Assembly: GCA_016214605.1 (NCBI GenBank)
Contig: JACROD010000017.1
Location: 1,183 to 65,182 of the forward strand
Length of the DNA stretch: 64,000 nt
Direction of reading: 5' to 3'
From: Candidatus Kaiserbacteria bacterium
GTDB taxonomy: Bacteria > Patescibacteriota > Minisyncoccia > Phycocordibacterales > UBA2100
Part shown: positions 1 to 64,000 of the stretch, piece after piece
How positions within the stretch are numbered: the stretch's first letter is position 1
Layout: each line of letters opens with the position of its first letter
The notes under the pieces: generated by a model
Seen by the model: the letters and a program-made list of their open reading frames with translations, nothing else
Database searches by the model: none
What the model was told of the DNA's origin: nothing
Translations under genes and position numbers: made by a program

Positions 1-537
1 GTCGCGCTCTTTGCCGTGGTCATGGTCGTTTCGGCGGGCGCACTTCTTTCTCTCGCGAGCGCCAATCGCAAGGCGCAGGCCCTGCAGTCCGTCATGAACA
101 ATCTCAATACCACGCTCGACAGCATGGTGCGCGCCATGCGAGAAGGATACACTTACGATTGTGAGCCGGCTGTGGCTGGTGTGGTTCCCGGGAAAGTGCA
201 TGACTGTATGAATGGAGACACACAGATCGCTTTTGAACCGCGTGGTGGCAATGCCGCCACGCAAGATCAACATGCGTATGCGTTTATCGCACCCAATGGA
301 GCACAAGCCGGCTACATCCAAAGATCCGAAGATGGTGGCGTGACATGGTCGCGTGTCACGGCTCCCGAAATATCCATTGTCGATATGAAGTTTTATGTGA
401 TAGGCACGACACCCGGCGACACCGTTCAGCCCAAGATAGTGATCGAGGTCAAGGGTGTAGCAGGGGGAGGCCAATCAAAGATCACATCGACCTTTCATAT
501 CCAAGCGACAGCCGTCCAACGCATTCTTGATATATGA
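1..537 (+). CDS. Type IV pilin-like (pseudopilin) protein, 5' end truncated by the window edge
   Basis: The reading frame is open from base 1. The first residues (VALFAVVMVVSAGALLSLASANRKAQAL) form the hydrophobic N-terminal helix typical of prepilins. It is followed by two more pilin-like genes. There is no recognisable catalytic domain. Confidence 0.35.
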   Translation, partial: VALFAVVMVVSAGALLSLASANRKAQALQSVMNNLNTTLDSMVRAMREGYTYDCEPAVAGVVPGKVHDCMNGDTQIAFEPRGGNAATQDQHAYAFIAPNGAQAGYIQRSEDGGVTWSRVTAPEISIVDMKFYVIGTTPGDTVQPKIVIEVKGVAGGGQSKITSTFHIQATAVQRILDI

Positions 538-1145
538 TGAACACACAACATACAAAAAACAGACAGCAAAAAGCAGGAAATACCAGAAGGTCCAATTCTA
601 CCCCTTCCCGCCAAGGTTTCACTCTAGTGGAGACTTTGATCGCGATCACTCTCTTGATGCTTGCCGTAGTCGAGCCGATGGCGCTCACGGCGCAGGCCCT
701 CAAGTCTGCGTACTATTCACGCGATCAGATCACTGCTTCCAATCTCGCACAGGAAGCTATCGAGACGGTGCGCAGTGTGCGTGATTCGCAGATACTTCAG
801 ATCGCGCTGAACCCTGCCGTTTCGGTGGATATTTTCGGACCGATCCCTGTCGACCAGGACTTTACGATCAGCACGACGGACAACACCATGACGGTCTGTA
901 ACGGTACATGTCCACCTCTACAGACCAACGGCACATTGTATGCTTATAGTGCCGGATGGACCAATACAGGATTCACGCGCACAGTACATGCCTGTTATGT
1001 TCAGCGGGTCGCTCCGTTCGATTGCAACGCGAATCCTTCCGATGAGATGCGTTTGAAGGTTACGGTCGTATGGCGGACTGCTTCGTATCCTGCCCGCTCG
1101 ATCACCATTTATGAGAACCTTTTCCGATGGGTGAGTAACACCTAA
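534..1145 (+). CDS. Prepilin-type N-terminal cleavage/methylation domain protein (type IV pilin-like)
   Basis: Contains the N-terminal motif GFTLVETLIAITLLML (G-F-T-L-x-E class III signal peptide) after a basic leader. The C-terminal part is Cys-containing and variable. The start overlaps the upstream stop by 4 nt. Confidence 0.6.
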   Translation: MMNTQHTKNRQQKAGNTRRSNSTPSRQGFTLVETLIAITLLMLAVVEPMALTAQALKSAYYSRDQITASNLAQEAIETVRSVRDSQILQIALNPAVSVDIFGPIPVDQDFTISTTDNTMTVCNGTCPPLQTNGTLYAYSAGWTNTGFTRTVHACYVQRVAPFDCNANPSDEMRLKVTVVWRTASYPARSITIYENLFRWVSNT

Positions 1146-1148
1146 TAT

Positions 1149-1721
1149 ATGAGAAAAAAAAGAACACAAGATGAGGTGCAGAAGATCGCAACAGAGCGCA
1201 AACTCTCGCGTCGGCAGGCAGGATTCACCTTGCTTTTGGCAGCGCTTGCGGCATCAATCGCGCTTACGCTCGGTTCATCGATCTTCAGCATTGCGACAAA
1301 AGAGGTACAGCTCTCATCGATCGGGCGAGACTCACAGTTCGCATTTTATGCCGCCGATTCTGCTGCAGAATGTGCACTGTACTGGGATATACGATATTCG
1401 TATTTTAGTACTTCGACCCCGCCTGATCCGCAAAATCAATACACGTGTAATGGCATAGCGTTGAATGCCGCCGGGCGGCCTGCGGCGAATAATCCGACAC
1501 CCTATCCTTATACGATGACATTTCAGATTGAACCAAATGGATATTGTGCAAATGTGTCCGTCCTCAAATGCGACGGACCCATCAGTTCTAATGGCACTTG
1601 CACACATGCGAGTCCCCCCTCGATCCGCACCGTCGTACGTGCCGACGGCTTCAATACGACATGCAATAAAATCTCGACGAGTCGGGATGCGCTCCAACGT
1701 TCCGTCGAACTCAACTTCTAG
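1149..1721 (+). CDS. Pilin-like / pseudopilin protein (degenerate prepilin motif)
   Basis: Has the leader RRQAGFTLLLAALAASIALTL. This carries the G-F-T-L prepilin cleavage motif followed by a hydrophobic helix, but lacks Glu at +5. The C-terminal domain is Cys-rich. It sits in the same tight operon as the two upstream pilin-like genes. Confidence 0.45.
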   Translation: MRKKRTQDEVQKIATERKLSRRQAGFTLLLAALAASIALTLGSSIFSIATKEVQLSSIGRDSQFAFYAADSAAECALYWDIRYSYFSTSTPPDPQNQYTCNGIALNAAGRPAANNPTPYPYTMTFQIEPNGYCANVSVLKCDGPISSNGTCTHASPPSIRTVVRADGFNTTCNKISTSRDALQRSVELNF

Positions 1722-3773
<2,052 letters not shown>

Positions 3774-3843
3774 TAGAGTGTGCTATACTAAACATTAGCT
3801 GAAGACATCCGTCTTCTCGCCAGCCTCTCAAAGGGAGGATTCG

Positions 3844-3981
3844 ATGAAAAAGCGACTGAAGAAATTGGCCTCCAGGGTCAAAGAGGTCGGCGAGAAGATC
3901 GGGGAATGGCTTGTGCCCGAACCCCCCGTTCTTCGTCCGGCTCCGATTTCTAGACGGCCGAATCCGTATAGGTATCGGTAA
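3844..3981 (+). CDS. Small basic hypothetical protein (45 aa)
   Basis: The ORF MKKRLKKLASRVKEVGEKIGEWLVPEPPVLRPAPISRRPNPYRYR is preceded by a strong RBS (AAGGGAGGA) 4 nt upstream of the ATG. No homology is recognised. Confidence 0.25.
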   Translation: MKKRLKKLASRVKEVGEKIGEWLVPEPPVLRPAPISRRPNPYRYR

Positions 3982-4045
3982 ATGCTCTTAAGAGCCCCCA
4001 TCAAACAAAGATGCGGGGCCCTTAGATTTTGTATATAGTAGGGGT

Positions 4046-4348
4046 ATGAGTGACGAAAAGCCCATTATCAATATCCGCGCGCTTGCGGAACTTTCGCGTT
4101 TGGCGGTGTCCGATGAAGAGATCGCCAAGCTCGAGAAAGAGATGCCGAGCATTCTCACTTTTGTCGAGACAATCCAAAAAGCCGACATCTCGTCGGCAGT
4201 CGCCGATACTTCGCTCCGTAATGTCATGCGCGCGGATGAGAATCCTCACGAGACCGGCAAGTACACGGAGGTGCTTTTGAGCGCCGCTCCCGCTCGAGAG
4301 GGAGATCGCATTGCAGTTAAACAAGTCATAACCAGGAAGAACAACTAA
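4046..4348 (+). CDS. gatC: Asp-tRNA(Asn)/Glu-tRNA(Gln) amidotransferase subunit C
   Basis: 100 aa. The N-terminal INIRALAELSRLAVSDEEIAKLEKEM is typical of GatC. It lies immediately upstream of gatA, and its stop is 1 nt before the gatA ATG. Confidence 0.8.
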   Translation: MSDEKPIINIRALAELSRLAVSDEEIAKLEKEMPSILTFVETIQKADISSAVADTSLRNVMRADENPHETGKYTEVLLSAAPAREGDRIAVKQVITRKNN

Positions 4349-4349
4349 T

Positions 4350-5786
4350 ATGGATTTGACGAAACTCACCATCGCAGAAGCTCGCCGCGCACTCGATGCC
4401 AAGGAGTATTCCGCCCTTGACCTCACCAATGCGTACCTCGATGTCATTCGCGTCAAGAATCCCGAGATCCATGCGTATCTCGAGGTGTGGGAAGAATCGG
4501 CGCGTGCAGAGGCAAAGCGTGCCGACGAAATGATCGCTCAAGGTAAGCAGATGCCGCTCACCGGTATTCCTATTGCGATGAAAGACAATATTCTCATCGA
4601 AGGCCGCATTGCGAGCGCAGCATCGAAGATCCTCGAAAACTACCACGCGTCTTACGATGCGACCGTGACCAAAAAGCTGAAAGTGCAGGGTGCAGTATTT
4701 CTCGGACGCGCCAACATGGACGAATTCGCCATGGGCAGCTCCACCGAAAATTCCGCCTTCGGCCCGAGCAAAAATCCTATCGATCTCTCGCGTGTACCGG
4801 GCGGATCATCCGGCGGCTCTTCGGCGGCGGTCGCGGCTTCCATGGCGCTCGCAGCACTCGGCTCCGACACGGGTGGCTCGATCCGCCAGCCGGCTTCGTT
4901 TACCGGGCTCGTCGGCCTCAAGCCGACCTATGGCGCGGTATCGCGATTCGGCCTCATGGCGATGGGTAGCAGTCTCGATCAGATAGGGCCGCTTACGCGC
5001 ACGACAGAAGATGCGAAGATACTTTTTGATGCGATCAAGGGCAATGATCCGCAGGACAGTACCTCACTGCCAGAAACTGGAAGGTCTGACCTTCCAAGCT
5101 TGGAAGGTCAGACCTTCCAGCGACCGAAGCGCATCGGCGTGCCGCGCTCATTCCTCGCCGAGGGTACCGATCCCGATATCCTCAAGCGTTTCGAAGGGCA
5201 GATACAGAAACTTGCCAAACAAGGATATGAGATCGTTGATATTGAAATGTCTCATGTCCCGTATTCGCTCGCGGTATATTACATCGTCATGCCGGCCGAG
5301 GTCTCGACCAATCTCGAGCGTTTCGACGGCATCCGCTACGGACTCTCCGTGCCTGCGGAAGGGATCAAAGAAGTGTACTCGAAGACGCGTGGCGCGGGTT
5401 TTGGCGCTGAGGCGCGGCGCCGCATTCTTCTGGGAACGTTCGTGCTCTCGTCCGGTTATGCCGATGCGTATTATCGCAAGGCGCGCGCCGTGCGCAGCCT
5501 TATCCGCGACGATTTTATGAAGGCTTTCGAGATCGTCGATGCGGTCGCGACCCCGACGTGTCCGGCGCCCGCGTTCAAATTCGGTTCAAAATCAGATCCG
5601 CTTGCCATGTATATCGAGGACATCTTCAGTACCCCCGCCAATCTCGCGGGTGTACCGGCAATATCCGTTCCGATGGGCGCGGTCAATCGCGACGGCGTTG
5701 ATCTGCCGGTAGGGATTCAGATAATCGCACCTCATCGCCGCGAGGACGTACTCTTTGCGATCGGGACAGATATTGAGCGTGCATAG
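4350..5786 (+). CDS. gatA: Asp-tRNA(Asn)/Glu-tRNA(Gln) amidotransferase subunit A (amidase family)
   Basis: 478 aa. Amidase signature GGSSGGSSAAVAA, GIPIAMKDNI, and overall GatA architecture. It contains an internal 42-bp perfect palindrome (see findings). Confidence 0.9.
   Translation: MDLTKLTIAEARRALDAKEYSALDLTNAYLDVIRVKNPEIHAYLEVWEESARAEAKRADEMIAQGKQMPLTGIPIAMKDNILIEGRIASAASKILENYHASYDATVTKKLKVQGAVFLGRANMDEFAMGSSTENSAFGPSKNPIDLSRVPGGSSGGSSAAVAASMALAALGSDTGGSIRQPASFTGLVGLKPTYGAVSRFGLMAMGSSLDQIGPLTRTTEDAKILFDAIKGNDPQDSTSLPETGRSDLPSLEGQTFQRPKRIGVPRSFLAEGTDPDILKRFEGQIQKLAKQGYEIVDIEMSHVPYSLAVYYIVMPAEVSTNLERFDGIRYGLSVPAEGIKEVYSKTRGAGFGAEARRRILLGTFVLSSGYADAYYRKARAVRSLIRDDFMKAFEIVDAVATPTCPAPAFKFGSKSDPLAMYIEDIFSTPANLAGVPAISVPMGAVNRDGVDLPVGIQIIAPHRREDVLFAIGTDIERA
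5078..5119. repeat. Perfect 42-bp palindrome (19-bp arm, AGCT spacer, 19-bp inverted arm) inside the gatA coding sequence
   Basis: tggaaggtctgaccttcca-agct-tggaaggtcagaccttcca. The second arm is the exact reverse complement of the first. Each arm is itself nearly palindromic about its centre. Confidence 0.9.
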
Positions 5787-5827
5787 ATGGTCAACGCACT
5801 GTTTTTGGTAAGGTATAATATATAGTA

Positions 5828-6529
5828 ATGAACGGAACGGATACCGTCTTTGGGTCGTTTGGCGTGATCGCGCAGTTTTTTGCACACGCGACTTTCCAAT
5901 GGCTGCCGGGTTCGATCAGTACCGCTTTTAGTCCCGGCGAGCCGGGGAGCCTCATACCGCCGATAGCGCCGGTCAGTAATCCGGTCGGTTTTGGGGAGAT
6001 GATCGGCTTCCTCAATCAGACATCTCTGGCGAGCACGCAGTATCCTTTGTATCAAAAATGGATCAGCTTCGTTGTGTTTTCGACGCTCGTCTCGCTCTGT
6101 CTCATCGCCTTTATCATCTATTGTTCGATGCGGATCAAGCAGATCAGAGCAAACGAGGAAGAAAAATTCGCCGCCTCAGCGCATACAATCACGTCGCAAG
6201 ACGTGTCGCGTACGCAGATGCGCTGGCACCGGATCACCGAACAGATCCACAGCGACGGCGAACAAAACTGGCGCCTCGCTATTCTCGAAGCGGACATCAT
6301 GCTCGGCGAACTGCTTGATGTACTCGGGTATCGCGGCGAGACGATGGGGGACAAGATGCGCAATGTCGAGCGTGCGGATTTCAATACGATAGACATGGCG
6401 TGGGAGGCACATCGCGCACGCAACAAAGTCGCGCACGAAGGCACGAGTCTCCTCTTGAACGCGCGCGAGGCACGCCGCGTTATCGCACTCTACGAACGGG
6501 TGTTTCGGGAGTTCCAATTCATCGAATAG
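5828..6529 (+). CDS. Membrane-anchored hypothetical protein with a HEPN-like C-terminal domain
   Basis: A predicted TM helix (WISFVVFSTLVSLCLIAFIIY) is followed by a soluble domain ending in AWEAHRARNKVAHEG, which carries an R-x4-H HEPN-type motif. The family assignment is tentative. Confidence 0.4.
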   Translation: MNGTDTVFGSFGVIAQFFAHATFQWLPGSISTAFSPGEPGSLIPPIAPVSNPVGFGEMIGFLNQTSLASTQYPLYQKWISFVVFSTLVSLCLIAFIIYCSMRIKQIRANEEEKFAASAHTITSQDVSRTQMRWHRITEQIHSDGEQNWRLAILEADIMLGELLDVLGYRGETMGDKMRNVERADFNTIDMAWEAHRARNKVAHEGTSLLLNAREARRVIALYERVFREFQFIE

Positions 6530-6595
6530 ATCTGTCAAACAAAGGCTGAAAGATCAGCGCTCGCTTCATGTATCGTTCATTGGTATGGCGTACTA

Positions 6596-7927
6596 TTGAG
6601 CGGCGCTATGGACAACCTTCATGATGATGGATCGCAGGTCATACCTCAGGGAGACCTTAGGCCCCGTCCACAAATAAATTCTACAGTTGTGGACGGTGCA
6701 CAAAGGGCTCTAACCACAAATAACGAGTACGTTATTTGTGGAAGACCCCTTAGGTGGGTCGGGACCGCCTTGATACTCGTGTCGATCATTATGCGTGCGT
6801 TCTCGTATCCGGTCACGACATCCGACTATACGGGTTTTTTGAGCAACTGGTTCGCTGTGCTCGCGATGCATCCCGGCCTCACCGCATTTCAAACCGTCTT
6901 TTCGGACTACACTCCGCTGTATCTCTATTTCTTGAAGGCGCTCACTTTTATTCCCGTATCGAGTCTCTATAGTATCAAGACGCTCACGCTGTGTTTCGAC
7001 ATTGTGATCACGGTCTTCGCCGTCTTGATCGTGCGCGCCGCTCAGAAAGGAGCGAGCATAGGTCAGCTGTATCTCTCCGGAGCGATCATGTTCGCTATCC
7101 CGACGCTTTTGATCAATAGTTCGCTGTGGGGGCAATCTGATGCGGTGTACGCGACAGGATGTATTGTGAGCCTGTACTACATACTCAAAGATCGCCCACT
7201 GCTTGCCGTACTCGCATTTGGATTTGCCGTCAGCGTCAAACTTCAGGCGATATTCTTTCTCCCGGTCCTGATAGGATACTTTATGCGCGCGAACGAAAAG
7301 TCGGAATGGTCGATCGTGCGGCTTGGGTATCTGCTTGTCGTCCCGGCGTTCTTCGTACTCACACTCGTGCCGGCGTGGCTCTCGGGGGGATCATTGTCGG
7401 CGCTCGCATTGACCTATGTGCGCCAGTCGGGGGAATATACTGATCTCAACATGTCTTCGCCGAGCGCGTTTGCGTTTGTACAACAGCATCTGCTCTCCAT
7501 ATCGGCACAAAACATACTCCTCTTCGTCGGGATCGGTGCGGCCGCTTTGTGCGCGCTCGGCATCGTCGCGGTAATGTCTTGGACGTCCGCTTCGACATCC
7601 CGTCGGATGATCATCATGCTCGCGTGCCTGTCCGCGCTCGCCGTGCCTTTTTTCTTGCCGCGAATGCATGAGCGGTACTTCTACCTTGCCGACATGTTCA
7701 GCGTACTCTATGCACTTTCGTATCCGCGCATGTGGTATGTACCCGCATTGATCGTATCGGCGTCACTTCTTTCATATGTGCCGTATTTGTCGGGGCAGGT
7801 CGCGCTGTTCTCAAGTCTACAGATCGATCTGAGAATCCCGGCGACGGTATTAGGATTGACGCTCGCGACCCTTTTCTATCAGCTCTTCGCATCGCAGCGA
7901 AGACAAGCAAAATTGTCGAGTGTATGA
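6596..7927 (+). CDS. GT-C fold integral membrane glycosyltransferase (DUF2029/GT87-like mannosyltransferase family)
   Basis: 443 aa with about 11 predicted TM helices. It has an acidic/aromatic first-loop motif (TSDYTGFLSNWF) typical of polyprenyl-phosphate-sugar dependent GT-C enzymes, and lies next to gtrA. Confidence 0.5.
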   Translation: MSGAMDNLHDDGSQVIPQGDLRPRPQINSTVVDGAQRALTTNNEYVICGRPLRWVGTALILVSIIMRAFSYPVTTSDYTGFLSNWFAVLAMHPGLTAFQTVFSDYTPLYLYFLKALTFIPVSSLYSIKTLTLCFDIVITVFAVLIVRAAQKGASIGQLYLSGAIMFAIPTLLINSSLWGQSDAVYATGCIVSLYYILKDRPLLAVLAFGFAVSVKLQAIFFLPVLIGYFMRANEKSEWSIVRLGYLLVVPAFFVLTLVPAWLSGGSLSALALTYVRQSGEYTDLNMSSPSAFAFVQQHLLSISAQNILLFVGIGAAALCALGIVAVMSWTSASTSRRMIIMLACLSALAVPFFLPRMHERYFYLADMFSVLYALSYPRMWYVPALIVSASLLSYVPYLSGQVALFSSLQIDLRIPATVLGLTLATLFYQLFASQRRQAKLSSV

Positions 7928-8337
7928 CCGATGAACACCGAGAGATGATTCGTCAATTCTTCACTTTTGCGGTCATTGGCGTCGCAAATACAGCCATAGA
8001 CTTCGCGATCTATGGCCTGCTGACGCGCCATGTCGGCGTGTTCGACTACCGCACGCCGGGGCGCTATGTAGCAAACGTCATTTCTTTCGGCATCGCGACC
8101 ACATTCAGTTTCTACTGCAATCGCATCTGGACATTCCGCCGTCGCTATCCTGCGCAGATGACGGAGGTGGCACGTTTCTATACGACGACCGTGAGCGGTT
8201 TGCTGTGGAACACCGCGATCTTGTTTGTTTTGAGCAGTATGGCCGGGATCAACGATCTCATCGCCAAGCTCTGTGCGACATTGTTTAGCATGATCTGGAA
8301 TTTCTTTTTCAAAAAATACTGGGTGTTTGCGAAGTAA
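7924..8337 (+). CDS. gtrA: GtrA family membrane protein (polysaccharide synthesis / flippase-associated)
   Basis: 137 aa, 4 TM helices. Motifs FFTFAVIGVANTAIDFAIYGLL and FYCNRIWTFRR match the GtrA-like family. The start overlaps the upstream stop (ATGA). Confidence 0.7.
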   Translation: MTDEHREMIRQFFTFAVIGVANTAIDFAIYGLLTRHVGVFDYRTPGRYVANVISFGIATTFSFYCNRIWTFRRRYPAQMTEVARFYTTTVSGLLWNTAILFVLSSMAGINDLIAKLCATLFSMIWNFFFKKYWVFAK

Positions 8338-8340
8338 GGA
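8312..8340 (+). repeat. Direct repeat copy 1 (3' end of gtrA including its stop codon)
   Basis: aaaaaatactgggtgtttgcgaagtaagga is repeated with 2-3 mismatches at 8704-8735. Confidence 0.8.
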
Positions 8341-8703
8341 TTATGTACACAAAGTATCTTTCCCTTCTGCTCAAACGCGCCAACGTACCCGTCGTGATCT
8401 TGGATGAATTCGCTCGCAAACTTCGTCTGAATCCTCAAAAATAAAAAAACCCCCGGATACGCCGGGACGTATCAAGGCCCCCCTTCTTGTTTATAAAGAC
8501 ATAATATATCCTGTTTCATTCGTGTCAATGGTTTGGCGTGTTAGTAACGGGATTTCAGGGTATCATCTGCGAGAGCATAGACGAACCTTCGATAGGCAAC
8601 AAGATTTTTAGATGAGTACTTTGTGTGGATGTATAATTATTACCACATGGAAACTTACCAACCAAAAAACCAAGAATATTCTTTCATAAGAAAATCATAT
8701 CGC

Positions 8704-8735
8704 GAAAGATACTGGGTGTTTGCGAAGTAGGGATT
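8704..8735 (+). repeat. Direct repeat copy 2 (duplicate of the gtrA 3' end)
   Basis: gaaagatactgggtgtttgcgaagtagggatt. It flanks a roughly 360-bp low-GC non-coding segment and abuts the HEPN/MNT pair. Confidence 0.8.
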
Positions 8736-9063
8736 ACACCACGATACCGTGCGCGCGGATCTCTTCTATAACGGGAGAGTTGCTTTGTTCCAGGTCCTCA
8801 GGCGAAAGCGGGTACGGTTCGATGCGGATATCCGCAAAGCGCGTCTTTTTCCAAAGAGTCTGCATCTCTTCCACATCGTCATGGCCGAACTGCGGCGACA
8901 CGACGGCAAGATCAATATCACTGCGAGGATTTGCCAGTCCTTTTGCGTATGAACCAAACAGAATCATCTTCTGCACGGGAATGCCGGAGGACTCCACGAC
9001 GCTTCGAAAACGAGCGGCGCTTTGCAGGACGTCTTGATCTATTGTTATTGTGTTTTGAGCCAT
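8734..9063 (-). CDS. Minimal nucleotidyltransferase (MNT) antitoxin, Pol-beta superfamily
   Basis: 109 aa. Motif LFGSYAKGLANPRSDIDLAV (GS...DxD) matches the polymerase-beta type nucleotidyltransferase fold. It overlaps the upstream HEPN gene by 19 nt. Confidence 0.75.
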   Translation of the reverse strand: MAQNTITIDQDVLQSAARFRSVVESSGIPVQKMILFGSYAKGLANPRSDIDLAVVSPQFGHDDVEEMQTLWKKTRFADIRIEPYPLSPEDLEQSNSPVIEEIRAHGIVV

Positions 9064-9431
9064 ACAAGGATATGTTCGGTTTCGCGCAGATAGTTTTCCG
9101 TATATTCCGTGGTCGCCTTCTTGTAAAATTGCGACTTGAATTCATCATAGCGGCCTTTGATGTTGAAGGTGTTGATTTCCGCCAAGCTCTCTTGCATGGT
9201 ATCGGAAAGCTGCAATCCGGCGTCAGACGCCAGGCGTTGCAGGTTGTGATCATAGGCGGCGTTTGCGTTTGTCTTGCGGACAACGAGCGCCTTCAAGAGT
9301 TTCTCAATCGCAAGATGACAGAAAAAGAGTGCGTAGGTATTGCGGTTTGAGGCAAGAAGCATCTGCGCGACCGCGAAGTCCTCACCGCTCTTCTCGCGCC
9401 AGAATTGCTGGATGTGTTCAGTATCAAACAT
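9045..9431 (-). CDS. HEPN domain protein (toxin partner of MNT; HepT-like)
   Basis: 128 aa. HEPN-like helical protein (HLAIEKLLKALV ... NIKGRYDE) in the classic HEPN-MNT two-gene arrangement. Confidence 0.7.
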   Translation of the reverse strand: MFDTEHIQQFWREKSGEDFAVAQMLLASNRNTYALFFCHLAIEKLLKALVVRKTNANAAYDHNLQRLASDAGLQLSDTMQESLAEINTFNIKGRYDEFKSQFYKKATTEYTENYLRETEHILVWLKTQ

Positions 9432-9681
9432 ATAATGTCATACTACCGCGTTTCCATGGATTTATCCATGCCTCCTCGTGTTGCGCCCAGTGTTCACCAA
9501 AAGATCACGAATGCAAACGTGATCTTTTTCTCTTGGTACGAATCAGTGCGAAAAACAAGGCTCGGAATCTTCATGAGATTTGCTCTTGCGCGATTATTTT
9601 TGCCGGGCAAAAATAGTGAAGGTTTTATGAATCGGGATGGAGCGATTCGTCGCGCCGTTCCATAGACAATAAAAAATAAGT

Positions 9682-11445
9682 ATGTATTCAAAAGCAAAAA
9701 TTATCGACCTACAGAATGTGTCTCGCGTCTTCATCGTGTGTCTCACGGCAATCGTACTGTCGTTCGTGCACCCCGGCATCGCGAGCGCGGCTTCGGTCAA
9801 TCCTTGGTGGCCGGTAGACGGCGCGCACATGACGGGCGTTCAGCCGTTCAAGGCCGAGCTCTCGGGCGTCTCGGTCGATCAATACCAAATGTACTGGCAA
9901 GTCGACGGCGGCGGGCAGGTCGCGATGGACTCCAACTACACCGGCTATCCGCACAAAGAAGCATCGGTCAACGTCACGCTGTGGACATGGCGCGGGGCGG
10001 GGCCGTACACGGTGACCTTCGTCGCCAAGCAAAACGGCGCGATAGTCGCACAGCAATCGGTCTCGATATACAACGACGCATACACGCCGACTGTGACGAC
10101 ACCCATTGCGCCGACCCCGGCGCCTGCACCCGCTTCATCTGCACCGGTAGTATCGATCACGCAACCGGCGCCTGTACCGGCTCCCACTCCAGCCCCGACG
10201 CAAGTACAGATCAATGTCTGGTGGCCGACTGCAAACGCGACCGTGAGCGGCGTGCAACCCTTCAAGGCGATGATCGCCGGTATGGATACTTCGACGTATA
10301 GCATGTACTGGCAAGTCGACGGCGGTACCTTGAGCGTCATGAGCAACGACAACACCGGGTATCCCCACAAGGAAGCTTCGGTCAATGTCGGCGCGTGGAA
10401 TTGGAATGCGAGCGGGAACTACATGGTCACCTTCACCGCGAAAAACGCAAGCGGAAGCGTGATCGGACAGGTGAGTATTCCGGTACACATTCCCGTCACG
10501 ACGATCACCCAGTCTCCGCAAAATGCTACGGCGGGCACGGTCTCGCAACCAGCGACGACCTATAGCGGCAATCCGCTTGCAGGCATGACATTCTGGGTCA
10601 ATCCCCATTCGTCTGCCGCCTCACAAGCAGCCGCATGGAGCTCAAGCGACCCGACCGATGCGGCGCTCATGCGGATGCTCGCGGCACAGCCGACTGCGCA
10701 ATGGTTCGGCGGTTGGAATAGCAACATCCAAAACGACGTGCACGCCACGGTCGCGAGCGCACAAAGCGCCGGTGCTGTGCCTGTGCTTGTTGCGTACAAC
10801 ATCCCGTTTCGTGATTGCGGCGGATATTCTGCCGGAGGAGCCACAAGCTACGCAGCGTATACGAGCTGGATACAATCCTTCGCGGCAGGTATCGGCAGTG
10901 CCAAAGCCGTCGTGATCCTCGAGCCCGATGCGCTCGCGACGATCTCGTGTCTCTCGTCGAGCGATGCACAGACGCGGCTCACACTCCTCACCAATGCGGT
11001 AACGACGCTCAAGACAAACAGCAACACCAAAGTGTACATCGATGCCGGACACACGGGCTGGATCGATCATGCGCAGATGGCCAATGAACTGCGATCAGCA
11101 AATGTCGCTCACGCAGACGGATTCGCGCTCAACGTCTCCAACTTCGGTTGGACGAGCGACAACACCGCCTATGGCACTCAGATCTCCAATGACCTCGGCG
11201 GCGCGCACTTCGTGATCGACACCTCGCGCAACGGCCTCGGATCCACGCCCGATAATCAATGGTGCAATCCGGCGGGTCGCGGTATAGGTACGCATCCGAC
11301 CACGGCGACCGGCAATTCGCTGATCGATGCGCTCCTCTGGCTCAAAGTTCCCGGCGAATCCGACGGCAATTGCAACGGCGGTCCAAATGCCGGCACTTGG
11401 TGGTCCTCCTATGCCGTCGGTCTAGCCCAGCGAGGCGTGCAGTAA
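9682..11445 (+). CDS. Secreted glycoside hydrolase family 6 (endoglucanase/cellobiohydrolase-type) with two N-terminal tandem beta-sandwich-like domains
   Basis: Signal peptide. Two roughly 100-aa repeats (WWP...GVQPFKA...MYWQVDGG...GYPHKEASVNV...) are separated by a Pro/Thr/Ala linker. The catalytic domain carries GH6 signatures YNIPFRDCGG and VVILEPDALA, plus WLKVPGESDG. Confidence 0.8.
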   Translation: MYSKAKIIDLQNVSRVFIVCLTAIVLSFVHPGIASAASVNPWWPVDGAHMTGVQPFKAELSGVSVDQYQMYWQVDGGGQVAMDSNYTGYPHKEASVNVTLWTWRGAGPYTVTFVAKQNGAIVAQQSVSIYNDAYTPTVTTPIAPTPAPAPASSAPVVSITQPAPVPAPTPAPTQVQINVWWPTANATVSGVQPFKAMIAGMDTSTYSMYWQVDGGTLSVMSNDNTGYPHKEASVNVGAWNWNASGNYMVTFTAKNASGSVIGQVSIPVHIPVTTITQSPQNATAGTVSQPATTYSGNPLAGMTFWVNPHSSAASQAAAWSSSDPTDAALMRMLAAQPTAQWFGGWNSNIQNDVHATVASAQSAGAVPVLVAYNIPFRDCGGYSAGGATSYAAYTSWIQSFAAGIGSAKAVVILEPDALATISCLSSSDAQTRLTLLTNAVTTLKTNSNTKVYIDAGHTGWIDHAQMANELRSANVAHADGFALNVSNFGWTSDNTAYGTQISNDLGGAHFVIDTSRNGLGSTPDNQWCNPAGRGIGTHPTTATGNSLIDALLWLKVPGESDGNCNGGPNAGTWWSSYAVGLAQRGVQ

Positions 11446-11447
11446 GA

Positions 11448-12946
11448 TCACTGACGCGCGAGCGGCGTGTCGTATCGCAACTGATACACGTACAGATCAA
11501 GGTCGCGGGAGAAATGCTCAGTGCCGATCCGGCGATAATGCTGATCGAAGTATGATTTAATCGTCTGTTCGTATCCTTGATCGTAGCTCAAGACGAGCCA
11601 TGCTTTCTGATAGCCGTCCGTGAGCGTAGCGACTTGTGCGGGGAGCTGTGCAGGAGAGAATGCGGGTATCGGACCGGTATCGTAGCGGTTCCATATCGGC
11701 AGTGTCGCGAGTGTCGCGGGAGAATGATAGTAGTATTCTATCGGATAGATCGTAAACGGCGTGGAGAGTATGATCGTATCTTGCGGTCCGGCATGTTCGT
11801 TGATGTATGTCACTACCTGCCGATAATTCTCTTTGACCGGTGTCGCGGGGCTCTGGATCTGTATCACGAGCCCCGCGACCATGACGATCGCGACGCTCCA
11901 CCGCGCCGCTTGCGCCAATCGCGGCGGATATGCATCGAAAAAGTGCGCCAACACCAGATACAATGACGGAACGGTAAAGATGAGGTAGCGGCTGACGAAT
12001 ACGGGCGTTAAGACGAAACTTCCGATAAAGAGGGCGGCGAACGAGCATATGATAGTGTACAAGAAATACTCGGTCTCGAAACGGAATCTTGCGCCGCGTC
12101 GCAGCGCGAGAAATACCAAGATCACGGTGATCGGCCAGAGCGATACGAAGATCGTGTTGAGTGTATCGTCTTGAAATCCGAACACGAACTGGGAGAATGT
12201 ATTGAAGAGATCGACGGTCGTTGGAGGCATCAAGAGGGGAAGTTGCATCCCAGCTTCTTTCAGTGCGTACACATACCACACCCATGGCGCGAATGAAAAG
12301 ACGAGTACGGCCGCGACGATGCTGAATCGCGCCAACGACCGCGGAGGAAACAACGAGCGGTGCAGGAAATAAAATACGGCTTGCGCCGCCAAGCTCAAAA
12401 AGAACAGATAGTGCGTATAGATGCCGAGCATCGCGGTCGTCCCGTAGCCGATCCATATGCGAGCGCTGCCTTGCTTGATGATCCGCAGGAAGAAGAATTG
12501 ATTGAGTATGATGAGCAGAGTGAAGAGCGCATACATGCGTATCTCATTGCCGTACCAATTCATGAATGGAGAGAGGCCGAAGAGGACCGACGCATACAGT
12601 CCCGTCGAACGGGAATACGCAAGGCGTCCCAGTATATAGATTGCGGGGATCGACAGGATATAGAACACGAGCGAGAGCGAGCGTGCGGCGGCGACAGAGC
12701 TGCCGAACGCGACGCGCCACATATGCAGCAGTATGTGGAAGAGCGGCACATGCACATCCTTGGCGACGATCATCAGTAGCGCGGACGGACTCCGGCCCGA
12801 TTCCCAGAGGCTCTGTGCTTCATCGAGTCGCAAGCTCTGCGGCAAGAGAAAGAAGACCGAGACGGCGGCGCAAAAGATCATGGTCGACATGAGTATGATG
12901 ACTGTGCTCCAAAAATGCCGTCTTTCTCGCGGCGGATTAATCTGCA
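11448..12946 (-). CDS. GT-C membrane glycosyltransferase of the ArnT/PMT (GT39/GT83-like) family
   Basis: Multi-TM protein. The first periplasmic loop has LRLDEAQSLWESG (DE motif), and the C-terminal soluble domain is present. The ORF-track start (13064) overlaps the upstream gene, so the start is probably the ATG at 12946. Confidence 0.6.
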
Positions 12947-14532
12947 TATGAACTTTGCGTTTGCATAAGCTGTCCCGGGCTGAGGATATCTTCTCTCCGC
13001 AAGGCTTCCTCGGCGGATCTTTGTACGGCGACGGCGGCGTTTGCTTTCTCCGGCCATGACGCATAGATAAAGGGTATAAAGATCGTCACGTTGAAGAGGG
13101 CCCACATGCTGTTGTTGAGGAGCGATGCAGTCACTCCTTCTCGGTCGTATGCGACCACTATCCCGACCAATGCGAGCGCGCAGTAGAACAAGTGCCATTT
13201 GACGATCGGAAGGAAGTTTCCTTCGAGCGCTCGTTTCGACGTGACAAGAAAATCATTTTTCCTCCCGGTGAGTGCCGCGAAAAACGCCGCCGTGTGAATG
13301 CTGAACGATCCCATGGAAAAACCGAGCGACCGGAAGGTGAAGTGTGCGTTCGATACGCGCTGAATGACATAGAATGTCAGGAAGATATAGGGAAGAAAGA
13401 TGGCGGCGAGAAGCATGCTATTCATCTGTACCGCGACCGCTCCCGTATAAAAGAATGCGATCGGCAAGAGCGCATCGATCATAACGACGATGCCGGAAAG
13501 GTAGAAACTTGCCGAAGAGAGATATTGTATGCGCTGCGCTCCGGTGAGGCCGCGCATAAAGAGCGGATTGTAGCGGAAAATGACGTCGAATGCGCCGCGC
13601 GCCCAGCGGAACTGCTGTGTCGAATATGAGCGCAGATCTTCCGTCGCGAGACCCTCTGCCAGTACTTCGGGCACGTATACCGATCGATACCCTCGCGCAT
13701 GCATAAGCAGGCCGGTGACGAAGTCTTCGGCGATACTGTCGGTCTTCATGCCGCCGACCGTCGCGAGCGCCGCACGTGAGATGACCATGTTGGTGCCGCA
13801 GAGGGTCGCGCTATTGAGGCGATTCTTGCCCTTGCAAATGGGCCCGAAGAAAAGCTCCTGCTGTTCCCATGAGCCGTTGGTGAGGTGACTCTTTTCGAGA
13901 TTCTTGTAGAACTGCGGCGTCTGCACGAACGCGACCTTATCATCGACGAAATACGGCACGGTCTTTGCGAGGAAGTCGGCATGCGGCACATGATCCGCGT
14001 CGAAGATGGCGATGAGCGGGCTTCGCGTGAGCGACAGCGCGTGATTGATGTTGCCGGCCTTCGCGCCTCCGGGTATCTGTCGCGTGATGCACGAGACACC
14101 GAGACGCGCGGCCAATGTCTCCATGTCGCGCCAATTCTTTTTGCCGGCGACGTACCCATCATTCAAGATATATACCTTGAACGATGGGTACGTCATCTGC
14201 TTGGCGGCGCGCACCGTTGCTTCCATGATCTCGATGGATTCGCCCGCAGCGGTGATATATACGTCGACCGAAGGACGCAGCAGCGTATTGCGCGGTGCGA
14301 TGTGGCGGGTGTCCCATACCGTGTAGAGGAACGTGAGCACTTGCCACAAGTGAAACGCCTCACCCGCGATGAGAAAACCGAACAGTATGCGATTTCCCGG
14401 CATGAAGAAAAAGGTGATCGCTATAAAATAAGTGATCGCCATGATCGCGTTGAAGGCAAGAAGCACGCGGGGCGATTCCGTCCTGAGAAAAGAATGTTTC
14501 CGGTCGCTCATGTCGTAAACATATTTCATAGG
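12937..14532 (-). CDS. Processive family-2 beta-glycosyltransferase, cellulose synthase (BcsA/CesA)-like, no PilZ domain
   Basis: Motifs DGY, FDADHVP (DxD), ATEDL (TED) and QQFRWARG (QxxRW), with TM helices on both sides. The likely start is MKYVYDMSDRK at 14532. The longer ORF-track start overlaps the GH8 gene. Confidence 0.75.
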   Translation of the reverse strand, partial: PMKYVYDMSDRKHSFLRTESPRVLLAFNAIMAITYFIAITFFFMPGNRILFGFLIAGEAFHLWQVLTFLYTVWDTRHIAPRNTLLRPSVDVYITAAGESIEIMEATVRAAKQMTYPSFKVYILNDGYVAGKKNWRDMETLAARLGVSCITRQIPGGAKAGNINHALSLTRSPLIAIFDADHVPHADFLAKTVPYFVDDKVAFVQTPQFYKNLEKSHLTNGSWEQQELFFGPICKGKNRLNSATLCGTNMVISRAALATVGGMKTDSIAEDFVTGLLMHARGYRSVYVPEVLAEGLATEDLRSYSTQQFRWARGAFDVIFRYNPLFMRGLTGAQRIQYLSSASFYLSGIVVMIDALLPIAFFYTGAVAVQMNSMLLAAIFLPYIFLTFYVIQRVSNAHFTFRSLGFSMGSFSIHTAAFFAALTGRKNDFLVTSKRALEGNFLPIVKWHLFYCALALVGIVVAYDREGVTASLLNNSMWALFNVTIFIPFIYASWPEKANAAVAVQRSAEEALRREDILSPGQLMQTQSSYAD

Positions 14533-15785
14533 CTTGCTTGATCTAGTGATAATCGGGGAAGGGATGCGGCGATGTTTGGGAGGAGGTCGTTGTACAATGC
14601 GATGCCGAACCATGCCCAGTTGTCGCCGTAGTACGACATGTCGGTATTCCACGTATTGTTATCGGGGCTGAACAAGCTTTCCAGCTTCGTCGTGTACACG
14701 ACGGGCGCGAGTGAGGGATCGACCGTCATGAAATATCCGATCGTGCCGCCGTACATGGCCGGCGATTCATGCGCTGTGCCGGTCGCCGTCGATCCGTCGT
14801 GCGCGTATGTCGCGTACAGAAAGCTGTTTTTGTTCCATTCTTCCGAAAGGAACGAGAATCTCTTGAGTATGGCTTGGTCGTGCGAGTCGTGGAACCATTG
14901 CCAGTCGAGCGTAAGCCGCCACGGCAGCCGCAAGGCGTTGTATCCGAAATCGGTCGTGGTCTCGGGAGTGTCATGCAAAGGTTCGATCGCGCCGGTCTGC
15001 TTGTGGATGCGTATCCAGTCGGGTGGCAGATCGGCGCTCTTTTTCTTGTCGAGGGTGCTATCCGATGCGCGCGCGATCAGATCATATGAACTATCGACAA
15101 GCTCCAGCCATGGGTGTGCGGTGTCGATCCGGGCGAAAATGCGAAAAGCAGCCGGATTCAAATAGGACGGATTGACCGCCGCCCATGGAGACGTCGAAGT
15201 CTTCTCAAGGCTGTCGGCTGTGAGATATGGTGTCCCTTGTATGGTGATGACCTCGGCATTCCAGATAGCCGCGATGGTCGTGCTCGCACTCTCGAGGTAC
15301 GCGGGATCTTGCCAGCGTGCATATGCGAACACAAGCGACAACGCGATATCCACGTCTGCATCAGATGCGCTCGTCATTCCGCCTTGGTCGGCGAGTATTC
15401 CGTAGGTGCCGTCGCCCTGCTTTCCGTAGAGCCATGCAAACACATGATCGGGGCGTTCGAGCGCGCGGTGCGTCCAACCCCACGAAGTGTCGAATGTCTC
15501 CTTGTCTCCCATCCAGACGGCGCGCATCATCGTATAGCTTTGTCCTTCGGACGTTGTTGTATTGTTGTGGCCTGGATCGATCGTGCGTCCGTCGCTCGCA
15601 ACATACACTTTTTTGTAACTGTTCCACAATGCGGACAACATCTGTGGAGGCGAAAAGACGAGCGCTTTACTCCCTTGATGAACGCTAAAATAGCCGCCTC
15701 CGGCCACGCCAGCGATCATCACGGCGCCCAAAAGACAGTTCGCGACTCGGGATCTTTTCATGTTATATGCGGGCCTGTTCATCAT
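14526..15785 (-). CDS. Glycoside hydrolase family 8 endoglucanase (BcsZ-like)
   Basis: N-terminal TM/signal. Has TSEGQSY and the GH8 signature ASDADVDIALSLVFAYARW. Confidence 0.8.
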   Translation of the reverse strand: MMNRPAYNMKRSRVANCLLGAVMIAGVAGGGYFSVHQGSKALVFSPPQMLSALWNSYKKVYVASDGRTIDPGHNNTTTSEGQSYTMMRAVWMGDKETFDTSWGWTHRALERPDHVFAWLYGKQGDGTYGILADQGGMTSASDADVDIALSLVFAYARWQDPAYLESASTTIAAIWNAEVITIQGTPYLTADSLEKTSTSPWAAVNPSYLNPAAFRIFARIDTAHPWLELVDSSYDLIARASDSTLDKKKSADLPPDWIRIHKQTGAIEPLHDTPETTTDFGYNALRLPWRLTLDWQWFHDSHDQAILKRFSFLSEEWNKNSFLYATYAHDGSTATGTAHESPAMYGGTIGYFMTVDPSLAPVVYTTKLESLFSPDNNTWNTDMSYYGDNWAWFGIALYNDLLPNIAASLPRLSLDQASL

Positions 15786-16549
15786 AGCGATCTTGGGTTG
15801 GCGTGAACCATATCTTGGTGCGGAATGGACGGCGCAATAAGAGAAGCCGAACCCAGTTCACTCATATAAAGGGACAGAAGTTCGCGGATCGCGCGGAAGA
15901 TGACCGACGGTTTTGCTCCGGTCGGCGATCCATAGATGCGTGGTAAATGAGAGACCGGTACTTCTTTGATCGGGATGCCGCGCCGCATCAATCGGACCAA
16001 AAGTTCCGCATTGACCATCGCGCCGTCGGACGTGATCCGTATTTGTTTGATCACGGAGCGCTCGAATAGCTTGAACGCGCAATCAATATCGCGTATCCGC
16101 AGGCCGAAAAAGATCCTATTGAGAATATTCCAGCCCTTTGCATTGACCAGCCGCATGAACGAATCGCGCCGCGGTGCACGGTATCCTGTTACAACACAGT
16201 ACTCAGGCACATGGATCACCAAATGCTCCAGTTCCAAGAGGTCGAATTGCATATCGGCATCCGTGAAAAACACGTATTGCATGCGCGCTTCTTGGAATCC
16301 TGTCTTGAGCGCGGCACCATAGCCCTGGTTTGTCGGGTGATGCACGGTGCGGACCTCCGTATGGCGCTGGGCGAGCAGATCGGCGAGTGCGGGAGTTGCA
16401 TCGGTGCTCCCGTCGTCGATAATCACTATTTCATACGCTTTCACATACGGGCATTGCCTCGCAACGTCAATCGCGCGCTCCACCATGGAGACGATATTCC
16501 GCTCCTCATTGAAGGTGGGAAAGAAGATACTGATCGATATTTGTCGCAT
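15782..16549 (-). CDS. Family-2 glycosyltransferase, polyprenyl-phosphate sugar synthase (DPM1/GtrB-like)
   Basis: 255 aa. Motifs IVIIDDGSTDAT and FTDADMQFD (DxD). It is the first gene of a minus-strand operon that continues into the GH8, BcsA-like and GT-C genes. Confidence 0.75.
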   Translation of the reverse strand: MRQISISIFFPTFNEERNIVSMVERAIDVARQCPYVKAYEIVIIDDGSTDATPALADLLAQRHTEVRTVHHPTNQGYGAALKTGFQEARMQYVFFTDADMQFDLLELEHLVIHVPEYCVVTGYRAPRRDSFMRLVNAKGWNILNRIFFGLRIRDIDCAFKLFERSVIKQIRITSDGAMVNAELLVRLMRRGIPIKEVPVSHLPRIYGSPTGAKPSVIFRAIRELLSLYMSELGSASLIAPSIPHQDMVHANPRSL

Positions 16550-16727
16550 ATATTCCCGAGTGTATGCGTCGGATCATTAAGTTTGGCTGAAGTATGCATG
16601 GCTCATTTGGATTCTGAATTTAAAATCAAAACATGAACGGCGGCTTTCAGGTGTTCATTAACCCAAAACTCACGTGTGCTCGTTCATATTGCGACCATTA
16701 TCGCGTAATTATTTTTCATGATCGAAT

Positions 16728-19358
16728 ATGACCACTAAACACCTGCATCTCATGATCGCCTTCGCGGCCCTTATCAGCGTGCTCTTTTCATGTGCCGGCA
16801 CTTCATACGCGGCCGCGGTCGTGCCTGCCGGTTTCCAGATCAATACGATCGTGAGCGGATTGAATCTCCCGACGTCATTCACGTTTGCTCCCGACGGCCG
16901 CATGTTTATCACCGAAAAATCGGGAACCGTACGGATATTCAAAAACGGCCAGCTTCTCTCGACCCCTGTCATACGCTTACCCGACTTGAATGATTTTGGC
17001 GATCGGGGACTTGAATCGATCGCACTCGATCCCGATTTCTCCCACAACGGCTATATGTATGTGGCATATACGTATGAGAACACGCCGGGGCAAAATTACA
17101 CCGGACCAAAGACCGGGCGCATCGTGCGATTCACGGTTGTCGGCGACACGGCCGATTTCAACAGTCGCGTTGTGATATTGGGCACGGTCGGAGGTGATGC
17201 GGCACATCCTTCGTGTTCGACGTTTGCCATAACGAACGATTGCATCCTCTCGGACGCCAGTACCCATTCGATGGGGGATATGCACTTCGGGCCCGACGGC
17301 AAGCTCTATGCGAGCCTTGGCGACGGTGCAGGGTACACCGGTGTGGACCCGCTCGCTCTCTTTGCGCTCGACACCCGTGCGCTTGCCGGCAAAATCGTGC
17401 GCATCAATACCGACGGCACCGGTGTCTCGGACAATCCATTCTATACCGGCAACGCCCATGACAACCAGTCGAAGATATGGACGTCTGGTCATCGCAACAG
17501 CTACCGTTTCAGCTTCCGATCGACCGACGGGAAGCTCTTTTTCGGCGAAGTGGGGTGGTCCACGTGGGAAGAGATAGACATCGGCGTCAAAGGGGCCGAC
17601 TACGGCTGGCCATGCCGTGAAGGATATGTCGCGACTGCATACAATTGCACGCCGCCGACTTCATGGACCGACCCTATCTACGTATTCGATCATACTACCG
17701 GGACGGCATCGGTGATCGGTGGCATTTTCCCTGCGGCAGGCGTGTATCCTGCGCAATACACCGGCAATTACTTCTTTGGCGATTACAGCAACGACCGCAT
17801 CAAGCGTATGGTGCTCAACGGCGACGATACCGTCGCGTCGGTCGAGGATTTCATCACGGGCGCCGGCGGGCCGGTCGATTTCGTTCCCGGTCTCGACGGC
17901 ACGATCTACTATTCTTCGATCAATACCGGCCAGATCAGGCAGATCGCGTTTTCAAACGCGAACCGTCCGCCGGTCGCAAGAGTGAGCGCGAATCCGATGA
18001 CCGGTGTGCCGCCGTTTTCCGTGCATTTCTCGGGTGCCAATTCGAGCGATCCCGACAACGATCAGATCACCTATCGGTGGGATTTCGGCGACGGAAGCAC
18101 TGTATCTACTGCGGTGAGTCCCGATCATGTCTATTCATCGTTGGGCACGTACACCGCGACACTCACCGTGACGGATTCTCATGGGGCTGTCGGTACTGCG
18201 ACCGCCGGTATCATCGTGACAAACACCCCGGTGATCAATGCGCTTCCGCATGTGACGCAGACGGTCCAATCTCCCGTGCCGCCCAATGCCGTGGGGCGCG
18301 ACGTGCTGGTCACGAGCACGATAACGAACAGCGGCGCCGCGAGTCCGTTCATCATTGATTTTGAGATCTATAATACGAGCGGACAGCTAGCCGCGCAGAA
18401 GATCTATAACGGGCAAACGATCCCCACGGGAGGACATGCCGACTATGCGATCGACTGGTTTCCCGGCACGGTCGGCGACTACACGGTCAAAGTCGGATTG
18501 TTCAAGGCCGGCTGGGTGGGCATGTACGAGTGGAATGATCAAGCGCTCTTGCTGCATATAGTCGATCGCGCCGCGACAGAATCCTCCTTTGCACATCAGG
18601 GTACGACACTGTCGCCCGCATCTCCCGCGGTTGGGAATGCGGATCTGATCACCAGCACGATCACCAATACCGGTGGCGCAGGATCGGCCTTGGTGGATAT
18701 GGAAGTGTACAAGGATGGGATCAAGGTCGGACAGAAATTCTTTAACGATCAGGTCTTTGCCGCAGGACAATCAAGAGATTTCTCGTATTCATTCACACCG
18801 CTTGCCGCTGGCACGTATACGGTTTCGATCGGCGTGTTCAAGCCGGGCTGGACGGGTATCTATGCATGGTTCGATCAGGTAGCCGCGTTCAGTACTATGA
18901 GTGCGGATCAGAGTGTGTCTATTTATCAGGATGCGCTGGCACCGGGCTGGTACAATTGGTCGTGGGGCAGTACGCAGGATTTCTCCGACACCTCACTCGT
19001 ATTCGCGGGAACGAATGCAATGAGGGTCGCCTATGATGCGCCGTGGGGCGGTCTCTTCCTCCATCACGCGGGCATCAATACATCCGGCAAGAGAGCGCTC
19101 TCCTTCGTTATCGCCGGATCAGGCGGCGGCGGGCAAAATCTCCAGATCTATACCTTCGACAGCAACGGCGTACAATCGTCGGTCAAGAACCTCTCCGCGT
19201 ATGTGCCTGATGGGACCATAATTGCAAATACCTGGAAACAGGTCTCCATCCCGCTTGCGGATATCGGTGCGGATAACAAGGCGATAAGCGGTATTATCGT
19301 TCAGTCGGCAGGTGCGGCAAGCGCCCGCGTCGATATCGACGCGATGCAAATACAGTAA
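16728..19358 (+). CDS. Large secreted multidomain protein: PQQ-dependent sugar dehydrogenase-like beta-propeller, PKD domain, two repeated ~100-aa Ig-like domains and a C-terminal CBM-like domain
   Basis: Signal peptide. SGLNLPTSFTFAPDGRMFITEKSGTVRIF matches the soluble glucose/sorbosone dehydrogenase family. PKD signature PPFSVHFSGANSSDPDNDQITYRWDFGDGS ... YTATLTVTD. Two paralogous repeats (ITSTITN[ST]G ... FKAGW / FKPGW). Confidence 0.65.
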   Translation: MTTKHLHLMIAFAALISVLFSCAGTSYAAAVVPAGFQINTIVSGLNLPTSFTFAPDGRMFITEKSGTVRIFKNGQLLSTPVIRLPDLNDFGDRGLESIALDPDFSHNGYMYVAYTYENTPGQNYTGPKTGRIVRFTVVGDTADFNSRVVILGTVGGDAAHPSCSTFAITNDCILSDASTHSMGDMHFGPDGKLYASLGDGAGYTGVDPLALFALDTRALAGKIVRINTDGTGVSDNPFYTGNAHDNQSKIWTSGHRNSYRFSFRSTDGKLFFGEVGWSTWEEIDIGVKGADYGWPCREGYVATAYNCTPPTSWTDPIYVFDHTTGTASVIGGIFPAAGVYPAQYTGNYFFGDYSNDRIKRMVLNGDDTVASVEDFITGAGGPVDFVPGLDGTIYYSSINTGQIRQIAFSNANRPPVARVSANPMTGVPPFSVHFSGANSSDPDNDQITYRWDFGDGSTVSTAVSPDHVYSSLGTYTATLTVTDSHGAVGTATAGIIVTNTPVINALPHVTQTVQSPVPPNAVGRDVLVTSTITNSGAASPFIIDFEIYNTSGQLAAQKIYNGQTIPTGGHADYAIDWFPGTVGDYTVKVGLFKAGWVGMYEWNDQALLLHIVDRAATESSFAHQGTTLSPASPAVGNADLITSTITNTGGAGSALVDMEVYKDGIKVGQKFFNDQVFAAGQSRDFSYSFTPLAAGTYTVSIGVFKPGWTGIYAWFDQVAAFSTMSADQSVSIYQDALAPGWYNWSWGSTQDFSDTSLVFAGTNAMRVAYDAPWGGLFLHHAGINTSGKRALSFVIAGSGGGGQNLQIYTFDSNGVQSSVKNLSAYVPDGTIIANTWKQVSIPLADIGADNKAISGIIVQSAGAASARVDIDAMQIQ

Positions 19359-19450
19359 AATATCCCGGTAATGAACAATAATGAAGAATTCATTATTTCT
19401 TCATAATCGGGCTGGTATGATAGAGAGGCGCTTCAGAGCGACGCAATTCC

Positions 19451-20722
19451 ATGTCTTTTCGCCAGATTTTACAGGATATTCGCGATACCATCCGTGTCAT
19501 CATGACGCTGACGTGGGAGCGCCGCAATGTCTTCAAGGAGCTGCATGAGAAGAATGCCGAACTCCGGCGGGCCCTCACCAAGACGCGGCTAGAGGATCAT
19601 GCAAAAAGCGAATTTCTCGCAATCCTTGGACATGAATTGCGCAACCCGCTCGCGCCCATCATCAGCACTCTGGAGCTGCTCCAGGTCGATGAGAAGGATC
19701 ATGATCGAGCGTCACTGATTTCAGACGCGCAACAACAGGCGGCGATCCTGAAGCGTCTGCTCGACGACCTGCTCGACATATCCCGCATCACGCATGGAAA
19801 ATTCGATCTCAAGAAAGAGCCGCTGACGCTGCAAACGGTGCTTGAGCAGTCGATCGCGAGCATGAAGCCGTTTCTGGAAGACCAGCAGATCGCCTTTTCG
19901 GTCTCATTGCCGTCCGAACCATTGTGGGTATACGGCGATCCTGCGCGCCTTGTACAGATCTTCAACAATCTACTCCATAATGCTGGCAACTGCACACCGC
20001 ATCACGGGAGTGTGACGCTTGCTCTCAAGCAAGAGGGTGCCGAAGGCGTCATACAAGTCGCTGACACGGGCGTAGGTATTGATCCCGCGCTCCTCGATAG
20101 TATCTTTGAAGCGTTCATAAGCATCAATCCAGCCTCCCAGGTACGGACCGGACTTGGGATCGGATTGTCTTTGGTCAAACGCTTGACCGAGCTGCATGGG
20201 GGCCGAGTACAGGCACAGAGCCGAGGCAAAGGTTTCGGGAGTACCTTTACCGTACGATTGCCTCTCTTGAAACATGATTCACCGTTGAGGGTTGCCACTG
20301 CGGCCGGATCGGGCCAGATGAAGCCATCGACCGTCTTCAAGATCCTCCTGGTCGATGACAATGAGATCGCGGCGCGCGGTATGGGGAAGCTCCTCGAGTA
20401 TAAAGGGCATCAGGTCTGCTTGCGGTATACGGGAAAGAGCGCGCTTACAGCCATTCCCGTTTTCCAGCCGGATGTCATATTGCTCGATATTGGACTGCCC
20501 GATATCAGCGGATATGATGTGGCGCGTCAGGTACTGCGTGCGACATCGCAAGCGCCTCGTCCGGTATTGATCGCGCTCACCGGATTCGGACAGGTGCGGG
20601 ATAAGAAAGCCGCCGCAGAGGCGGGCATGGAATACCATCTCACCAAACCCGTCAGCATCGCCGATATCGAGGCGATCCTTGCGCGCATCGCGTCCGAGCG
20701 ACGAGACCGCAAACATTCATGA
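19451..20722 (+). CDS. Hybrid sensor histidine kinase (HisKA + HATPase_c + C-terminal receiver)
   Basis: H-box FLAILGHELRNPLAPI. N/G boxes (LLHNAGNCT, GVGIDPALL, GLGIGLSLV). Receiver domain KILLVDDNEIA ... LLDIGLPDISG ... K. Confidence 0.8.
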   Translation: MSFRQILQDIRDTIRVIMTLTWERRNVFKELHEKNAELRRALTKTRLEDHAKSEFLAILGHELRNPLAPIISTLELLQVDEKDHDRASLISDAQQQAAILKRLLDDLLDISRITHGKFDLKKEPLTLQTVLEQSIASMKPFLEDQQIAFSVSLPSEPLWVYGDPARLVQIFNNLLHNAGNCTPHHGSVTLALKQEGAEGVIQVADTGVGIDPALLDSIFEAFISINPASQVRTGLGIGLSLVKRLTELHGGRVQAQSRGKGFGSTFTVRLPLLKHDSPLRVATAAGSGQMKPSTVFKILLVDDNEIAARGMGKLLEYKGHQVCLRYTGKSALTAIPVFQPDVILLDIGLPDISGYDVARQVLRATSQAPRPVLIALTGFGQVRDKKAAAEAGMEYHLTKPVSIADIEAILARIASERRDRKHS

Positions 20723-20835
20723 AAACTTCACGATACATTTTGCATAATGCACGGGACGGAATAGTCCACGGGGAGGTCGTTATCGTCATTGATGCTCTGA
20801 CCAATTTAACAATGGTATAATTACAATAGGATTTT

Positions 20836-21510
20836 ATGAAAGTACTTCTTGTGGAAGATGACGCGAAGCTCGCGGATTCGATCAAGCGCGGTCTTGAGCT
20901 TGAAGGATACGCGGTCGATGTTGTGCCCGATGGAAAGAAGGCGCTCACGCGCGTGTCGCTTCATCGTGATGATTATGACATCGTGATCCTCGATCTCATG
21001 CTTCCGTCGATGGACGGCCTCGCCGTATGCAAAGAGATGCGGGCGAAGGACATCACGCTGCCCGTACTGGTCCTTACGGCGCGCTCCGAGGTCGAGAGCA
21101 AGGTGAACCTCCTTCTTTCAGGAGCCGACGATTACCTCGTGAAGCCGTTCTCATTCGCCGAACTCTCAGCGCGTTTGCAGGCGCTTCTGCGGCGGCCGCA
21201 TGAAAACCTGCCGGAGATCCTGGAGGCAGGCGATATCAAGCTCGATCTGGGCACCCGGCGTGTATCGCGCGCGGGCACCACCATTCCGCTCACGCTCAAG
21301 GAATTCGGATTGCTCGAGTACTTCATGCGCCACTCGAATCAGGTCGTGAATCGGGAGGATATTCTTAATCATCTTTGGGATTTCAATTATGTCGGATTTA
21401 GCAACGTGGTGGACGTCCATATCAAAAATCTTCGACGCAAACTCGGCGGGAAAAGCGGCGATGGAATCCTCGAAACGGTTCGCGGGATCGGATACCGGCT
21501 CCGCGCATAG
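20836..21510 (+). CDS. OmpR-family response regulator (REC + winged-helix DNA-binding)
   Basis: MKVLLVEDD ... DIVILDLMLPSMDG ... C-terminal trans_reg_C region (LTLKEFGLLEYFMRH ... VRGIGYRL). Confidence 0.85.
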   Translation: MKVLLVEDDAKLADSIKRGLELEGYAVDVVPDGKKALTRVSLHRDDYDIVILDLMLPSMDGLAVCKEMRAKDITLPVLVLTARSEVESKVNLLLSGADDYLVKPFSFAELSARLQALLRRPHENLPEILEAGDIKLDLGTRRVSRAGTTIPLTLKEFGLLEYFMRHSNQVVNREDILNHLWDFNYVGFSNVVDVHIKNLRRKLGGKSGDGILETVRGIGYRLRA

Positions 21511-21523
21511 GCCGAAGTCTGAT

Positions 21524-21745
21524 ATGCTACAGAAACAATTCATCGAGAATGCCGCGCATGATCTGCGCACGCCGCTTTCGGTTATCCGGATGAACGCCGA
21601 GATGGCACTCTTGTCTTTACATGAAGGATCGGAACTGAGATCGACGTTTTTGGGCATTATCGAAGAGGTCGATCGTATGTCGAAGATGCTGAGTGAGCTT
21701 GTATCTCAGGCGGCGTTTTCTGACACGCAACGCGATCAAGTATAA
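21524..21745 (+). CDS. Orphan HisKA (DHp) domain-only protein, a possible remnant of the cognate sensor kinase
   Basis: 74 aa. The H-box ENAAHDLRTPLSVI is followed by the second DHp helix and then a stop. No HATPase domain is present. It lies directly downstream of the OmpR-like regulator. Confidence 0.45.
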   Translation: MLQKQFIENAAHDLRTPLSVIRMNAEMALLSLHEGSELRSTFLGIIEEVDRMSKMLSELVSQAAFSDTQRDQV

Positions 21746-22079
21746 TCAATACGACGATTCACTCTCATCTCATGCGTGGTGCGTATCATTATTGATAGAT
21801 AAGAAAAGAGATCTTTCATGATCGTATCGCGTATCGCGATAGACGCTTTGGAAGGCGTGGTGCATCTGGGCCCGGATGCACGCATGCGCCAAACGACCCG
21901 ATCATTACGAAGCGAACTTTAGAGGCACCTTAAAAAGAGATGCGTCATATGCAACAAACGCTCTTTGGAGTCAGTGAGCGCTCAGAAGACGAGCGTCGTA
22001 TGCTGACAGTATGAGCCGGAGGCCGTCAACACTACAGCTGTGTGGACGGCCTCCGGCGCGTATGGCCATGCTACACTAG

Positions 22080-23729
22080 GTGCGTATGGAAAATATCCCA
22101 AGGCAATGGCTCGAGGCGATTGCACAAAACGCGGCGACAGCCGTGATCATCCTTGATAAGCAGCGGATCATACGATACGCCAACGATGCCGCAGTGCGCA
22201 TGGCGGAGCGCAGCGGTAAGAGCAATAGTGATCTGATCGGCACATGCTACGACGATATCCTCAAGCTGAGCGTCGTCCGGAATGAGAAGGGGGACAGAGC
22301 TGATCCTGCATCGTTTCCCACTCATCTGGCTCTTGAGCAGGGTATCGAGACCAACCAAAAACTCTTCGAGCAAGTCTATGCGCTCCGGCACTACTGGCTC
22401 AGTATTTCATGCATTCCTCTTTTCAATGAGCACGGAGCGGTCGAGTATGCGGTGGCGTATTTCCGCGACATCTCGGAGGAAAAACTGCACGCAGATCAAT
22501 TGGCATTCCTCGTCGCCTCGTCGAAGATAACGTCCGTCCAAAGCGACGCGGAAATACTTCTCATGGAAAATGTCCGATTGATCACGCCTTCGCTCGCGGA
22601 TTGGTGTGCTATCGACGTGATCAATCCCATGGGCCAGTTCATTCGGCTGCCCGTAGCGGGTGCGAACGAGCCGCATGCAGTATCGGGGCCGATCGACGGC
22701 ATATCATGGGAACCGGAGAACACGACTTGCATGGGTACGGTCCTCACGAGCGGTACATCAGAGCTGTATTCCGTGTTGCGGCAAAAAGAAAAATTCCGGG
22801 AAGTGGTGCCACAGCAATGCCTGCATCTCGTGCATGGCTTGGAAGCGAGCTCTCTGATAGTCATTCCGATCAAGATGCGCGGGAATATCGTCGGGGCGCT
22901 CTCGCTTGCATATACCACTTCGGGCCGTCACTATACGCAGGAGGACCTTGTCTTTATGGAAGATTTTTGCCATCATCTCGGTCTCATCATCGAAAATGTT
23001 CGTCTCTATCACGAACTTGAAAAAGCCGGCCAAGAGAAGGACGTGTTTCTCGCGGCTCTATCGCATGAATTGCGCAACCCTCTCGCGCCGATCAAGAGTT
23101 CGATCGAGCTTCTGAAGATGAAACAGTCCGAAAAAGAGAGTATCGAAGAACTGTCCATCATCGAACATCAATTCGACCATATCACCAAGCTGGTAAACGA
23201 TCTCTTAGACGCGAGCCGGTACTCGTTCGGGAAGATCCATTTGGATCATGAGCGTATATCGCTCAATGAAGTGATTAAGCAGGTGATCATGTCCAACCAG
23301 GGACTGCTCGATAAACAGCGCCTGCATTTGGACGTCTCGTTGCCCCCGGAGGATATCATGCTGTATGCGGATTGGACGCGGATCGAACAAGCGTTGACGA
23401 ACATTCTGCACAATGCCGAGAAATTCACGCCGGAAGGCGGGAGCATTGTTATCAATGCGCATAAAGAAGGCGAGAACGCAGTCATAACCATTGCCGATAC
23501 GGGTATCGGCATAGAAGCGGGCGAGGCGGCACGTATCTTTGACGGCAGCCTGCGCATGCGGCAGAGTAAGTATCCCAGTAGAGGGCTTGGTATCGGTCTC
23601 CTGCTCGTTCGCGAGATCGTACAGCTTCACGGTGGCCGCATCGAAGCGGCGAGCGAGGGCTTAGGTAAAGGTAGTACCTTTACGATCACGTTGCCGCTCA
23701 CTCAGGGTGGCAAGACTCACCGCGCCTAA
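22080..23729 (+). CDS. Sensor histidine kinase with PAS and GAF sensory domains
   Basis: PAS-like N-terminus, a GAF-like middle section, H-box FLAALSHELRNPLAPI, then HATPase_c (ILHNAEKFT, DTGIGIEAGE, GLGIGLLLV). No TM helices, so probably cytoplasmic. Confidence 0.8.
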   Translation: MRMENIPRQWLEAIAQNAATAVIILDKQRIIRYANDAAVRMAERSGKSNSDLIGTCYDDILKLSVVRNEKGDRADPASFPTHLALEQGIETNQKLFEQVYALRHYWLSISCIPLFNEHGAVEYAVAYFRDISEEKLHADQLAFLVASSKITSVQSDAEILLMENVRLITPSLADWCAIDVINPMGQFIRLPVAGANEPHAVSGPIDGISWEPENTTCMGTVLTSGTSELYSVLRQKEKFREVVPQQCLHLVHGLEASSLIVIPIKMRGNIVGALSLAYTTSGRHYTQEDLVFMEDFCHHLGLIIENVRLYHELEKAGQEKDVFLAALSHELRNPLAPIKSSIELLKMKQSEKESIEELSIIEHQFDHITKLVNDLLDASRYSFGKIHLDHERISLNEVIKQVIMSNQGLLDKQRLHLDVSLPPEDIMLYADWTRIEQALTNILHNAEKFTPEGGSIVINAHKEGENAVITIADTGIGIEAGEAARIFDGSLRMRQSKYPSRGLGIGLLLVREIVQLHGGRIEAASEGLGKGSTFTITLPLTQGGKTHRA

Positions 23730-23819
23730 TGCCGCCAAGCGTGCATACGGTGGTGACCCCAGGATATCGCCTTACGACCCCGCTTCCTAGAATGTCCATT
23801 TTCATATACATCTCATGAC

Positions 23820-25364
23820 GTGAGGCGCATTATCGTATGTATGCGCCGTATACTCATGCTCGAGGACTCTGCGACCGATGCGGAGCTTATAGAGCGCAAA
23901 CTCAGCGAATCCGGTCTGGTCTTTACGGGGCGACGCGTATCTTCGAAGTCCGGGTTTCTCCAAGCAATCAAAGATAAGGATGAAGCGCCCGACATCATAC
24001 TCGCCGACTACACGCTCCCGTCTTTTCTTGGCAGCGAGGCGCTTGCGTTTGCCAAAGAATATTGTCCGGACACACCGTTCATATTCGTGACGGGTACGAT
24101 GGGCGAGGAGAGGGCTATTGAGGCGCTCAAGAGCGGGGCGACCGATTACGTGCTCAAAGAGCGGCTCTTCCGGCTACCCGGTGTCGTTAATCGCGCCTTG
24201 GAAGAAGTGCAAGAGCGCAAGCGTCTCAAGCTGGTAGAGGCGCGAGAAAAGGAGGCTGAGCATGAGATCTTCGAGGCGAATCGTGCAAAAGACGATTTTT
24301 TGGCGCTGCTCTCGCATGAGCTTCGCAATCCTCTGGTGCCGCTTCTGATCAATGCCGAACAGATAGCAGGAGAGACGGAGGATCCGGCGACTCAAGAGCG
24401 TGCGCAAGCGATCTATCGGCAGGCTTACCACATGTCCAAACTTTTGGACGATCTCCTGGACGTCACGCGCATCACGCAAGGCAAGATCACACTCAAGAAA
24501 CAGCCCGTCAATCTCAAACGGATCGTTGAAGAGGCGGTCGAGATGGTCCGGCCGCTTGCTGATGAACGGGAACATACAATCGTCGCGGAGCACGTCGAGG
24601 CGCTTCGCCTCAATGCCGATCCGGTACGGCTCGAACAGATTTTGGTGAATCTCTTGAATAATGCCGTCAAGTACACGGACAAAGGAGGTCTGATCGAGAT
24701 CATGGCACATCGGGAGGATGACAATGTGGTCATCACGGTCAAAGATACCGGGGTCGGCATCACTCTCGATCTGCTTCCGCGCGTTTTCGACCTTTTTGTC
24801 CGCGGCGGGCATTCGCTTGCGCGCACATCAAGCGGACTCGGCATCGGTCTCACGCTGGTCAAAAGACTGGTCGAACTGCACGGAGGTGTGGTCTATGCGA
24901 CAAGCGAAGGTCCCAACCGCGGAAGTACATTCTCGGTTCGTTTACCCATTGGAAATGAAGAGAGAGATGTCGCGCATAAGAGCCGTTCGTTGTCGCGGAA
25001 TGCCGCGCAGGGGACACCCCATCGGAATGTACTCGTCGTGGACGACAATCGTGATCTGACCGATGCCCTCGGGTCGGCCTTGCGCGCCGCCGGACATACG
25101 GTGCATGTGGCGTATGACGGCAAAGAGGCGATACGCATCGCTGAGAAGACGCAACCGCAAGTCGTTTTGCTTGATATCGGATTGCCGGACATGGACGGGC
25201 TCTCGGTCGCACGGACGCTCCGTCGGCAATTCGGACGTTCGATGGAACTTATTGCATTGAGCGGGTACGGACAGGAGAAGGATAAACAGAAGGCTTACAA
25301 GGCAGGATTTGACCGCTATATCGTCAAACCGATCGGGGTCAAGGAATTGCAGGAGATCGTGTAA
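23820..25364 (+). CDS. Hybrid histidine kinase, REC - HisKA - HATPase_c - REC
   Basis: N-terminal receiver (LMLEDSATD ... ILADYTLPSF ... K). H-box LALLSHELRNPLVPL, HATPase_c, and a C-terminal receiver (VLVVDDNRDL ... LLDIGLPDMDG). The start codon is uncertain (23820, 23841 or 23856). Confidence 0.8.
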   Translation: MRRIIVCMRRILMLEDSATDAELIERKLSESGLVFTGRRVSSKSGFLQAIKDKDEAPDIILADYTLPSFLGSEALAFAKEYCPDTPFIFVTGTMGEERAIEALKSGATDYVLKERLFRLPGVVNRALEEVQERKRLKLVEAREKEAEHEIFEANRAKDDFLALLSHELRNPLVPLLINAEQIAGETEDPATQERAQAIYRQAYHMSKLLDDLLDVTRITQGKITLKKQPVNLKRIVEEAVEMVRPLADEREHTIVAEHVEALRLNADPVRLEQILVNLLNNAVKYTDKGGLIEIMAHREDDNVVITVKDTGVGITLDLLPRVFDLFVRGGHSLARTSSGLGIGLTLVKRLVELHGGVVYATSEGPNRGSTFSVRLPIGNEERDVAHKSRSLSRNAAQGTPHRNVLVVDDNRDLTDALGSALRAAGHTVHVAYDGKEAIRIAEKTQPQVVLLDIGLPDMDGLSVARTLRRQFGRSMELIALSGYGQEKDKQKAYKAGFDRYIVKPIGVKELQEIV

Positions 25365-25406
25365 GTAACACTAAAGACCATAAAACAAAGAACATATACG
25401 ATACCT

Positions 25407-26339
25407 ATGAAAAACTTTCTGACTATGTGGAGAAACGACAGGCGTGCGGCGATCCTCTACGGTATTGTCGCGGTATTGTCGATGGCGTATCTGATAGTGC
25501 TCTTTTTTGAGCCGGTTCCTGTCGGCCCGCAAGCGTTTGGACTCAGCCTCATGGCACGGGTACTGCTCCAGATCACGGTCGCGGCACCGATCGTATTGAT
25601 CTGGTTTGTGGGCATCGCATCGATCGCGGGAAGTCTGCGTCACGCCGGTGGCGTCATCGATCCCGCGCTCAAGACGCGCTATCGGATGCTTGGGCTCGCA
25701 CTCGGCTTTTTGGTCGGCGGATTGATCATGGGGACGCTCATCGGAAGCGTACAATCATATTTCCCGGGCGTCGCTGGTATCCAGCGCATGAGCACGATCC
25801 TGGCGAACTATATGTACGTCTTTCCTCCGCTCGCCGGCTTCCTCTCTCTGTATCAAAGCGCGCGCGCTGGCAACGGCAAAAGACCGTTCGATCAAAACAG
25901 CGTGGTCGCGGGACTGCTCGCGGTCATCGTGGGAGTGCTGTGGACCGGCATTATCTTCACCAACACAGGGAGGCAGACATCCTCGATCCCCGGCATCCAG
26001 CCGAGCTTCTTTCTCAGTGATGCGGCTATCATCGTAAGTATCGTTATCCCGACCGTTGTATCGTGGTTCTTTGGGATCTTGGCGGCGCTCGTGTTCTCGG
26101 ATATTTCCATCAGCACGACCAATCGCGATCACGCACTTTCGAGGCTCGTGTCGGGCATCTGGTTCCTCATCTTCAGCTACATTATCATCCTTGGACTGCT
26201 CTCCGCGGGCGGGGAGCGACTGCTTCGCTTAGGGTTGTGGGGCGTATTGATCGTGATCTACCTCTTTCTGCTCGTCCTTCTCGCTGCACATTGGCGCATT
26301 GCATCGGCCGTCCATCGATTGACCGATAAAGACATATGA
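25407..26339 (+). CDS. Polytopic membrane protein of unknown function (about 8 TM helices)
   Basis: Hydrophobic throughout with no recognisable catalytic motif. It is embedded between two kinase genes, and its stop overlaps the downstream kinase start. Confidence 0.5.
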   Translation: MKNFLTMWRNDRRAAILYGIVAVLSMAYLIVLFFEPVPVGPQAFGLSLMARVLLQITVAAPIVLIWFVGIASIAGSLRHAGGVIDPALKTRYRMLGLALGFLVGGLIMGTLIGSVQSYFPGVAGIQRMSTILANYMYVFPPLAGFLSLYQSARAGNGKRPFDQNSVVAGLLAVIVGVLWTGIIFTNTGRQTSSIPGIQPSFFLSDAAIIVSIVIPTVVSWFFGILAALVFSDISISTTNRDHALSRLVSGIWFLIFSYIIILGLLSAGGERLLRLGLWGVLIVIYLFLLVLLAAHWRIASAVHRLTDKDI

Positions 26340-27424
26340 ATATCGCCAATAAAACGATTTTGATCCTGATCGCGTTTGCGCTTGTGCCGCTCGCTCTGGC
26401 TGCCGCATTCATGTATACGACGGGAAATGAATGTTTCCGCGAGCAAACGTACCAGAGCTCTTTTCTGCTATTCTCTTTCATGGTCGCTCTTGCGAGTATT
26501 TTCTTCGGACTCCTCGCTGCAAAGGCGCTCACCGATCCATTGCGCCTGCTTGCGGCGGCCGTCGCCGACTTTGCTGCACATCCCGATCAGTCTCTATCGG
26601 CGCCTGTGATCGCGCCGGACGGACATGACGAAGTGGGTGCCTTGCGCGATGAATTCCATATCATGTCCGAAAAGATCCGACATTATCACGAAGACCTCGA
26701 AGACGAGGTAAAGAAGCGGACTGCGGAACTCGAAGCCTTCAGCTATTCGGTGTCGCACGATCTGCGCGCACCACTGCGGGCCATGGACGGGTTCGTAAAG
26801 ATGCTCGATGAAGATTACGGCAAAGATTTTGACGAAGAGGGGAAGCGCATCATCGCGGTCATCCAAACCAACGCCAAGCAGATGGGCAAGCTCATCGATG
26901 ATCTACTCTCGTTCTCGCGGCTCGGGCGGCAAGACGTCACCAAGACGCGCATCTCGATGAAGCCGTTGGTGCAGAGCGTCTACATCGAGATGCAGCGATC
27001 TGATCCCGGTCATGTGACGGATATCACTATAACGGAGATGCCCGATGCGTTTGCCGATCCCAATATGATACGGCTCGTGTGGACGAACCTGCTCTCCAAT
27101 GCGATGAAATTCTCGCATATGCGGGAAAAGGCGCATATCGAGATCGGCGGCACAGAAGAGGCTGACACGGGCACGGTGTCTTATTTCGTCAAGGACAACG
27201 GCGTCGGTTTCGACATGAAGTACGTCGATAAACTGTTTAATGTGTTCCAACGGCTCCATCCGGCATCGGAATTCGAAGGTACCGGCATAGGACTCGCCAA
27301 TGTCCGGCGCATCGTCGAGCGTCACGGCGGATCCGTGCGTGCCCGAGGCGAGGTCGATAAAGGTGCCACCTTTTATTTCACACTTCCCTCACCGAAGGAA
27401 GCGGATATGAGCGAGTATGATTAA
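26336..27424 (+). CDS. Membrane sensor histidine kinase (2 TM + HisKA + HATPase_c)
   Basis: H-box [18 protein letters not shown] boxes ([25 protein letters not shown]). Confidence 0.8.
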
Positions 27425-27872
27425 TGATACCAATTACAACGCAGTAGATATCTTGCTCGTCGAGGATAATCAGAACGACAGCGAGCTCACCTTGCGCGCC
27501 CTGCGCAAGCACAACCTCGCCAATCACATCCACACCGTCGAAGACGGCGAGGCGGCGCTCGAATTCATCTTTTGCACCGGACGATATGCGAGTCGAGACA
27601 TCGTCATTCCGCCCAAGGTCATTTTGCTCGACCTCAAGTTGCCAAAAGTGAACGGGCTTGAGGTATTGAAAAAGATCAAATCCGATGAGCGGACGAAGTC
27701 TATTCCTGTGGTCATCCTCACTTCATCCGCAGAAACGAGCGATCTTGAAAGTGCATATCTGCTGGGGGTCAATAGTTACCTCGTCAAGCCAGTCGATTTT
27801 GAGAAGTTTATACGCGTCCTCGGCGATGCGGGACTATATTGGTTGTTGATTAATAGATCTCTGCGACTTTGA
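27417..27872 (+). CDS. Single-domain CheY-like response regulator
   Basis: [16 protein letters not shown] ... [12 protein letters not shown] ... [10 protein letters not shown] ... YLVKP. There is no output domain. It overlaps the upstream kinase stop. Confidence 0.8.
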
Positions 27873-28049
27873 ATAGAGAGTGTGGTGCCGGTAGAACGAC
27901 CGTCATCATTGCATCCTCTTTCCGAAGATGTGTCCTCACATTATTCTCATGTTCTTTTGATAAAAATAAGCTTGGTGCAACAAGGCGCGTGCGGCATGCC
28001 TTCGCGCACCATTGATCATGAGACGCCAAAGGAAGGAGAGGATACAACC

Positions 28050-28316
28050 ATGGAGATATTCAATGCCGATACCTTCAGACACCTCACATGCACGATCGAT
28101 CCGTTTGTCCGCGGATGGGAGACCGAGGACAGCATGAAAAAAATCGATCAGGAGACCATCCATGAATGCGTCCAAAAGGCGGAGCGGCTCGTCATGGAAG
28201 GATCCTCTCTTGAGGATTTTTTCCGCGAGACGGACAAGACGTTGTTGTTGGAAGTCCAGGAATTTTGGCGCGACAAGTGGATCCAACATAGTTTTGCGGA
28301 ACGAGGATTTGCTTAA
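28050..28316 (+). CDS. Small hypothetical protein (88 aa)
   Basis: ATG preceded by the strong RBS AAGGAAGGAGAGG. It lies within a longer ORF-track ORF (27882..28316) whose upstream part has no RBS. No homology is recognised. Confidence 0.35.
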   Translation: MEIFNADTFRHLTCTIDPFVRGWETEDSMKKIDQETIHECVQKAERLVMEGSSLEDFFRETDKTLLLEVQEFWRDKWIQHSFAERGFA

Positions 28317-28507
28317 GCGGGATCAGCGGCATATGCCGCGGAATGTTGTTCTTTGAACTTTGGCGGCCGCGTTTCACGCGGCCGCTTCCTTTGATACCGT
28401 CTCGTGGACTGAAGCGCAGGTGAAGACATGTGACGTATGGGTTCATGCAAACTTTTACCTCCCGCGTGTATCTTGATGGTATGTGAAGGCCGAGACTTCG
28501 CATACGC

Positions 28508-28714
28508 TTGTTTGCAGAGTCGAGCATTATTAAAACAATAAAACAACTATCTATGTGGCAAGATTGGACAAATGCGATCTTGGGTCTCTTGATAATCGGA
28601 ATTGCTTTTCTCGGATTACAGGGTTCCCAATCGACGTGGACGTTCGCAGCCATCGGTCTGCTCGTCGCTGTGATCGGTTTTTGGGGAGTCAGCGAGCAAG
28701 GCAAACAGCAATAA
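28508..28714 (+). CDS. Small two-TM membrane protein (hypothetical)
   Basis: The hydrophobic segment WTNAILGLLIIGIAFLGL ... FAAIGLLVAVIGFWGV would give two TM helices. The start is uncertain (TTG at 28508 or ATG at 28553). Confidence 0.3.
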   Translation: MFAESSIIKTIKQLSMWQDWTNAILGLLIIGIAFLGLQGSQSTWTFAAIGLLVAVIGFWGVSEQGKQQ

Positions 28715-28827
28715 GCGAGTATTCGTTTTTGCGTCGTGCACTGTACTCGGCAGAGCACCACATTGCTGCGTTTGGCAATTTCCGACGAAGAAGCGCATCG
28801 GTGCTTGATTCCCCGTAACGCACCACC

Positions 28828-28861
28828 AAGATCAAGACCACCGAAAGGTGGTCTTGATCTT
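28828..28861. terminator. Perfect 15-bp-stem hairpin between a small ORF and tRNA-fMet, a putative terminator or processing hairpin
   Basis: aagatcaagaccacc-gaaa-ggtggtcttgatctt, followed on the + strand by ttgcttgtt. Confidence 0.4.
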
Positions 28862-28867
28862 TGCTTG

Positions 28868-28939
28868 TTGCGGGGGCGGGAATTGCACCCGCGACCTCAA
28901 GGTTATGAGCCTTGCGAGCTACTACTGCTCCACCCCGCG
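28868..28939 (-). tRNA. tRNA-Met (CAT), probable initiator tRNA-fMet
   Basis: CGCGGGGTGGAGCAGTAGTAGCTCGCAAGGCTCATAACCTTGAGGTCGCGGGTGCAATTCCCGCCCCCGCA(A). Cloverleaf with a C1xA72 mismatch typical of bacterial initiator tRNA and anticodon loop CTCATAA. CCA is not encoded. The D-loop lacks the usual GG and the T-loop is TGCAATT. Confidence 0.65.
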
Positions 28940-29087
28940 ATACCCTCAGAAGATACCACAATCTTTCATATTTCTCCACTAGCGTCTTTTATTGGAAGCC
29001 GAGAATAACCCCGCAGCTTGCTGCGGGGTTGAGAGGCTAATAGATTTGAAGCGGCGGCGGCCGCTACACCTTCCAAAAAAACAGCCT

Positions 29088-29150
29088 GGTGTCGCCCGCG
29101 CAATACCTCGCAGCTTGCTGCGAGGATGCGACGGGCGACCTGTTTTATTG
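29088..29150. terminator. Bidirectional rho-independent terminator (long GC hairpin with T-runs on both sides)
   Basis: aaaaaaacagcctggtgtcgcccgcgcaatacctcgcagcttgctgcgaggatgcgacgggcgacctgttttattgg. It serves the minus-strand gene ending at 29145. Confidence 0.55.
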
Positions 29151-29483
29151 GTATATGACCGCGCCGATGGCGACGGTGGTATTGACCATGATCCAACCGA
29201 TGTAGGTGATTTTGATCACCGTGTTTTTATGCACGAAGCCATAGATGATAAAGGGAATGTCAAGTGTCGCGAATGCTGTCCAGGAGAACACTGACACGCT
29301 GCCAGCGCTGTGGAAGTAGTAAATCTCCCAGATTTGCGGGATGGTCATAATAGGTCCGATGATCCCTGCGGCGATTGCCGTTATGTCGAGGAATCTGATC
29401 CATGGATGCGGAGAAGGGTAGGGATCAAGCGCTTTGCTGGCGCGTTTACGCCGATTGATATGGTGCAGAACACCTCCTTTCAT
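29145..29483 (-). CDS. SemiSWEET / PQ-loop family small sugar transporter (3 TM)
   Basis: 112 aa. PQ motif in the first TM (GIIGPIMTIPQIWEIY) and three predicted TM helices, consistent with bacterial semiSWEETs. Confidence 0.5.
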   Translation of the reverse strand: MKGGVLHHINRRKRASKALDPYPSPHPWIRFLDITAIAAGIIGPIMTIPQIWEIYYFHSAGSVSVFSWTAFATLDIPFIIYGFVHKNTVIKITYIGWIMVNTTVAIGAVIYQ

Positions 29484-29599
29484 GAATGAATTGTATCATT
29501 ACCACACGAAGATTGACGGGTGTTGACGTATGGTAGACGTACTTGACAATGTATGGTACATTATCTGCAGTCTCAACGAGAAAGAGAAGGAGTATTGGT

Positions 29600-30508
29600 A
29601 TGTGTGTCCAGAATGCTGTCTTTAACGAGAAGACACAACTTGAATTTGTGATCTTTAGCCGCGCGTTTGGATGCAAAGATCGCGCAGCGTGGCAAGGGGT
29701 GACACAGGAGGCATTGGATCGGCGGACAGCGTGGATCATGGAGCGGGTTGTGTCTGAAGACATCAGCGAGCACATGAACAAAGTGTATGAAAGGACGGCG
29801 GAGCAATGCGCGGCAAATCAAGCGCATCAATTCGTTATCCCAGAACTTTTCGAGTTTGTTTCGCTGTTCAATGATGGAGAACTGGTACTCGACATGGGAT
29901 GCGGCAATGGGCGTGACGCGTTCTTCATGTGTTCGTCCGATCAAGCTTATCGCGCGAGCGTTATGCGGAGTACTGTCGATCCGTCAACGATGCCGACACA
30001 GGCACTGCGTGTCAAAGCGATTGACGCGTCCGCACACATGATCAAAATCGCCGAGAGAGTCGCGAAAAGGGTGGATGCGAGCGGGGCGGTCAGATTACGA
30101 TACCCGCCGATCTTCAAACAGGCGGATATGCACGATATGAGCGGGTGGGCGAGACTCCAGCAGGGCTGGTTCGCAGGCGTCTGGTCGTGTGCATCGTTTC
30201 TGACACATACGCCGCGGCAGTGGATTGAGCCGACACTTAGACAGATCGCATGTCTCTTGAAGAGAGGAGGCATCTTCGCAGTGAGCTACACGCAGCGACA
30301 AAGGGACGGTGGATACGACCATCTCAAAATCTCCTCTACCGGAGAGATCAATTACTTTTCACATCCGGATCCGAGCGAGATATGCAAGCTCGCGGCCAAG
30401 TGCGGCCTCTTGCCGATCAGGCCTCCACGGACGAGTGACTATGTCGGTGCAGGCGGCGACGTGGTGCAAGACCTCTTCGTTACGCAATTCTTCCGCAAGG
30501 AAATGTGA
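29600..30508 (+). CDS. Class I SAM-dependent methyltransferase
   Basis: Motif I VLDMGCGNGRDAFFM. RBS AAGGAG upstream of the ATG at 29600. The ORF-track start at 29543 has no RBS. Confidence 0.65.
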   Translation: MCVQNAVFNEKTQLEFVIFSRAFGCKDRAAWQGVTQEALDRRTAWIMERVVSEDISEHMNKVYERTAEQCAANQAHQFVIPELFEFVSLFNDGELVLDMGCGNGRDAFFMCSSDQAYRASVMRSTVDPSTMPTQALRVKAIDASAHMIKIAERVAKRVDASGAVRLRYPPIFKQADMHDMSGWARLQQGWFAGVWSCASFLTHTPRQWIEPTLRQIACLLKRGGIFAVSYTQRQRDGGYDHLKISSTGEINYFSHPDPSEICKLAAKCGLLPIRPPRTSDYVGAGGDVVQDLFVTQFFRKEM

Positions 30509-30751
30509 ATACGATAAGGCCGCGACCCATGTAGGGTCGCGGCCAATCTTTTTACTATTCGAATTCGGCCCCAAGGAACTACGGCACCGTGATGAGACCA
30601 ATTTTTCTTAGCGGTAGCCGCTTTAGAAAAATGGCCATGCCCTTGTGGTTCAGAATCCAGCAGGATTCTGCCTTTTTGTCCAAATTGACAATCAGACGAG
30701 AATCACTAGTATGCGAACAGGTCAGATCTTTGATTCCATCACAACAGAAAG

Positions 30752-31876
30752 GTGGCTCCCATGACTCCCCAAAAACGCCCGTTCAGTTCCGGTCCGACTG
30801 GCACGCCGGTGACGGAAAGTATCATCCAATCAATCCGCGATTTTAGGGGTACCGGCATCTCAGTTCTGGATTTTCCACACCGCGAGGAGCTCATTCTCGA
30901 CAGGATGAAGGCATTCGACAGTCTCATGCGGCGGATCGTCGGCATATCCGACGAGTACGCGATCATTCCGTTTTCGTGCGGTTGTAGCGATCATTTCAAT
31001 CTCTGGATTACCAACGTTTTGAGAGTCGGAGCACGGCCGCGCAAGATCGCCTATTTGCGCTCGGGTTTTTGGAGCGATAAGGCGCTCGCAGAGGCGCAGC
31101 GCCTCGAAAAGGTTGGCGAATGTGAAGTCTCCGTTATCGAGCATGCAGACCCACAGTTTCGTTCCTTGCCGGACATGTCCTATCTGCAAATGCGTCGGCC
31201 GCTCGATGCGGACTTTCTCTACGTGGTGGCGAATGAAACGACGCAAGGCGTACGGCTTCCATATGAGACGATCACATCAAACCTTCCGTTCCATGTCGTC
31301 GCGGACTTCAGTTCGTGTTTTCTGGAAGGGCCGCTCGACGTCAGTAAGTACGGGATTATTTTTCTCGGCGCCCAAAAGGGTCTTGGGCCGGCTGGTCTTT
31401 CCATCGTTATCATCCGTCGGGATCTCATCGGCCAGAAGGACAATCCGCACGTTCCACTGTCGAAATCGTACGCCGTTCAAGCGAAGGAAGGGGGGCTGTA
31501 CAATACTCCCAACTTTCTTGCTATCGAGAGCGTGTGTCTGATGCTCGAATGGATCGAAAAACATGGCGGACTCACTGCCATGGAAGCTCAGAGCAAGGAG
31601 CGTGCCGCATACGTGTATGGCGCGATCGGCGCTAGTAAGCGTTTCTATGCTCCTGTCGTGGAAGCGGCGCGCAGTAGGACAAATCCAGTCTTTTGTCCTT
31701 ATGAGCTGATCCACTTTGAGCAATTCCTCTCGTTTTGTAAGGAGCGGGGGATCGAGTTCGTCAAAGGACACCGAAGCGCAGGAAACTCGCTTCGCCTCGG
31801 TTTGTTCAACGGCAAACCCATGGAAAGCGTATATGCGTTTGGTAAGACGCTTGAAGAATTCGAGCGGACCGCGTGA
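30752..31876 (+). CDS. serC: Phosphoserine aminotransferase (class V aminotransferase)
   Basis: Matches SerC segments FSSGPTG ... VVADFSSCFLEGPLDVSKYGIIFLGAQKGLGPAGLSIVIIRRDLIG (E. coli has [47 protein letters not shown]). Confidence 0.8.
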   Translation: MAPMTPQKRPFSSGPTGTPVTESIIQSIRDFRGTGISVLDFPHREELILDRMKAFDSLMRRIVGISDEYAIIPFSCGCSDHFNLWITNVLRVGARPRKIAYLRSGFWSDKALAEAQRLEKVGECEVSVIEHADPQFRSLPDMSYLQMRRPLDADFLYVVANETTQGVRLPYETITSNLPFHVVADFSSCFLEGPLDVSKYGIIFLGAQKGLGPAGLSIVIIRRDLIGQKDNPHVPLSKSYAVQAKEGGLYNTPNFLAIESVCLMLEWIEKHGGLTAMEAQSKERAAYVYGAIGASKRFYAPVVEAARSRTNPVFCPYELIHFEQFLSFCKERGIEFVKGHRSAGNSLRLGLFNGKPMESVYAFGKTLEEFERTA

Positions 31877-31882
31877 CATCAG

Positions 31883-31934
31883 CCCCGCACCATCTTTCGC
31901 TCAAAAGCGAAAGATGGTGCGGGGCCCCTTTTTT
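31883..31934 (+). terminator. Rho-independent terminator after serC
   Basis: An 18-bp perfect stem (ccccgcaccatctttcgc-tcaaaa-gcgaaagatggtgcgggg) followed by ccccttttttcc. Confidence 0.75.
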
Positions 31935-31996
31935 CCTGCAAAATAGCAACACACTATTCGTTTGCTTGTTCGGCGTCGCTTTATATAATTCCTCCT

Positions 31997-32710
31997 ATGA
32001 TAGAGGCTCGGGATCTGACCAAAATATACGGCGCACATACGGTGGTCGACGGCATTTCGCTTGCCATCAAAAAAGGCACCATCTTTGGATTCTTGGGTCC
32101 CAACGGAGCCGGCAAGACGACGACCATCAAGATGCTGGTCGGCCTCAACAAGCCGACCAAAGGTACCGTGCGTATCGACGGCAAGGATCCGGCGGAGCAT
32201 CGCATGCGCGAAAACATCGGTTTTATGCCCGAGTCCCCGGTCTTTTATGAGCACCTGACCGGCTACGAATTCCTCAAATTTTGCGGAGATCTCTTTCATG
32301 CGAAGGCCAAGTCGCAAGGTTACTATTTCGATATCCTGAAAAAAGTAGGCCTATCCGAGGCGCGCGACCAAATGATCAAATATTATTCAAAAGGAATGAA
32401 GCAGCGTATGGCGTTTGCGCAGGCGATCGTCAATGATCCCGATTATCTCTTTCTCGATGAACCGCTCGACGGCCTCGATCCGATTGGCAGGCGCGAACTC
32501 AAAAAAATAATCAAATCCCTCAACAAAGAAGGCAAGACGATATTCTTCAATTCACACATTCTCTTCGACACCGAAGAGCTCTGTCACGAGATCGGCATTC
32601 TCAATCGCGGGACTTTGATCTATAGCGGTCCGATCGAAGCATTTACCAAGGGTCGCTCACTCGAAGAGCAGTTCGTGACGAGTATCGAAAAAATATCAAA
32701 ACCACTATGA
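31997..32710 (+). CDS. ABC transporter ATP-binding protein
   Basis: Walker A GPNGAGKTT, Q-loop, signature YSKGMKQRMAFA, Walker B LFLDEPLDGLD. Confidence 0.85.
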   Translation: MIEARDLTKIYGAHTVVDGISLAIKKGTIFGFLGPNGAGKTTTIKMLVGLNKPTKGTVRIDGKDPAEHRMRENIGFMPESPVFYEHLTGYEFLKFCGDLFHAKAKSQGYYFDILKKVGLSEARDQMIKYYSKGMKQRMAFAQAIVNDPDYLFLDEPLDGLDPIGRRELKKIIKSLNKEGKTIFFNSHILFDTEELCHEIGILNRGTLIYSGPIEAFTKGRSLEEQFVTSIEKISKPL

Positions 32711-33483
32711 ACACCATCTTCCTGCAAAATGTACTCACGGTCGCCAAGAACACGTTCAAGGAAACGGTTCGCAACAAGATACTCTACGGAATCTTGGCCT
32801 TTGCCCTCGTGTATATGCTCTTCACACTTTTTCTCGGATCGATTTCGCTCGGCGAGGATCTGCATGTGATCCGTAGTCTCGGACTCGCCGGCATCTATCT
32901 ATTTAGCATCATCATCACGGTGTTTCTCGGAAGCTCACTGCTCTACAAAGAGATCGAGCGCAAGACACTCTACTTCGTACTATCAAAACCCGTGTCGCAT
33001 GCGCATCTCGTGCTCGGCAAATTTTTCGGATTGCTTGCGAGTGTCGCGGTCGCGGTCGCGGGCATGGCGCTCGTGTATCTTTCGGTGGTCGCTTTCAAAG
33101 GCGGCGGCTTTGATGTATTGGCGCTCCTCTCTATTTTTTACCAGATGCTTGAAATGGCCCTCCTGATCGCGCTCTCGATCTTCTTCTCTACATTTTCCAT
33201 GCCACTTATGTCGACGCTCTATGCGGTCTTGATCATTTATATCGGACACTCACTCGACCTACTGGTGAGCTCTGTCGCAAAAAGTAGTGTGGCTGCGAAG
33301 GCGATCGTGAAGGTGATCTATTATCTGCTGCCCAACCTGTCAAAATTCGACATCAGGGATCTGGTGGCCTACGGCACGCATATTCCATTTACCCAGACGT
33401 TGCTCGTGATCGCCTATGCACTGGTCTATATCGTTGTCCTCCTGTACATGGCATCCTACCTCTTTGAAAAGCGTGAACTATGA
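32707..33483 (+). CDS. ABC-2 type transporter permease (6 TM)
   Basis: Polytopic membrane protein whose start is coupled to the ATPase stop, as is typical of ABC-2 exporter permeases. Confidence 0.6.
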   Translation: MNTIFLQNVLTVAKNTFKETVRNKILYGILAFALVYMLFTLFLGSISLGEDLHVIRSLGLAGIYLFSIIITVFLGSSLLYKEIERKTLYFVLSKPVSHAHLVLGKFFGLLASVAVAVAGMALVYLSVVAFKGGGFDVLALLSIFYQMLEMALLIALSIFFSTFSMPLMSTLYAVLIIYIGHSLDLLVSSVAKSSVAAKAIVKVIYYLLPNLSKFDIRDLVAYGTHIPFTQTLLVIAYALVYIVVLLYMASYLFEKREL

Positions 33484-34268
33484 CACGGATCAGTATCGTC
33501 GTCGCGCTCCTCTTCGGAGTCGTTTTCGCCCAGTTCCTGTATGATTCAAAAAAACAGCCGGAAGGTTTCGCGCCGATTGTCGTGTTTCCTGTCCCGGTAC
33601 TTCGTTCCGCAGATCTCGGACTCCACTCCGCTTTCGGCTCTTTGATCTGGCTCAACGCCGTCCAAGAGGTCGGGACGGTCGACGGATCGTATGAGGGATT
33701 GGTCGAGGATATCAAGGCCATCAATGCGCTCGATCCCTTATTCGCATACCCGTATGCCTTTGCTGAGCTCGTCTTGCCGGCACTCGATAGATCAAAGGTT
33801 TATGATGCGGTCTCGATCGGCAAGCAAGGTGTCGCTTCTGTTTCGGATTGGCGCATCCCTTTTTATCTTGCGAGCACCTACATGATCTATCTGGATGATC
33901 GGGAAAGTGCCTTGGAGTATTTTCAGATAGCGGCGCGTACGCCTGGGATCCCAACTCCGATACAGGGCACTGCCTTAAACTTCGGCACCCAAAAAGACAA
34001 ACGAGCACAAACCAAGGAGATATGGAATGCACTCTATCAAAGTACCGATGACGAGATTCTCAGGGATCGTGCGCAAGCGAATCTCGTACATATCGACATT
34101 CTCGAAGCTCTTGAGAAGGCGATCGCCGTCTATAAGCAAAGGAAGGGGGTGTTCCCAGCGAGCGTTGACGATCTCGTGACCGCAGGAATCTTGAAGGCGA
34201 TTCCGCAGGATCCGCTCGGATTCATGTTTACGATTGACGAGAAAGGCGCGATCGCCTCGCACCTTTAG
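33480..34268 (+). CDS. Membrane-anchored hypothetical protein (N-terminal TM, helical repeat-like soluble domain)
   Basis: 262 aa. The N-terminal hydrophobic anchor is ISIVVALLFGVVFAQF. Its start is coupled to the upstream permease stop. No motif is recognised. Confidence 0.45.
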   Translation: MTRISIVVALLFGVVFAQFLYDSKKQPEGFAPIVVFPVPVLRSADLGLHSAFGSLIWLNAVQEVGTVDGSYEGLVEDIKAINALDPLFAYPYAFAELVLPALDRSKVYDAVSIGKQGVASVSDWRIPFYLASTYMIYLDDRESALEYFQIAARTPGIPTPIQGTALNFGTQKDKRAQTKEIWNALYQSTDDEILRDRAQANLVHIDILEALEKAIAVYKQRKGVFPASVDDLVTAGILKAIPQDPLGFMFTIDEKGAIASHL

Positions 34269-34497
34269 GCTTAGGACATATAAAAAGAGATGGCGATCTC
34301 ACTCAATAGCAACAGTAGAAATATCACCGCTGCATATGCGAGCATGGTCCAAGAAAATGTCAGGATCGTATGCCCGATCGCAAAAATAAGAAAAATGGTC
34401 GCAAGGACCAAAAGTCCGGAATTGATGGTGAGGATCATGGGGACCATTACCCACAGTGTACCAAAAAAGCTGAATATGGTATATTCTTATCTCACAT

Positions 34498-34570
34498 GCC
34501 GGCGTAGCTCAGTGGTAGTAGCATCGCACTCATAAAGCGAAGGTCACAGGTTCGATCCCTGTCGCCGGCA
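34498..34570 (+). tRNA. tRNA-Met (CAT), elongator type, or tRNA-Ile2 if lysidinylated
   Basis: GCCGGCGTAGCTCAGTGGTAGTAGCATCGCACTCATAAAGCGAAGGTCACAGGTTCGATCCCTGTCGCCGGCA. A 7-bp acceptor stem, T-arm GGTTCGATCC and anticodon loop CTCATAA. No CCA. Confidence 0.75.
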
Positions 34571-34657
34571 CTAGCAGTCGCTCGCGGCCAATGGTCGCAC
34601 GAAGGTTCTTGAGGCCCACATAAATGGTTATAGTAATGTACTGTCATGGTATAATTT

Positions 34658-35344
34658 ATGCGCATGACAAAGAAGACCCTCGACCAAGACTTCTTCAAGA
34701 ATTGGGCCCCGACCATGGCCTATGTGCTTGGATTTTTTGCCGCCGACGGCACGATGATCAAAAATAAGCGAGAGGGACATTTCATAGAGTTTCACATTAC
34801 TGATCGTAAGCTACTCTTTGATATACGACGCGCCGTAAGTTCTAATCACAAGATTGCCATACGTGTACGAAATCCAAAATGGAAACTAGGATATCGGTTG
34901 CAGATAGGATCCAAGAGATGGTTTTCCGACCTCCAGAGATTGGGTTTTTCTTCTCGTAAGAGTAATGTAATGCTCTTCCCAAATGTGCCGGATGAATTTC
35001 TCGGTTCGTTTATACGGGGTTATTTTGACGGAGATGGATGCGTATATTTCAAAAATCTGAAGTTTGCCGACCGTAAGAAGGCTCGATGGATATTAATGTC
35101 TGTTTTTACGTCAGGCAGTCGACAATTTCTCATGCAACTTCACACTGCACTGAAAAGACATGGTGTGCAGGGAGGGTCTATTCGAAATAAAAAGAGCGGG
35201 TATGACCTCTCCCTGAGCCACAAAGATAGCCTTGCATTATATCGTCTTATGTATGATACTGTGTCCGATACAAGCATTATGTTGCCCAGGAAATATCGTT
35301 TATTTACTAAGGCGATTAATACATTGTATCCTTTGCGGCCGTAG
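34658..35344 (+). mobile_element. Free-standing LAGLIDADG homing endonuclease (double-motif)
   Basis: 228 aa with two LAGLIDADG motifs (LGFFAADGT and IRGYFDGDGCV). Local GC is lower than in the flanks. The stop codon TAG lies inside the acceptor stem of the downstream tRNA-Asp. Confidence 0.8.
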
Positions 35345-35409
35345 CTCAACTGGTTAGTAGCACCCGCCTGTCACGCGGGAGGTTGCCGGTTCAAGTCCGG
35401 TCGGCCGCG
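35335..35409 (+). tRNA. tRNA-Asp (GTC)
   Basis: GCGGCCGTAGCTCAACTGGTTAGTAGCACCCGCCTGTCACGCGGGAGGTTGCCGGTTCAAGTCCGGTCGGCCGCG. Anticodon loop CTGTCAC, discriminator G. Confidence 0.8.
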
Positions 35410-35414
35410 CATAG

Positions 35415-35446
35415 AAAAAGCCCGCCGTAAAAGGCGGTGCTTTTTC
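35415..35446 (+). terminator. Putative rho-independent terminator after tRNA-Asp
   Basis: aaaaagcccgccgtaaaaggcggtgcttttt. The stem is imperfect. Confidence 0.5.
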
Positions 35447-35628
35447 ATGTGTGTCCGGAGTGACAGCGCCTTCGCACCCGTGACCCCGCAGCGATCCGAG
35501 TCTGGTCATATTCCGTTTGAAGTTCGAAGGTATAAAGGGAATGACTGATAATTTCGTCAAGAAAATATTCAAAAAACAAAGAACGAACACTACGAAGTGT
35601 CCGTTCCAGGTTTTCTTTGGATGAGGTA

Positions 35629-35835
35629 TCATTTGGGCTCGTCCCCATCTTTGTTCGTAAACTTGGGATCGCAGCCGTATCCCGCCCCTTGCCAGAGCAG
35701 GATACGGTGCTTCTCGCAGCAGTAATACTTTTTCAGGCCGCGGATGATGTCCGGCGGATCATACGTCACTTGCGAGCAGACATTGCAAAAGCCGGACGGT
35801 TGCGGTTCGCCTCCGGATTTTTCCGATTTGAACAT
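35629..35835 (-). CDS. Small Cys-rich (zinc-ribbon-like) hypothetical protein
   Basis: 68 aa with a CNVC ... YYCCEKH Cys pattern. RBS GAGGAGAG upstream of the ATG. Confidence 0.4.
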   Translation of the reverse strand: MFKSEKSGGEPQPSGFCNVCSQVTYDPPDIIRGLKKYYCCEKHRILLWQGAGYGCDPKFTNKDGDEPK

Positions 35836-35926
35836 GTGCTCTCTCCTCGAATGAAGATTCTATGACTAAGTATCACCTGCCGTACCAATAGTGCAAGTCT
35901 GTAGTAGCGCATGATATGCTATCTCC

Positions 35927-36214
35927 ATGGAAGGACCGACTCAAAAAATATTTCGAGCGATCGTAAAGGGGCGCGTGCAAGGCGTGCTTTACAGAGATTT
36001 TGCCCAGCGCAAGGCGCGGGCACTGGGTCTCACTGGCACGGTCCAAAATCTGCGTGACGGCTCGATAGAAATATTTGCTCAAGGCGACGAGAAGAAGCTC
36101 AAGGAATTCCTCGAGAAGCTCAAACGCGGGTCCCTTTTTTCAAAAGTCGAGAGCATAGAGGTCGCTTGGCAGGAGACCGATAGGGAACGGGATGATTTTG
36201 TGATCTTGTATTGA
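35927..36214 (+). CDS. acyP: Acylphosphatase
   Basis: 95 aa. VKGRVQGVLYRDF ... GLTGTVQNLRDGSIEIFAQG matches the acylphosphatase signatures. Confidence 0.75.
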   Translation: MEGPTQKIFRAIVKGRVQGVLYRDFAQRKARALGLTGTVQNLRDGSIEIFAQGDEKKLKEFLEKLKRGSLFSKVESIEVAWQETDRERDDFVILY

Positions 36215-36285
36215 CCCGTGAGTGTATAGTTGGTACTATCTTTGCATACGGCTGAGCCGCACTTTATTCGGATAGACAAATACAT

Positions 36286-36636
36286 ATGGAACGAGATCAG
36301 CAATTTTTGGAATTCGTGGTCAAATCTTTAGTAGACAATCCAGATGACGTCAAGATTGATCGCATAGTCGATGAGATGGGGGTTCTCCTCAAGCTCTCCG
36401 TACATCGCGACGATATGGGCAAGATCATTGGCCGTTCGGGTGCGACCGCCAAGGCGATCCGCACGATCCTGCGCGTGGTCGGCATGAAGAACGACGCTCG
36501 CGTCAACCTCAAGATCGAAGAGCCGGAGGGCAGCACCCGCAGCGACAACGGCGCTTCCAACGACGAGCCTACGGGTCCGATCGACCGCTCAGTCGATGAT
36601 CTCATCGACGAGCTTAAGGGCGGAACTGCGGCATAA
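36286..36636 (+). CDS. KH-domain RNA-binding protein (YlqC/UPF0109 family)
   Basis: LVDNPDDVKIDRIVDEMGVLLKLSVHRDDMGKIIGRSGATAKAIRTILR, which is a KH fold with the GxxG loop. It lies directly upstream of trmD, as in rpsP-KH-rimM-trmD clusters. Confidence 0.7.
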   Translation: MERDQQFLEFVVKSLVDNPDDVKIDRIVDEMGVLLKLSVHRDDMGKIIGRSGATAKAIRTILRVVGMKNDARVNLKIEEPEGSTRSDNGASNDEPTGPIDRSVDDLIDELKGGTAA

Positions 36637-36641
36637 TCGCA

Positions 36642-37295
36642 ATGGTGCACTTCCACATCGTCACACTCTTTCCTGAATCGATCGAGCCGTATTTAAAGGC
36701 CTCGATCATCGGCAAGGCCCAAGAGAAAGGGAAGATAAAAGTCTCTTTTTACGATCCGAAGGATTTTCCTTCGAGGAAGTTTGATCGCGTCGATCGCCGG
36801 CCATACGGTGGCGGACCTGGTATGGTCCTCGAGCCCGAGGCTGTGCTTCGCGCGGCGATGAAGGCAATAGGAAAAAAGAAATCCGTCGAGGTGATCTTTT
36901 TCTCCACCGGCGGAGCGCAATTCGACGAACCAATGGCCCAGAAGCTTGCCAAGAAAAAAGACATCGTATTCATCTGCGGTCACTACGAAGGTGTCGACGC
37001 GCGGGTTGGTGAGATACTCAAGGCACGGCTCGTGACCATGGGTCCGTACGTGCTCACCGGCGGTGAGCTTCCTGCTGCGACCATGATAGACGCGATCAGT
37101 CGCCACGTAAAAGGTGTGCTCGGCAAAGAAGAATCGCTTGAATCTTCGCGTGTATCGAGTCCGGATGTCTACACTCGCCCCGAAGTATTTGTATGGAAAA
37201 AGAAAAAGTATCCCGTACCAGAGGTGCTGCTCTCAGGTCATCACGCGAAGATCGATGCCTGGAAAAAAGAACGTCGCAATGCAAAACATGAATAA
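36642..37295 (+). CDS. trmD: tRNA (guanine37-N1)-methyltransferase
   Basis: MVHFHIVTLFPE ... RPYGGGPGMVL ... FICGHYEGVDARV are TrmD SPOUT motifs. Confidence 0.85.
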   Translation: MVHFHIVTLFPESIEPYLKASIIGKAQEKGKIKVSFYDPKDFPSRKFDRVDRRPYGGGPGMVLEPEAVLRAAMKAIGKKKSVEVIFFSTGGAQFDEPMAQKLAKKKDIVFICGHYEGVDARVGEILKARLVTMGPYVLTGGELPAATMIDAISRHVKGVLGKEESLESSRVSSPDVYTRPEVFVWKKKKYPVPEVLLSGHHAKIDAWKKERRNAKHE

Positions 37296-37956
37296 AGAAA
37301 AGCAGAGCGAGCGTCGCGCGCGGGCGCGAAAGATCGTCGCTTATTTGAAAAAGGCATACCCTGCGCCCAAGACCGAGCTCATTTACAAGACGCCGTTTCA
37401 GCTCGTGGTCGCAGTGATGCTCTCCGCGCAGTGCACTGACAAGGTCGTGAATCGCGTGACAGCGGAGCTTTTTAAGAAATACAAAACACCTAAAGATTTT
37501 GCCACCGCGAAGCCGCTGGTCTTTCAAAAAGAGATTGGCTCCATTCCTTTTTTCCGCAACAAGACCAAGGCGATCATTGCGGCCGCCAAAATTGTCCAAG
37601 ACAATTTTGGCGGCCGCGTGCCGCGCACGGAATCGGAATTGATCACGCTCCCTGGTGTCGCCTACAAGACCGCGCATGTGGTACTCGGCGAGCTCTATGA
37701 TATATGGGAGGGGATTCCGACCGATACGCACGTGAAGCGTTTTGCATATCGCTTCGATCTCTCCGACAATACTGATCTCAAGAAGATCTCCAAAGATCTC
37801 GAAGCGCTGACACCGAAGAAAGATTGGAAATATGTGAATAATGGTCTTGTGCTCTATGGGCGCTATGTATGCCCGGCACGCAAGCATGACTGTGCGGTAC
37901 ATCCGCTTACAAAAATTTGGAGGCCAGCGAATGATCGCTGGCCTCTGGCGCGTTAG
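37281..37956 (+). CDS. nth: Endonuclease III family DNA glycosylase (HhH-GPD)
   Basis: HhH motif LITLPGVAYKTAHVVL and a conserved Asp. The C-terminus has only two Cys (CPARKHDC), so the FeS loop is atypical. The ATG at 37281 overlaps the trmD end. Confidence 0.7.
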
Positions 37957-37979
37957 CCGTTGACGACGGCTTTCCCAAT

Positions 37980-38339
37980 CTACTCTTTCGGAAGGAGTGT
38001 TCCCCAAAGCGTTCCCTTTTTCCTGATCCGCGCGAAGAGCACATTGGGATCGAATTCCTTGCGTTCGTTTGCAGAAAGGCCGCTGGTAAGTCGCTCCCAG
38101 GCTGCCACGACGCAGATTCGTCCGAGCGTTTTGGGGTCGAATGAACTTCCCTTTGCGGACGTTTCCACTCGAGTGATGAAAGTAAGCTTGTCGCTTTCCG
38201 GCACTGGCAAGGCCGCAAGCCACTCCTTCTGGACTTTATCGCCGAGCTTTTCTTCAAACCTTTCAAGCCCGGCTTCGGTGACTTCCTGTCCGTTTGGCAG
38301 TTTGACTTTGCGTTGGACTTTTTTGTTGCTCATACGCAT
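37980..38339 (-). CDS. Hypothetical protein (120 aa)
   Basis: RBS AAGGAG 1 nt before ATGCGTATG. No recognisable domain. The longer ORF-track start is unlikely. Confidence 0.4.
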   Translation of the reverse strand: MRMSNKKVQRKVKLPNGQEVTEAGLERFEEKLGDKVQKEWLAALPVPESDKLTFITRVETSAKGSSFDPKTLGRICVVAAWERLTSGLSANERKEFDPNVLFARIRKKGTLWGTLLPKE

Positions 38340-38427
38340 TCTCCTTATCACGAACAATATACTGGTGGGTACTATACCGATTTTCTGAGGTTTAGCAAGA
38401 GGTGCATGACTCGTGTAGGATAGCGGC

Positions 38428-39297
38428 ATGAGGCAACAGGAACGAATCGTGGCATTTCAAAGGGCAGTGTGGAAACACTACCGTGCAGATGGCCGCCACG
38501 ATCTGCCGTGGCGTCAGCCTACGTTAAAGCTTCGGTATGGCAAGCAAGACTTTGACCCCTACAAGATCCTTGTCTCCGAGGTGATGCTCCAGCAGACGCA
38601 GGTCCCGCGCGTGCTTGAAAAATACAAGGAATTTCTCAGGGCGTTTCCCACCGTGCATGCGCTCGCACGGGCGCCGCTTGCCGATGTGCTGCGTGTGTGG
38701 AGCGGGATGGGGTACAACCGCCGGGCGAAGTATTTGCGCGAGGCAGCGAAGGTGATTGTGGGTGAATATGGCGGCCGCGTCCCCAAGGACGCGGCCACCC
38801 TGCGCACCATTCCCGGGATCGGCCCGTACACGGCATCCGCCGTACTCATCTTTGCCTTCAACACCCCTGATACGATGATCGAGACCAACATCCGTGCGGC
38901 CTTCATATACCATTTTGCTTCCGGCAAGGCCGGAAGCACCCTGCGTGGCCTTGGCGGAGCAGAGCGGTTGATAAATGACCGCGATCTATTGCCGCTTATC
39001 ACCAAGGCCGCCGAGGGCCAAGACCCGCGAGAGTGGCACTGGGCGCTGATGGACTACGGGAGTCATCTCAAAAAGATCCACGGCAATCCTGCGCGCAAAA
39101 GCGCTCATCATGTGAGGCAATCAAAGTTTGAAGGCTCCATCCGCCAAGTCCGCGGTGCGATCCTTCGTGAGCTTCACAAAGGACCGTCCTTTGTGAAGGG
39201 TTTGCCGTTTGAAAAAGCAAAGGTCCAAAGCGCGCTCGCAGGGCTCGCGCGCGACGGGCTTGTCAAGAAAGAGAAGGGGAAATGGAGGATTTCTTGA
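38428..39297 (+). CDS. HhH-GPD DNA glycosylase, MutY/EndoIII-like, lacking the FeS cluster Cys residues
   Basis: ILVSEVMLQQTQVPRVLEKYKEFLRAFPT and IPGIGPYTASAVLIFAF match MutY/Nth HhH-GPD motifs. There is no C-x6-C-x2-C-x5-C cluster. Confidence 0.65.
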   Translation: MRQQERIVAFQRAVWKHYRADGRHDLPWRQPTLKLRYGKQDFDPYKILVSEVMLQQTQVPRVLEKYKEFLRAFPTVHALARAPLADVLRVWSGMGYNRRAKYLREAAKVIVGEYGGRVPKDAATLRTIPGIGPYTASAVLIFAFNTPDTMIETNIRAAFIYHFASGKAGSTLRGLGGAERLINDRDLLPLITKAAEGQDPREWHWALMDYGSHLKKIHGNPARKSAHHVRQSKFEGSIRQVRGAILRELHKGPSFVKGLPFEKAKVQSALAGLARDGLVKKEKGKWRIS

Positions 39298-39316
39298 TGT
39301 GTGCTATATTTTGCAT

Positions 39317-39574
39317 ATGGATGACAACACAACAGACATGCTGGAGATTGTGAATTTTATCAAGGATAACATGGTCACGAAGAGTGATCATGACGAGCTT
39401 GTTGCGAGGGTGGATCGTATGGAAAAGAAAATGGATGATGGCTTTTCAGGCCTCAAAAGCAGAGTGGGTGGATTAGAAAACCGCATCGACAACGAATCCG
39501 CTCGTACTACCGACCTCGAAAACCGCGTCAGAGTAGTCCTCCCCAGTCTCCCCGCCGCTCCTGAGCGAGTGTAA
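39317..39574 (+). CDS. Small coiled-coil hypothetical protein
   Basis: 85 aa beginning at the internal ATG MDDNTTDML. The ORF-track ORF starts earlier, inside the upstream gene. Confidence 0.35.
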   Translation: MDDNTTDMLEIVNFIKDNMVTKSDHDELVARVDRMEKKMDDGFSGLKSRVGGLENRIDNESARTTDLENRVRVVLPSLPAAPERV

Positions 39575-39594
39575 TCCTCAAAATATACAAAGGT

Positions 39595-39623
39595 AAAAAG
39601 CGCGGATCTAATCCGCGCTTTTC
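39595..39623. terminator. Bidirectional rho-independent terminator
   Basis: aaaaagcgcggat-cta-atccgcgctttt, with A-run and T-run flanks. It lies between convergent genes. Confidence 0.7.
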
Positions 39624-39643
39624 GGTGGTTTACTTGATCAGGA

Positions 39644-39850
39644 TTAGAAATGACCTTGCGACAGTTTGATGCCGTGGTTCTTTTCCCATTCAGCCCAAGC
39701 CGTCTCTTGCTTAGCCGTCTCTTCGGCGACAATCTCTTCAAGGGCTTGCTCGTAACTTATCCCCTTTTTTGTTGCTATTTCCTGAAGAATTAGTCTGCCT
39801 CTTTCGAAGTCCGCTTCAACAGACGCTTCATCCTTGTAAGCTGGGTACAT
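39644..39850 (-). CDS. Small acidic hypothetical protein
   Basis: 68-aa ORF followed by a terminator. No domain is recognised. Confidence 0.35.
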   Translation of the reverse strand: MYPAYKDEASVEADFERGRLILQEIATKKGISYEQALEEIVAEETAKQETAWAEWEKNHGIKLSQGHF

Positions 39851-39943
39851 GTGTGATTCCTTTCAGGTTTTGAAGAGAGAGTTGCTCGAAGGGTGTGTGG
39901 AACACTCACCTAATCACATTTTTATACTTAGCTTCGGATTATG

Positions 39944-41902
39944 TCAAATACTCACAATGACCGGAATCACAATCGGGCGCTTCATGGTCCTTTGGACGAG
40001 GAATTTAGAGACGCTCTCGGCAAGGTCTTCGCGGGCATCATCGAGATCGGCTGAGCGTGGATTCTTCATCGAGGTCTCGACGCTCTTGCGGACGATGAGG
40101 CGGGTCTGATCCATGAGGTCTTTATTGTCGCGGAGATACACGAATCCGCGCGAGATGATGTCGGGGGATTTGTGGAGCTTGCCGGTGCGGCGGTCTACCG
40201 TGGCGACGACGACGCAGAAGCCTTCCTGACCGAGCGCCTTGCGGTCGCGCATGAGCACATCGGAGAGCTCGGATACAGTATGGCCTTCGACGACGCGCAG
40301 TTCGGCCGGCGCTTTCATGGAGAGTCTGGTGACCTTTTCACCCGCCTTGATATCGATGATCGAGCTGTTGTCGGGCACGCAGATATTGGCGGCTGGCACA
40401 CCGAGTTCTTCGGCGATGTCGGCGTGCACGCGGAGCATGTAGTGGTATCCGTGGACGGGGACAAAGAATTTGGGGCGGATCTGTTTGTGGATCCACACTG
40501 CTTCTTCGCGGTTGCCGTGGCCGGAGGCGTGCACGTCGGATGAGTGGTAGGTGATGATGCGAGCACCTTGGCGCGAGAGATTGTCCTTGAGCTTCTGTAC
40601 CGAGCGCTCGTTGCCGGGGATCACCGACGACGAAAGGATGATGGTGTCGGTTGGGTTGATGCGGATGTATTTGTGGGTCTTGTTGCCGATACGCATGAGC
40701 GAGGCGAATTCGTCGCCCTGGGCACCGGTCGCGAGGATGACGAGCTTCTCTGGCGGGTATTGCTCGATATTTTCGACAGCGACGAGTGTGTCATCCTTGT
40801 GTTTGAGCATGCCGATCTCACGCACAATCTCGAGATTCGCCTTCATTGAGCGTCCGTCGACGACGATTTTTTTGCCGATACGTTCGGCGATCTCGACAAT
40901 GTGCATGAGGCGCTCCAGATGTGAGGCAAACATGCCGATGATGAGGCGTCCGCGGTTTTGGTTGGTGATGAGGTCTTCGAGGGTCGCATGGACGTTGCGC
41001 TCAGGGATCGAGAAGCCGGGGCGCTCGATGTTGGTGCTATCCATGAGGAGTGCGAGCACTTTACGGTCTTTGAAGATACTAAACTCGCGTTTTTCGAGAT
41101 CGCTCGGATCTCCCTGGCCGTCATGGTCGAGTTTGATGTCGCCGGTGAAGACCACATCCCCCCATGGGGTCTCAATGATGATACCCATCGAATCCGGCAC
41201 GGTGTGTGTGACGCCGAAGAATCGGATGTTGGTATTGCCGAGCCGGATTACTTCGGTTTTCTCGACTTCGCGGATGACGGTCGGGGGCAGATGGGCGAAT
41301 TCTTCCTGACGGCGCTTGATCATCATGCCGGTCAGTTTGCGTGTGTAGATCGTCGGATTGCCGATGCGGTCGATAATGTAGGGGATGCCGCCGATGTGGT
41401 CGAGATGGCCGTGCGAGATGAGGAGGCCGCGGATCTTGTGGCGGCGCTCTTCGAGATAGCCGGTGTTGGGGAGGATGTAGTCGATGCCGGGAGTGTCTCC
41501 TTCGCCGAATCCGAATCCGCAGTCGAGAATGAAGATGTCATCACCGATCTCGATCGCGGTCATGTTGCGGCCGATCTCTTCGACACCGCCGAGCGGTATG
41601 ATGCGTACGACATCCGGTGCGGGTGCGGGGATGACCGGACTCGCGGAGCGGCGGCGAGCATCGCTCGGTGTTTGGTGTTCGAGGCGAGTCTTGCCGCGTT
41701 GTCGCGGAGGGTGGCTCGAGCGTGAACTGCCGAAGCGTGGACGCGGACGCCCGTCCGGTCGTGTTCCTGGTCGTGGACGGGATGTTCCTGGACGCGGTGC
41801 ACCGGGGCGGGCGGCACCTGCTCCTGATGCTGGTTTGCGGCCGTCTCGCGGCGAATCTGGCCGAGCTCCGGGTGCGGAGCCTTGGTTTCTTTGTGGTCCC
41901 AT
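39944..41902 (-). CDS. rnj: Ribonuclease J (metallo-beta-lactamase / beta-CASP) with an N-terminal Arg/Pro/Gly-rich extension
   Basis: HGHLDHIGG motif. The RNase J start matches IIPLGGVEEIGRNMTAIE. The body is beta-CASP plus a C-terminal domain. The first 90 aa or so are low complexity (RPG-rich), so the true start is uncertain. Confidence 0.85.
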   Translation of the reverse strand: MGPQRNQGSAPGARPDSPRDGRKPASGAGAARPGAPRPGTSRPRPGTRPDGRPRPRFGSSRSSHPPRQRGKTRLEHQTPSDARRRSASPVIPAPAPDVVRIIPLGGVEEIGRNMTAIEIGDDIFILDCGFGFGEGDTPGIDYILPNTGYLEERRHKIRGLLISHGHLDHIGGIPYIIDRIGNPTIYTRKLTGMMIKRRQEEFAHLPPTVIREVEKTEVIRLGNTNIRFFGVTHTVPDSMGIIIETPWGDVVFTGDIKLDHDGQGDPSDLEKREFSIFKDRKVLALLMDSTNIERPGFSIPERNVHATLEDLITNQNRGRLIIGMFASHLERLMHIVEIAERIGKKIVVDGRSMKANLEIVREIGMLKHKDDTLVAVENIEQYPPEKLVILATGAQGDEFASLMRIGNKTHKYIRINPTDTIILSSSVIPGNERSVQKLKDNLSRQGARIITYHSSDVHASGHGNREEAVWIHKQIRPKFFVPVHGYHYMLRVHADIAEELGVPAANICVPDNSSIIDIKAGEKVTRLSMKAPAELRVVEGHTVSELSDVLMRDRKALGQEGFCVVVATVDRRTGKLHKSPDIISRGFVYLRDNKDLMDQTRLIVRKSVETSMKNPRSADLDDAREDLAESVSKFLVQRTMKRPIVIPVIVSI

Positions 41903-41968
41903 AAGTTGTGTTTGCCCGGGTATATATGACCCGGATCCATTAGTCGATAATATTGCTAATAATGTGTT

Positions 41969-43837
41969 TTAAATCTGTGTATTCGCGCTTGCGAAGATAC
42001 TCCACACGCGTTCGGTCTCTGTATACCACTGATATACGTTGAGGAAGCGTTCTGCCGGGGTCGTGATCGCACCGGTCTCAACACCGTGCAGTGATGCAGG
42101 TAGTATATAGACAAAAGCGGGAGAATACAAGAAGACCGCCGGGACGTCCTTTTTGAGGATAGTAGTGAATTGCTGGTAGATCGCCTTGCGGTCTTTGTCG
42201 TCATGGGTGCTGCGGGCCTTGGTGAGGAGACTGCTGGCCTGTGAATTGGCATACATAGAAAGATTGAGGCCGGGATCATTGCGCTGACTGGAGTCCCAAA
42301 AGGCGAATAGATCCGCGCTGCGCCCCACTACTTCACCGAAGAGGATCGCATCATAGTTGCGTGGTCGCAAAATGGTCGAGTTGAAGTCGGAAATAGGGTA
42401 TACGTATACGTCGACTGTGATCCCTGCTGCCTGCCAATCTGCGGCGACCGCATGCGCGGTCGCGACGAGCTCGGGTTCGTCTGCGGTCGCAAGTGTGAAA
42501 TGAAGCGTTAGTTTGCCTTTTTCCCAAGTGTTCGTCTCGGTGTTGAATTTCCATCCGCCATTTTGCAGGATCGTGCGTGCCTCTTCGGTGTGGCGTGAGT
42601 CGCTCGTGGTGGATGTGGGAGCGATCCCCGCTTCCTTTAATGCTTCTGTAGACGGGGTCGCGGGCGAGACATCACCAAAGATCCCTTGTGGAATAGGGCC
42701 GTCCAATACGGCGCCATAATCTTGGAGTGCGTTCCGGACTAAGGCCTGTTTGTCGACGGCAGCATCAAGCGCTTTGCGTGCGGCGAGATCGACGAGAGCC
42801 GGATTATGGCTTTGGTTGAAAAAGACACCGAAGACGCGCGGCAAGATCGATTTTGCCAGAGCTGCATCTTTGCGATCCTTTAAGATTGCCACATCGCTCG
42901 GATCGACACCTGCGATCGCGTCGACACTCCCACCCAAAAAGGCTTTGTTGAGCGCGTCTGTATTGGGATAAAAGACAAGAGAGATCGTTGCTATGTGTGC
43001 TTTGCCGAGGGTAAAGTGAGAGAAGGGTTTAAGATCGTAGCGTGTTACTGATCCTGTTTTGTCGGTATTTACGCGGTCGATCATGTACGGACCGCTGCCT
43101 ATGGGGTGCGTATTGAGAGCATTGTAAGCGAAATCCTGATCGGATATTCCATCCCAGAGATGCTTCGGCAGAATGCCCATTGTCGTATCTTCCATAAAAG
43201 GTGTGTATGCATGTGGGAGTTTGAAAACCACCGTGCGCGCGTCTGGAGTCGTTATGGTGACGCCGACCCAATCCGCTTGGCGCGGGCTTTTGAGTGCGGA
43301 GTTTTGGGTCGCTCGTATGGTGAATGCGACGTCTTCGGAGGTGACCGGTGTGCCGTCTTGAAAGGTTGCATCAGAACGCATTTTGAATGTATAAGTCGTG
43401 CCGTCCTCTGAGATGGAGTAACTTTCGGCCAGGTCGGGGACCATTGATCCATTCGGCATAGCACGCATGAGGCCGGAGTAGATGAGCTCTGTCATGTCTT
43501 TGTCGGGACCTGAGATCGCAAGGACAGGATTCACGAATCGTGCAGGGCCGATTTCGCCTTCGACGAAAGAGCCCCCATATTTTGGTATGGTGACAAGCAT
43601 AGTGTCGCTCAAATGGACGATGAGTATGAACGTGCTTAATGCGATCAAGCCCGAAAATATATAGAGAGCCAAGCGTTCGCTCGGCGAAAATTGCCGCATG
43701 AGCTGGCTGAGATATTCAAATCGGCGCCAAGAAATACTGGCTTTGCCAGCAAACGGATATTGCTCGCCTGTCCTCACAGGCGGCAAAGGGGATTCTTGAG
43801 GCGTTGTTTCAGGGGAATGGGAATAAGATTCTTCCAT
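41969..43837 (-). CDS. ABC transporter substrate-binding protein, family 5 (oligopeptide/nickel type), membrane-anchored
   Basis: 622 aa. N-terminal TM anchor, then an SBP_bac_5-like core (YSGLMRAMPNGSMVPDLAESYSISEDGTTYTFKMR). Confidence 0.75.
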   Translation of the reverse strand: MEESYSHSPETTPQESPLPPVRTGEQYPFAGKASISWRRFEYLSQLMRQFSPSERLALYIFSGLIALSTFILIVHLSDTMLVTIPKYGGSFVEGEIGPARFVNPVLAISGPDKDMTELIYSGLMRAMPNGSMVPDLAESYSISEDGTTYTFKMRSDATFQDGTPVTSEDVAFTIRATQNSALKSPRQADWVGVTITTPDARTVVFKLPHAYTPFMEDTTMGILPKHLWDGISDQDFAYNALNTHPIGSGPYMIDRVNTDKTGSVTRYDLKPFSHFTLGKAHIATISLVFYPNTDALNKAFLGGSVDAIAGVDPSDVAILKDRKDAALAKSILPRVFGVFFNQSHNPALVDLAARKALDAAVDKQALVRNALQDYGAVLDGPIPQGIFGDVSPATPSTEALKEAGIAPTSTTSDSRHTEEARTILQNGGWKFNTETNTWEKGKLTLHFTLATADEPELVATAHAVAADWQAAGITVDVYVYPISDFNSTILRPRNYDAILFGEVVGRSADLFAFWDSSQRNDPGLNLSMYANSQASSLLTKARSTHDDKDRKAIYQQFTTILKKDVPAVFLYSPAFVYILPASLHGVETGAITTPAERFLNVYQWYTETERVWSIFASANTQI

Positions 43838-43881
43838 AACAGCACATGTGTAACACCCTGCTCCGAAAGAGAGAGTGTTGT

Positions 43882-44136
43882 TTAATAGCTAATGATGATG
43901 TTGAGCAATGCCGAAAGCGCAAACAAAATGCCGAGCACGATTGTGGCGTTGAAGAGGGTCTTCTCCAAGCCGCGACGGGTGTGAAAACCCGACGAGAAAT
44001 TATCCGCCCCGAAGGCTCCGCCCAAGGATGCTCCCGTGCGCTGCAAAAGCACGGTGACGATAAGAAGCGCAGAGAGTATGATCTGCGCGTATGGCAATAT
44101 ATGGACGAGATAGGCCATGTAGAAAAATAGTAGCAT
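43882..44136 (-). CDS. secG: Preprotein translocase subunit SecG
   Basis: LLIVTVLLQRTGASLGGAFG ... TRRGLEKTLFNATIVLGILFALSALLNI matches the SecG pattern (LLQ..kg.GLgg.fGg ... rg.e..L.r.T..la..F...sl). The start is chosen at the internal ATG. Confidence 0.65.
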   Translation of the reverse strand: MLLFFYMAYLVHILPYAQIILSALLIVTVLLQRTGASLGGAFGADNFSSGFHTRRGLEKTLFNATIVLGILFALSALLNIIISY

Positions 44137-44210
44137 AGGTGATGGGAATCGCAAAATAGATAGCGGGCGGTTTTCCCCAGGGGAAAACCGCCCGCCTAAT
44201 GACCTGCCGT

Positions 44211-44444
44211 TTAACAGAAGTAGCCGATACACGCCGGATGGGCGAGGCTCGCCTGGCCCGGTGTGTAAGTTCGATTTGGCGAAAAGATGATCTGGTCAAT
44301 CTCGAGACATTGGGAATCAACCCGATAGGCTCGATGACGCTTCACGTCTTGGTACCAAAAGTACCAAAACACACCTACAATCAAGAGGAAAACGAGAATG
44401 CATCCAGAATAAACTGCCAATGATGAACGTTCATCGTTCGTCAT
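44211..44444 (-). CDS. Small membrane protein (hypothetical, 77 aa)
   Basis: RBS AGGAGAAGG before the ATG. One TM helix (CILVFLLIVGVFWYFW). Confidence 0.35.
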   Translation of the reverse strand: MTNDERSSLAVYSGCILVFLLIVGVFWYFWYQDVKRHRAYRVDSQCLEIDQIIFSPNRTYTPGQASLAHPACIGYFC

Positions 44445-44649
44445 GTTCCTTCTCCTGCAACGGGCCGACATGAGTGCCAATAACATCATACACAAGAGTA
44501 GATGATCTGTCAACTTTACCTCAAAATCAGGGGATTTTTGCCTATTTTTGACCGCATAACACAAAGCGTCTCATGTCACGTCTCGACAGGTTCGGGGACC
44601 TGGTATACGCTGTTTTCACTAAGCGTTCATCCGCAAAACCTCCACAAGT

Positions 44650-45279
44650 ATGTCGTTTTCTATTCATTTCTCGCGTATGCCCCTTTTTGTCGCTGTAATT
44701 ATAGCTACAGCCGCTTTTTTGCCTTCTGCGGCCTCAGCCGCCGTCGTCCCGGCACGGCTTTCGGGCTCCAATTACGGTATGGAAGATCGGGTGCGCGAAT
44801 ACTTCGCGGATATTCCGGTGATGATCGAAATCGCTCGTTGTGAATCCCAATTCATCCAATACGGCAAGAGTGGTCGTCCGCTGCATGGTGGTACTGGCAC
44901 TATGATCGGTCTTTTCCAGATCAGCGAGGTGTTGCATCGTGACGTGGCGGATAATTTTGGTTGGGATATCGATACTCCGGAAGGCAACATGTCGTATGCG
45001 CGCTATCTCTATGAGCAGCATGGCACGGCACCCTGGCTCGATTCCAAATCTTGCTGGAACGCTCCGGCGAGTGCCGCACGATGGAAGGTTGCGACACAGG
45101 CAGCGAGCAGAGAGGTCGTAGCGACATCTACCGAACAGCTCGGGGGTGGAGGTGAAGGTTCCTCAACATCAATTATCGATATCCGAGATAAGTTTCTGGT
45201 CTTGCTCGCAAAATTGAGTGTGTACCAGGCAGGTTTGTCCGTACAGACAGGTCAAGAATTGGCGAGTGCGGGCGTATAA
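44650..45279 (+). CDS. Secreted transglycosylase-like (Rpf/SLT-like) domain protein
   Basis: Signal peptide. IARCESQF ... GGTGTMIGLFQISEVLH ... W resembles the transglycosylase-like CESxx ... GLxQI motif. Confidence is low. Confidence 0.4.
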   Translation: MSFSIHFSRMPLFVAVIIATAAFLPSAASAAVVPARLSGSNYGMEDRVREYFADIPVMIEIARCESQFIQYGKSGRPLHGGTGTMIGLFQISEVLHRDVADNFGWDIDTPEGNMSYARYLYEQHGTAPWLDSKSCWNAPASAARWKVATQAASREVVATSTEQLGGGGEGSSTSIIDIRDKFLVLLAKLSVYQAGLSVQTGQELASAGV

Positions 45280-45386
45280 TGCGCATCCTCGCGTATGAGG
45301 TGAATGCAAAGGACCCTTGAGTCCGTTCGTATATTGCTCTATGATGCATGACACGTAACATTATCAGTTCTAGCTATCTATTTTGT

Positions 45387-45713
45387 ATGAAAAAAGAAAC
45401 AAAGAGTTCAGCGGCCGCATTGAATATCCGCCCACTCGGTGATCGCGTCTTGGTGCGTCCCGAAGATCATGCGGACGCAAAATCTCCTTCAGGGATCATC
45501 ATTCCCGACACGGCGCGCAAAGAAAAGCCCGAACGCGGTATCGTGGTCGCGGTAGGCGAAGGCAAGCGCACCGATCGCGGCGAGGTGCTCCCGATGCATA
45601 TCAAGGTAGGCGATACTATCATATTCGATCGATACGGTTTTACTGAGGTAAAGATCGACGATACAGATTACTTCATCGTGTCCGAGTCCAACATCCTTGC
45701 GATCGTTAAATAG
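45387..45713 (+). CDS. groES: Co-chaperonin GroES
   Basis: LNIRPLGDRVLVRP ... SGIIIPDTA ... GIVVAVGEG ... VGDTIIF. The start is at the internal ATG and the ORF-track start is upstream. Confidence 0.85.
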   Translation: MKKETKSSAAALNIRPLGDRVLVRPEDHADAKSPSGIIIPDTARKEKPERGIVVAVGEGKRTDRGEVLPMHIKVGDTIIFDRYGFTEVKIDDTDYFIVSESNILAIVK

Positions 45714-45756
45714 AATTTCGAACTTACGAGACCCTAATGGCTAACAACATATTCCT

Positions 45757-47403
45757 ATGGCAAAACAAGTTATTTTCGAAGAAGATGTGCGCTCAGCGCT
45801 CAAGCGCGGCGTCGATGTGATCGCCGCCGCCGTGCGTATCACGCTCGGGCCCCGTGGGCGCAATGTCGCTCTCGACAAGTCATGGGGCTCTCCCGTCATC
45901 ACCAATGATGGCGTCTCGATCGCCAAAGAGATCGTGCTTGCCGACAAGTTCGAGAACATGGGCGCTTCGATCGTCAAAGAGGTCGCCACCAAGACCAACG
46001 ACAAGGCCGGCGACGGTACGACCACAGCGGTCGTGCTGACCCAGGCGATCGTGCACGAAGGTCTCAAGCGCACGGCGCTTGGTGCCAATGCGGTCATGGT
46101 GCGTCGCGGTATTGAAGCTGCTGCCAAGGACGCCGTCGAGGAGCTCAAGAAAATGGCAAAGCCGATCAAAGGCAAACAAGACATCCGCCAAGTCGCGACC
46201 ATCTCGGCTGAATCCGAAGACCTTGGCAAGACGATAGCTGATATCGTCGACAAGGTCGGCAAAGACGGCGTGGTCACGGTCGAAGAATCCCAGTCGCTCG
46301 GCATCGAGTCTGATTTTGTGGAGGGCATGGAATTCGACAAAGGCTATGTCTCGGCGTACATGATCACCAATGCCGACCGCATGGAAGCCGAAGCCAAAGA
46401 CGCGCCGATCCTCATCACCGACAAAAAGATCTCGACCGTCAAAGACATTCTTCCGTTGCTCGAAAAGCTCGCCCAAAGCGGCAAGCGAGACCTCGTCATC
46501 ATCGCAGATGATGTGGACGGCGAGGCGCTCACGACGTTTGTCCTCAATAAACTGAAAGGCGTATTCAATGTACTCGCGATCAAAGCGCCGGGATATGGCG
46601 ACCGCAAGAAAGAAATGCTCGCCGATATTGCCGCGACCGTGGGTGCGCAGGTGATCTCCGAAGATGTGGGTCTCAAACTCGAAAGCGCGGATATATCCAT
46701 GCTCGGCAAGGCACAGCGCATCGTCGCGACCAAGGATTCGACTGTGATCGTCGGTGGCAAAGGCAAGAAATCCGATATCGATGCGCGCGTGTCTCAGCTC
46801 AAAGCACAGCTCGAAAACACCGATTCAAAGTTCGACAAAGAAAAGCTCCAGGAACGTGTGGCCAAGCTCACGGGTGGCGTTGCGGTCATTCGCGTCGGCG
46901 CTTCGACCGAGACCGAGATGAAGTATCTCAAAGACAAGATCGAGGATGCGGTCAACGCGACCAAGGCGGCGATCGCCGAGGGGATCGTAGCCGGCGGCGG
47001 CGCAGCACTTGCCAAGGTTGCCGATAAGCTCGGCAAAAAGATCGATGCCAAGGCACATGATGAGTATACGATCGGCTATCGCATCTTGCTCACGGCACTT
47101 TCTGCCCCTTTGCTCCAGATCGCCAAGAATGCCGGTCGCGAGGATGGTGCCGTAATTCTACGCGAGGTTATCAAGAAAGGCGGTGCTTTCGGCTACGATG
47201 CATCCGGCGTATCGGATGAGCCTAGAATCGTAGATATGATCGAAGCGGGCATCATTGATCCGGTCAAGGTGACACGCAGTGGTGTCGAGAATGCCGCTTC
47301 GGCGGCGGCGGTCTTGCTTACGACCGATGCGGCCGTAGCAGATATCCCCGAAGAAAAGAAAGACTTGCCGGGCGGAATGCCGGGGGGTATGGGCATGGAC
47401 TAA
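45757..47403 (+). CDS. groEL: Chaperonin GroEL
   Basis: 548 aa. [11 protein letters not shown] ... GPRGRNV ... DGTTTA ... ends with a [10 protein letters not shown] tail. Confidence 0.95.
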
Positions 47404-47486
47404 AAACAAAAGCACCCCCTTAATTTCTAACGTAAATGGTTCCCGGCCCCATATTCCTCACAAATTAGATGCATCTCACCTAAGAC

Positions 47487-48308
47487 ATGAAAGAAAACAC
47501 ATTCGAGTCGATAAAAAGAATTGATGAAAACGGCAGGGAATATTGGTCTTCACGGGAGCTTGCCAAAGTACTGGAGTATGCAGACTACCGTAAATTCCTC
47601 AATGTTACAGACAAAGCAAAGGTGGCGTGTGAAAATAGTGGAGAAGTTATCCACAACCATTTTGTCCATACGGACGAAATGGTTCCGATTGGTTCAGGGG
47701 CCGAAAGGCCTGTAGACACGATCTTTCTTTCTCGGTATGCTTGCTATCTGATCGTCCAAAACTCCGATCCGACTAAAGTCGTCGTGGCAAAAGGTCAGAC
47801 GTACTTTGCGATCCAGACTCATCGACAGGAGAAGGCAGATAACTTGATCGAAGACCACAACCGCGTCTTCCTCCGTGAGGAGATGAAGAAGCACAACACG
47901 AGCCTGATCCAGACGGCGTCTCAGGCAGGTGTAGAAAGCTTCGCCATCTTTCAAAACGCTGGATATAAGGGCTTGTACGGGGGACGTACGATGCAAGATA
48001 TACACACAAAAAAGAAACTGAAGAAGTCACAGAAGATTCTTGATCACATGAACAGTGAAGAACTTGCCGCCAACCTCTTCCGAGCTACCCAAACAGACGC
48101 AAAGATCAAGCGTGAAAATATCAGAGGCCAAGGGAGTGCAAACCTAGCACACTACGAGGTCGGTCAGAAGGTTCGTGCCACGATTGCCAATCTGGGCGGA
48201 ACAATGCCGGAAGAACTCCCGACCCCTGATGCTATCGGTAAAGCACAAACGCGAATAAAGAAGGCGCAGGGAGTAAAGAAACTTGGAAAAGGGAAAGGTA
48301 CTCTGTAA
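47487..48308 (+). CDS. DinD-like (DNA-damage-inducible protein D / Bro-N-like) protein
   Basis: FESIKRIDENGREYWSSRELAKVLEY ... TRYACYLIVQNSDP ... AKGQTYFAIQT resembles E. coli DinD (... GQEFWSARELAPLLGY ... TRYACYLVVQNGDP ... AQTYFA). Confidence 0.55.
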   Translation: MKENTFESIKRIDENGREYWSSRELAKVLEYADYRKFLNVTDKAKVACENSGEVIHNHFVHTDEMVPIGSGAERPVDTIFLSRYACYLIVQNSDPTKVVVAKGQTYFAIQTHRQEKADNLIEDHNRVFLREEMKKHNTSLIQTASQAGVESFAIFQNAGYKGLYGGRTMQDIHTKKKLKKSQKILDHMNSEELAANLFRATQTDAKIKRENIRGQGSANLAHYEVGQKVRATIANLGGTMPEELPTPDAIGKAQTRIKKAQGVKKLGKGKGTL

Positions 48309-48534
48309 AAATAACAGCAACTACAAACTTAGGTAGAGATAAAACTTCATTTTTCGTACAGGGGTGCGGGAGCATTCTGGTAAATATGCAAAGATCATAC
48401 ACCGACAAGAAAAAGACCTTGCGGCAGACGGATCATTTGACGACCCCGCCTCGTCTCGAGGGCAAGGCAAAAAATGCCGGCATGAATCCGGTCCGCAAGA
48501 AGAAAAAAATGACGGGAGAAACTGAAGAGAAAAA

Positions 48535-49155
48535 ATGACATTTTACGACAGAAGCGAAGCGGGCAGACTCCTTGCAAAAAAACTTGGCGCTTACCGCCGC
48601 GCGGATGCGGTCGTCCTCGCGCTTCCGCGCGGCGGCGTGGTGCTCGGATATGAGGTCGCGCAAGACCTGGATCTGCCGCTCGACATCATCGCGGTGCGAA
48701 AAATAGGGCATCCGAACAATCCCGAATTTGCCGTATGCGCTGTCGATGAGCATGGAACGTTATTGTGCGATGAAGCCGGTCGTGCGTCGCTCGATCCCGA
48801 CTGGCTACGGCAAGAAGTGATGCGCGAGCAAAAAGAATCGCAACGCCGCAACAAGGTCTATCGGCAAGGCAAGAAGCCTCTATCGATCACCGGCAAGACG
48901 GCGATCATCGTCGATGACGGGGTCGCGACGGGCCTTACCATGCGGCTCGCGATCATGGCGGTGCGATCGCAGAAACCGAAGCGTATTGTAGTAGCGGTGC
49001 CGGTCGCACCGTTTGAACCGGTCGAACAGATCAGCGAGCAAGCGGACGAGTCTGTAGTGCTCACCCCGCCCGAAGATTTCCTCGGAGCCGTCGGTACCCA
49101 CTACGAGCGGTTTGCGCAAGTGAGCGACGATGAGGTCATCCGGTTGCTGAGTTGA
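48535..49155 (+). CDS. Predicted phosphoribosyltransferase (PRTase fold)
   Basis: PRTase PRPP-binding loop TAIIVDDGVATGLT. Overall layout similar to YhgH/ComF-less stand-alone PRTases. Confidence 0.7.
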   Translation: MTFYDRSEAGRLLAKKLGAYRRADAVVLALPRGGVVLGYEVAQDLDLPLDIIAVRKIGHPNNPEFAVCAVDEHGTLLCDEAGRASLDPDWLRQEVMREQKESQRRNKVYRQGKKPLSITGKTAIIVDDGVATGLTMRLAIMAVRSQKPKRIVVAVPVAPFEPVEQISEQADESVVLTPPEDFLGAVGTHYERFAQVSDDEVIRLLS

Positions 49156-49204
49156 CGTGATATTCAACAAAGGTTATTTGGGATACATTGAGTCAATGCT
49201 AAAA

Positions 49205-49430
49205 TAGTCGCGGGATAGCGAGAGTTGGTATTTTTCGGCTTTTGCCGGAAACGGGAGTCGTGCGATAAGTCCGTCATCCGCCTTGTGCGGTGGATCGTCT
49301 GAAAGGATGAAGGTGCGGTAAAAAGCGACAACCGGCTCACGGGTGTACCAAGAGCCCATTCGGGGAGGTGAACGAAAGGCGAAGCGGGCGACGAAATCCC
49401 GCCTATCTTCAAGTAACCGGTTATCCCGAC
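49205..49430 (+). ncRNA. rnpB: Candidate strongly reduced RNase P RNA (rnpB-like) or other structured ncRNA
   Basis: Order-preserving matches to bacterial RNase P conserved regions. CR-I-like GATAAGTCCGTCATCC (cf. GGAAAGUCCGGGCUCC). P11/12-like GGATGAAGGTGCGGTAAAAAGCGACAACC (cf. GGGUGAAANGGUGCGGUAAGAGCGCACC). CAAGAGCCCATTCGGGG (cf. CAAGGCCAAAUAGGGG). AGGTGAACGAAAGGC (cf. AGAUGAAUGACUGUC). CR-V-like AACCGGTTATC (cf. AACCCGGCUUAUC). The P1 ends pair (GTCGCGGGATA / TATCCCGAC). The region is about 225 nt, far shorter than the usual 330-400 nt, and the P5-P9 region is nearly absent. Confidence 0.45.
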
Positions 49431-49458
49431 AAAAAACTCCCCGCTCGGGGAGTTTTTT
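49431..49458. terminator. Rho-independent terminator (bidirectional A-run/hairpin/T-run)
   Basis: aaaaaactcccc-gctc-ggggagtttttt, immediately after the candidate ncRNA. Confidence 0.7.
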
Positions 49459-49611
49459 GTCGTTGGACCACCAACCTAGGATTGCACCTGCTTCATATGG
49501 TCGTCTATTGACACCGATATAATGTGTATGGTATACTGAAACCAGCTGATGGATCAAGGGATTCCCTCGCGATTCCAGGACAGCTCATTTACAAACTACA
49601 GGAGACTGACC

Positions 49612-50319
49612 ATGCCGAAAGGTATGCTCGGGAATAGCGAAGTGCTCCGCCGCATCATGAGCGGACCGTTCGCCGACCTCGCCGTTAAACTCAATAGCGA
49701 AGACTCGGATGAGTGGGAGGCAGCCCTCGGAACTTTCTTGCGCAAGGAGCCCACGTGGGTGGGCGGCGCAGTTGCCAATGTCGAAAAGGTGAAACCCCCG
49801 ACCCTCGTCCTCATCCAGACGGCGACTCTCGGCAAGATCGAGGGCAAGGAGACCCGCAGTTGCTTCGCCGGCGCCATCTGGGGCTATCGGGACAGTGACA
49901 TAGACCGCTGGTTTCCCGCGCGACAGATCGCGCAAACGGCCGGTTCGGTCGGAGTCTATCAGCTTCAGAATCCGAAAGGCACCGCCTTCCGGGAAATGGC
50001 GCTGGCGGCTCTGAAAGCCTCACCCGATACCTCCAACGACCAACTCGCCAAGATGCTGAAGGAGCGCGGACTCACGTTCACGATCCAAGCCATCGAACGA
50101 CTGGTCGAAAGGCAGGAAAGCGGCGAGGACGTCGGTTTGCGTACCGATGGTTACGCGAACCTTGCGTTCGCTGAAGACGCGAACGGGAGCGTCTCGGTTC
50201 TCCGTGTCGGCCGCAGCGTCGACGGGTGGGGCGCCTACGTCTACCGGTTCGGCGACGGCGGCAGGTGGCGTGCCGAGTACCGTCTGCTTCTCCGCAACTC
50301 GGTCACTGCGACGCTCTGA
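49612..50319 (+). CDS. DGR target protein (variable protein) with the C-terminal variable repeat
   Basis: 235 aa. RBS AGGAG before the ATG at 49612. The last roughly 36 codons coincide with the VR, and the TR-encoded version is rich in AAC codons. There is no signal peptide. The N-terminal domain has unknown fold. Confidence 0.7.
   Translation: MPKGMLGNSEVLRRIMSGPFADLAVKLNSEDSDEWEAALGTFLRKEPTWVGGAVANVEKVKPPTLVLIQTATLGKIEGKETRSCFAGAIWGYRDSDIDRWFPARQIAQTAGSVGVYQLQNPKGTAFREMALAALKASPDTSNDQLAKMLKERGLTFTIQAIERLVERQESGEDVGLRTDGYANLAFAEDANGSVSVLRVGRSVDGWGAYVYRFGDGGRWRAEYRLLLRNSVTATL
50189..50295 (+). repeat. DGR variable repeat (VR), at the 3' end of the target gene
   Basis: 107 bp aligned without gaps to the TR at 50578-50684. 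All 17 mismatches fall at positions that are A in the TR (AAT->CGT, AAC->GGC, ACG->GCG, A->T and so on). The 3' 24 bp gccgagtaccgtctgcttctccgc is identical (IMH-like). Confidence 0.85.
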
Positions 50320-50577
50320 CACTTGGACCCTTGCATTGGTCCCGTACCCCGCACTTCTGGAAACGGAAGTCGCGGGGTATATTTATGCATGAACACGCTG
50401 GCATCTCCGGTCTGGCTTTTGTTTTGGACTTGAGGTGGCGAGGTTCGCACTTCTTCAAAAAAAGAAGAGAGTTGGTGCGCTGTGCTCGCGGGCTTGCGGC
50501 CCCACATCAGATACAGCCCGGAGAGTATTCTATGGGCAGTGGCCTTCGCGGGCGTCATGGATGGCACGGCGCACGAA

Positions 50578-50684
50578 GCGTCTCGGTTCTCAATGTCAAC
50601 CGCAACGACGACAGGTGGAACGCCAACGTCAACCGGTTCGACGACGGCAACAGGTGGAATGCCGAGTACCGTCTGCTTCTCCGC
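50578..50684 (+). repeat. DGR template repeat (TR), non-coding, between the target gene and avd/RT
   Basis: A-rich template with five AAC and one AAT codon-equivalents that are substituted in the VR. No ORF covers it in frame with a plausible start. Confidence 0.85.
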
Positions 50685-50708
50685 CACTCACTCCTTTCTC
50701 CCCTAGCC

Positions 50709-51050
50709 CTATGCTCGGGGAGTTTTCGTTTCCAAATACTCCTTCCAACCGACGAGCATTTTGCTCGCCTCTACGAGCGGAGCCGAGAGATGTGCATATT
50801 GTTTGTCTGTGACCATGTCGATTTCCCAGCCGACAAGCAAAAAGAACTTTACCAAATCAAGGCGAACCACGGCGGCTTCAATTGCCGTTACTTTTTGTTG
50901 CCCCGATAGATAGCTGGCGCGGAAGGCCCATTCGAGCGTGGCAAGAAACAACTCATCTATCTTCTCGCCGAGCGTGCGTCGTTGTGTTTTAGCGATGTGC
51001 GGCAGGAGCCCTTGCCAGAGGCCGTAGGAATCTTTCAATACCAACACCAC
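50709..51050 (-). CDS. avd: Avd-like accessory variability determinant (four-helix-bundle protein / 23S rRNA IVS protein family)
   Basis: 113 aa. LKDSYGLWQG (cf. FKDLxVWQKA), then helical segments ending ... ASKMLVGWKEYLE (cf. KMLNGLIKSL) typical of the bAvd family. It is divergent from the RT. Confidence 0.6.
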   Translation of the reverse strand: MVLVLKDSYGLWQGLLPHIAKTQRRTLGEKIDELFLATLEWAFRASYLSGQQKVTAIEAAVVRLDLVKFFLLVGWEIDMVTDKQYAHLSAPLVEASKMLVGWKEYLETKTPRA

Positions 51051-51102
51051 GGGGACGAATTTTGGTTGCTGAATCGTGCGGGGGGGGGGTACGCTTTGAA
51101 GA

Positions 51103-52158
51103 ATGAGCGGAATCCGGTTTATCCATACCTATGAGGATATCATTTCTGTAGAAAATTTGCTCGCGGCATGGCGGGAATTTTTGAGAGGCAAACGCAAGAA
51201 GGATGACGTGCGCAAGTTTCAATACCATCTCTCCGACAACATCCTCGCGCTCCATCGCGACCTTAAGGACAAAACATACCGCCATGGCGCATACGAAGCC
51301 TTCAAGATCAATGACCCCAAGCCGCGCGATATCCACAAGGCGACGGTGCGCGACCGCCTGCTCCATCACGCGATCTACCGACACCTCTATCCATTTTTCG
51401 ACCACACCTTCATCGCGGATTCGTATTCATGCAGAAGAGGGAAGGGTACACACAAGGCGATGGATCGTTTCAGGTCATTCGCATACCAAGTATCCAAGAA
51501 TCACACGCGCACGGTATGGGTCTTGAAATGCGATATCAAGAAGTTTTTCGCATCCATCGACCAAGCCACACTGTTTGCTATCGTCGCGCGATACATCCCC
51601 GACAAGGACATCAGCCGACTCATTGGCGAGATCATCGGGAGTTTCCAGACCCACACAACTATGCCTATAGGACGATCTGTGTGTATGGAAAAGAGAAAAG
51701 GATTACCGCTCGGTAATCTCACTTCGCAACTGCTCGTGAACATCTATATGAATGAGTTCGACCAGTTCGTGAAGCACAAACTCAAAGCAAGACACTATGT
51801 GCGTTATGCCGACGATTTCGTGGTCATGAGTACGGATCGAGTATGGCTTGAAGGACTGATCCCGCTTATCGCGCGATTCCTCGACGAGCGCCTTGCGCTT
51901 TCGCTCCATCCAAACAAGGTCTCAATCGCAACACTTGCATCCGGTGTCGATTTCTTGGGATGGGTGCATTTCTCCGATCATCGGGTACTACGAACGACGA
52001 CAAAGCGTCGAATGTTGCGGCGCACCGCAGACCTTGAAAAAGACGACCCCACCGTACGGTCTTATCTTGGGATGCTGAGCCATGGTAATGGGGAGAAATT
52101 ACGGGACATGGTAACGAAAACAGTTTTTGCTTTACGCGAACCGAGCAAGCTAAAGTGA
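51103..52158 (+). CDS. Diversity-generating retroelement reverse transcriptase
   Basis: 351 aa. RT motifs 1-7 with YADD (RYADDFVVM). DGR hallmark motif 4 GLPLGNLTSQLLVNIYMNEFD (I/LGxxxSQ in place of the QGxxxSP of other RTs). N-terminal ENLLAAWREFLRGKRKK. No maturase/X or endonuclease domain. Confidence 0.85.
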   Translation: MSGIRFIHTYEDIISVENLLAAWREFLRGKRKKDDVRKFQYHLSDNILALHRDLKDKTYRHGAYEAFKINDPKPRDIHKATVRDRLLHHAIYRHLYPFFDHTFIADSYSCRRGKGTHKAMDRFRSFAYQVSKNHTRTVWVLKCDIKKFFASIDQATLFAIVARYIPDKDISRLIGEIIGSFQTHTTMPIGRSVCMEKRKGLPLGNLTSQLLVNIYMNEFDQFVKHKLKARHYVRYADDFVVMSTDRVWLEGLIPLIARFLDERLALSLHPNKVSIATLASGVDFLGWVHFSDHRVLRTTTKRRMLRRTADLEKDDPTVRSYLGMLSHGNGEKLRDMVTKTVFALREPSKLK

Positions 52159-52266
52159 TAGAAAGCCACCTCTCACGAGAGGGTTGTGTATAGGAAATGT
52201 GGAACAATATGCAACCCATAAACAGATCAAGGACAAGAATGAAAAGGTAGGGTATAATCGTGCGAT

Positions 52267-52383
52267 ATGGCAAAAAGACCGAATCAGGATATTAAAAACA
52301 AGACCTCACGTTCACACAAGACGAAAAAGCGTCTTGCGGCGAAGGTTGCAATGAAAGCTGCACGTAAACCGAAACAAAAATAA
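52267..52383 (+). CDS. Very small basic protein (38 aa), possibly ribosome-associated; speculative
   Basis: MAKRPNQDIKNKTSRSHKTKKRLAAKVAMKAARKPKQK. TATAAT lies 8 nt upstream of the ATG, suggesting a leaderless or short-leader mRNA. It is followed by a strong terminator. Confidence 0.3.
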   Translation: MAKRPNQDIKNKTSRSHKTKKRLAAKVAMKAARKPKQK

Positions 52384-52402
52384 GATTTGGGTGTTTTTAT
52401 AA

Positions 52403-52443
52403 AGCAGGCCGACGCGCCTCAGGCGCGTCGGCCTGCTTTTTTG
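52403..52443 (+). terminator. Rho-independent terminator
   Basis: agcaggccgacgcgcc-tcag-gcgcgtcggcctgc followed by tttttt. A 16-bp perfect stem. Confidence 0.8.
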
Positions 52444-52489
52444 GCCTGCTTTTTGGATCGCAAAGACCTTTCCGTGTTACAATATCTAA

Positions 52490-53464
52490 ATGAAAATATA
52501 CATAACCCGCATTATTCCCAATAAAGGTATCGCGCTGCTCAAAGAGCGCGGCTTCGAAGTAGTCATGAATCCCGAGGACCGCGTCCTTTCTCGAGAGGAG
52601 CTCATTGTCGCGCTCAAAGCCGACCGCTACAATGCGGTGCTCTGCCTCCTCACCGACAAGATCGACGCCGAGATCATGGATGCGGCGGGCCCGCAGTGCA
52701 AGATATTTGCCAACTATGCGGTCGGTTTCGACAATATAGATCTCGCGGCGGCGAAAGCGCACAATGTATTGGTAAGCAACACGCCGGGCGTGCTCTCCAA
52801 TGCCGTCGCCGAACACACCTTTGCGCTCATGTTTGCGGTCGCACGCCGTGTGGCCGAATCCGATCGATTCATCCGCAAGGGTTCATTTGAGGGTTGGGCG
52901 CCGATGATGTTGCTCGGCAACGAGATTATGGGCAAGACGCTTGGTATCATAGGACTCGGTGCGATCGGATCGCGCGTGGGACATAGTGCCGCCAAGGGAT
53001 TTGATATGAAAGTGATCTATCACGATATGAAGCGCTCCGAGATGTTTGAGCAGGATTGCGGCGGATCATTCCGCGAGAATGTCGATGATATTTTCAAAGA
53101 AGCTGATTTTGTCTCGATGCATGTGCCGCTCTTGCCGACGACCCAGCACATGGTCAACGACGCGCGCTTGCGCATGATGAAAAAGACCGCCTACCTCATC
53201 AATACCGCCCGCGGTCCGGTGGTAGACGAAGCCGCACTCGTGAAGGTCTTGCAGGAAGGCACAATCGCCGGTGCCGGTCTCGATGTCTTTGAGCACGAGC
53301 CGCAATTCGCCCCGGGACTCACCGATCTCGCCAATGTCGTACTCACGCCGCATACCGCATCTGCGACCATAGAGACACGCGACGCCATGAGCGAACTTGC
53401 CGCAAAAAATATCGTCGAGGCGCTTGAGGGGCGCACTCCGCCGACCTTGGTCGTGATGAAATAA
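52490..53464 (+). CDS. D-isomer specific 2-hydroxyacid dehydrogenase (glyoxylate/hydroxypyruvate reductase or PGDH-like)
   Basis: NAD-binding GIIGLGAIGSRVG. Catalytic R/E/H arrangement (NTARGPVVDE ... LDVFEHEP ... TPHTAS). Confidence 0.8.
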   Translation: MKIYITRIIPNKGIALLKERGFEVVMNPEDRVLSREELIVALKADRYNAVLCLLTDKIDAEIMDAAGPQCKIFANYAVGFDNIDLAAAKAHNVLVSNTPGVLSNAVAEHTFALMFAVARRVAESDRFIRKGSFEGWAPMMLLGNEIMGKTLGIIGLGAIGSRVGHSAAKGFDMKVIYHDMKRSEMFEQDCGGSFRENVDDIFKEADFVSMHVPLLPTTQHMVNDARLRMMKKTAYLINTARGPVVDEAALVKVLQEGTIAGAGLDVFEHEPQFAPGLTDLANVVLTPHTASATIETRDAMSELAAKNIVEALEGRTPPTLVVMK

Positions 53465-53512
53465 TCGGAAAGAAATAGAAAAACCACCGCGAACGTTCAG
53501 ACGTTCGCGGTG

Positions 53513-53830
53513 TCATGAGGCCTTCAGTGTGAAGTAATAGTCGGGATCGAGATATTTGGTGTTGATCTCGTGCACGATCTGCGGGGGATCAAGCTTGCCA
53601 AAGAGATACTGCCAAGATTCTTCCTGGAGTTTTGTCGGTACTTTGCTTATCTTCTCGCCGCGTACCTGCTCTGAAAGATCCGGGTATTGGGGCGTCTCGA
53701 TCTGTCGACATGCGACCCTGATCCCATGGAAAGGGTGCCATACGTTGATCTGTCGCGCAATATTGGTGGCGTAGAGATGACCAAAGATGTGATGCCATGC
53801 ATAATGCGCGCGCATCGTCAGTGTTATCAT
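53513..53830 (-). CDS. Small HNH-like hypothetical protein
   Basis: RAHYAWHHIFGHLYATNIARQINVWH has an HH ... N ... H spacing reminiscent of HNH nucleases. The start is uncertain (53830 or 53815). Weak call. Confidence 0.3.
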   Translation of the reverse strand: MITLTMRAHYAWHHIFGHLYATNIARQINVWHPFHGIRVACRQIETPQYPDLSEQVRGEKISKVPTKLQEESWQYLFGKLDPPQIVHEINTKYLDPDYYFTLKAS

Positions 53831-54088
53831 GTTCGGTTCTTTGGTCGGACCCTTATGCCTGCGTGGTCGGCGATGATGGCGGCTCTTTATCGTATCGGAG
53901 ATGGCATCAAGTCGTTTTTCTTGCGGGATGGGCGGCGGATCGCGCATGTGTCACCTCCATGTGCTCGTACCTTCTATGGTGCTCTCTGTAGTATATCGCA
54001 TGCACAGGAGAGTGCCGATCCGTGTTTTGTTGACCGATCGTGGTGCGGGTGGTACTGTCGCGACAGAAGAAATTCTTGAAATGGAGAG

Positions 54089-54616
54089 GTGGTTGTGATG
54101 AAAAAGATCATCCGTTCTGGACTTAAGTCTACCATTGTATATCTCGGAATATTTGGATCATCTTTGGTTCAGCCTGCGATCTCTGCCGAAGGTAAATACG
54201 ATCCGCTCCCACCCCCTAAAGAAGGCACTCTCTCCTGGGATCTCGAGCAGGGGATGCCTTATTGGGTGTTGCCCGGAACGGAATACACCAGTAGGATCAG
54301 GGCTTGTAAGGATCGACGGGAAATTGAAGAAATTCAAAAAGTGCTGGTCGCCCACAAGGGGGACCTAAAGAGGGGGGTGGAATTAGGCGCTCAGTTGTCC
54401 GACCGTCTTGTATCGGAGCACAAGTGTGTGGTGTTTCCGCTCCCGATCGATTATACAATCGTCGAGATCACGTCCACAAACCGAGTGGTCAATATCAGTC
54501 CTGATCCGGCTCTTACTCAGAAGCGTATGTTGGGGATGGTCGAGATCAAGATCAATGGTTCTCAGAATCTCTTTATGAGCGTCATGTTGCCGTATGATGT
54601 CGAGTTTTCTATATAG
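54089..54616 (+). CDS. Secreted hypothetical protein
   Basis: Signal peptide (KKIIRSGLKSTIVYLGIFGSSLVQPAISA). RBS GGAGAGGTGG. No domain recognised. Confidence 0.45.
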   Translation: MVVMKKIIRSGLKSTIVYLGIFGSSLVQPAISAEGKYDPLPPPKEGTLSWDLEQGMPYWVLPGTEYTSRIRACKDRREIEEIQKVLVAHKGDLKRGVELGAQLSDRLVSEHKCVVFPLPIDYTIVEITSTNRVVNISPDPALTQKRMLGMVEIKINGSQNLFMSVMLPYDVEFSI

Positions 54617-54633
54617 ACCGGCACCGGCAAACC

Positions 54634-54676
54634 ATAGGGCGCCTTGCACGCAGTGCAAGGCGCCCTATTCTTTTGC
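54634..54676 (+). terminator. Rho-independent terminator
   Basis: atagggcgccttgcac-gca-gtgcaaggcgccctat followed by tcttttgctttttgg. Confidence 0.8.
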
Positions 54677-54705
54677 TTTTTGGTGCTATACTTATGTGCA
54701 TATGT

Positions 54706-54947
54706 ACTACAATCACATGATGGATGGTTTTGGTATGGGTTTCCCGGGTTCTTTTGTGCCGCTCGTGTTGGCATTATTTATTTGGAGCGTCTTCTGGAAG
54801 GGGCTTGCGCTCTGGCACAGTGCGCGCCGCGGCGAGCAATGGTGGTTCATTGCTTTTCTCTTTATCAACACGATCGGGATTCTTGAGATCATCTATCTCT
54901 TCATCTACGCCAAGTACAAGCTCGACAATCTTTTTACCAAAAAATAA
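54706..54947 (+). CDS. Small two-TM membrane protein (DUF-type, hypothetical)
   Basis: MYYNHMMDGFGMGFPGSFVPLVLALFIWSVFWKGLALWHSARRGEQWWFIAFLFINTIGILEIIYLFIY. The ORF-track start (54594) overlaps the terminator and is unlikely. Confidence 0.45.
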
Positions 54948-54962
54948 CACCTTTACAGACAC

Positions 54963-54991
54963 AAAAAGCGCCGCTTACGCGGCGCTTTTTG
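54963..54991. terminator. Bidirectional rho-independent terminator between convergent genes
   Basis: aaaaagcgccgc-ttac-gcggcgcttttt. Confidence 0.8.
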
Positions 54992-55010
54992 TTGAAATCG
55001 ACTTGTCGAT

Positions 55011-55214
55011 TTACGCGACCTTGCTCACCTTGACTGCGTTGGGGCCCTTAGGGCTCTCACCGACTTCAAAGCTCACGTTGTCACCTTCACGAAGCTCATC
55101 GAAACGAGCGTTCACGAGTTCGTTCGAGTGGAAGAAAAGATCCTTTTCTTGCCCCTCGATCTTGATGAACCCGAAACCCTTATCGGTGAGTCGTGCAATT
55201 ATGCCTGTTTGCAT
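55011..55214 (-). CDS. Cold-shock protein (CspA family, CSD)
   Basis: MQTGIIARLTDKGFGFIKIEG ... DLFFH carries the RNP1/RNP2 motifs of cold-shock domains. Confidence 0.85.
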   Translation of the reverse strand: MQTGIIARLTDKGFGFIKIEGQEKDLFFHSNELVNARFDELREGDNVSFEVGESPKGPNAVKVSKVA

Positions 55215-55396
55215 GATGATATTGCGAAGAGTGGATAAAATATCAAGTCAGTGCGCCGAAGATGGAGATTCGAGCCTAGGTCTCTAAGAGTCAGCTCTGC
55301 GATTGATCCAATAAAGATAGCATGCCTCATATATTTTGTCAAGCATTTTACGCTGGTTATCCCCATATCCAGCCGAGTACGGTATACTGATGCTTC

Positions 55397-56410
55397 ATGA
55401 CCAAAAACAGCTCCGGTATGCGGGTTTTCTTGTATCCGACGATCGCGGGAGTCGTTGGGCTCGTCGCGGTACTCTTATCGAGCGGCTTGTCGGCCTTCTT
55501 TACCGCATTGCTTCTCGTACTGCTTGAAGTGACTTTGAGCTTCGACAATGCGATCGTCAACGCCAAGGTCTTGAAGGGGATGTCGGCCGTATGGCAGCAG
55601 CGTTTCCTCACGTGGGGCATCGCCTTGGCGGTCGTCGGCACGCGCGTGGTCTTGCCGATATTGATCGTGAGCGCCGTGGCGATGCTCTCGCCGGTGGCAG
55701 TCGCATACATCGCTTTCGCAGATAGTGCCGCTTATGCGCAGCTGCTTCAGCATTCGCATCATGCGATCGCAGCTTTCGGCGCAGCTTTCTTGCTGATGGT
55801 ATCGCTCAAGTTCTTCTTTGATGTCGAAAAAGAATTGCACTGGATCGATGTGATAGAAAAGCAGCTTTCCAAATGGGGCAACATCGAAGCTGTCGAAGCG
55901 GCGCTCGTGCTAACCTTCCTACTCATAGTTTCCGCAGCCGTGCCGCATGAGAGCACTACTATTCTCGCAGCAGGCGCGATCGGTATCGTCGTCTTCATAC
56001 TTATGGAGGGGATCACCTCGACTATGAGCGCGGGAGCTTCTCGTATGGCCCACGGCGGCTTTGCGGCTTTTATGTATCTCAACACGCTCGACACTGCTTT
56101 CTCACTCGACGGCGTGGTGGGGGCATTTGCCATCACGACTGATCTCCTCACGATCGCAGTGGGCTTAGGTATCGGCGCATACTTCGTGCGTTCGATGACC
56201 GTCTATTTGGTGCGCGAGGGGACGATGGCGACCTTGCCGTACTTGGAGCATGGCGCGCACTGGGCGATCTTTGGTCTCGGCTGTGCCATGGCACTCTCGC
56301 TCATCACACCGATCCCCGAAGCCGTGACCGCCGGAATCGGCATCATCTTCATCGGCGCTTCGTACATCTCTTCAATACAAGAGCGCACACTTGTTCAAGG
56401 ACATTCATAG
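55397..56410 (+). CDS. TerC/DUF475-like integral membrane protein
   Basis: Polytopic, with LEVTLSFDNAIVNA (S-x-D-N-A motif characteristic of the TerC/DUF475 family). Confidence 0.5.
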   Translation: MTKNSSGMRVFLYPTIAGVVGLVAVLLSSGLSAFFTALLLVLLEVTLSFDNAIVNAKVLKGMSAVWQQRFLTWGIALAVVGTRVVLPILIVSAVAMLSPVAVAYIAFADSAAYAQLLQHSHHAIAAFGAAFLLMVSLKFFFDVEKELHWIDVIEKQLSKWGNIEAVEAALVLTFLLIVSAAVPHESTTILAAGAIGIVVFILMEGITSTMSAGASRMAHGGFAAFMYLNTLDTAFSLDGVVGAFAITTDLLTIAVGLGIGAYFVRSMTVYLVREGTMATLPYLEHGAHWAIFGLGCAMALSLITPIPEAVTAGIGIIFIGASYISSIQERTLVQGHS

Positions 56411-56444
56411 AGTCGGTTTTTTTCGTGGGGTATACTGATGGTAT

Positions 56445-57485
56445 ATGGACCCCAAGACTTCGCAGTTCTATTTTCTCCTTGCGCTTTTAGGGGCATCTTT
56501 TCTGTTCGCAGTCTTGATCTTTTGGCCTTTCCTCGCGGCGCTCGCACTCTCTCTCGTATTTGCCGTGGTTCTTCGGCCTCTCCACAAAGACATCTCGTCG
56601 CACATGCCAAAGCTTCCCGGCATCGCCACCCTCTTCACACTTTGTGTTGGTATCGTTGGTATTCTTCTACCGCTCGTGATCTTGGGTGTACTCTTGGTGA
56701 GTCAGGCCGAATCTTTGTATTTCACCCTCACGCAAGGGAGCGTGAAAGCATACCTCCAGATACCGTTCTACAACATCGATCATATGATCAATACCTACCT
56801 CCCCGGGACGCATTTTTCGGATGCATTCTCTCCTGATATCGATACATACCTAAAGCGCGGACTTGAGTGGATCATACAGAATATCGGCGTCGCATTCTCG
56901 ACTGCCGCATCGCTTTTCATCGGATTTTTCGTCTTTTTCTTCGGACTCTATTATCTTTTGCGCGATGGTGCGGTCCTCAGACATACGGTTATCCGCTTGA
57001 GCCCGCTTGATGATAAGCAAGATGAAGCGATTCTTGATCGTTTGGAGTTGGCGATCAATTCGGTCATCAAAGGCAGTCTGTCCGTCGCGCTCATTCAGGG
57101 GATACTGACCGCGATTGGCTTCACGGTGTTTGGTGTGCCAAACGGCATCCTATGGGGTACGATCGCGGCGATGGGCGCGCTCATTCCCGGTGTGGGGACG
57201 ACGATCGTGTTTGTCCCTGCCGTCATCATCCTCTACTTTACCGGCAACATGTTCGCCGCGATCGGACTCTCTGTGTGGGGTACGTTTGCGGTGGGGCTTA
57301 TTGATAACTTCCTCGGTCCGCGTCTTATCAGTAATAGAATGCACATGCATCCGCTCTTTATATTGCTCGCGGTCCTTGGCGGCGTGTCATTCTTTGGTCC
57401 CGTCGGTATATTTTTGGGGCCGCTCGTAGTTTCGTTCTTTTTGACCATGCTTTTTATCTATTCGGATCTCGCGAAGAAGAAATAG
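56445..57485 (+). CDS. AI-2E family transporter (UPF0118/PerM-like)
   Basis: 346 aa. 8 TM helices with a large central loop. N-terminal FYFLLALLGASFLFAVLIFWPFL ... typical of PF01594. Confidence 0.75.
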   Translation: MDPKTSQFYFLLALLGASFLFAVLIFWPFLAALALSLVFAVVLRPLHKDISSHMPKLPGIATLFTLCVGIVGILLPLVILGVLLVSQAESLYFTLTQGSVKAYLQIPFYNIDHMINTYLPGTHFSDAFSPDIDTYLKRGLEWIIQNIGVAFSTAASLFIGFFVFFFGLYYLLRDGAVLRHTVIRLSPLDDKQDEAILDRLELAINSVIKGSLSVALIQGILTAIGFTVFGVPNGILWGTIAAMGALIPGVGTTIVFVPAVIILYFTGNMFAAIGLSVWGTFAVGLIDNFLGPRLISNRMHMHPLFILLAVLGGVSFFGPVGIFLGPLVVSFFLTMLFIYSDLAKKK

Positions 57486-57615
57486 GGCGCTTGGCCCCTC
57501 GGAAGGGTCCCCGCCGAAGCTATTGACAAACACAAAAAAACGTTTACACTGTCGTGCAGTGTCTCAAAAGTCTGAATCGGCCACGTGGTCGATGCAAAGA
57601 AAGCAGGAGGAAGTG

Positions 57616-57738
57616 ATGAGTAATAAGAAGATGCCTTATGTATTTTGGGCACTGTTCGTATTCGCTGCCGTGGTCGCCTATGCGACAGGATCACAGCGTC
57701 ATACGCCTCATGCGCCAATGGTGCTCATCGACCAGTAA
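57616..57738 (+). CDS. Small single-TM peptide (40 aa), hypothetical
   Basis: Strong RBS AGGAGGAAG 8 nt upstream. MSNKKMPYVFWALFVFAAVVAYATGSQRHTPHAPMVLIDQ. Confidence 0.3.
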   Translation: MSNKKMPYVFWALFVFAAVVAYATGSQRHTPHAPMVLIDQ

Positions 57739-57862
57739 AAGGTCGGGCAGAAGCCAAGAGAAGCGTCCTTGCGGACGCTTCTACCTTTTGCACCGGGAGG
57801 GATCATCAGTATACTGTCATGCGGAATAGTTCTTCACATGTCACATCGAAAAAGGAGGGCGC

Positions 57863-58762
57863 ATGCGCTCTGTAGTAGCTATCTCGCGAAGAAAACTGTG
57901 TGCGGGTGCGGTGGCCTCGCTCGCAAGTACTTTTTCGCCTTCGTCTGTCATAGCGAGGGAAGGCCGGTCATCGCAGGAGAAATTCTCGGTCACCGAGAGT
58001 AACATCCGGCGCCTGATCACGGATCATATTCGCCTCGCATCCCCTCATGAGGTGCACAAGCGCACGTGTTCGGATGATCGGGTCGAAGAAGATGACGGAG
58101 CGACGGCCGTGTTTGGTGCCGATGGCGGTGCGCTGGCGGATATGCTCGTACTGATCCGTGAACTCAATGATCAGGGTATTCGTATCGCACAAAAAGACGC
58201 GATCGATGCTTTCTTCGAAACAGTCGGCGGATCTCCGCGGTTCTGTTATCACACGGATGAGGAGACCGACGGAAAAGACGGGCGCGGGTGCGCGCATTGT
58301 CGCCTCGTTCAGGAGCAATCCAAACGATACGGACTTACGCCGGAACTGGCAGACCTGTTTCGTCAGACACTTCTTAATGTCGAGGCGAGACCCGATGTGC
58401 TCAAGGGTAAGCACGAACCGGTAATGCTCTTGAGCCTGTATCAGACGAGTGCGATCAAGTTGGATGGTTCGGGTGCCTTAATACTCGATCATCGTATGCA
58501 TGTGGATGGTCAGCAGGTCCAGGCGTTTGTGTATCGTCCCGATCTCATGTGGCGGCAGATCAATTCGCTTGCAGGCACGTTGATGCGATATTCTTCGACG
58601 CTCCGATCTTTGGGGATGACCGAGGATATGATCGCAGGAAGGCTGTGGAATATTCAACGGCATAGCTTCGCGGTCACTGCCGGAGAAATAGCCTCCAAGA
58701 TCCCGCATGTGATCGCGCGTGTGGATAGTGATCTGGTGTGCAGAATGGTGCGGATCACATAA
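57863..58762 (+). CDS. Hypothetical secreted/lipoprotein-like protein
   Basis: N-terminal signal-like region (RRKLCAGAVASLAS). No recognised domain. Confidence 0.4.
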   Translation: MRSVVAISRRKLCAGAVASLASTFSPSSVIAREGRSSQEKFSVTESNIRRLITDHIRLASPHEVHKRTCSDDRVEEDDGATAVFGADGGALADMLVLIRELNDQGIRIAQKDAIDAFFETVGGSPRFCYHTDEETDGKDGRGCAHCRLVQEQSKRYGLTPELADLFRQTLLNVEARPDVLKGKHEPVMLLSLYQTSAIKLDGSGALILDHRMHVDGQQVQAFVYRPDLMWRQINSLAGTLMRYSSTLRSLGMTEDMIAGRLWNIQRHSFAVTAGEIASKIPHVIARVDSDLVCRMVRIT

Positions 58763-58845
58763 TCCGCAATAGGTCGACGCCTGAGTGCGCCGACCTATTT
58801 CTATACGTGGATAAATAAGTCGAATGCTTTATACTGAATGTCACT

Positions 58846-61587
58846 ATGGATTCAGATGGGCGGGAACACAAAAAAGAACAGGCGTGGTATACACATTCCA
58901 TCGAGAGTATTTTTGAAGAATTAAAGTCAGGCGAACATGGTCTCTCTGCTATAGAGGCTGCGCGTCGCCTCGCACAGGCCGGTCCCAATACATTGCCGGA
59001 TGCCAAGGTTGACGGACATTTCATCGTATTTCTGCGGCAATTCCAGAGTCCGCTCATCTATGTGCTGCTCGCGGCGGCGCTCGGGGTCTTTCTCACTTCT
59101 GATCCCGCTGATACCGGTATCATCCTCTTTGTCCTTATTTTCAATGCGATCATCGGTACCGTCCAGGAAGGCCGCGCCCAAAACACGCTCCTCGCGCTCA
59201 AAAAATTCACCGAGACGCAGGCGACCGTAGTGCGCGACGGCCGTGAGCTGATCATCCCGGATCGCGAGGTCGTCGTCGGCGACGTGATCATATTGCAAGA
59301 AGGTGCCAAGATCCCGGCTGATGCACGCATCATCATGGTGCACAATCTCAAGATCGACGAAGCGTCGCTCACCGGCGAATCCGTCCCGGTCGGGAAGATG
59401 TCCGAGGTGCTTCATGGTACTGAGAGGAGTGTCGCCGAGCAGAAGAACATGGTTTTCAAGGGCACGCACGTCACGACAGGTGCCGGTCGTGCGATCGTGA
59501 TCGCGACCGGGCTCTCCACCTCGATCGGCCGCGTGGCCGCAGAGATAAGCTTGGTAGATACCGAGATCCCGCTCAAGGCCAACATCAGACATTTAGCTTA
59601 TGGGATCATCAAGGTCGTCGGCGTGATGGTGGTCGTCCTGTTCGTCATCGGGATCATGCTCGGCCACCCACCGCTCACTATGTTTGCGACGGTCGTCTCG
59701 CTCGCAATCTCGGTGATCCCCGAAGGGCTCCCCATCGTACTCACGCTGGTACTTGCGACCGGCGTGTGGCGCATGTCCAAACGCAACGTCCTCGTCAAAA
59801 AACTCCAGGCGATTGAAGCGCTCGGACAAGCGCAGGTGATCGCAGTCGACAAGACCGGCACTATTACGAAAAATGAGCAGGTCATCCAAGAAGTCTGGAC
59901 AGGAGGCGTATCCTACGATATCGGCGGGGTCGGCTACGAGGCCACCGGCGAGGTGAGTATCAAAGAGGAGGCTATCGTCCCGGCCGATCACCCGGATCTG
60001 CTTTTTGCCGGCAAGATCGCAGCGCTCTGCGCGAGTGCGCAGGTCATGTATTCCGAAGAAGAAAAGATTTGGCGTGTCTCGGGTGATCCCACCGAGGCGG
60101 CAATGTTCGTCTTTGGGCAGAAGGTTGGATTCAATAAAGGTGACGTCGAGCAGGAGTCGCCGATGATCTCTGAGATCCCCTTTGATTACAAACTCAAATA
60201 TCATGCGACGATCCATTCGGTCGAGGGCCCGCCTTCGCCTCAGGCTACGGCGAGACAAAGCAAAAATATACTGACCGTCGTCGGGGCGCCCGAACAGGTC
60301 TTGGCGCTCTGCAAACATATCCGTCACGGAGATGGCGCATCGGCGCTTACCGCGGAGAAAAAGGAAGAGCTCGAAAGCGCGCTTACTCATATGTCGTCCA
60401 AGGGTCTGCGCGTGCTCGCGTATGCGACCACTGTGGGCGGGCCCGATGTGATCGCGCCCGAAGAGATTCACAGTCTCACCTTCGGAGGATTTTTTGGCAT
60501 GAAAGACGGCCTTCGTGCAGAGGTCGAGGATGCAATGGCTCGTGCGCATGCGGCGGGCATTCGCGTCGTCATGATCACCGGCGATCATGTGCTCACGGCG
60601 CGCGCCGTCGCCACGGAGGCAGGGATATTCCAGGAGGGCGACGAAGTATGCACCGGCGAACAGATCGACCAGATGACGAGTACGCAATTGGCCGCGAAGC
60701 TCGGTACGGTATCAGTCTTCGCACGCGTGACGCCCGAACACAAACTCCACATCATCCAAGCATACCGGGCGCGCGGCGAGATCATCGCCATGACAGGCGA
60801 CGGGGTCAACGATGCGCCGTCTCTCGTCGCGGCGGATCTCGGAGTCTCCATGGGCAAGATCGGTACCGAGGTCGCCAAAGAAGCGTCCGACATTGTACTC
60901 TTGGATGACAATTTTGGCAGTATTATTTCCGCCGTCGAAGAGGGGAGAAGTATCTACAAGACGATCAAAAAGGTCGTGCTTTATCTCTTTTCTACCAGCT
61001 TGGGCGAAGTACTCACAATCGCGGTCGCACTCGTCATCGGCTATCCTTTGCCGCTACTCGCCGCGCAGATCATCTGGCTCAATTTTGTCACCGATGGATT
61101 CTTGGATGTATCGCTCGCGATGGAGCCCAAGGACAAAGACCTCTTGTCGCGCACCTATGCTCATCCCAAGGGTCATATCGTCGATCGCCTCATGATGCAG
61201 CGGATCGTGGTGATGGCGATCCCGATGATGATCGGTACGCTCTTCCTCTTCTCCTTCTATATCGCCGACGATATGACCAAGGCGTGGACGATCTCGCTCA
61301 CCACACTCGCGATGTTTCAGTGGTTCAATGCATGGAACTGTCGTTCTGAGACCGAATCGCTATTCAGGACGAATCCTTTTTCCAACAAATTCTTGATCAT
61401 GGCGACGGTGACCGTGATATTCCTGCAAGTGCTTGCCGTCTATACGCCATTCTTGCAAAATCTCCTGCACACCATGCCGCTCACGCTCGGTGAATGGCTG
61501 ATGATCGTCCCCGTCGCCGCGACGGTGATCGTGGTAGAAGAGATTCGCAAGTGGTGGTATCGAGGGCGAATAGCGCGAGGTGCATGA
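58846..61587 (+). CDS. Cation-transporting P-type ATPase, type IIA-like (Ca2+/Mg2+ family)
   Basis: 913 aa. Cation_ATPase_N region, TGES (LTGES), phosphorylation site DKTGTIT, PEGL, and GDGVNDAPSL hinge. 10 TM. Confidence 0.85.
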   Translation: MDSDGREHKKEQAWYTHSIESIFEELKSGEHGLSAIEAARRLAQAGPNTLPDAKVDGHFIVFLRQFQSPLIYVLLAAALGVFLTSDPADTGIILFVLIFNAIIGTVQEGRAQNTLLALKKFTETQATVVRDGRELIIPDREVVVGDVIILQEGAKIPADARIIMVHNLKIDEASLTGESVPVGKMSEVLHGTERSVAEQKNMVFKGTHVTTGAGRAIVIATGLSTSIGRVAAEISLVDTEIPLKANIRHLAYGIIKVVGVMVVVLFVIGIMLGHPPLTMFATVVSLAISVIPEGLPIVLTLVLATGVWRMSKRNVLVKKLQAIEALGQAQVIAVDKTGTITKNEQVIQEVWTGGVSYDIGGVGYEATGEVSIKEEAIVPADHPDLLFAGKIAALCASAQVMYSEEEKIWRVSGDPTEAAMFVFGQKVGFNKGDVEQESPMISEIPFDYKLKYHATIHSVEGPPSPQATARQSKNILTVVGAPEQVLALCKHIRHGDGASALTAEKKEELESALTHMSSKGLRVLAYATTVGGPDVIAPEEIHSLTFGGFFGMKDGLRAEVEDAMARAHAAGIRVVMITGDHVLTARAVATEAGIFQEGDEVCTGEQIDQMTSTQLAAKLGTVSVFARVTPEHKLHIIQAYRARGEIIAMTGDGVNDAPSLVAADLGVSMGKIGTEVAKEASDIVLLDDNFGSIISAVEEGRSIYKTIKKVVLYLFSTSLGEVLTIAVALVIGYPLPLLAAQIIWLNFVTDGFLDVSLAMEPKDKDLLSRTYAHPKGHIVDRLMMQRIVVMAIPMMIGTLFLFSFYIADDMTKAWTISLTTLAMFQWFNAWNCRSETESLFRTNPFSNKFLIMATVTVIFLQVLAVYTPFLQNLLHTMPLTLGEWLMIVPVAATVIVVEEIRKWWYRGRIARGA

Positions 61588-61835
61588 TGTATTTTGTCTA
61601 CATCTTAGAATGCGCCGACGATACGCTCTATGTCGGGATTACCACTGATCTGAAGCGGCGCATCGAAGAACACAATCACGACAAGAAAGGTGCCCGCTAC
61701 ACCAGAGGACGCCGCCCGGTCCGAGTGGTGTATTCAGAAGAATGCGACACCAAGAGCATAGCCCTCAAAAGAGAATTGGAAATAAAATCCTGGTCCCGCG
61801 GGGAGAAATTGGGGTTGATCGGAAAATTGCGGTAA
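61584..61835 (+). CDS. GIY-YIG nuclease family protein (YhbQ/UPF0213-like)
   Basis: MMYFVYILECADDTLYVGITTDLKRRIEEHN is a GIY-YIG motif (YFVYIL ... LYVGIT ... R ... EH). The ATG overlaps the upstream TGA (ATGA). Confidence 0.7.
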   Translation: MMYFVYILECADDTLYVGITTDLKRRIEEHNHDKKGARYTRGRRPVRVVYSEECDTKSIALKRELEIKSWSRGEKLGLIGKLR

Positions 61836-61843
61836 AATAAATC

Positions 61844-63790
61844 ATGCACGAACACGGCCACACACATCATCAACATGATGTCGGGTCATCGGTGAGTCGT
61901 GATGCGGGGGTAGATAAGCATGCCGGGCACCACACGGCGGATTTCTTGAAGAAGTTTTGGGTGGTGCTCACGCTCACGATCCCGATCATTGCATACTCCG
62001 ATCTCCCCATGCTTTTCTTCGGATGGATGGCACCGGCGTTTTCCGGCTCCGCGTATCTCTCGCTTGTGCTCGGCAGCGTCATCTTCTTTTATGGCGGACT
62101 TGTCTTCTTGCGCGGAGCGGTGAGCGAGCTCAGGGCGCGCTTGCCCGGCATGATGACTTTGATCGCGCTCGCCATCACGACTGCGTATCTCTACAGTGTC
62201 GTCACGGTCTTCGTCGGCGGTATGTCGCTCTTTTGGGAGCTCTCGACCTTGATCGCGGTGATGCTCCTCGGACATTGGATCGAAATGCGGGCAGTCATGG
62301 GTGCTTCAGGAGCACTCAATGCGTTGGCCAAGCTACTGCCCGACACCGCCGACGTCGTGCGCGAGGGCGCGACGCAGACGATTTCCGTATCAGCATTGAG
62401 ATCGGGAGATATCGTGATCGTGCGACCCGGCGGCAAGATCCCTGCCGATGGAGAAGTGATCGAAGGCCGTTCGGAGATCGACGAATCCATGCTCACCGGC
62501 GAGTCCAAGCCGGTACCCAAAGATATCGGTGCGGTGGTCGTCGCCGGATCAATCAATGGCGATGGGACGCTCCGCATTCGCGTGTCCCATATCGGGGAGA
62601 GCACGTTTCTCGCCGGTATCATGCGATTGGTCGCCGAGGCCCAAAGCTCCAAATCGCGCTTGCAGATGCTCTCCGATCGCGCCGCTTTTTGGCTCACAAT
62701 GCTTGCTGTGGGGGCGGGAGCGATCACTTTTGTCGCATGGATCTTTGCCCAGGCGGGTGTCGGATTTGCTACTGAGCGTTTGGTCGCCGTCTTGGTGATC
62801 GCGTGTCCTCATGCGCTTGGGCTCGCGATCCCGCTCGTAGCCGCGATCTCGACCACGATGGCCGCGCGCAATGGCCTCCTCATCAAGAAGCGCATCGCAC
62901 TCGAGGCGGCGCGCAAGGTGACCGTCGTCGTGTTCGACAAGACGGGGACCCTGACCCAAGGGCGATTCGCGGTCACCGATTCGAGCTCAGATGATGCGCT
63001 CGCGCTCGCCGCATCCGTCGAGGCGGGTTCAGAGCATTCGATAGGCAAGGCGATCCTGGAAGAAGCTCGTAGGCGCAAGCTCGACATACGTGAGAGTCAG
63101 GATTTTCGACGCATCCCCGGGGTGGGAGCGGAGGCGCTCGTCGACGGTGCGCGGGTTTTCGTCGGTCATCGAGGTAATGAGTCGATCCGTGTCGAAGTTG
63201 CAGGCAAAGAGATCGGTACGATCAAGGTAGCGGATACGATACGACCGGAAGCGCGCGATGCTGTACGATCGCTCAAGGCGATGGGCCTCAAGATCGTGAT
63301 GATCACCGGTGATGCCGAGGACGCCGCGCGGGTGGTAGCGCAAGAGCTCGGGATCGATCAGTATTTTGCGCGTGTCCTGCCGGGCCAAAAGGCCGACAAA
63401 GTACTTTTGTTGCAAAAAGAAGGAGCGACGGTCGCCATGGTGGGCGACGGGGTCAATGATGCGCCGGCGCTCGCGCAAGCGGATCTTGGTATCGCGATCG
63501 GCGCGGGCACCAATGTCGCGATCGAGTCGGCGGGGATCATCCTCGTCCGTAGCGACCCGCGCGATATCGCCAAGGTGATCAGACTCTCCCGTCTCACCTA
63601 TACCAAGATGATCCAAAATCTCTTTTGGGCGAGCGCGTACAATGTAATCGCGCTCCCCATCGCCGCAGGGGCGTTGTTCTCCTGGGGGATCATCCTCCAG
63701 CCGGCAGTAGCTGCTATATTCATGTCCGCCTCGACCGTGATCGTCGCGGTCAATGCGTCTCTATTGGGCCGAAAGAGTCTGAGTGAGTAG
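61844..63790 (+). CDS. Heavy-metal P1B-type ATPase, CopB-like (CPH motif, His-rich N-terminus)
   Basis: N-terminal MHEHGHTHHQHD His-rich stretch. TM CPH motif (IACPHALGLAIPL), DKTGTLT, GDGVNDAPAL. Confidence 0.85.
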   Translation: MHEHGHTHHQHDVGSSVSRDAGVDKHAGHHTADFLKKFWVVLTLTIPIIAYSDLPMLFFGWMAPAFSGSAYLSLVLGSVIFFYGGLVFLRGAVSELRARLPGMMTLIALAITTAYLYSVVTVFVGGMSLFWELSTLIAVMLLGHWIEMRAVMGASGALNALAKLLPDTADVVREGATQTISVSALRSGDIVIVRPGGKIPADGEVIEGRSEIDESMLTGESKPVPKDIGAVVVAGSINGDGTLRIRVSHIGESTFLAGIMRLVAEAQSSKSRLQMLSDRAAFWLTMLAVGAGAITFVAWIFAQAGVGFATERLVAVLVIACPHALGLAIPLVAAISTTMAARNGLLIKKRIALEAARKVTVVVFDKTGTLTQGRFAVTDSSSDDALALAASVEAGSEHSIGKAILEEARRRKLDIRESQDFRRIPGVGAEALVDGARVFVGHRGNESIRVEVAGKEIGTIKVADTIRPEARDAVRSLKAMGLKIVMITGDAEDAARVVAQELGIDQYFARVLPGQKADKVLLLQKEGATVAMVGDGVNDAPALAQADLGIAIGAGTNVAIESAGIILVRSDPRDIAKVIRLSRLTYTKMIQNLFWASAYNVIALPIAAGALFSWGIILQPAVAAIFMSASTVIVAVNASLLGRKSLSE

Positions 63791-63825
63791 CGGTCGCGTG
63801 TGTTACAATCCCTCGATGAAAATCT

Positions 63826-64000
63826 TATTTCTCGACACGGAGACCACCGGCAATGAGCCAGGGAAAGACCGACTTTGTCAGGTATGCTGGGCTGTAGATG
63901 GTGTCTATCACACTGAATACTTCAAACCGCCGGTCCCGATATCGGTCAAATCGATGAGTATCACGCACATCACGAATAAAATGGTCGACGACAAGCCGCC
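63826..64000 (+). CDS. DnaQ-like 3'-5' exonuclease (DEDD family), 3' end truncated by the window edge
   Basis: MKILFLDTETTGNEP is the Exo I motif (DxE) of DEDD exonucleases. It continues beyond the window. Confidence 0.5.

Follow-up and report, generated by a model that had tools for sequence, protein, structure and literature searches.

It has yet to be settled how solitary toxin-antitoxin (TA) and defence cassettes pass from one chromosome to another when neither a transposase nor an integrase takes part. A Candidatus Kaiserbacteria genome raises this question on a small scale at the 3' end of its gtrA gene: what is the DNA that separates gtrA from the GH6 gene, and by which route did it arrive? 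Within the 64-kb stretch of DNA analysed here (the window), gtrA encodes a protein 100% identical to one NCBI Candidatus Kaiserbacteria protein, and its ATG at 7924 overlaps the stop codon of the GT87 gene upstream. The reading that we favour, to which we assign a probability of about 0.6, is that two small cassettes were inserted successively at the gtrA 3' end, neither of them by an element-encoded recombinase, and that the locus belongs to the class known as insertion with long target duplication.

The insertion between gtrA and the GH6 gene

In two relatives, L081 and L084, whose genes lie in the same order and whose GtrA proteins are 72-74% identical to that of the window, the GH6 gene directly follows gtrA at a distance of ~180-206 bp, versus 1,344 bp in the window. 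The excess of ~1.2 kb is non-homologous DNA confined to 8330-9557, and when this insert is taken out the window is colinear with both relatives through the terminator hairpin and the GH6 leader, where blastn aligned 9558-9721 with L081 (71%) and 9560-9633 with L084 (76%). This empty-site comparison bore out the insertion at the gtrA 3' end that had been proposed from the sequence of the window. HEPN-MNT is absent from more distant Adlerbacteria/Kaiserbacteria clusters as well. The nearest relatives are 72-77% identical in DNA and include no intermediate state, and a collection of 5.8 billion protein clusters held no GtrA between 74% and 100% identity. The TA pair had also been suggested to be cargo of a larger island, a suggestion that we abandon because the whole insertion amounts to ~1.2 kb and its other boundary falls at ~9476-9557, just before the ancestral gtrA terminator hairpin (Table 1). 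That hairpin, now 1.16 kb from the gtrA stop codon, is the positional counterpart of the hairpins that follow gtrA in L081 and L084; together with a second at 9595-9615, with 10-bp arms, it makes up the two perfect hairpins expected in 9432-9681. A structured RNA or riboswitch in 9432-9681 was rejected, as Rfam gave no match at gathering thresholds or at E ≤ 5. The only genes found in the insertion were MNT, HEPN and the stump of an NYN gene, with no mobility gene among them.

Table 1. Features at the gtrA-GH6 junction, in window coordinates.
Feature	Position	Strand	Description	Evidence
gtrA	7924..8337	+	137 aa; target gene	Pfam GtrA_DPMS_TM, E=1.8e-24
Direct repeat, copy 1	8312..8343	+	functional gtrA end (KKYWVFAK, stop TAA) plus GGATTA	
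AT-rich insert	8344..8704	.	361 bp, bracketed by the repeat; without intact gene or structured RNA	
NYN/LabA (PF01936) gene remnant	8351..8507	+	3' end plus ~40 nt of downstream flank	phmmer, tblastn, DNA match
Direct repeat, copy 2	8705..8736	+	"retired" gtrA end (ERYWVFAK, stop TAG)	
MNT-type nucleotidyltransferase	8734..9063	-	109 aa; second gene of the unit	Pfam NTP_transf_2 3e-11, Polbeta 3.4e-9
HEPN-domain protein	9045..9431	-	128 aa; first gene of the unit	Pfam HEPN (PF05168) 2.9e-15
HEPN-MNT promoter region	9432..9476	-	GGTAnnAT box ~10 nt before the ATG; palindrome 9455-9470, 7-bp arms	
Ancestral gtrA terminator hairpin	9499..9528	+	11-bp perfect arms, then T-run	fold z=-4.55
Conserved GH6 leader	9558..9681	+	homology to relatives resumes; right limit of the insertion	blastn

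The last eight codons of gtrA, together with the stop codon, recur downstream as a direct repeat. The repeat is thus real, as the original prediction had it, while its start-to-start spacing is 393 and not 390, with copy 2 one position to the right of the predicted 8704-8735. The two copies are identical at 30 of 32 bases (31 of 34 when extended to 34 nt), share an exact 21-nt core at 8316-8336 and 8709-8729, where chance would be expected to give none, and carry their mismatches, three in all over the 34-nt alignment, toward the outer edges. A 28-nt pattern of the repeat matched exactly twice in the 64 kb and never in 100 shuffles. Its edges are sharp, identity upstream being 19 of 60, a value matched or beaten by 93 of 500 other offsets. 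The spacing, set beside the 414-nt length of the gene, had led us to consider a decayed tandem copy of gtrA, which we rejected in view of this same low identity at that offset and of a tblastn search that found the YWVFAK end only; a dif/Xer-like site was likewise set aside, the 11-6-11 palindromic architecture being absent by eye. The repeat spans stop codons on both sides, that of gtrA in copy 1 and, on the other strand, that of MNT in copy 2, whose last three nucleotides (TTA) constitute it, and the target gene is intact.

Comparison with the relatives also bears on whether the repeat is a conserved regulatory element or an insertion boundary. The gtrA end is single-copy in the relatives, which argues for a boundary. 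Over its first 17-18 nt, from the gtrA codons to GTGTTT, the repeat can be aligned with the one gtrA end present in each of L081 and L084, and its last 15 nt are lineage-specific, L081 and L084 differing from each other there too. Homology of gtrA to its relatives stops at 8328/8329, inside copy 1. The HEPN-MNT pair lies outside the repeat, which encloses the 361-bp remnant alone. The best candidate for a third, decayed copy upstream of HEPN, GTGTTGCG at ~9478, was not significant (p = 0.14).

The bracketed segment had been described as ~360 bp of AT-rich DNA with ~40% GC against ~58% in its flanks. Its size and its GC content of 41% agree with this description; the flanks are nearer 50% (gtrA 50.7, MNT 51.8, HEPN 48.8), and the low GC alone is unremarkable. 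Elsewhere in the window, intergenic DNA has a GC content of 38 to 58% (mean 47.5), and we rejected low GC as proof of foreign origin since 41% lies within this native range. It is NYN homology, not GC, that marks this DNA as foreign-derived. A phmmer search of 1.84 billion representatives returned P0021, a 167-aa NYN protein, with 68% identity over amino acids 132-159 (E = 6e-4), tblastn of P0021 against the whole window gave a single match (E = 1e-7), and 8438-8507 matched positions 4475-4544 of L177 at the DNA level (77%, E = 4e-11); the contig of the NYN relative has a GC content of 31%. The NYN domain is incomplete, as the match covers only amino acids 132-167 of the 167-aa homologue, with a premature stop and decayed final codons. 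Both the small open reading frame and the short hairpin predicted for the segment are present, at 8343-8444 (33 aa) and 8450-8467, and both are contained in the NYN remnant, the hairpin within the decayed codons. The longest start-containing ORFs in the insert are 33-36 aa, and the 33-aa ORF is a gene stump, not a gene. NYN homology aside, no other copy of the insert was found in the window or in 179 fetched loci, and phage and plasmid collections held no homologues. A structured RNA or riboswitch was rejected here as well (Rfam empty at gathering thresholds and at E ≤ 5; fold z-score +0.6), as was a tiny minus-strand sRNA gene, which a site resembling a promoter (8528-8501, 11/12 match) and a terminator (8467-8441) had suggested: the hairpin falls within the decayed NYN codons, L177 does not conserve it, and such sites are as many in shuffles.

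Immediately beyond copy 2, the predicted minus-strand HEPN/MNT pair was upheld by Pfam matches for both proteins and by the expected overlap of 19 nt. The MNT residues G37 S38 ... D49 I50 D51 are invariant in 12 homologues, and the protein scored 38 bits against the NCBIfam MntA family (NF047752), under its 60-bit cut-off. The 128-aa HEPN protein has no Rx4-6H RNase motif (regex R.{4,6}H) and no match in PDB or NCBIfam. The label of toxin that had been given to it is thus not supported, with Rx4-6H absent and MNT below the MntA cut-off.

Related units and gene-end duplicates in other genomes

DNA homology to the closest related unit, L088, extends exactly over 9431..8735 (78.6%), and the GGTAnnAT box, as judged by eye, is common to the window, L088, L091, L092 and L093. 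A unit whose MNT is 85% identical lies inside a liv-like ABC operon on a Kaiserbacteria-like contig, the S7 protein of which is 93% identical to Kaiserbacteria S7; further HEPN-MNT units were found after a citrate-synthase-like gene and between obg and gatB. Its occurrence at such unrelated sites in other Kaiserbacteria-like contigs shows that the HEPN-MNT unit is mobile.

Nine of 55 HEPN-MNT units elsewhere are tightly flanked by duplicates of the end of a neighbouring gene (29-166 nt, 82-96% identity), as compared with 8 of 2,400 random 750-nt intervals in unrelated loci that served as a control. L086 contains stacks of cassettes (TA pairs, AAA_14/DUF4143, NYN and SocA) separated by end copies of rpmB, rpsG and the genes for an ABC ATPase and a permease. 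Third codon positions account for 80 of 112 mismatches (71%) in the seven clear gene-end cases (p = 2e-16 vs 1/3), an excess which indicates that these copies are diverged alleles and not fresh target-site duplications. Over all 14 repeat pairs, doubtful ORFs included, 78 of 158 mismatches fall at third positions, which is indistinguishable from the 45% expectation, and the repeat of the window, at 32 nt and with 3 differences, is too short for this allele test. The related units use different genes as sites and have unrelated repeats, the distance from unit to repeat varies (0, 10, 17 and 54 nt), and the unit has no conserved ends. No shared motif was found among 15 repeats, any 6-7-mer being present in at most 4 of the 15. 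An insertion marked by a gene-end duplicate is of a known kind, and it is common around the HEPN-MNT pair in related bacteria.

Proposed history and alternative explanations

In the order of events that we infer, a ~0.75-kb HEPN-MNT unit with its own promoter would have landed between the gtrA stop codon and the gtrA terminator, leaving the unit convergent with gtrA and the two stop codons 3 nt apart. A piece of DNA with an NYN/LabA gene from a low-GC lineage would then have entered the same gene end and duplicated a target of 32-34 bp that runs from the last eight codons of gtrA and its stop, across the 3-nt spacer, through the stop codon of MNT. Because this target would span both stop codons and the spacer, both genes would have stayed intact, copy 1 serving as the working gtrA end and copy 2, the retired one, providing the stop codon of MNT. 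Most of the NYN gene may later have been deleted, or a fragment may have been all that was ever captured, resulting in the 361-bp AT-rich stump. The steps are ordered on the strength of 3-6 nt (GGATTA, the MNT stop included) that fall within the repeat; the repeat brackets the NYN stump only, and no second repeat was found for the HEPN-MNT step.

The mechanism, which we read from end products only, is most likely homology-anchored recombination with incoming DNA that brings its own copy of the gene end. Possible routes are one-sided homologous invasion with an illegitimate join, during break repair or transformation, or a single crossover of a circular molecule made up of cassette plus gene end, and selection would then keep the gene-restoring products only. 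Copies that are diverged alleles, as at the related loci, are what homology-anchored capture from another lineage predicts. The flanking repeats would in turn permit later loss of the insert through homologous recombination.

The original prediction envisaged an integrated element and proposed a search of the repeat for att-site similarity. A form of it in which a tyrosine or serine recombinase encoded elsewhere acts on an att site in the gtrA 3' end, leaving the 361 bp as a recombinase-less, CIME-like remnant between attL and attR, has several features in its favour. The identical 21-nt core is present at both junctions within a 32-nt repeat at a gene's 3' end, the mismatches toward the outer edges resemble those of attL/attR hybrids, and integration at the 3' or 5' end of a protein gene with restoration of the ORF is well known (PMC5704250). 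An imperfect inverted repeat (14/16), in which 8347-8362 pairs with the left part of copy 2, would moreover render a reconstructed attP palindromic; its arms, however, with 20 nt between them, are more widely spaced than a tyrosine-recombinase core would allow, and the left arm is NYN coding sequence. A Pfam scan detected no recombinase in 8330-9557, nor any integrase or transposase among 20 further ORFs of the window, and the related units, with their unconserved ends, sit at many sites beside repeats of 29-166 nt that have no motif in common. The exact core of the repeat had no match in viral contigs and the degenerate pattern none in JGI metagenome contigs. With no sign of an integrase or att system, we consider site-specific integration unlikely. 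Appreciably less probable still is that a non-autonomous, MITE-like element bounded by terminal inverted repeats of 16 nt was inserted by a staggered-cut enzyme (of the transposase, casposase or Cas1 type) that duplicated its target site de novo, even though a direct repeat surrounds a short non-coding insert, the 14/16 inverted repeat lies near both its ends and the two copies are nearly identical, as if fresh. The right "terminal repeat" belongs to the direct repeat that derives from gtrA. Instead of a defined element, the insert is the stump of a gene, present once in the window and missing from the 179 loci and from the collections of phages and plasmids. The repeats at related insertions, moreover, vary in length as a fixed stagger would not allow, and copies elsewhere differ mainly at synonymous sites.

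Patescibacteria genomes are prone to deletion, and the "empty" state is defined by two moderately distant relatives only, so that the long gtrA-GH6 spacer could be ancestral and have been deleted in L081 and L084, with the repeat a product of local duplication or slippage. Against this, HEPN-MNT is missing from two separate relatives as well as from the more distant clusters, the unit is present at unrelated sites elsewhere, and the bracketed DNA has its relative among the genes of an organism with 31% GC; the relatives, for their part, keep terminator and leader in the same order within a spacer of normal length. We judge an ancestral spacer to be at least as improbable as a staggered-cut duplication. 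The window comes from a metagenome-assembled genome, in which a chimeric join might have produced the duplicated 32-mer. The same architecture was, however, found in independent assemblies from other samples and assemblers, among them L086 (JGI), L087 (ENA) and L088 (Logan), and the copies in the window differ at 3 positions with both junction genes intact, making an assembly artefact the least credible of these explanations.

Successive insertion of small cassettes at the gtrA end thus remains the reading that we prefer. For the window alone it has modest consequences: gtrA remains intact, as does the polysaccharide (cellulose-like) gene cluster, and 1.16 kb of foreign DNA now lies between gtrA and its terminator. 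More tentatively, and with considerable doubt, we raise the possibility that recombinase-free capture and stacking of defence and TA cassettes at the ends of housekeeping genes is general in Kaiserbacteria and related Patescibacteria, with the gene end as attachment site and the gtrA locus as a small, partly decayed instance. Incoming DNA with the gene end of another lineage would recombine with the resident copy, and repetition of this process could build integron-like arrays in which cassettes are separated by retired gene-end alleles. The pattern is indicative of homology-anchored capture of foreign DNA by bacteria that are believed to rely on DNA uptake, and the gtrA locus and its related loci offer end products that can be tested: an empty site, a gene-end duplicate of variable length at the junction, and diverged alleles in relatives.

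Comparison with known systems

Known HEPN-MNT toxin-antitoxin systems share with the pair described here an overlapping two-gene operon for a HEPN protein and a minimal nucleotidyltransferase. The present pair, known from its sequence, differs in that its HEPN protein is of the PF05168 type, is encoded upstream of MNT and is without Rx4-6H, and in that its MNT does not reach the MntA equivalog cut-off.

Insertion with long target duplication was described for restriction-modification (RM) genes (Nobusato et al. 2000, cited in PMC2853133; Furuta et al. 2010, PMC2853133) and is recognized by an empty site in a relative, an insert of <20 kb without mobility genes and a direct duplication of >30 bp. 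Among RM genes, and there mostly in naturally competent bacteria, the pattern is the same, the repeats extending across start or stop codons, and DNA breakage caused by the RM system was suggested as the cause; the duplication varies in length, and its target is single-copy in the empty-site genome (PMC2853133). The gtrA locus resembles these insertions in the lack of a mobility gene, in a direct duplication, of which the first 17-18 nt align with a single gtrA end in L081 and L084, and in the spanning of a start or stop codon, as is often seen, with the gene left intact (PMC2853133), its 32-nt duplication being barely over the 30-bp limit. It differs in its cargo, which in this patescibacterial genome consists of a HEPN-MNT pair and an NYN gene, and in the stacking of insertions at one gene end, and the related loci have diverged-allele copies, not identical duplicates. 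The class would thereby extend beyond RM genes. Integrase islands at gene ends and CIMEs (PMC5704250) likewise show repeats derived from the end of a protein gene, a restored ORF, tandem accretion between repeat copies and integrase-less remnants, whereas at the loci described here no integrase and no common att core were found, and sites and repeat lengths differ for the same cargo. Compared with an IS or MITE, the segment has one 14/16 inverted pair with its right arm in the gtrA-derived repeat, and is single-copy.

Cargo-only tycheposon satellites in Prochlorococcus islands are reportedly small integrase-less units that accumulate in arrays, with partial target-gene copies between them, and are said to lie at tRNA genes and to depend on tycheposon integrases. 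The targets here are the ends of protein-coding genes, and no integrase was seen. Homology-facilitated illegitimate recombination, which de Vries and Wackernagel in 2002 and Prudhomme et al. in 2002 are said to have described in naturally transformable bacteria, reportedly combines one homologous anchor with one illegitimate junction in the absence of a dedicated recombinase, its products being mostly deletions at the junction, not duplications; it is not known to operate in Patescibacteria. It would account for the variable junctions and the allele-like repeats seen here. Natural transformation has reportedly served for genetic manipulation of a Patescibacterium. The "TA islets" are very small chromosomal islands with a TA system only and no mobile-element genes, which were proposed to move by transformation or recombination (PMC13617665). 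Their model invokes two flanking homologies and predicts no duplication, whereas at the loci described here a gene-end duplicate marks the junction.

The gtrA-GH6 junction and its empty counterpart in relatives

An NCBI protein from a Candidatus Kaiserbacteria MAG matches the GtrA protein at 100% identity, and the next relatives stand at 74% and 72%. Two relatives' contigs, L081 and L084, share the gene order of the window (gatA, a 233-aa protein, GT87, gtrA, GH6, a PMT_2 glycosyltransferase, and a GT2 cellulose-synthase-like gene), with only ~180-206 bp separating gtrA from GH6. Analysis by blastn revealed that homology between the window and L081/L084 ends at 8328/8329 and restarts at 9558/9560, and alignment of the window lacking 8344-9475 was colinear with both relatives through the gtrA end, a short variable spacer, a terminator hairpin, and the conserved GH6 leader. 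The original prediction of an insertion at the gtrA end is thus borne out by an empty site in both contigs, in which the duplicated element is not conserved. HEPN-MNT, a two-gene toxin-antitoxin-like pair whose toxin role is putative, was likewise absent from more distant Adlerbacteria and Kaiserbacteria versions of the cluster. These empty sites indicate that the window's lineage gained ~1.2 kb by insertion.

The two perfect hairpins expected in the low-GC tract were located at 9499-9528 and 9595-9615. The first (fold z=-4.55) is followed by a T-run, and its place in the colinear alignment identifies it as the ancestral gtrA terminator, now 1.16 kb away from gtrA. The second, a palindrome with 10-bp arms for which the relatives show no conservation, lies in a non-coding block upstream of GH6 (window 9558-9681, L081 5167-5290, L084 5999-6105) that is 71-76% identical across three lineages, has the conserved sequence …CTTCATGA..TTTGC.CTTG.GC…GGTGAAG.TTTTATGAATC…, gave no Rfam match, and may serve the polysaccharide cluster as a leader or regulatory element. 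That cluster (window 6596-16549, L081 3350-12279) is conserved in Kaiserbacteria and Adlerbacteria, with a gene order that varies between lineages, and comprises GT87-like, GtrA, GH6, PMT_2/GT39-like, GT2 cellulose-synthase-like, GH8 (in L081), and further GT2 genes.

The predicted duplication of the gtrA end is present, with small corrections to its figures: the copies at 8312-8343 and 8705-8736 are spaced 393 nt apart and identical at 30/32 positions, including a 21-nt exact core, and a 28-nt pattern spanning both copies gave two matches across the 64-kb window against zero in 100 shuffles. The repeat contains the final 8 gtrA codons, the stop codon, and six more bases, GGATTA, whose TTA is the MNT stop codon. 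The only three differences are each an A in copy 1, the functional gtrA end, and a G in copy 2, the retired end beside MNT. As the convergent stop codons of gtrA and MNT are 3 nt apart and the duplicated 32 nt covers both, both genes would have survived the second of the two insertions proposed below.

Features of the window and of the cassette-rich contig L086
Feature	Position	Strand	Remarks
gtrA	7924-8337		Pfam GtrA_DPMS_TM, E=1.8e-24
MNT	8734-9063	minus	
HEPN	9045-9431	minus	19-nt overlap with MNT
DGR target ORF	49549-50319		variable repeat at 3' end, 50188-50300
DGR template repeat	50577-50689		
bAvd-like gene	50709-51050	minus	
Reverse transcriptase	51103-52158		RVT_1, 3e-23
L086 rpmB 3' end			three copies, separating AAA_14/DUF4143 gene and ParE pair
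L086 rpsG 3' end			two copies, around another ParE pair
L086 ABC ATPase gene 5' end			four copies, separating NYN, SocA, and HigB cassettes
L086 permease gene 5' end			two copies, around second AAA_14 gene

Composition and origin of the inserted DNA

The GC contrast proposed for the bracketed 361 bp holds for the segment itself (41% GC) and is smaller than claimed in the flanking genes, which are ~50% rather than 58% GC. As native intergenic stretches of the window span 38-58% GC, composition alone proves nothing. The bracketed DNA contains no start-codon ORF longer than 36 aa, matches nothing in Rfam at thresholds as loose as E<=5, and does not fold unusually. Searching its 33-aa ORF against 1.84 billion representative proteins revealed similarity to the C-terminus of NYN/LabA proteins, among them a 167-aa homologue (P0021), in which PF01936 was confirmed, with 68% identity over residues 132-159 (E=6e-4). 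Conversely, tblastn of P0021 against the whole window returned one hit only, in the bracketed DNA (E=1e-7). Similarity at the DNA level runs past the NYN stop into the downstream flank (window 8438-8507 versus 4475-4544 of contig L177, which carries a related NYN gene; 77%, E=4e-11), and as L177 is 31% GC, the NYN-related part of the insert does derive from a low-GC lineage. No relative was detectable for the remainder, 8508-8703. A small minus-strand transcription unit in the bracketed DNA was considered and dropped, as the short hairpin at 8450-8467 falls in the final codons of the former NYN gene and has no conserved counterpart in L177. Elsewhere, a truncated NYN 3' fragment of 78 codons with stop codons ahead adjoins a bAvd gene on a 40%-GC contig (L178 3001-3237, L179 233-469). 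Stumps of NYN gene ends seem to be recurrent, a hint that NYN genes themselves often take part in these rearrangements.

The minus-strand HEPN and MNT genes were found as predicted, overlap included, and constitute a two-gene cassette that is mobile. The closest unit, with an MNT 85% identical and present in three independent assemblies (L086, L087, L088), lies in a liv-like operon, with a periplasmic-binding-protein gene on one side and an ABC ATPase gene on the other, on a contig whose S7 protein is 93% identical to that of Kaiserbacteria. DNA homology to this unit (78.6%) extends exactly from the HEPN ATG to the MNT stop, 9431..8735, and the promoters appear by eye to be loosely similar, with a GGTAnnAT box. 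Other units follow a citrate-synthase-like gene (L089, L090, L093, L094) or lie between obg and gatB (L091).

Gene-end repeats around other cassettes

The wider pattern around the gtrA locus is more interesting than the locus itself. Scanning metagenome contigs with an MNT alignment yielded 80 loci, 55 of them units with enough flank; 9/55 were tightly flanked by direct repeats (29-166 nt, 82-96% identical), versus 8/2,400 random 750-nt intervals in unrelated loci. Flanking the L088 unit is a diverged copy of the ~40 nt with which the downstream ABC gene begins; the L089 and L094 units are flanked by ~110-120 nt of the upstream gene's 3' end. In L086 copies of the 5' or 3' end of the neighbouring gene (47-128 nt, 70-93% identical; Table) stand between many of the cassettes. 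This 20-kb Kaiserbacteria-like locus (L086 1-19916; JGI 3300009777, Ga0105164_10000678) holds at least eight accessory cassettes (PemK, AAA_14/DUF4143 twice, Fic/RhuM, NYN, SocA, HigB, ParE three times, HicAB, and HEPN-MNT), which interrupt a liv-like ABC operon, rpmB, and rpsG.

In seven clear cases, defined by a repeat overlapping the end of a long ORF, third codon positions hold 80/112 mismatches between copies (p=2e-16 versus one third; p=1e-8 versus the ~45% expected had the retired copy drifted neutrally), and yet the retired copies carry frameshifting indels. Adding pairs with doubtful ORF assignment weakened the signal to 78/158. The third-position excess argues that the copies diverged while both were working gene ends, i.e. 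in different lineages, and judging from these sequences the copies in the clear cases are alleles, not fresh target-site duplications. The gtrA repeat, with three differences, is outside the reach of this test.

Two stacked insertions at one gene end are the best-supported reading of the gtrA locus. As the repeat contains the MNT stop, the duplication most likely arose after HEPN-MNT was already in place, an order read from 3-6 nt; a repeat for the first, HEPN-MNT insertion was sought and none could be shown. The second insertion would have brought NYN-derived DNA, either as a whole cassette that later lost its first ~134 codons or as a fragment captured alone, and the NYN cassettes in the L086 stacks slightly favour decay. 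We propose that incoming DNA with a cassette beside another lineage's copy of the gene end would pair with the resident end, that either a further, illegitimate join or one crossover of a circular molecule would leave the resident end behind the cassette as the retired copy, and that selection would retain only products with an intact gene. Such homology-paired capture would account for the stacking, the variable repeat lengths, the allele-like divergence, and the fact that 5' as well as 3' gene ends are used. The sole feature hinting at a recombination site or fold-back intermediate is an inverted match of 14/16 positions joining the first bases of the NYN stump (8347-8362) to the left part of copy 2 (8704-8719). 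The arm on the left is NYN coding sequence, the one on the right is gtrA-derived, and the two A-to-G differences of copy 2 create precisely this match, which could be the trace of a fold-back or template-switch step, or chance.

Comparison with known insertion classes

The original prediction attributed the duplication to an integrated element carrying a copy of its target's 3' end. Integrase-driven islands and their remnants (PMC5704250) do look similar, but this attribution is not supported. No recombinase gene was found in the insert or among 20 other window ORFs scanned, the insert lacks defined ends, and there is no common att core: the repeat begins at varying distances from the MNT stop (0, 10, 17, 54 nt), and no 6-8-mer is shared by more than four of fifteen repeats from different sites.

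Other parts of the window hold a LAGLIDADG_3 homing-endonuclease-like ORF (34658-35344, E=7e-15) between tRNA-Met (34498-34571) and tRNA-Asp (35335-35410), its end overlapping the latter gene, and a complete diversity-generating retroelement (DGR; 49549-52158) in which 16/17 template/variable mismatches fall at template adenines. An ORF at 47487-48308, ~1.2 kb upstream of the DGR target gene, carries a BRO-N domain (E=7e-12), of a kind often met in proteins of phages and mobile elements.

The HEPN-MNT pair should be kept apart from the type VII HepT-MntA systems, a family treated in PMC7641770 and PMC11586414: its HEPN is without the Rx4-6H motif and its MNT falls below the curated cut-off. 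'TA islets' moved by flanking homology (PMC13617665) account for mobility without mobile-element genes, but not for the duplication. The 'insertion with long target duplication', which the Kobayashi group defined for restriction-modification genes, combines a lack of mobility genes and an empty site in a relative with variable direct repeats >30 bp that often span a start or stop codon and so preserve the target gene; it occurs mostly in naturally competent bacteria (PMC2853133). The gtrA locus agrees with this class in four of five respects; for the fifth, alignment over the full repeat with the empty site, relatives that are 72-77% identical allow only a partial comparison. It represents a small and partly decayed case of this known, still unexplained kind of insertion.

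Follow-up and report, generated by a model that had tools for sequence, protein, structure and literature searches.

A predicted cellulose-type synthase with a GT-C glycosyltransferase as its constant partner in Candidatus Kaiserbacteria and related lineages

Introduction

Proteobacterial Bcs operons (BcsA-BcsB-BcsZ-BcsC, types I-III) combine a processive GT2 synthase with a GH8 endoglucanase, BcsZ. In the phosphoethanolamine-cellulose system of E. coli (BcsA-BcsG) a polytopic membrane enzyme with a lipid donor binds to the synthase and, on the extracytoplasmic side, modifies the glucan as it emerges; BcsG is a phosphoethanolamine transferase of the alkaline phosphatase superfamily with phosphatidylethanolamine as donor. 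The Streptomyces CslA-GlxA-CslZ system (plus LpmP) has a copper radical oxidase, GlxA, as the membrane partner, and c-di-GMP stimulates CslA, in which PilZ-like elements remain. The clostridial Ccs operon (CcsA-CcsB-CcsZ-CcsH-CcsI) of monoderm cells encodes the BcsB-like CcsB, a GH5 hydrolase and acetylating acyltransferases.

A further group of systems, including GtrA/GtrB/GtrC, CsbB/GtcA/YfhO, PpgS/Rv3632/Rv3779 and GacI/J/K/L, is built from a DPM1-like GT2, a small membrane protein of the GtrA family and a GT-C enzyme, and decorates Wzy- or ABC-dependent glycans, teichoic acids or arabinogalactan. The concept of three-component extracytoplasmic glycosylation is outlined in PMC11127046 and PMC7389260.

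Here a locus from a Candidatus Kaiserbacteria bacterium, one of the ultra-small bacteria of the CPR, was analyzed within a window of 64,000 nucleotides, this being the whole stretch of DNA under study. Its cellulose-type polymer machinery appears to have as constant partner a lipid-dependent GT-C enzyme, not the usual helper protein. The arrangement is conserved in many CPR bacteria and some Actinobacteria and is apparently not yet described; a literature search found no published account of a cellulose-type synthase combined with a GT-C enzyme.

Results

Gene content and order

Proteins of the window were searched against Pfam. Five ORFs were confirmed at positions 9682-16549, all of their products scoring above Pfam thresholds, and three neighboring genes were included in the analysis:

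6596..7927, + strand, second GT-C enzyme, GT87/PimE-like (PF09594, 7.8e-6)
7924..8337, + strand, GtrA-like small membrane protein, 137 aa, putative polyprenyl-phosphate-sugar flippase (PF04138, 1.8e-24)
9682..11445, + strand, secreted GH6 endoglucanase, convergent to the operon (PF01341, 1e-68)
11448..12947, - strand, GT-C fold glycosyltransferase of PMT_2 type, 499 aa (PMT_2, 1.6e-7)
12937..14529, - strand, BcsA-like processive GT2 synthase, 530 aa (Glyco_tranf_2_3, 1e-28; Cellulose_synt, 1.2e-14)
14526..15785, - strand, BcsZ-like GH8 endoglucanase with N-terminal membrane anchor (PF01270, 1.1e-44)
15782..16549, - strand, DPM1/GtrB/ArnC-like GT2, 255 aa, first gene of the operon (PF00535, 2.8e-27)
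16728..19358, + strand, GSDH-type (PQQ sugar dehydrogenase-like) secreted protein with PKD and CARDB domains (PF07995, 1.3e-46)

The minus-strand genes form an operon in the order GT2, GH8, synthase and GT-C. Its junctions, read directly, are ATGA overlaps (GT2/GH8 and GH8/synthase) and an 11-nt overlap (synthase/GT-C), and the stop codons of the convergent GH6 gene and the GT-C gene lie 2 nt apart. The earlier note's description of a tightly packed four-gene operon facing a GH6 gene was thus accurate. In the Pfam scan no BcsB was detected among the window proteins searched and no sugar transporter in the operon; BcsC was likewise absent from the window.

Synthase

The synthase ORF spans 12937-14652(-) with a likely start at 14529; the long GTG-initiated form of 571 aa is almost certainly a protein of 530 aa, or of 524 aa as in NCBI MBI5003960.1. 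Its best NCBIfam match was CelA TIGR03030 (1.4e-81, profile positions 89-563 of 714), with a score of 274.6 bits that is under the equivalog cut-off of 699 and compares with 58 bits for PgaC and 47.5 for NodC. The closest solved relatives by sequence were BcsA structures 4hg6/4p00 (8e-54, residues 118-567). In fold ranking BcsA stood above CesA, CslF6 and the hyaluronan synthases, an orthologue aligning to BcsA with an rmsd of 3.4 A, and the BcsA-BcsG3 complexes 9b8v and 9fmz were among the structural matches. A synthase of chitin, hyaluronan or NodC type, which the earlier note had named as the finding that would count against it, was therefore not what emerged.

Two plus four transmembrane helices were recognized. 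The catalytic motifs D (LNDG), DxD (FDADH) and QxxRW (QQFRW) were present as first described, while the supposed TED motif reads I-A-E-D, with ED kept and T replaced by A. Across 74 orthologues these motifs are conserved, together with the FxVTxK gating loop (FLVTSK). The CelA match ends at profile position 563, so the PilZ part is missing; Pfam gave no PilZ match at E<=0.01, and the C-terminal tail is unconserved among the 74 orthologues, all in agreement with the reported lack of PilZ. Judged by its sequence, the protein is best read as a cellulose-type, c-di-GMP-independent synthase with beta-1,4-glucan as the probable product.

GT-C partner

The GT-C ORF spans 11448-13064(-) with a likely start at 12947. 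The ArnT/PMT-like assignment held: the PMT_2 score was 32.1 bits (cut-off 26.1), and the top Foldseek matches of the AF2 model (pLDDT 85.7, pTM 0.86) were all GT-C enzymes, namely STT3, ArnT, PglB, AglB, ALG12 and Pmt4. About 11 transmembrane helices are followed by a C-terminal extracytoplasmic alpha/beta domain. In NCBI the protein is annotated as belonging to family GT39; it falls in a small subfamily of its own (139 clusters at E<=1e-30 among 25,312 PMT_2-like matches), and MIR and PMT_4TMC domains were not detected by Pfam.

The sequence R40-L41-D42-E43-x-Q45-S46 after TM1 is invariant in 73 orthologues, as are VHxP, ExRMY, H179 and RY320-321, and all are shared by the actinobacterial orthologues and the fusion proteins described below. 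About 60 further positions are also invariant, being kept down to 24-30% overall identity. RLDE, just after TM1, lies where GT-C enzymes of the PMT and ArnT types carry their catalytic acidic motif. From RLDE and the invariant loop residues the enzyme looks catalytically active.

Hydrolases

The GH8 protein carries the PROSITE-type signature ASDADVDIALSLVFAYARW, the catalytic regions TSEGQ and PDW and a TM segment at about residues 14-32. It matched the NCBIfam BcsZ profile NF008305 (8.5e-37), and its best solved relatives were BcsZ-type enzymes (7f81, 9b87, 3qxf and 1wzz). The GH6 protein consists of a signal peptide, two tandem repeats of ~95 aa (51% identical, 1e-34), long Pro/Thr/Ala/Ser linkers of a kind that GH8 lacks, and a catalytic domain (residues 300-587) with conserved regions RDCG, EPDALA and PGESDG; its best solved relatives were M. 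tuberculosis Cel6 1uoz (3.6e-71) and T. fusca endoglucanase E-2. Both family assignments, including the canonical GH8 signature, accordingly survived the profile thresholds on which the earlier note had staked them. Its view of the additional GH6 as unusual was not borne out, the CslZ hydrolase beside the cellulose-synthase-like gene of Streptomyces being a GH6 enzyme.

Lipid-sugar supply and other neighbors

The operon GT2, in which no hydrophobic segment or transmembrane helix was found, had as best NCBIfam matches AglJ, ArnC, Dol-P-hexose transferase, PgfS and PpgS, all under equivalog cut-offs. It is a putative polyprenyl-phosphate sugar synthase, in keeping with the DPM1/GtrB-like label first given to it. 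Orthologues of 50-63% identity hold the same position in close relatives, where GtrA homologues sit between GT2 and GH8. In the window the GtrA gene is 8 kb off, beside a different GT-C gene, the GT87-like one, whose stop codon its ATG overlaps. Though outside the coordinates first considered, it belongs to the same pathway logic.

The GT87/PimE-like enzyme (26.2 bits, cut-off 25), translationally coupled to the GtrA-like gene, is loosely linked to the cluster, homologues of 44-48% identity adjoining it in six related loci (L001, L002, L004, L005, L016 and L020). The GSDH-type gene, divergent from the operon, encodes an N-terminal hydrophobic segment and PKD_4 (6e-20) and CARDB (7e-8) domains. 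A 59% identical homologue occurs in locus L013, and a more distant one (29% identity, 1.4e-41) lies beside a Gaiellaceae synthase::GT-C fusion (L084). It is a possible accessory protein of uncertain membership.

Conservation and fusions

Neighbor counts were made over 80 related loci, 73 of which had enough flank for counting the core trio. GH8, synthase and GT-C were found together on one strand in all 73, across Parcubacteria, Microgenomates, WWE3, Doudnabacteria and Gracilibacteria. GH8 adjoined the synthase in 76/80 loci. Convergent GH6 was present in 34 of the 80 and missing from 46, among them every WWE3 and Microgenomates locus. GT2 lay within 8 kb in only 40/80 loci and GtrA in 29/80, both being missing from most WWE3 and Microgenomates loci; lipid-sugar supply is thus not always clustered. 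GH8, synthase and GT-C make up the conserved core, to which GH6 and GT2 are lineage-restricted additions. The cultured actinobacteria Geodermatophilus sp. DSM 44513 and Quadrisphaera oryzae likewise have the trio on a single strand, in the order gtrA-GT2-GT4-GH8-synthase-GT-C, with a convergent GH6 in Geodermatophilus.

Synthase::GT-C fusions numbered 12 among CPR-type proteins and about 20 among those of Actinomycetota (including L018, L041 and P0241-P0252). In the AF2 model of one natural fusion, P0241 (995 residues, pLDDT 91.8, pTM 0.87), the order of the helices puts RLDE on the outer side, while the C-terminus of the synthase and the N-terminus of GT-C are both cytoplasmic. Other proteins join the synthase to GtrA (P0253/L082), to GH8 (L087, where a PMT_2 gene overlaps from upstream), or to a DPM1-like GT2 (P0319-P0337). 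The GT2 part of the last shares 37-43% identity with its counterparts in the operons of Geodermatophilus, Quadrisphaera and L082, to which the window GT2 is only 24-29% identical. More distant synthase::GT-C fusions pair with GH26, not GH8 or GH6, and synthase relatives in other lineages are fused to or lie beside GH26 mannanase-family or GH5 enzymes. The replacement of GH8/GH6 by GH26 fits hydrolases reporting the polymer that is made.

Discussion

The genes present, their families and folds, the conserved motifs, and the synteny and fusions observed here are best explained by a cellulose-type synthase that is very probably coupled functionally to the GT-C enzyme and a lipid-sugar route. The suggestion of a non-canonical, lipid-linked pathway gains from the presence of GT-C beside the synthase at every countable locus, sometimes fused to it, and from the GtrA-like and DPM1-like GT2 fusions elsewhere.

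The complete chain of events is favored with less assurance, at somewhat better than even. The 530-aa synthase would polymerize UDP-glucose through beta-1,4 linkages and thread the chain through its own six-helix channel, with no c-di-GMP gating through a PilZ domain. GT-C would replace BcsB as the obligate membrane partner, presumably by docking in the unfused window proteins and covalently in some lineages. On the cytoplasmic side the DPM1-like GT2 would attach a sugar to polyprenyl phosphate, the GtrA-like protein would flip it, and GT-C would add it at the outer face to the emerging glucan, giving a cellulose-like polymer decorated with side chains; less likely, GT-C acts on the anchor of the glucan. 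Membrane-anchored GH8 would trim or release chains as BcsZ does, and secreted GH6 would remodel the polymer.

It is also conceivable, if unlikely, that the GT2 makes polyprenyl-phosphate-glucose as a primer which the synthase extends, and that GT-C then anchors the glucan by ligating it whole to a surface acceptor (wall polymer, lipid or protein). The GT2::synthase fusions, which join both cytoplasmic catalytic domains in one protein, would suit such a route, as would the en bloc transferases STT3, PglB and AglB among the best Foldseek matches and a presumed need of CPR cells for surface-retained polymers. However, as is established, characterized BcsA and CesA enzymes work without a lipid primer; a clustered or fused GtrA-type flippase suits decoration with monosaccharides, not a chain exported by the synthase; and ArnT, a single-sugar transferase, fits the GT-C model about as well (TM 0.58).

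Conservation alone would not prove that GT-C acts on the glucan, since partners such as BcsB and GlxA can serve activity only. All bacterial cellulose synthases studied so far depend on another membrane protein, one that is not homologous from lineage to lineage, and with no BcsB detected among the window proteins searched GT-C might chiefly stabilize the channel in place of BcsB, CcsB or GlxA, its transferase activity being irrelevant to the glucan or lost. Strict adjacency and fusion suit an obligate complex of this kind. The invariance of RLDE and dozens of loop residues down to 24-30% identity would be unexpected in a pure scaffold, however, and GT2 and GtrA, the genes for donor supply, recur in synthase clusters or as synthase fusions, so that a purely structural role seems rather improbable.

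The GT39 name, the PMT_2 match and the GH6 linkers would be compatible with protein O-glycosylation of those linkers and other surface proteins by GT-C and the DPM1-like GT2, instead of glucan modification. In Caldicellulosiruptor bescii the glycosylation of secreted cellulases is reported to require a GT39 enzyme (PMC6151902). We think this very unlikely, as GT-C is kept beside or fused to the synthase where GH6 is missing, GH8 has no such linker, and the enzyme forms its own small subfamily with neither MIR nor PMT_4TMC detected.

That the locus serves mainly to break down and take up cellulose from the environment or a host, with an unrelated synthase product (beta-1,3 or mixed-linkage glucan, or mannan), can be given little credence: CPR genomes are rich in glycoside hydrolases, the GH26 and GH5 pairings indicate product specificity varying across the superfamily, and the CelA score is under its cut-off, but GH8 is anchored in the membrane, overlaps the synthase gene in a translational coupling, is nearest to BcsZ of cellulose-synthesis operons and is elsewhere fused to the synthase, published targets of GH6 are beta-1,4 glycans, mostly cellulose, and the operon has no sugar transporter.

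Among known systems, clostridial Ccs resembles the locus in being a cellulose synthase operon of monoderm cells that includes an endoglucanase tethered to the membrane and a module for modifying the polymer, but has no GT-C. Streptomyces shares a Gram-positive-type envelope, a non-BcsB membrane partner, a GH6 hydrolase and a secreted oxidoreductase gene beside the cluster (GlxA there, GSDH-type here); its partner is not a GT-C, and GH8 and the GT2/GtrA pair are absent. With proteobacterial Bcs the locus has in common the BcsA fold, the D, DxD, ED, QxxRW and FxVTxK motifs and a BcsZ-like GH8 within the synthase operon. The synthase here differs in lacking PilZ and in having two, not four, N-terminal helices; the window has neither BcsB nor BcsC, the partner is a GT-C enzyme, and the host is a monoderm CPR bacterium. 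BcsA-BcsG provides a working analogy, not a homology; the partner here is an enzyme of GT-C fold for which a polyprenyl-phosphate sugar is the expected donor. The three-component systems supply the same parts for decorating other glycans, whereas here these are clustered with a synthase-dependent BcsA-like enzyme and, in various lineages, fused.

Organization of the locus

Five long open reading frames were found at the positions where the earlier note had placed a cellulose-like locus, and all of them scored above the Pfam gathering thresholds.

Genes of the locus (window coordinates)
15782-16549, minus strand: DPM1-like GT2, 255 aa (Pfam PF00535, 2.8e-27)
14526-15785, minus strand: GH8, 419 aa (Pfam PF01270, 1.1e-44)
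12937-14529, minus strand: processive GT2 synthase, 530 aa (Glyco_tranf_2_3, 1e-28; Cellulose_synt, 1.2e-14)
11448-12947, minus strand: GT-C enzyme, 499 aa (PMT_2, 1.6e-7)
9682-11445, plus strand: convergent GH6, 587 aa (PF01341, 1e-68)

Translational coupling joins all four genes of the minus strand: the GT2/GH8 and GH8/synthase junctions each overlap as ATGA, and synthase and GT-C share 11 nt. Only 2 nt separate the stop codons of GH6 and the GT-C gene. Scanning of 8300-17000 for promoters and terminators gave counts no better than those of shuffles and no clear operon boundaries. The synthase is 100% identical to MBI5003960.1 and the GT-C enzyme to MBI5003959.1, both encoded on a contig of 65.9 kb from Candidatus Kaiserbacteria bacterium and both carrying generic annotations only.

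Synthase

The best NCBIfam match of the synthase was CelA (TIGR03030; 1.4e-81), at 274.6 bits (cut-off 699.1) versus 58 bits for PgaC and 47.5 for NodC. When solved structures were searched by sequence, Rhodobacter BcsA (4hg6/4p00) ranked top (8e-54, BcsA residues 118-567) and E. coli BcsA was also recovered. The fold of a synthase orthologue gave BcsA first (9b8v, 8.7e-26, rmsd 3.4 Å), followed by plant CesA, CslF6, cyclic glucan synthase and hyaluronan synthases. These scores and the fold ranking place the enzyme in the cellulose class, as had been proposed, and not with the chitin-, hyaluronan- or NodC-type synthases.

The helices are arranged 2+4. LNDG, GAKAGNIN, FDADH, VQTPQ, IAED, QQFRW and the gating loop FLVTSK are conserved across 74 synthase orthologues. 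The D, DxD and QxxRW motifs read from the window alone were thereby recovered; the reported TED is A-E-D in this protein, T being replaced by A. The claimed absence of PilZ also held. No PilZ match was obtained with Pfam at E<=0.01, the CelA match spans profile positions 89-563 of 714 and so represents the core without the PilZ part, and the last 35 residues are unconserved among the orthologues. No GGDEF, EAL or PilZ domain was found in the window by Pfam, and the BcsB and BcsC families were detected neither among the approximately 49 window proteins scanned with Pfam nor in the related loci inspected.

In some distant synthase relatives an N-terminal domain of the Ser/Thr protein kinase type is present, or the cluster includes a kinase gene (database protein P0330; related locus L086, 15288-17147), a hint that control may be exerted by phosphorylation instead of c-di-GMP.

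Hydrolases

GH8 and GH6 both passed the Pfam gathering scores. With a cellulose-type synthase and both hydrolases above threshold, neither of the outcomes named beforehand as speaking against the locus (a synthase of another class; hydrolase assignments failing HMM thresholds) was observed. GH8 carries an N-terminal membrane anchor, and its best solved relatives are BcsZ-type enzymes; against BcsZ NF008305 it scored 8.5e-37 and 126.9 bits (equivalog cut-off 299). The best solved relatives of GH6 were M. tuberculosis Cel6 (1uoz, 3.6e-71) and T. fusca endoglucanase E-2, with which the catalytic Asp regions RDCG, EPDALA and PGESDG aligned.

GH6 carries a signal peptide and, in tandem, two repeats of ~95 aa that are 51% identical (window 9790-10500, GH6 residues ~37-275). 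These repeats match no Pfam family and show weak PKD similarity at most. Further secreted proteins encoded close to the cluster in related loci contain copies of it (L016, 3925-4206; L026, 13919-14281; L030, 15164-15445; L050, 11385-11660). A repeat shared between the GH6 N-terminus and the neighbouring GSDH protein was considered and rejected, blastp being insignificant.

GT-C enzyme

The PMT_2 match of the GT-C enzyme (32.1 bits) lies just above the cut-off, and no MIR or PMT_4TMC domain was found by Pfam. Searches of solved PDB sequences with phmmer and with a 56-sequence profile gave nothing meaningful, and no solved PMT was matched; folds were therefore compared. The AF2 model (pLDDT 85.7, pTM 0.86) gave 31 Foldseek matches at E<=0.001, all to GT-C enzymes (STT3, ArnT, PglB, AglB, ALG12, Pmt4, DPY19 and AftA), with TM scores of 0.55-0.60 to ArnT/ALG12 (ArnT 0.58).

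Among 73 orthologues the segment R40-L41-D42-E43-x-Q45-S46, directly after the first transmembrane helix, is invariant or nearly so; V65-H66-x-P68, R89, W131, E135-x-R137-M-Y139, H179, R320-Y321, E373 and D390 are also conserved. At 24-30% overall identity, the RLDE...VHxPLY signature is kept by the actinobacterial orthologues and by almost every fusion checked; the second, unlinked PMT_2 gene of Geodermatophilus lacks it. The subfamily is small, comprising 139 clusters at E<=1e-30 among 25,312 PMT_2-like matches. The catalytic and donor-binding site of PMT and ArnT-type enzymes is formed by two acidic residues of their first outer loop. Judged from its residues, the GT-C enzyme looks catalytically competent.

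Putative lipid-sugar supply

The DPM1-like GT2 has no hydrophobic segment. Its NCBIfam neighbours (AglJ, ArnC, Dol-P-hexose transferase, PgfS and PpgS) all scored far below their cut-offs. A gene for a putative flippase of polyprenyl-phosphate sugars lies 8 kb away, in translational coupling with another GT-C, which is GT87-like:

7924-8337: GtrA-like gene (PF04138, 1.8e-24)

In the closest relatives the gene order is GT2-GtrA-GH8-synthase-GT-C.

Conservation across Patescibacteria

One genome per GTDB species was scanned for related loci, yielding 80, and synteny was determined by tblastn. Nearly all are labelled Patescibacteria/CPR; a few are named otherwise or generically, for example 'uncultured Gammaproteobacteria'. 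The lineages include Adler-, Kaiser-, Nomura-, Taylor-, Yonath-, Wildermuth- and Doudnabacteria, WWE3, Levy-, Davies- and Blackburnbacteria, and Gracilibacteria. GH8, synthase and GT-C occur together in 73 of the 80 loci by tblastn, and all seven exceptions are cut by contig ends. Where the three ORFs are complete (68 loci) they always share a strand, in the order GH8-synthase-GT-C (60/68) or GH8-GT-C-synthase (8/68). The DPM1-like GT2 was present in 40/80 loci, the GtrA-like gene in 29/80 and the convergent GH6 in 34/80, the last in Parcubacteria only.

Three loci (L054, L058 and L064) come from MAGs titled 'uncultured Gammaproteobacteria', seemingly as a placeholder; one of them is on a contig of 1.57 Mb. 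Their synthases group with Microgenomates-type sequences (Blackburn- and Levybacteria), and a second, divergent GH8 lies downstream.

Actinomycetota and natural fusions

Synthase homologues are also held by cultured Actinomycetota. The order is gtrA, GT2, GT4, GH8, synthase, PMT_2 GT-C and convergent GH6 in Geodermatophilus sp. DSM 44513 (CP135963.1), and gtrA, GT2, GT4, GH8, synthase and GT-C in Quadrisphaera oryzae. Identities to the window proteins are 47-49% for the synthase, 38-41% for GT-C, 39-46% for GH8, 52% for GH6 and only 24-29% for GT2. A rough NJ tree, rooted at the midpoint and lacking support values, nests the actinobacterial synthases inside the CPR radiation, which suggests lateral transfer between CPR and Actinomycetota, in either direction. 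The actinobacterial phylum is known to host CPR bacteria, and the nesting hints at exchange with the host phylum.

In two related loci (L018 and L041) synthase and GT-C form one protein of 995-997 aa. A database search with this type of fusion recovered 12 CPR-type synthase::GT-C fusions and approximately 20 more in Actinomycetota (Gaiellaceae and others; ~30% identity, 1026-1232 aa). The same search returned synthase::GH8 and synthase::GH26 fusions and a synthase::GtrA protein (P0253), whose operon reads GH8, GT-C, synthase::GtrA, GT2, with a convergent GH6. In a further group of ~900-aa proteins the N-terminal domain shares 37-43% identity with the DPM1-like GT2 encoded in the operons of Geodermatophilus, Quadrisphaera and L082 (a related locus), which makes them GT2::synthase fusions. 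Each component of the GT2/GtrA/GT-C route is thus fused to the synthase somewhere. PMT_2 genes still adjoin the synthase in distant clades (L086, L087).

The AF2 model of one natural fusion, P0241, reached pLDDT 91.8 and pTM 0.87 over 995 residues, a predicted global value that is high for two modules of undefined mutual orientation. The modelled helix order gives a consistent topology, with the synthase C-terminus and the GT-C N-terminus predicted to be cytoplasmic and RLDE outside.

Neighbouring genes

The following features flank the locus or lie elsewhere in the window.

534-1145, plus strand: type IV pilin-like protein (N_methyl motif, 1.9e-5)
5828-6529, plus strand: hypothetical conserved membrane protein without Pfam match; L007, L010 and L012 have homologues (33-41% identical) at a distance of a few kb from their clusters
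8734-9063, minus strand: MNT nucleotidyltransferase (PF01909, 3e-11)
9045-9431, minus strand: HEPN (PF05168, 2.9e-15)
16728-19358, plus strand: GSDH-type (PQQ sugar dehydrogenase-like) secreted protein with PKD and CARDB domains, divergent from the operon
19451-27872, plus strand: dense two-component signalling run (hybrid HK-RR, OmpR-type regulator, PAS-GAF kinase, two-receiver kinase, HAMP kinase, lone receiver)
34658-35344: LAGLIDADG homing-endonuclease-like ORF (PF14528, 7e-15), between tRNA-Met (34498-34571) and tRNA-Asp (35335-35410)
47487-48308, plus strand: Bro-N domain protein (7e-12), of a kind common in phages
51103-52158, plus strand: reverse transcriptase (RVT_1, 3.3e-23), between unannotated ORFs

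A cluster gene hidden in the 1.3-kb gap at 8338-9681 was rejected, the HEPN-MNT toxin-antitoxin pair (8734-9431, minus strand) occupying this low-GC (46.5%) interval between the GtrA-like gene and GH6. A GSDH gene also adjoins a Gaiellaceae synthase::GT-C fusion (L084, 14759-16186), and a 59% identical homologue was found at L013, 14386-16860. The signalling run, directly downstream of the locus, is free of GGDEF, EAL and PilZ. The 3' end of the LAGLIDADG ORF overlaps the start of tRNA-Asp. The reverse transcriptase could belong to a retron, a group II intron or a DGR; the window had no called Rfam element.

Proposed mechanism and alternatives

The most likely mechanism can be outlined from the observed gene parts, folds, motifs, synteny and fusions. 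The synthase would polymerize beta-1,4-glucan from UDP-glucose, with no c-di-GMP gating through a PilZ domain, and the outer face would receive a polyprenyl-phosphate sugar from the DPM1-like GT2 and GtrA. The GT-C enzyme may dock on the synthase where BcsB, CcsB or GlxA sit in other systems and move this sugar onto the emerging chain. GH8 would trim or release the chain, and GH6 would remodel the polymer.

A broader proposal is possible but, as a whole, rather doubtful. The PilZ-less BcsA-like synthases of CPR and Actinomycetota would be a distinct class, with an active GT-C as obligate second subunit in physical contact with the synthase. Supplied by a lipid-sugar shuttle of GT2 and GtrA, this GT-C would glycosylate or covalently anchor nascent beta-1,4-glucan at the channel exit. 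The product would be a decorated cellulose serving as a major envelope or host-attachment polymer of episymbionts, its genes exchanged with actinobacterial hosts.

The strongest alternative is lipid-primed synthesis, with GT-C ligating the glucan en bloc. Next comes a purely structural role for GT-C, against which the near-invariant RLDE segment speaks. Ranked third is protein O-glycosylation of GH6 linkers, GH6 being a gene of fewer than half of the loci. The weakest is a degradative locus whose synthase product is not cellulose. The association of distant fusions with GH26 indicates that product specificity can differ across the superfamily and supports reading the nature of the polymer from its cognate hydrolase.

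Implications

The studied bacterial cellulose synthases all rely on a second subunit, BcsB, CcsB or GlxA. If the proposed coupling is correct, the GT-C partner would add a fourth solution with a mechanism of its own. A synthase-dependent pathway would then be linked for the first time with polyprenyl-phosphate three-component glycosylation, and a new kind of modified cellulose is predicted. A 2021 review of Bcs systems lists types I-III, wss, ccs and cslA-glxA-cslZ and never mentions GT-C. In literature searches of incomplete coverage neither a GT-C-coupled nor a CPR cellulose synthase was found described, and an earlier description is possible; the single match on CPR (PMC8812541) had no bearing on the subject. 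Few other multi-gene envelope systems are conserved over many CPR lineages, whose surfaces and host attachment are largely unknown. Its presence in cultured Geodermatophilus and Quadrisphaera, together with the natural single-chain fusions, makes genetics, biochemistry and cryo-EM feasible, and experimental follow-up in cultured actinobacteria is worthwhile.

Comparison with known systems

The window synthase has in common with BcsA (TIGR03030/NF008558) the catalytic core and an FxVTxK-type gating loop, but the PilZ region is missing. The GH8 endoglucanase BcsZ of canonical Bcs operons has its counterpart in the window operon. In Streptomyces, CslA-GlxA-CslZ places the copper radical oxidase GlxA beside the synthase, whereas no such domain was seen in the window or the related loci inspected; the GSDH neighbour recalls this oxidase next to cslA, and a GH6 analogous to CslZ is present. 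GT39 PMTs combine an N-terminal module, a luminal MIR and a C-terminal PMT_4TMC and use protein Ser/Thr acceptors, whereas the window GT-C matches PMT_2 only. Three-component systems of the GtrA/GtrB/GtrC type encode a GtrA-family protein and a GT-C with a GT2, an arrangement seen also in the close relatives and in actinobacteria. The nearest working analogy to the synthase/GT-C pair is the E. coli BcsA-BcsG complex, which makes pEtN-cellulose.

Follow-up and report, generated by a model that had tools for sequence, protein, structure and literature searches.

A free-standing LAGLIDADG endonuclease gene that ends inside tRNA-Asp in CPR bacteria, and its predicted tRNA-Asp target

What is a homing endonuclease gene doing between two intact tRNA genes, with its stop codon inside one of them? 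The question is raised by a locus on the plus strand of a 64,000-nucleotide stretch of DNA (hereafter the window) from Candidatus Kaiserbacteria, an ultra-small member of the CPR (Patescibacteria). A double-motif LAGLIDADG open reading frame (ORF; 34658-35344, stop included) lies between genes for tRNA-Met(CAT) (34498-34571) and tRNA-Asp(GTC) (35335-35410). The original prediction had described this arrangement, and it is borne out by ARAGORN, the ORF list and the Pfam LAGLIDADG_3 model. As also predicted, both tRNAs are uninterrupted: ARAGORN calls each of them whole, and their Rfam tRNA scores are 62.8 bits for tRNA-Met and 60.6 bits for tRNA-Asp against a gathering score of 29. The tRNA-Met gene, which forms the upstream flank, lacks initiator features and could specify an elongator Met or an Ile2 tRNA. 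CCA is encoded in neither gene. The ORF stop codon, TAG at 35342-35344, can be read directly as U8-A9-G10 of tRNA-Asp, and thus the 3′ end of the ORF and the acceptor stem region of the tRNA overlap by 10 nt (35335-35344). A hairpin followed by a T run (35422-35445), resembling an intrinsic terminator, lies directly 3′ of tRNA-Asp and ends the transcription unit. The GC content within the ORF is 0.42-0.44 versus approximately 0.49-0.55 in the flanks, which is a real but modest drop in the direction originally reported.

The predicted protein has the hallmarks of a LAGLIDADG enzyme. It is 228 amino acids long from the first ATG, or 226 from the ATG at 34664. The latter start is favored by the position of an extended -10 box (see below) and by the deposited protein HZC00_02725, which begins at 34664, has 226 amino acids and is 100% identical. 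Pfam family PF14528 (LAGLIDADG_3) matches in two stretches, with an E value of 7e-15 and 55.5 bits against a cut-off of 22.5. Motif 1 (GFFAADG, 34730-34750) carries the catalytic aspartate D30 (228-residue numbering), which is invariant in 31 aligned homologs, and the motif is found with its D in 83 of 87 loci. Motif 2 (GYFDGDG, 35018-35038), with catalytic aspartate D126, is likewise invariant in 31 homologs and occurs in this form or as a near variant in 85 of 87 loci. A sequence search of the PDB yielded weak matches only, and a fold search was used instead. The AlphaFold model (pLDDT 91.3) contains two alpha-beta-beta-alpha-beta-beta-alpha domains. Its best structural match by Foldseek is I-Tsp061I, followed by I-DmoI/E-DreI, I-AniI and the bI3 maturase; the Foldseek probability is 1.0 for I-Tsp061I, E-DreI, I-AniI, I-OnuI and I-SceI.

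Strong purifying selection acts on the protein, which has retained both catalytic aspartates. Comparison with its homolog in L207, the closest relative (83% protein identity), gives a dN/dS of 0.09 at a dS of about 1.2, and 2 of 78 copies are probable pseudogenes. The scarcity of decayed copies and the strong selection would be expected of an active homing element, but equally of a protein that benefits its host. Intein flanks are absent because the ORF is a stand-alone gene. We consider it probable that this is a free-standing gene for a monomeric, double-motif LAGLIDADG homing endonuclease, which is predicted to cleave the canonical tRNA-Asp gene and to which its carriers would be immune.

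Homologs abut tRNA-Asp in about 78 distinct related loci at 39-83% protein identity, and both the cassette and its flush position at tRNA-Asp are conserved over this range. The ORF stop codon falls inside tRNA-Asp in 54 of these 78 loci (69%), and in 29 it is a TAG in the same U8-A9-G10 register as in the window. A tRNA-Asp gene lies 3′ of the ORF in all loci with enough downstream sequence except L190. Among the 68 distinct relatives with sufficient upstream sequence, 39 (approximately 57%) have a tRNA-Met gene on the same strand no more than 450 nt upstream. These loci are best explained by a small mobile cassette found widely among Paceibacteria-type CPR bacteria, which consists of a short upstream element (psi, described below), a -10 box, the ORF and tRNA-Asp, usually with tRNA-Met first.

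The presence of the endonuclease gene is patchy. It is absent from all seven genomes (L209-L215) that share the tRNA neighborhood and were picked independently of tRNA sequence, the sole criterion being a linked release-factor gene with 67-76% identity to its counterpart in the carrier L005. Other loci lacking the insert give the same picture: L099 presents an empty tRNA-Met/tRNA-Asp site, and in L005 the cassette, including psi, stands in place of a leader seen in gene-free relatives. The idea that an endonuclease invaded a tRNA cluster is upheld insofar as a free-standing gene sits there, but a conserved cassette in about 78 distinct loci does not represent a single invasion.

Although the window contains no intron at this locus, its relatives do. 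Group I and group II intron models from Rfam find no match anywhere in the window at the gathering score, nor in and around the ORF (34300-35600) even at E<=10. The endonuclease is thus free-standing rather than intron-encoded, as originally proposed. In 14 relatives, a group I intron of 201-262 nt interrupts tRNA-Asp exactly between positions 35 and 36. The equivalent site in the window (35371-35372, CTGT/CAC) is empty. These introns form a P1 helix with the 5′ exon (CUGU/GCAG, with a U.G pair at the splice site) and end in G, and 6 of the 14 reach the gathering score of the Rfam model Intron_gpI. All 14 lie downstream of the endonuclease ORF, and none has an ORF of more than 47 amino acids. 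Most alleles examined (61 of 75 distinct ones) are intronless. The earlier suggestion that the gene is a remnant of a former tRNA intron fares accordingly: an ORF-less tRNA-Asp intron is indeed present in L207, but the endonuclease gene is never found inside an intron in any locus examined.

The tRNA-Asp of the window differs from the canonical form by an extra T at 35358 in its D-arm, where GGTTAG-T-AGC aligns with GGTTAGAGC. This nucleotide increases the D-loop to anticodon-loop spacing by one, to 23 nt instead of 22, and it is missing from intron-carrying L207 and from all alleles without an endonuclease gene. We propose that it may be a self-immunity change. Across carriers, the type of D-arm tracks the state of the intron. 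A canonical D-arm is present in 13 of 14 intron-bearing alleles versus 9 of 61 intronless ones (Fisher p 5e-8), such that 52 of the 61 intronless alleles beside the gene are altered. It is also present in 7 of 7 gene-free relatives (p 1e-5). Among alleles that all fit one common search pattern, the canonical form occurs in 120 of 120 gene-free cases versus 2 of 13 others; the sample of gene-free alleles is small, with 7 unbiased and 12 pattern-selected. A general tRNA-Asp pattern scan of genome contigs returned mostly Alphaproteobacteria and others, along with only about 12 CPR loci; its loci served as gene-free controls.

The neighboring tRNA-Met serves as an internal control: 45 of 52 loci retain its canonical D-stem, GCTC. 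Whereas one form dominates in tRNA-Met, the 5′ strand of the D-stem takes at least 16 different forms in tRNA-Asp beside the gene. The protein tree contains at least eight sister pairs in which one member bears the intron and the other does not. In seven of these, the canonical D-arm belongs to the intron-bearing partner and a variant one to its sister; the closest pair is formed by the intronless, variant window and intron-bearing, canonical L207. The variants in the window and in L001 alter only the 3′ strand of the D-stem (positions 21-23) and leave positions 10-13 unchanged. There are exceptions: five to nine intronless carriers have a canonical D-arm (L138, L159, L182, L186, L202 and short-loop alleles), and the intron-bearing allele of L176 has a variant one. 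The tRNA-Met of the window also shows the same T22 oddity in its D-arm, and thus evasion of the enzyme may not be what this change specifically reflects. A further point against the homing interpretation is that closely related endonucleases in the protein tree adjoin very different types of tRNA-Asp, which would not be expected from simple co-conversion of the 5′ half of the tRNA.

Upstream of the ORF lies psi (34626-34647), a 22-nt mimic of tRNA-Asp positions 18-38 with the sequence GGTTAT-AGTAATGTA-CTGTCAT. Its D-loop-like and anticodon-loop-like flanks enclose an AT-rich center, and it shares 14-16 of 22 nucleotides with canonical tRNA-Asp at the same 22-nt spacing. The pattern GGTTAK-N9-CTGTCAY occurs once in the window and not at all in 100 shuffles. 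It matches genuine tRNA-Asp genes in every one of 120 unrelated loci; in many relatives it also has a match upstream of the ORF. Psi is nearly unchanged in L207 despite the ORF dS of about 1.2. It abuts an extended -10-like box, TGGTATAAT (34647-34655), that is located 2-8 nt 5′ of both candidate start codons, and a TAnAAT box occupies the same place across the psi alignment. Given this short distance, the mRNA is expected to be leaderless or nearly so. A consensus scan found no full -35/-10 promoter.

We regard psi as a candidate operator or homing-site mimic. Other roles for this element were considered and rejected. The putative pairing of an anticodon stem, as judged by eye, is not kept among psi copies, and for this reason psi is treated as a DNA element rather than as an RNA stem-loop. 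Nor does psi fit as a leftover of the local tRNA-Asp from the insertion event, since psi copies are more similar to one another than to the local tRNA, empty sites lack psi, and in L005 psi arrives with the cassette. Likewise, psi is no -35/-10 promoter: the scan found no full promoter, and the TATAAT box follows at a distance that is too small and varies too much.

Taken together, these patterns suggest that the enzyme attacks the normal tRNA-Asp gene, and that carriers are protected by mutation or by an intron. Specifically, the endonuclease would recognize the canonical tRNA-Asp gene at about positions 18-38, running from D-loop sequence GGTTAGAGC through to anticodon-loop sequence CTGTCAC, and would cut tRNA-Asp alleles in genomes without the endonuclease gene. 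Donor-templated repair would then copy the gene in beside tRNA-Asp, with conserved tRNA genes or nearby sequence serving as homology arms. This target is predicted from comparative patterns. A carrier could protect itself by one of two routes, which are an intron in tRNA-Asp or changes to the D-arm such as the extra T in the window. If the site does span positions 18-38, the intron alters its last 3 bp only, and this may or may not abolish cleavage.

Psi would probably be an uncleavable operator through which the enzyme represses its own gene, in the manner of I-TevI. RNase P and 3′ processing would release both tRNAs from the transcript, and by freeing them would render the insertion harmless. 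Since the stop codon is inside tRNA-Asp, a transcript cut by RNase P would yield a stop-less mRNA, which would in turn hold enzyme levels low. It is plausible, as the original prediction offered, that translation and tRNA-Asp maturation compete on one transcript. More tentatively, and with rather less than even confidence, we envision an arms race on the chromosome, spanning a major bacterial radiation, in which a selfish nuclease is pitted against an essential tRNA gene. Here, D-arms would be rewritten repeatedly with compensation, or an intron would be kept as armor. The gene would be a tRNA-punctuated, leaderless ORF without a stop codon of its own, throttled by RNase P and by an operator that mimics its target.

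Could the protein instead be a domesticated, vertically inherited host factor that is no longer a mobile nuclease, such as a regulator of the tRNA operon acting at psi or a maturase for the tRNA-Asp intron? We consider this unlikely. The low dN/dS and the two disrupted copies among 78 would suit such a factor, as would synteny with tRNA-Asp kept over deep divergence, the conserved cis element next to the promoter, and the presence of the bI3 maturase and I-AniI among the structural matches. However, the catalytic aspartates are retained nearly everywhere, and different tRNA-Asp types and intron states are intermingled in the protein tree. A core function is contradicted by the absence of the gene from all seven release-factor-linked relatives, and a maturase would have no intron to mature in 61 of 75 distinct alleles. 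In intron-bearing genomes a dual role as maturase is possible, with the catalytic residues intact. Far less probable, to the point of being remote, is a conventional intron-encoded endonuclease or the degenerate relic of a group I intron that split a flanking tRNA. Although relatives do carry a group I intron in tRNA-Asp, and LAGLIDADG genes of CPR bacteria are otherwise known from rRNA introns (PMC11270868), the window tRNAs are uninterrupted with no intron match even at the relaxed threshold, all 14 introns of relatives are short, without a sizeable ORF and downstream of the endonuclease gene, and the L005 cassette replaces a leader rather than an intron.

A further alternative is a free-standing homing endonuclease that cuts elsewhere, either at the insertion junction (the spacer plus the 5′ end of tRNA-Asp) or at an unrelated site, with the D-arm and intron correlations arising from ancestry or tRNA biology. 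The correlations are, after all, purely comparative. A homing endonuclease gene usually lies inside the site that its product recognizes, and this ORF directly abuts the 5′ end of the tRNA. The sequence 5′ of tRNA-Asp is unconserved between genomes, however, and would therefore make a poor half-site. D-stem changes also affect positions 10-13, in keeping with such a target, but those in the window and L001 touch positions 21-23 and not 10-13. The alternation of intron and variant D-arm in seven of eight sister pairs, and the fact that psi mimics positions 18-38 rather than the 5′ junction, likewise make this explanation quite improbable. Thus, we favor cleavage of the canonical tRNA-Asp gene itself.

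If this favored reading is true, the family constitutes a natural and large-scale occurrence of collaborative homing outside phages, in the chromosomes of cells. Gene with intron, gene with resistant target, and empty site coexist among about 80 sampled alleles, and a proposed route of mobile-intron formation would become testable by comparison and by cleavage assays. A selfish element would then be shaping the sequence of an essential tRNA. This might account for unusual tRNA-Asp D-arms among CPR genomes, as well as for missed tRNA-Asp calls in cases where an intron hides the gene from tRNA finders. A gene parked in a tRNA spacer and excised by tRNA processing would also represent an alternative to introns and inteins as a means of harmless insertion. 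Furthermore, the family may yield new compact meganucleases of about 226 amino acids whose target, about 22 bp long, can be predicted. In the literature searched, neither this cassette nor a group I intron in tRNA-Asp is described, although such absence is no proof of novelty.

Group I introns in bacterial tRNA genes include those of cyanobacterial tRNA-Leu(UAA) and tRNA-fMet and of Azoarcus tRNA-Ile. The introns of the relatives resemble these in being short, of the self-splicing type and located in the anticodon loop, with P1 formed with the 5′ exon. They differ in their host, tRNA-Asp(GUC), and in their insertion between positions 35 and 36, and the window itself is intronless. Bacterial tRNA introns are covered in PMC3984707. 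The closest solved structure to the endonuclease is I-Tsp061I (PDB 2DCH), which shares the monomeric double LAGLIDADG fold (Foldseek E 7e-10, TM 0.61-0.67; sequence-profile match in the PDB search, E 3e-4). Sequence identity is only 18%, and I-Tsp061I comes from an archaeal rRNA intron. Closer in taxonomy are the LAGLIDADG endonucleases of CPR rRNA insertions, such as I-ShaI (PMC11270868), which belong to the same phylum and superfamily and home into a highly conserved RNA gene, as is predicted here. Those enzymes are mostly single-domain homodimers encoded within group I introns of 16S and 23S rRNA, whereas the enzyme of the window is a two-motif monomer that is encoded outside introns and linked to tRNA-Asp. 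The paper describing them has no occurrence of tRNA genes (PMC11270868).

The regulatory aspects of the locus are reminiscent of I-TevI, which is autorepressed through an operator located just 5′ of its ORF; this operator matches the homing site at 15 of 20 nt and overlaps the promoter of the ORF, and putative operators have been noted for I-TevII as well as I-TevIII (PMC2988022). By comparison, psi matches tRNA-Asp positions 18-38 at 14-16 of 22 nt and abuts the -10 box, and its role as an operator is predicted from this resemblance. I-TevI differs in being an intron-encoded GIY-YIG enzyme. In genomic setting, a parallel is SegB of phage T4, a free-standing GIY-YIG endonuclease; its gene lies between those for tRNA-Arg and tRNA-Ile, and it targets the tRNA intergenic region (PMC2988022). 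Both are free-standing homing endonuclease genes in a tRNA cluster with a target in the tRNA region, which for the present enzyme is predicted. The two nucleases are from different families, SegB is phage-borne rather than carried by a cellular chromosome, and neither an ORF/tRNA overlap nor an associated intron is described for segB.

A further parallel is collaborative, or trans, homing. In cyanophage S-PM2, F-CphI adjoins the intron-containing psbA gene (Zeng, Bonocora and Shub, 2009; PMC2790892; reviewed in PMC3984707), and T4 mobE is similarly paired with the nrdB intron (PMC2790892; PMC3984707). As in those systems, the intron-insertion site of the relatives is within or near the presumed target, and thus the intron would shield its carrier and travel with the endonuclease gene. 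This arrangement of intron and endonuclease is found in 14 relatives, L207 among them, and not in the window, whose tRNA-Asp is intronless; the window is therefore a member of this family of loci rather than itself an instance of collaborative homing. The CPR systems are further distinguished by a LAGLIDADG enzyme in place of an Endo VII-like or HNH one, and by a host gene that is a chromosomal tRNA of cellular bacteria rather than a phage protein gene. Finally, most carriers, including the window, have no intron and possess an altered target sequence instead.

Our analysis of the window locus agrees with the original prediction that a LAGLIDADG ORF resides between two uninterrupted tRNA genes. 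Specifically, the ORF (34658-35344; two stretches matching Pfam LAGLIDADG_3, E 7e-15) lies between tRNA-Met(CAT) at 34498-34571 and tRNA-Asp(GTC) at 35335-35410, which are both reported by ARAGORN and score 62.8 and 60.6 bits, respectively, with the Rfam tRNA model. As also claimed, the ORF ends inside tRNA-Asp: its TAG stop codon (35342-35344), read from the sequence, corresponds to tRNA positions 8-10, and thus the two genes overlap by 10 nt. The lower local GC content is likewise evident, at 0.42-0.44 within the ORF versus ~0.5 in its surroundings. Rfam intron families yield no matches at gathering score across the whole window, or even at E<=10 within 34300-35600, which upholds the view that the ORF is not intron-encoded. 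An extended -10 box (TGGTATAAT, 34647-34655) is located 2-8 nt 5' of both candidate start codons, the second of which (34664) matches the deposited 226-aa protein, and a terminator-like hairpin (35422-35445) lies 3' of tRNA-Asp. Both tRNA genes lack an encoded 3' CCA (34571-34574, 35410-35413), which implies RNase Z-type processing together with a CCA-adding enzyme. A second tRNA-Met(CAT) is present on the minus strand (28867-28939), 5.5 kb upstream.

A hypothetical protein from a Candidatus Kaiserbacteria MAG matches the window protein at 100% identity. Homologs number in the thousands in Patescibacteria and form 2,892 clusters at 90% identity (E<=1e-3) or, by a stricter count, 113 clusters at 50% identity (E<=1e-30). 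Exact-protein look-ups and a metagenome scan with a 31-homolog alignment yielded 78 distinct loci with protein identities of 39-83%. The cassette is conserved, such that tRNA-Asp lies 3' of the ORF in every locus with enough downstream sequence to evaluate, except L190. The first in-frame stop falls inside tRNA-Asp in 54 of the 78 loci, starting at position 8 (29 loci), 13 (15), 21-22 (7) or deeper (3). Another 20 ORFs stop no more than 25 nt 5' of the tRNA, and four stop at a greater distance, two of which are probable pseudogenes. Of the 68 loci with sufficient sequence, 39 have a same-strand tRNA-Met(CAT) no more than 450 nt upstream, and in nine compact loci the ATG is only 0-3 nt from its 3' end. 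The remaining neighbor genes vary. In the exceptional locus L190 (4650-4760), the endonuclease gene is instead followed by a tRNA-like 5' part, which has a TAC (Val) anticodon loop and a disrupted T-arm. In three other homologous loci (L188 3630-3990, L202 1760-1950 and L178 2555-2790), repeats in the spacer that follows tRNA-Met re-use its 3' end (...GTTCAAATCCTCCCGTCGACACAAA) after long hairpins, and look like tandem partial tRNA-Met duplications.

Comparisons among homologs indicate that the catalytic motifs are intact and that the gene is under purifying selection. D30 and D126, from the two LAGLIDADG motifs, are invariant in 31 sequences, and motifs with acidic residues are present in 83 (motif 1) and 85 (motif 2) of 87 loci. 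Between the window and its closest relative, L207 (83% protein identity), dS is ~1.2 and dN/dS is 0.09. An AlphaFold model (pLDDT 91.3) displays two alpha-beta-beta-alpha-beta-beta-alpha domains, for which Foldseek ranks I-Tsp061I best, followed by E-DreI/I-DmoI, I-AniI, the bI3 maturase and the I-OnuI family; the sequence-level relation to any solved structure is remote. Copies that look disrupted are confined to L143 (frameshift) and L174 (nonsense codon). This near absence of decayed copies would also fit a rival explanation in which the protein has been domesticated and is not an active homing element, which we consider unlikely. Overall, the protein appears to be a nuclease that is active and under selection.

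The L202 ORF (1950-2627) contains an in-frame TGA at ~2020, exactly at the expected motif 1 glycine (GFFFAD*T). This suggests that its host reads UGA as glycine (genetic code 25), and hence that the family reaches Gracilibacteria/Absconditabacteria-type lineages. One sub-clade (L162 794-1117; L164, L179, L185, L192 and L204) carries an N-terminal extension of ~90 aa with a helix-turn-helix, a weak Pfam HTH_23 match and a conserved ...IPRPTITRWFH... segment; many cluster representatives of 305-320 aa probably have this extension too. Two of its members, L192 and L204, have tRNA-Val(TAC) as the upstream tRNA and G37 in the tRNA-Asp anticodon loop.

Genomes without the gene were sampled independently of tRNA sequence by using as query the release-factor gene linked to the cassette in L005, a locus that carries the endonuclease. 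The seven relatives recovered, with release factors 67-76% identical to that of L005, provide our only unbiased gene-free alleles. None of the seven yielded the endonuclease gene by tblastn, and another locus, L099, is an empty tRNA-Met/tRNA-Asp site; thus the gene is patchy rather than core. The L005 cassette occupies the place of the leader that, in the gene-free relatives, separates a conserved GGTATCT motif from tRNA-Asp, and the insertion point that the original prediction hoped to delimit by such a comparison is therefore definable. The neighborhood in this clade (L209-L215 and L005; ~0.2-6 kb around tRNA-Asp) comprises, in this order, two tRNA-Met genes, a Na/Ca exchanger, tRNA-Asp, tRNA-Thr(GGT), tRNA-Thr(CGT), release factor 2, ftsE, ftsX and CTP synthase, an arrangement conserved in this Paceibacteria clade that is a useful anchor for locating empty and occupied sites.

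Several tRNA-Asp leaders contain partial copies of the tRNA. One to three tandem units are found in L209 (9330-9499), L210 (4110-4283), L211 (4070-4164), L212 (2440-2685), L213 (4105-4262), L215 (4295-4451) and L199 (3900-4070). Each unit starts with a copy of the acceptor 5' strand of the same tRNA, followed by TA (e.g. TTGCGGGTGTAAG...CACCCGC TGCATTCGGAAA), folds into a hairpin that mimics the acceptor stem over 7 bp and terminates in ...TTCCTCATTT. These units are present in gene-free loci and, in L199, between the endonuclease gene and the tRNA. They may act as processing signals or decoys, or else be scars left by break repair. Locus L103 has a partial tRNA-Asp duplicate directly 5' of tRNA-Asp. 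The empty site in L099 (tRNA-Met/tRNA-Met/tRNA-Asp; 3033-3140, minus strand) holds in its 108-nt spacer a degenerate tRNA-Asp pseudogene whose first 21 nt equal the real gene, and which has a D-loop insertion and a collapsed anticodon loop, the two regions proposed to be contacted by the endonuclease.

In 14 loci, an interruption after CCTGT, between positions 35 and 36, hides tRNA-Asp from ARAGORN. The inserts are 201-262 nt long, end in G and contain no ORF above 47 aa. Their 5' ends (A/CGA...GCAGC) permit a P1 stem of CUGU with GCAG that places U.G at the splice site, six of the 14 reach the gathering score for Rfam Intron_gpI, and joining the exons in silico restores normal tRNA-Asp sequences. 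As in the window, the endonuclease ORF lies 5' of the tRNA-Asp 5' exon in all 14 loci. Thus, the enzyme is free-standing, and the group I intron is an element of its own that lies in the neighboring gene and carries no ORF.

Gene presence, the intron and the tRNA-Asp D-arm are associated with one another. Among 75 distinct tRNA-Asp alleles adjoining the endonuclease gene, a canonical D-arm (GCTC...[T/C]AGAGC) is found in 13 of 14 intron-bearing versus 9 of 61 intronless alleles (Fisher p 5e-8), and the exact 22-nt motif GGT[TC]AGAGC-N6-CTGTCAC in 11 of 14 versus 5 of 61 (p 3e-7). The intronless alleles display 16 distinct D-stem 5' strands, including GTGT, GCTT, GATC and GAGG, as well as single-base insertions (e.g. 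GGTTAG[T/C]AGC; T35358 in the window). As an internal control, the adjacent tRNA-Met has GCTC in 45 of 52 loci. In a neighbor-joining protein tree, intron loci lie dispersed and make up at least eight sister pairs with intronless loci, and in seven of these pairs the intron partner is canonical while the other is variant (one-sided sign test p 0.035). The clearest pair is also the closest, as L207 shares the window's psi element (described below) and ORF end and combines GGTCAG-AGC with an intron, whereas the intronless window tRNA reads GGTTAGTAGC. Exceptions to the association are L176 (intron-bearing, variant) and L138, L159, L182, L186 and L202 (intronless carriers with a canonical D-arm). 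In the same tree, related enzymes adjoin very different tRNA-Asp types, which counts against the model set out below.

In all seven gene-free relatives tRNA-Asp lacks an intron and its D-stem is canonical, and six carry the full 22-nt motif, whereas the carrier L005 reads GCTT...AAAGC. Compared with intronless carriers, these differences yield Fisher p values of 1e-5 (D-stem) and 3e-5 (motif). Similarly, spacing is canonical in 120 of 120 loci from a very general tRNA-Asp-pattern genome scan but in only 2 of 13 intronless carrier alleles fitting the same pattern. The D-arm of the window tRNA-Met (34498-34571) reads GGTAGTAGCA, with T at position 22 and a C13.U22 mismatch, an oddity common to the window tRNA-Asp and the L202 tRNA-Met that could stem from gene conversion between neighboring tRNA genes or be a trait of tRNAs throughout the lineage. 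Its presence in tRNA-Met weakens a reading of the extra T purely as endonuclease escape.

A 22-nt element, psi, that mimics positions 18-38 of tRNA-Asp precedes the ORF. The pattern GGTTAG-N9-CTGTCA[CT] occurs ~10-15 nt 5' of the start codon in at least 31 of 84 loci. The window's copy lies at 34626-34647, where 100 shuffles give no chance match. The same pattern also fits genuine tRNA-Asp genes of canonical type at positions 18-38. Psi has conserved flanks, an AT-rich center and a TAnAAT box ~6 nt further on, and is almost the same in the window and L207 though synonymous sites are saturated. It aligns without gaps to tRNA-Asp of gene-free genomes, versus a 1-nt gap with the window's own tRNA-Asp, and its absence from empty sites indicates that it travels with the cassette. 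By the precedent of I-TevI (PMC2988022), psi is likely to act as an operator and also to indicate where the homing site lies.

We hypothesize that the enzyme recognizes canonical tRNA-Asp DNA at approximately positions 18-38, and that carriers would be immune through either the intron or a D-arm change. Break repair could then copy the gene, and any intron that accompanies it, into empty alleles, for which the tRNA genes would offer the conserved homology. The intron alters only 3 bp at the edge of the 18-38 site, a change that may or may not suffice for protection. Expression may be restrained by autorepression through psi. The insertion would do no harm owing to tRNA processing, and RNase P cutting at 35334/35335 would leave an mRNA without a stop codon and thereby limit expression. 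At least one CPR locus (L103) contains a tmRNA.

Our literature search turned up neither a description of the cassette nor a report of any bacterial tRNA-Asp gene with a group I intron, and the main study of CPR LAGLIDADG enzymes describes only rRNA insertions and never mentions tRNA (PMC11270868). Free-standing endonucleases, collaborative homing and operators that resemble homing sites are already known kinds. Indeed, collaborative or trans homing (PMC3984707; PMC2790892) involves the same layout as the free-standing gene beside an intron-bearing gene in the relatives described here. What is new, as judged from sequence comparisons, is that four features come together: the enzyme is of the LAGLIDADG type, its putative target is a chromosomal tRNA gene, its ORF terminates within that tRNA, and two alternative routes to putative immunity are seen across a large natural population.
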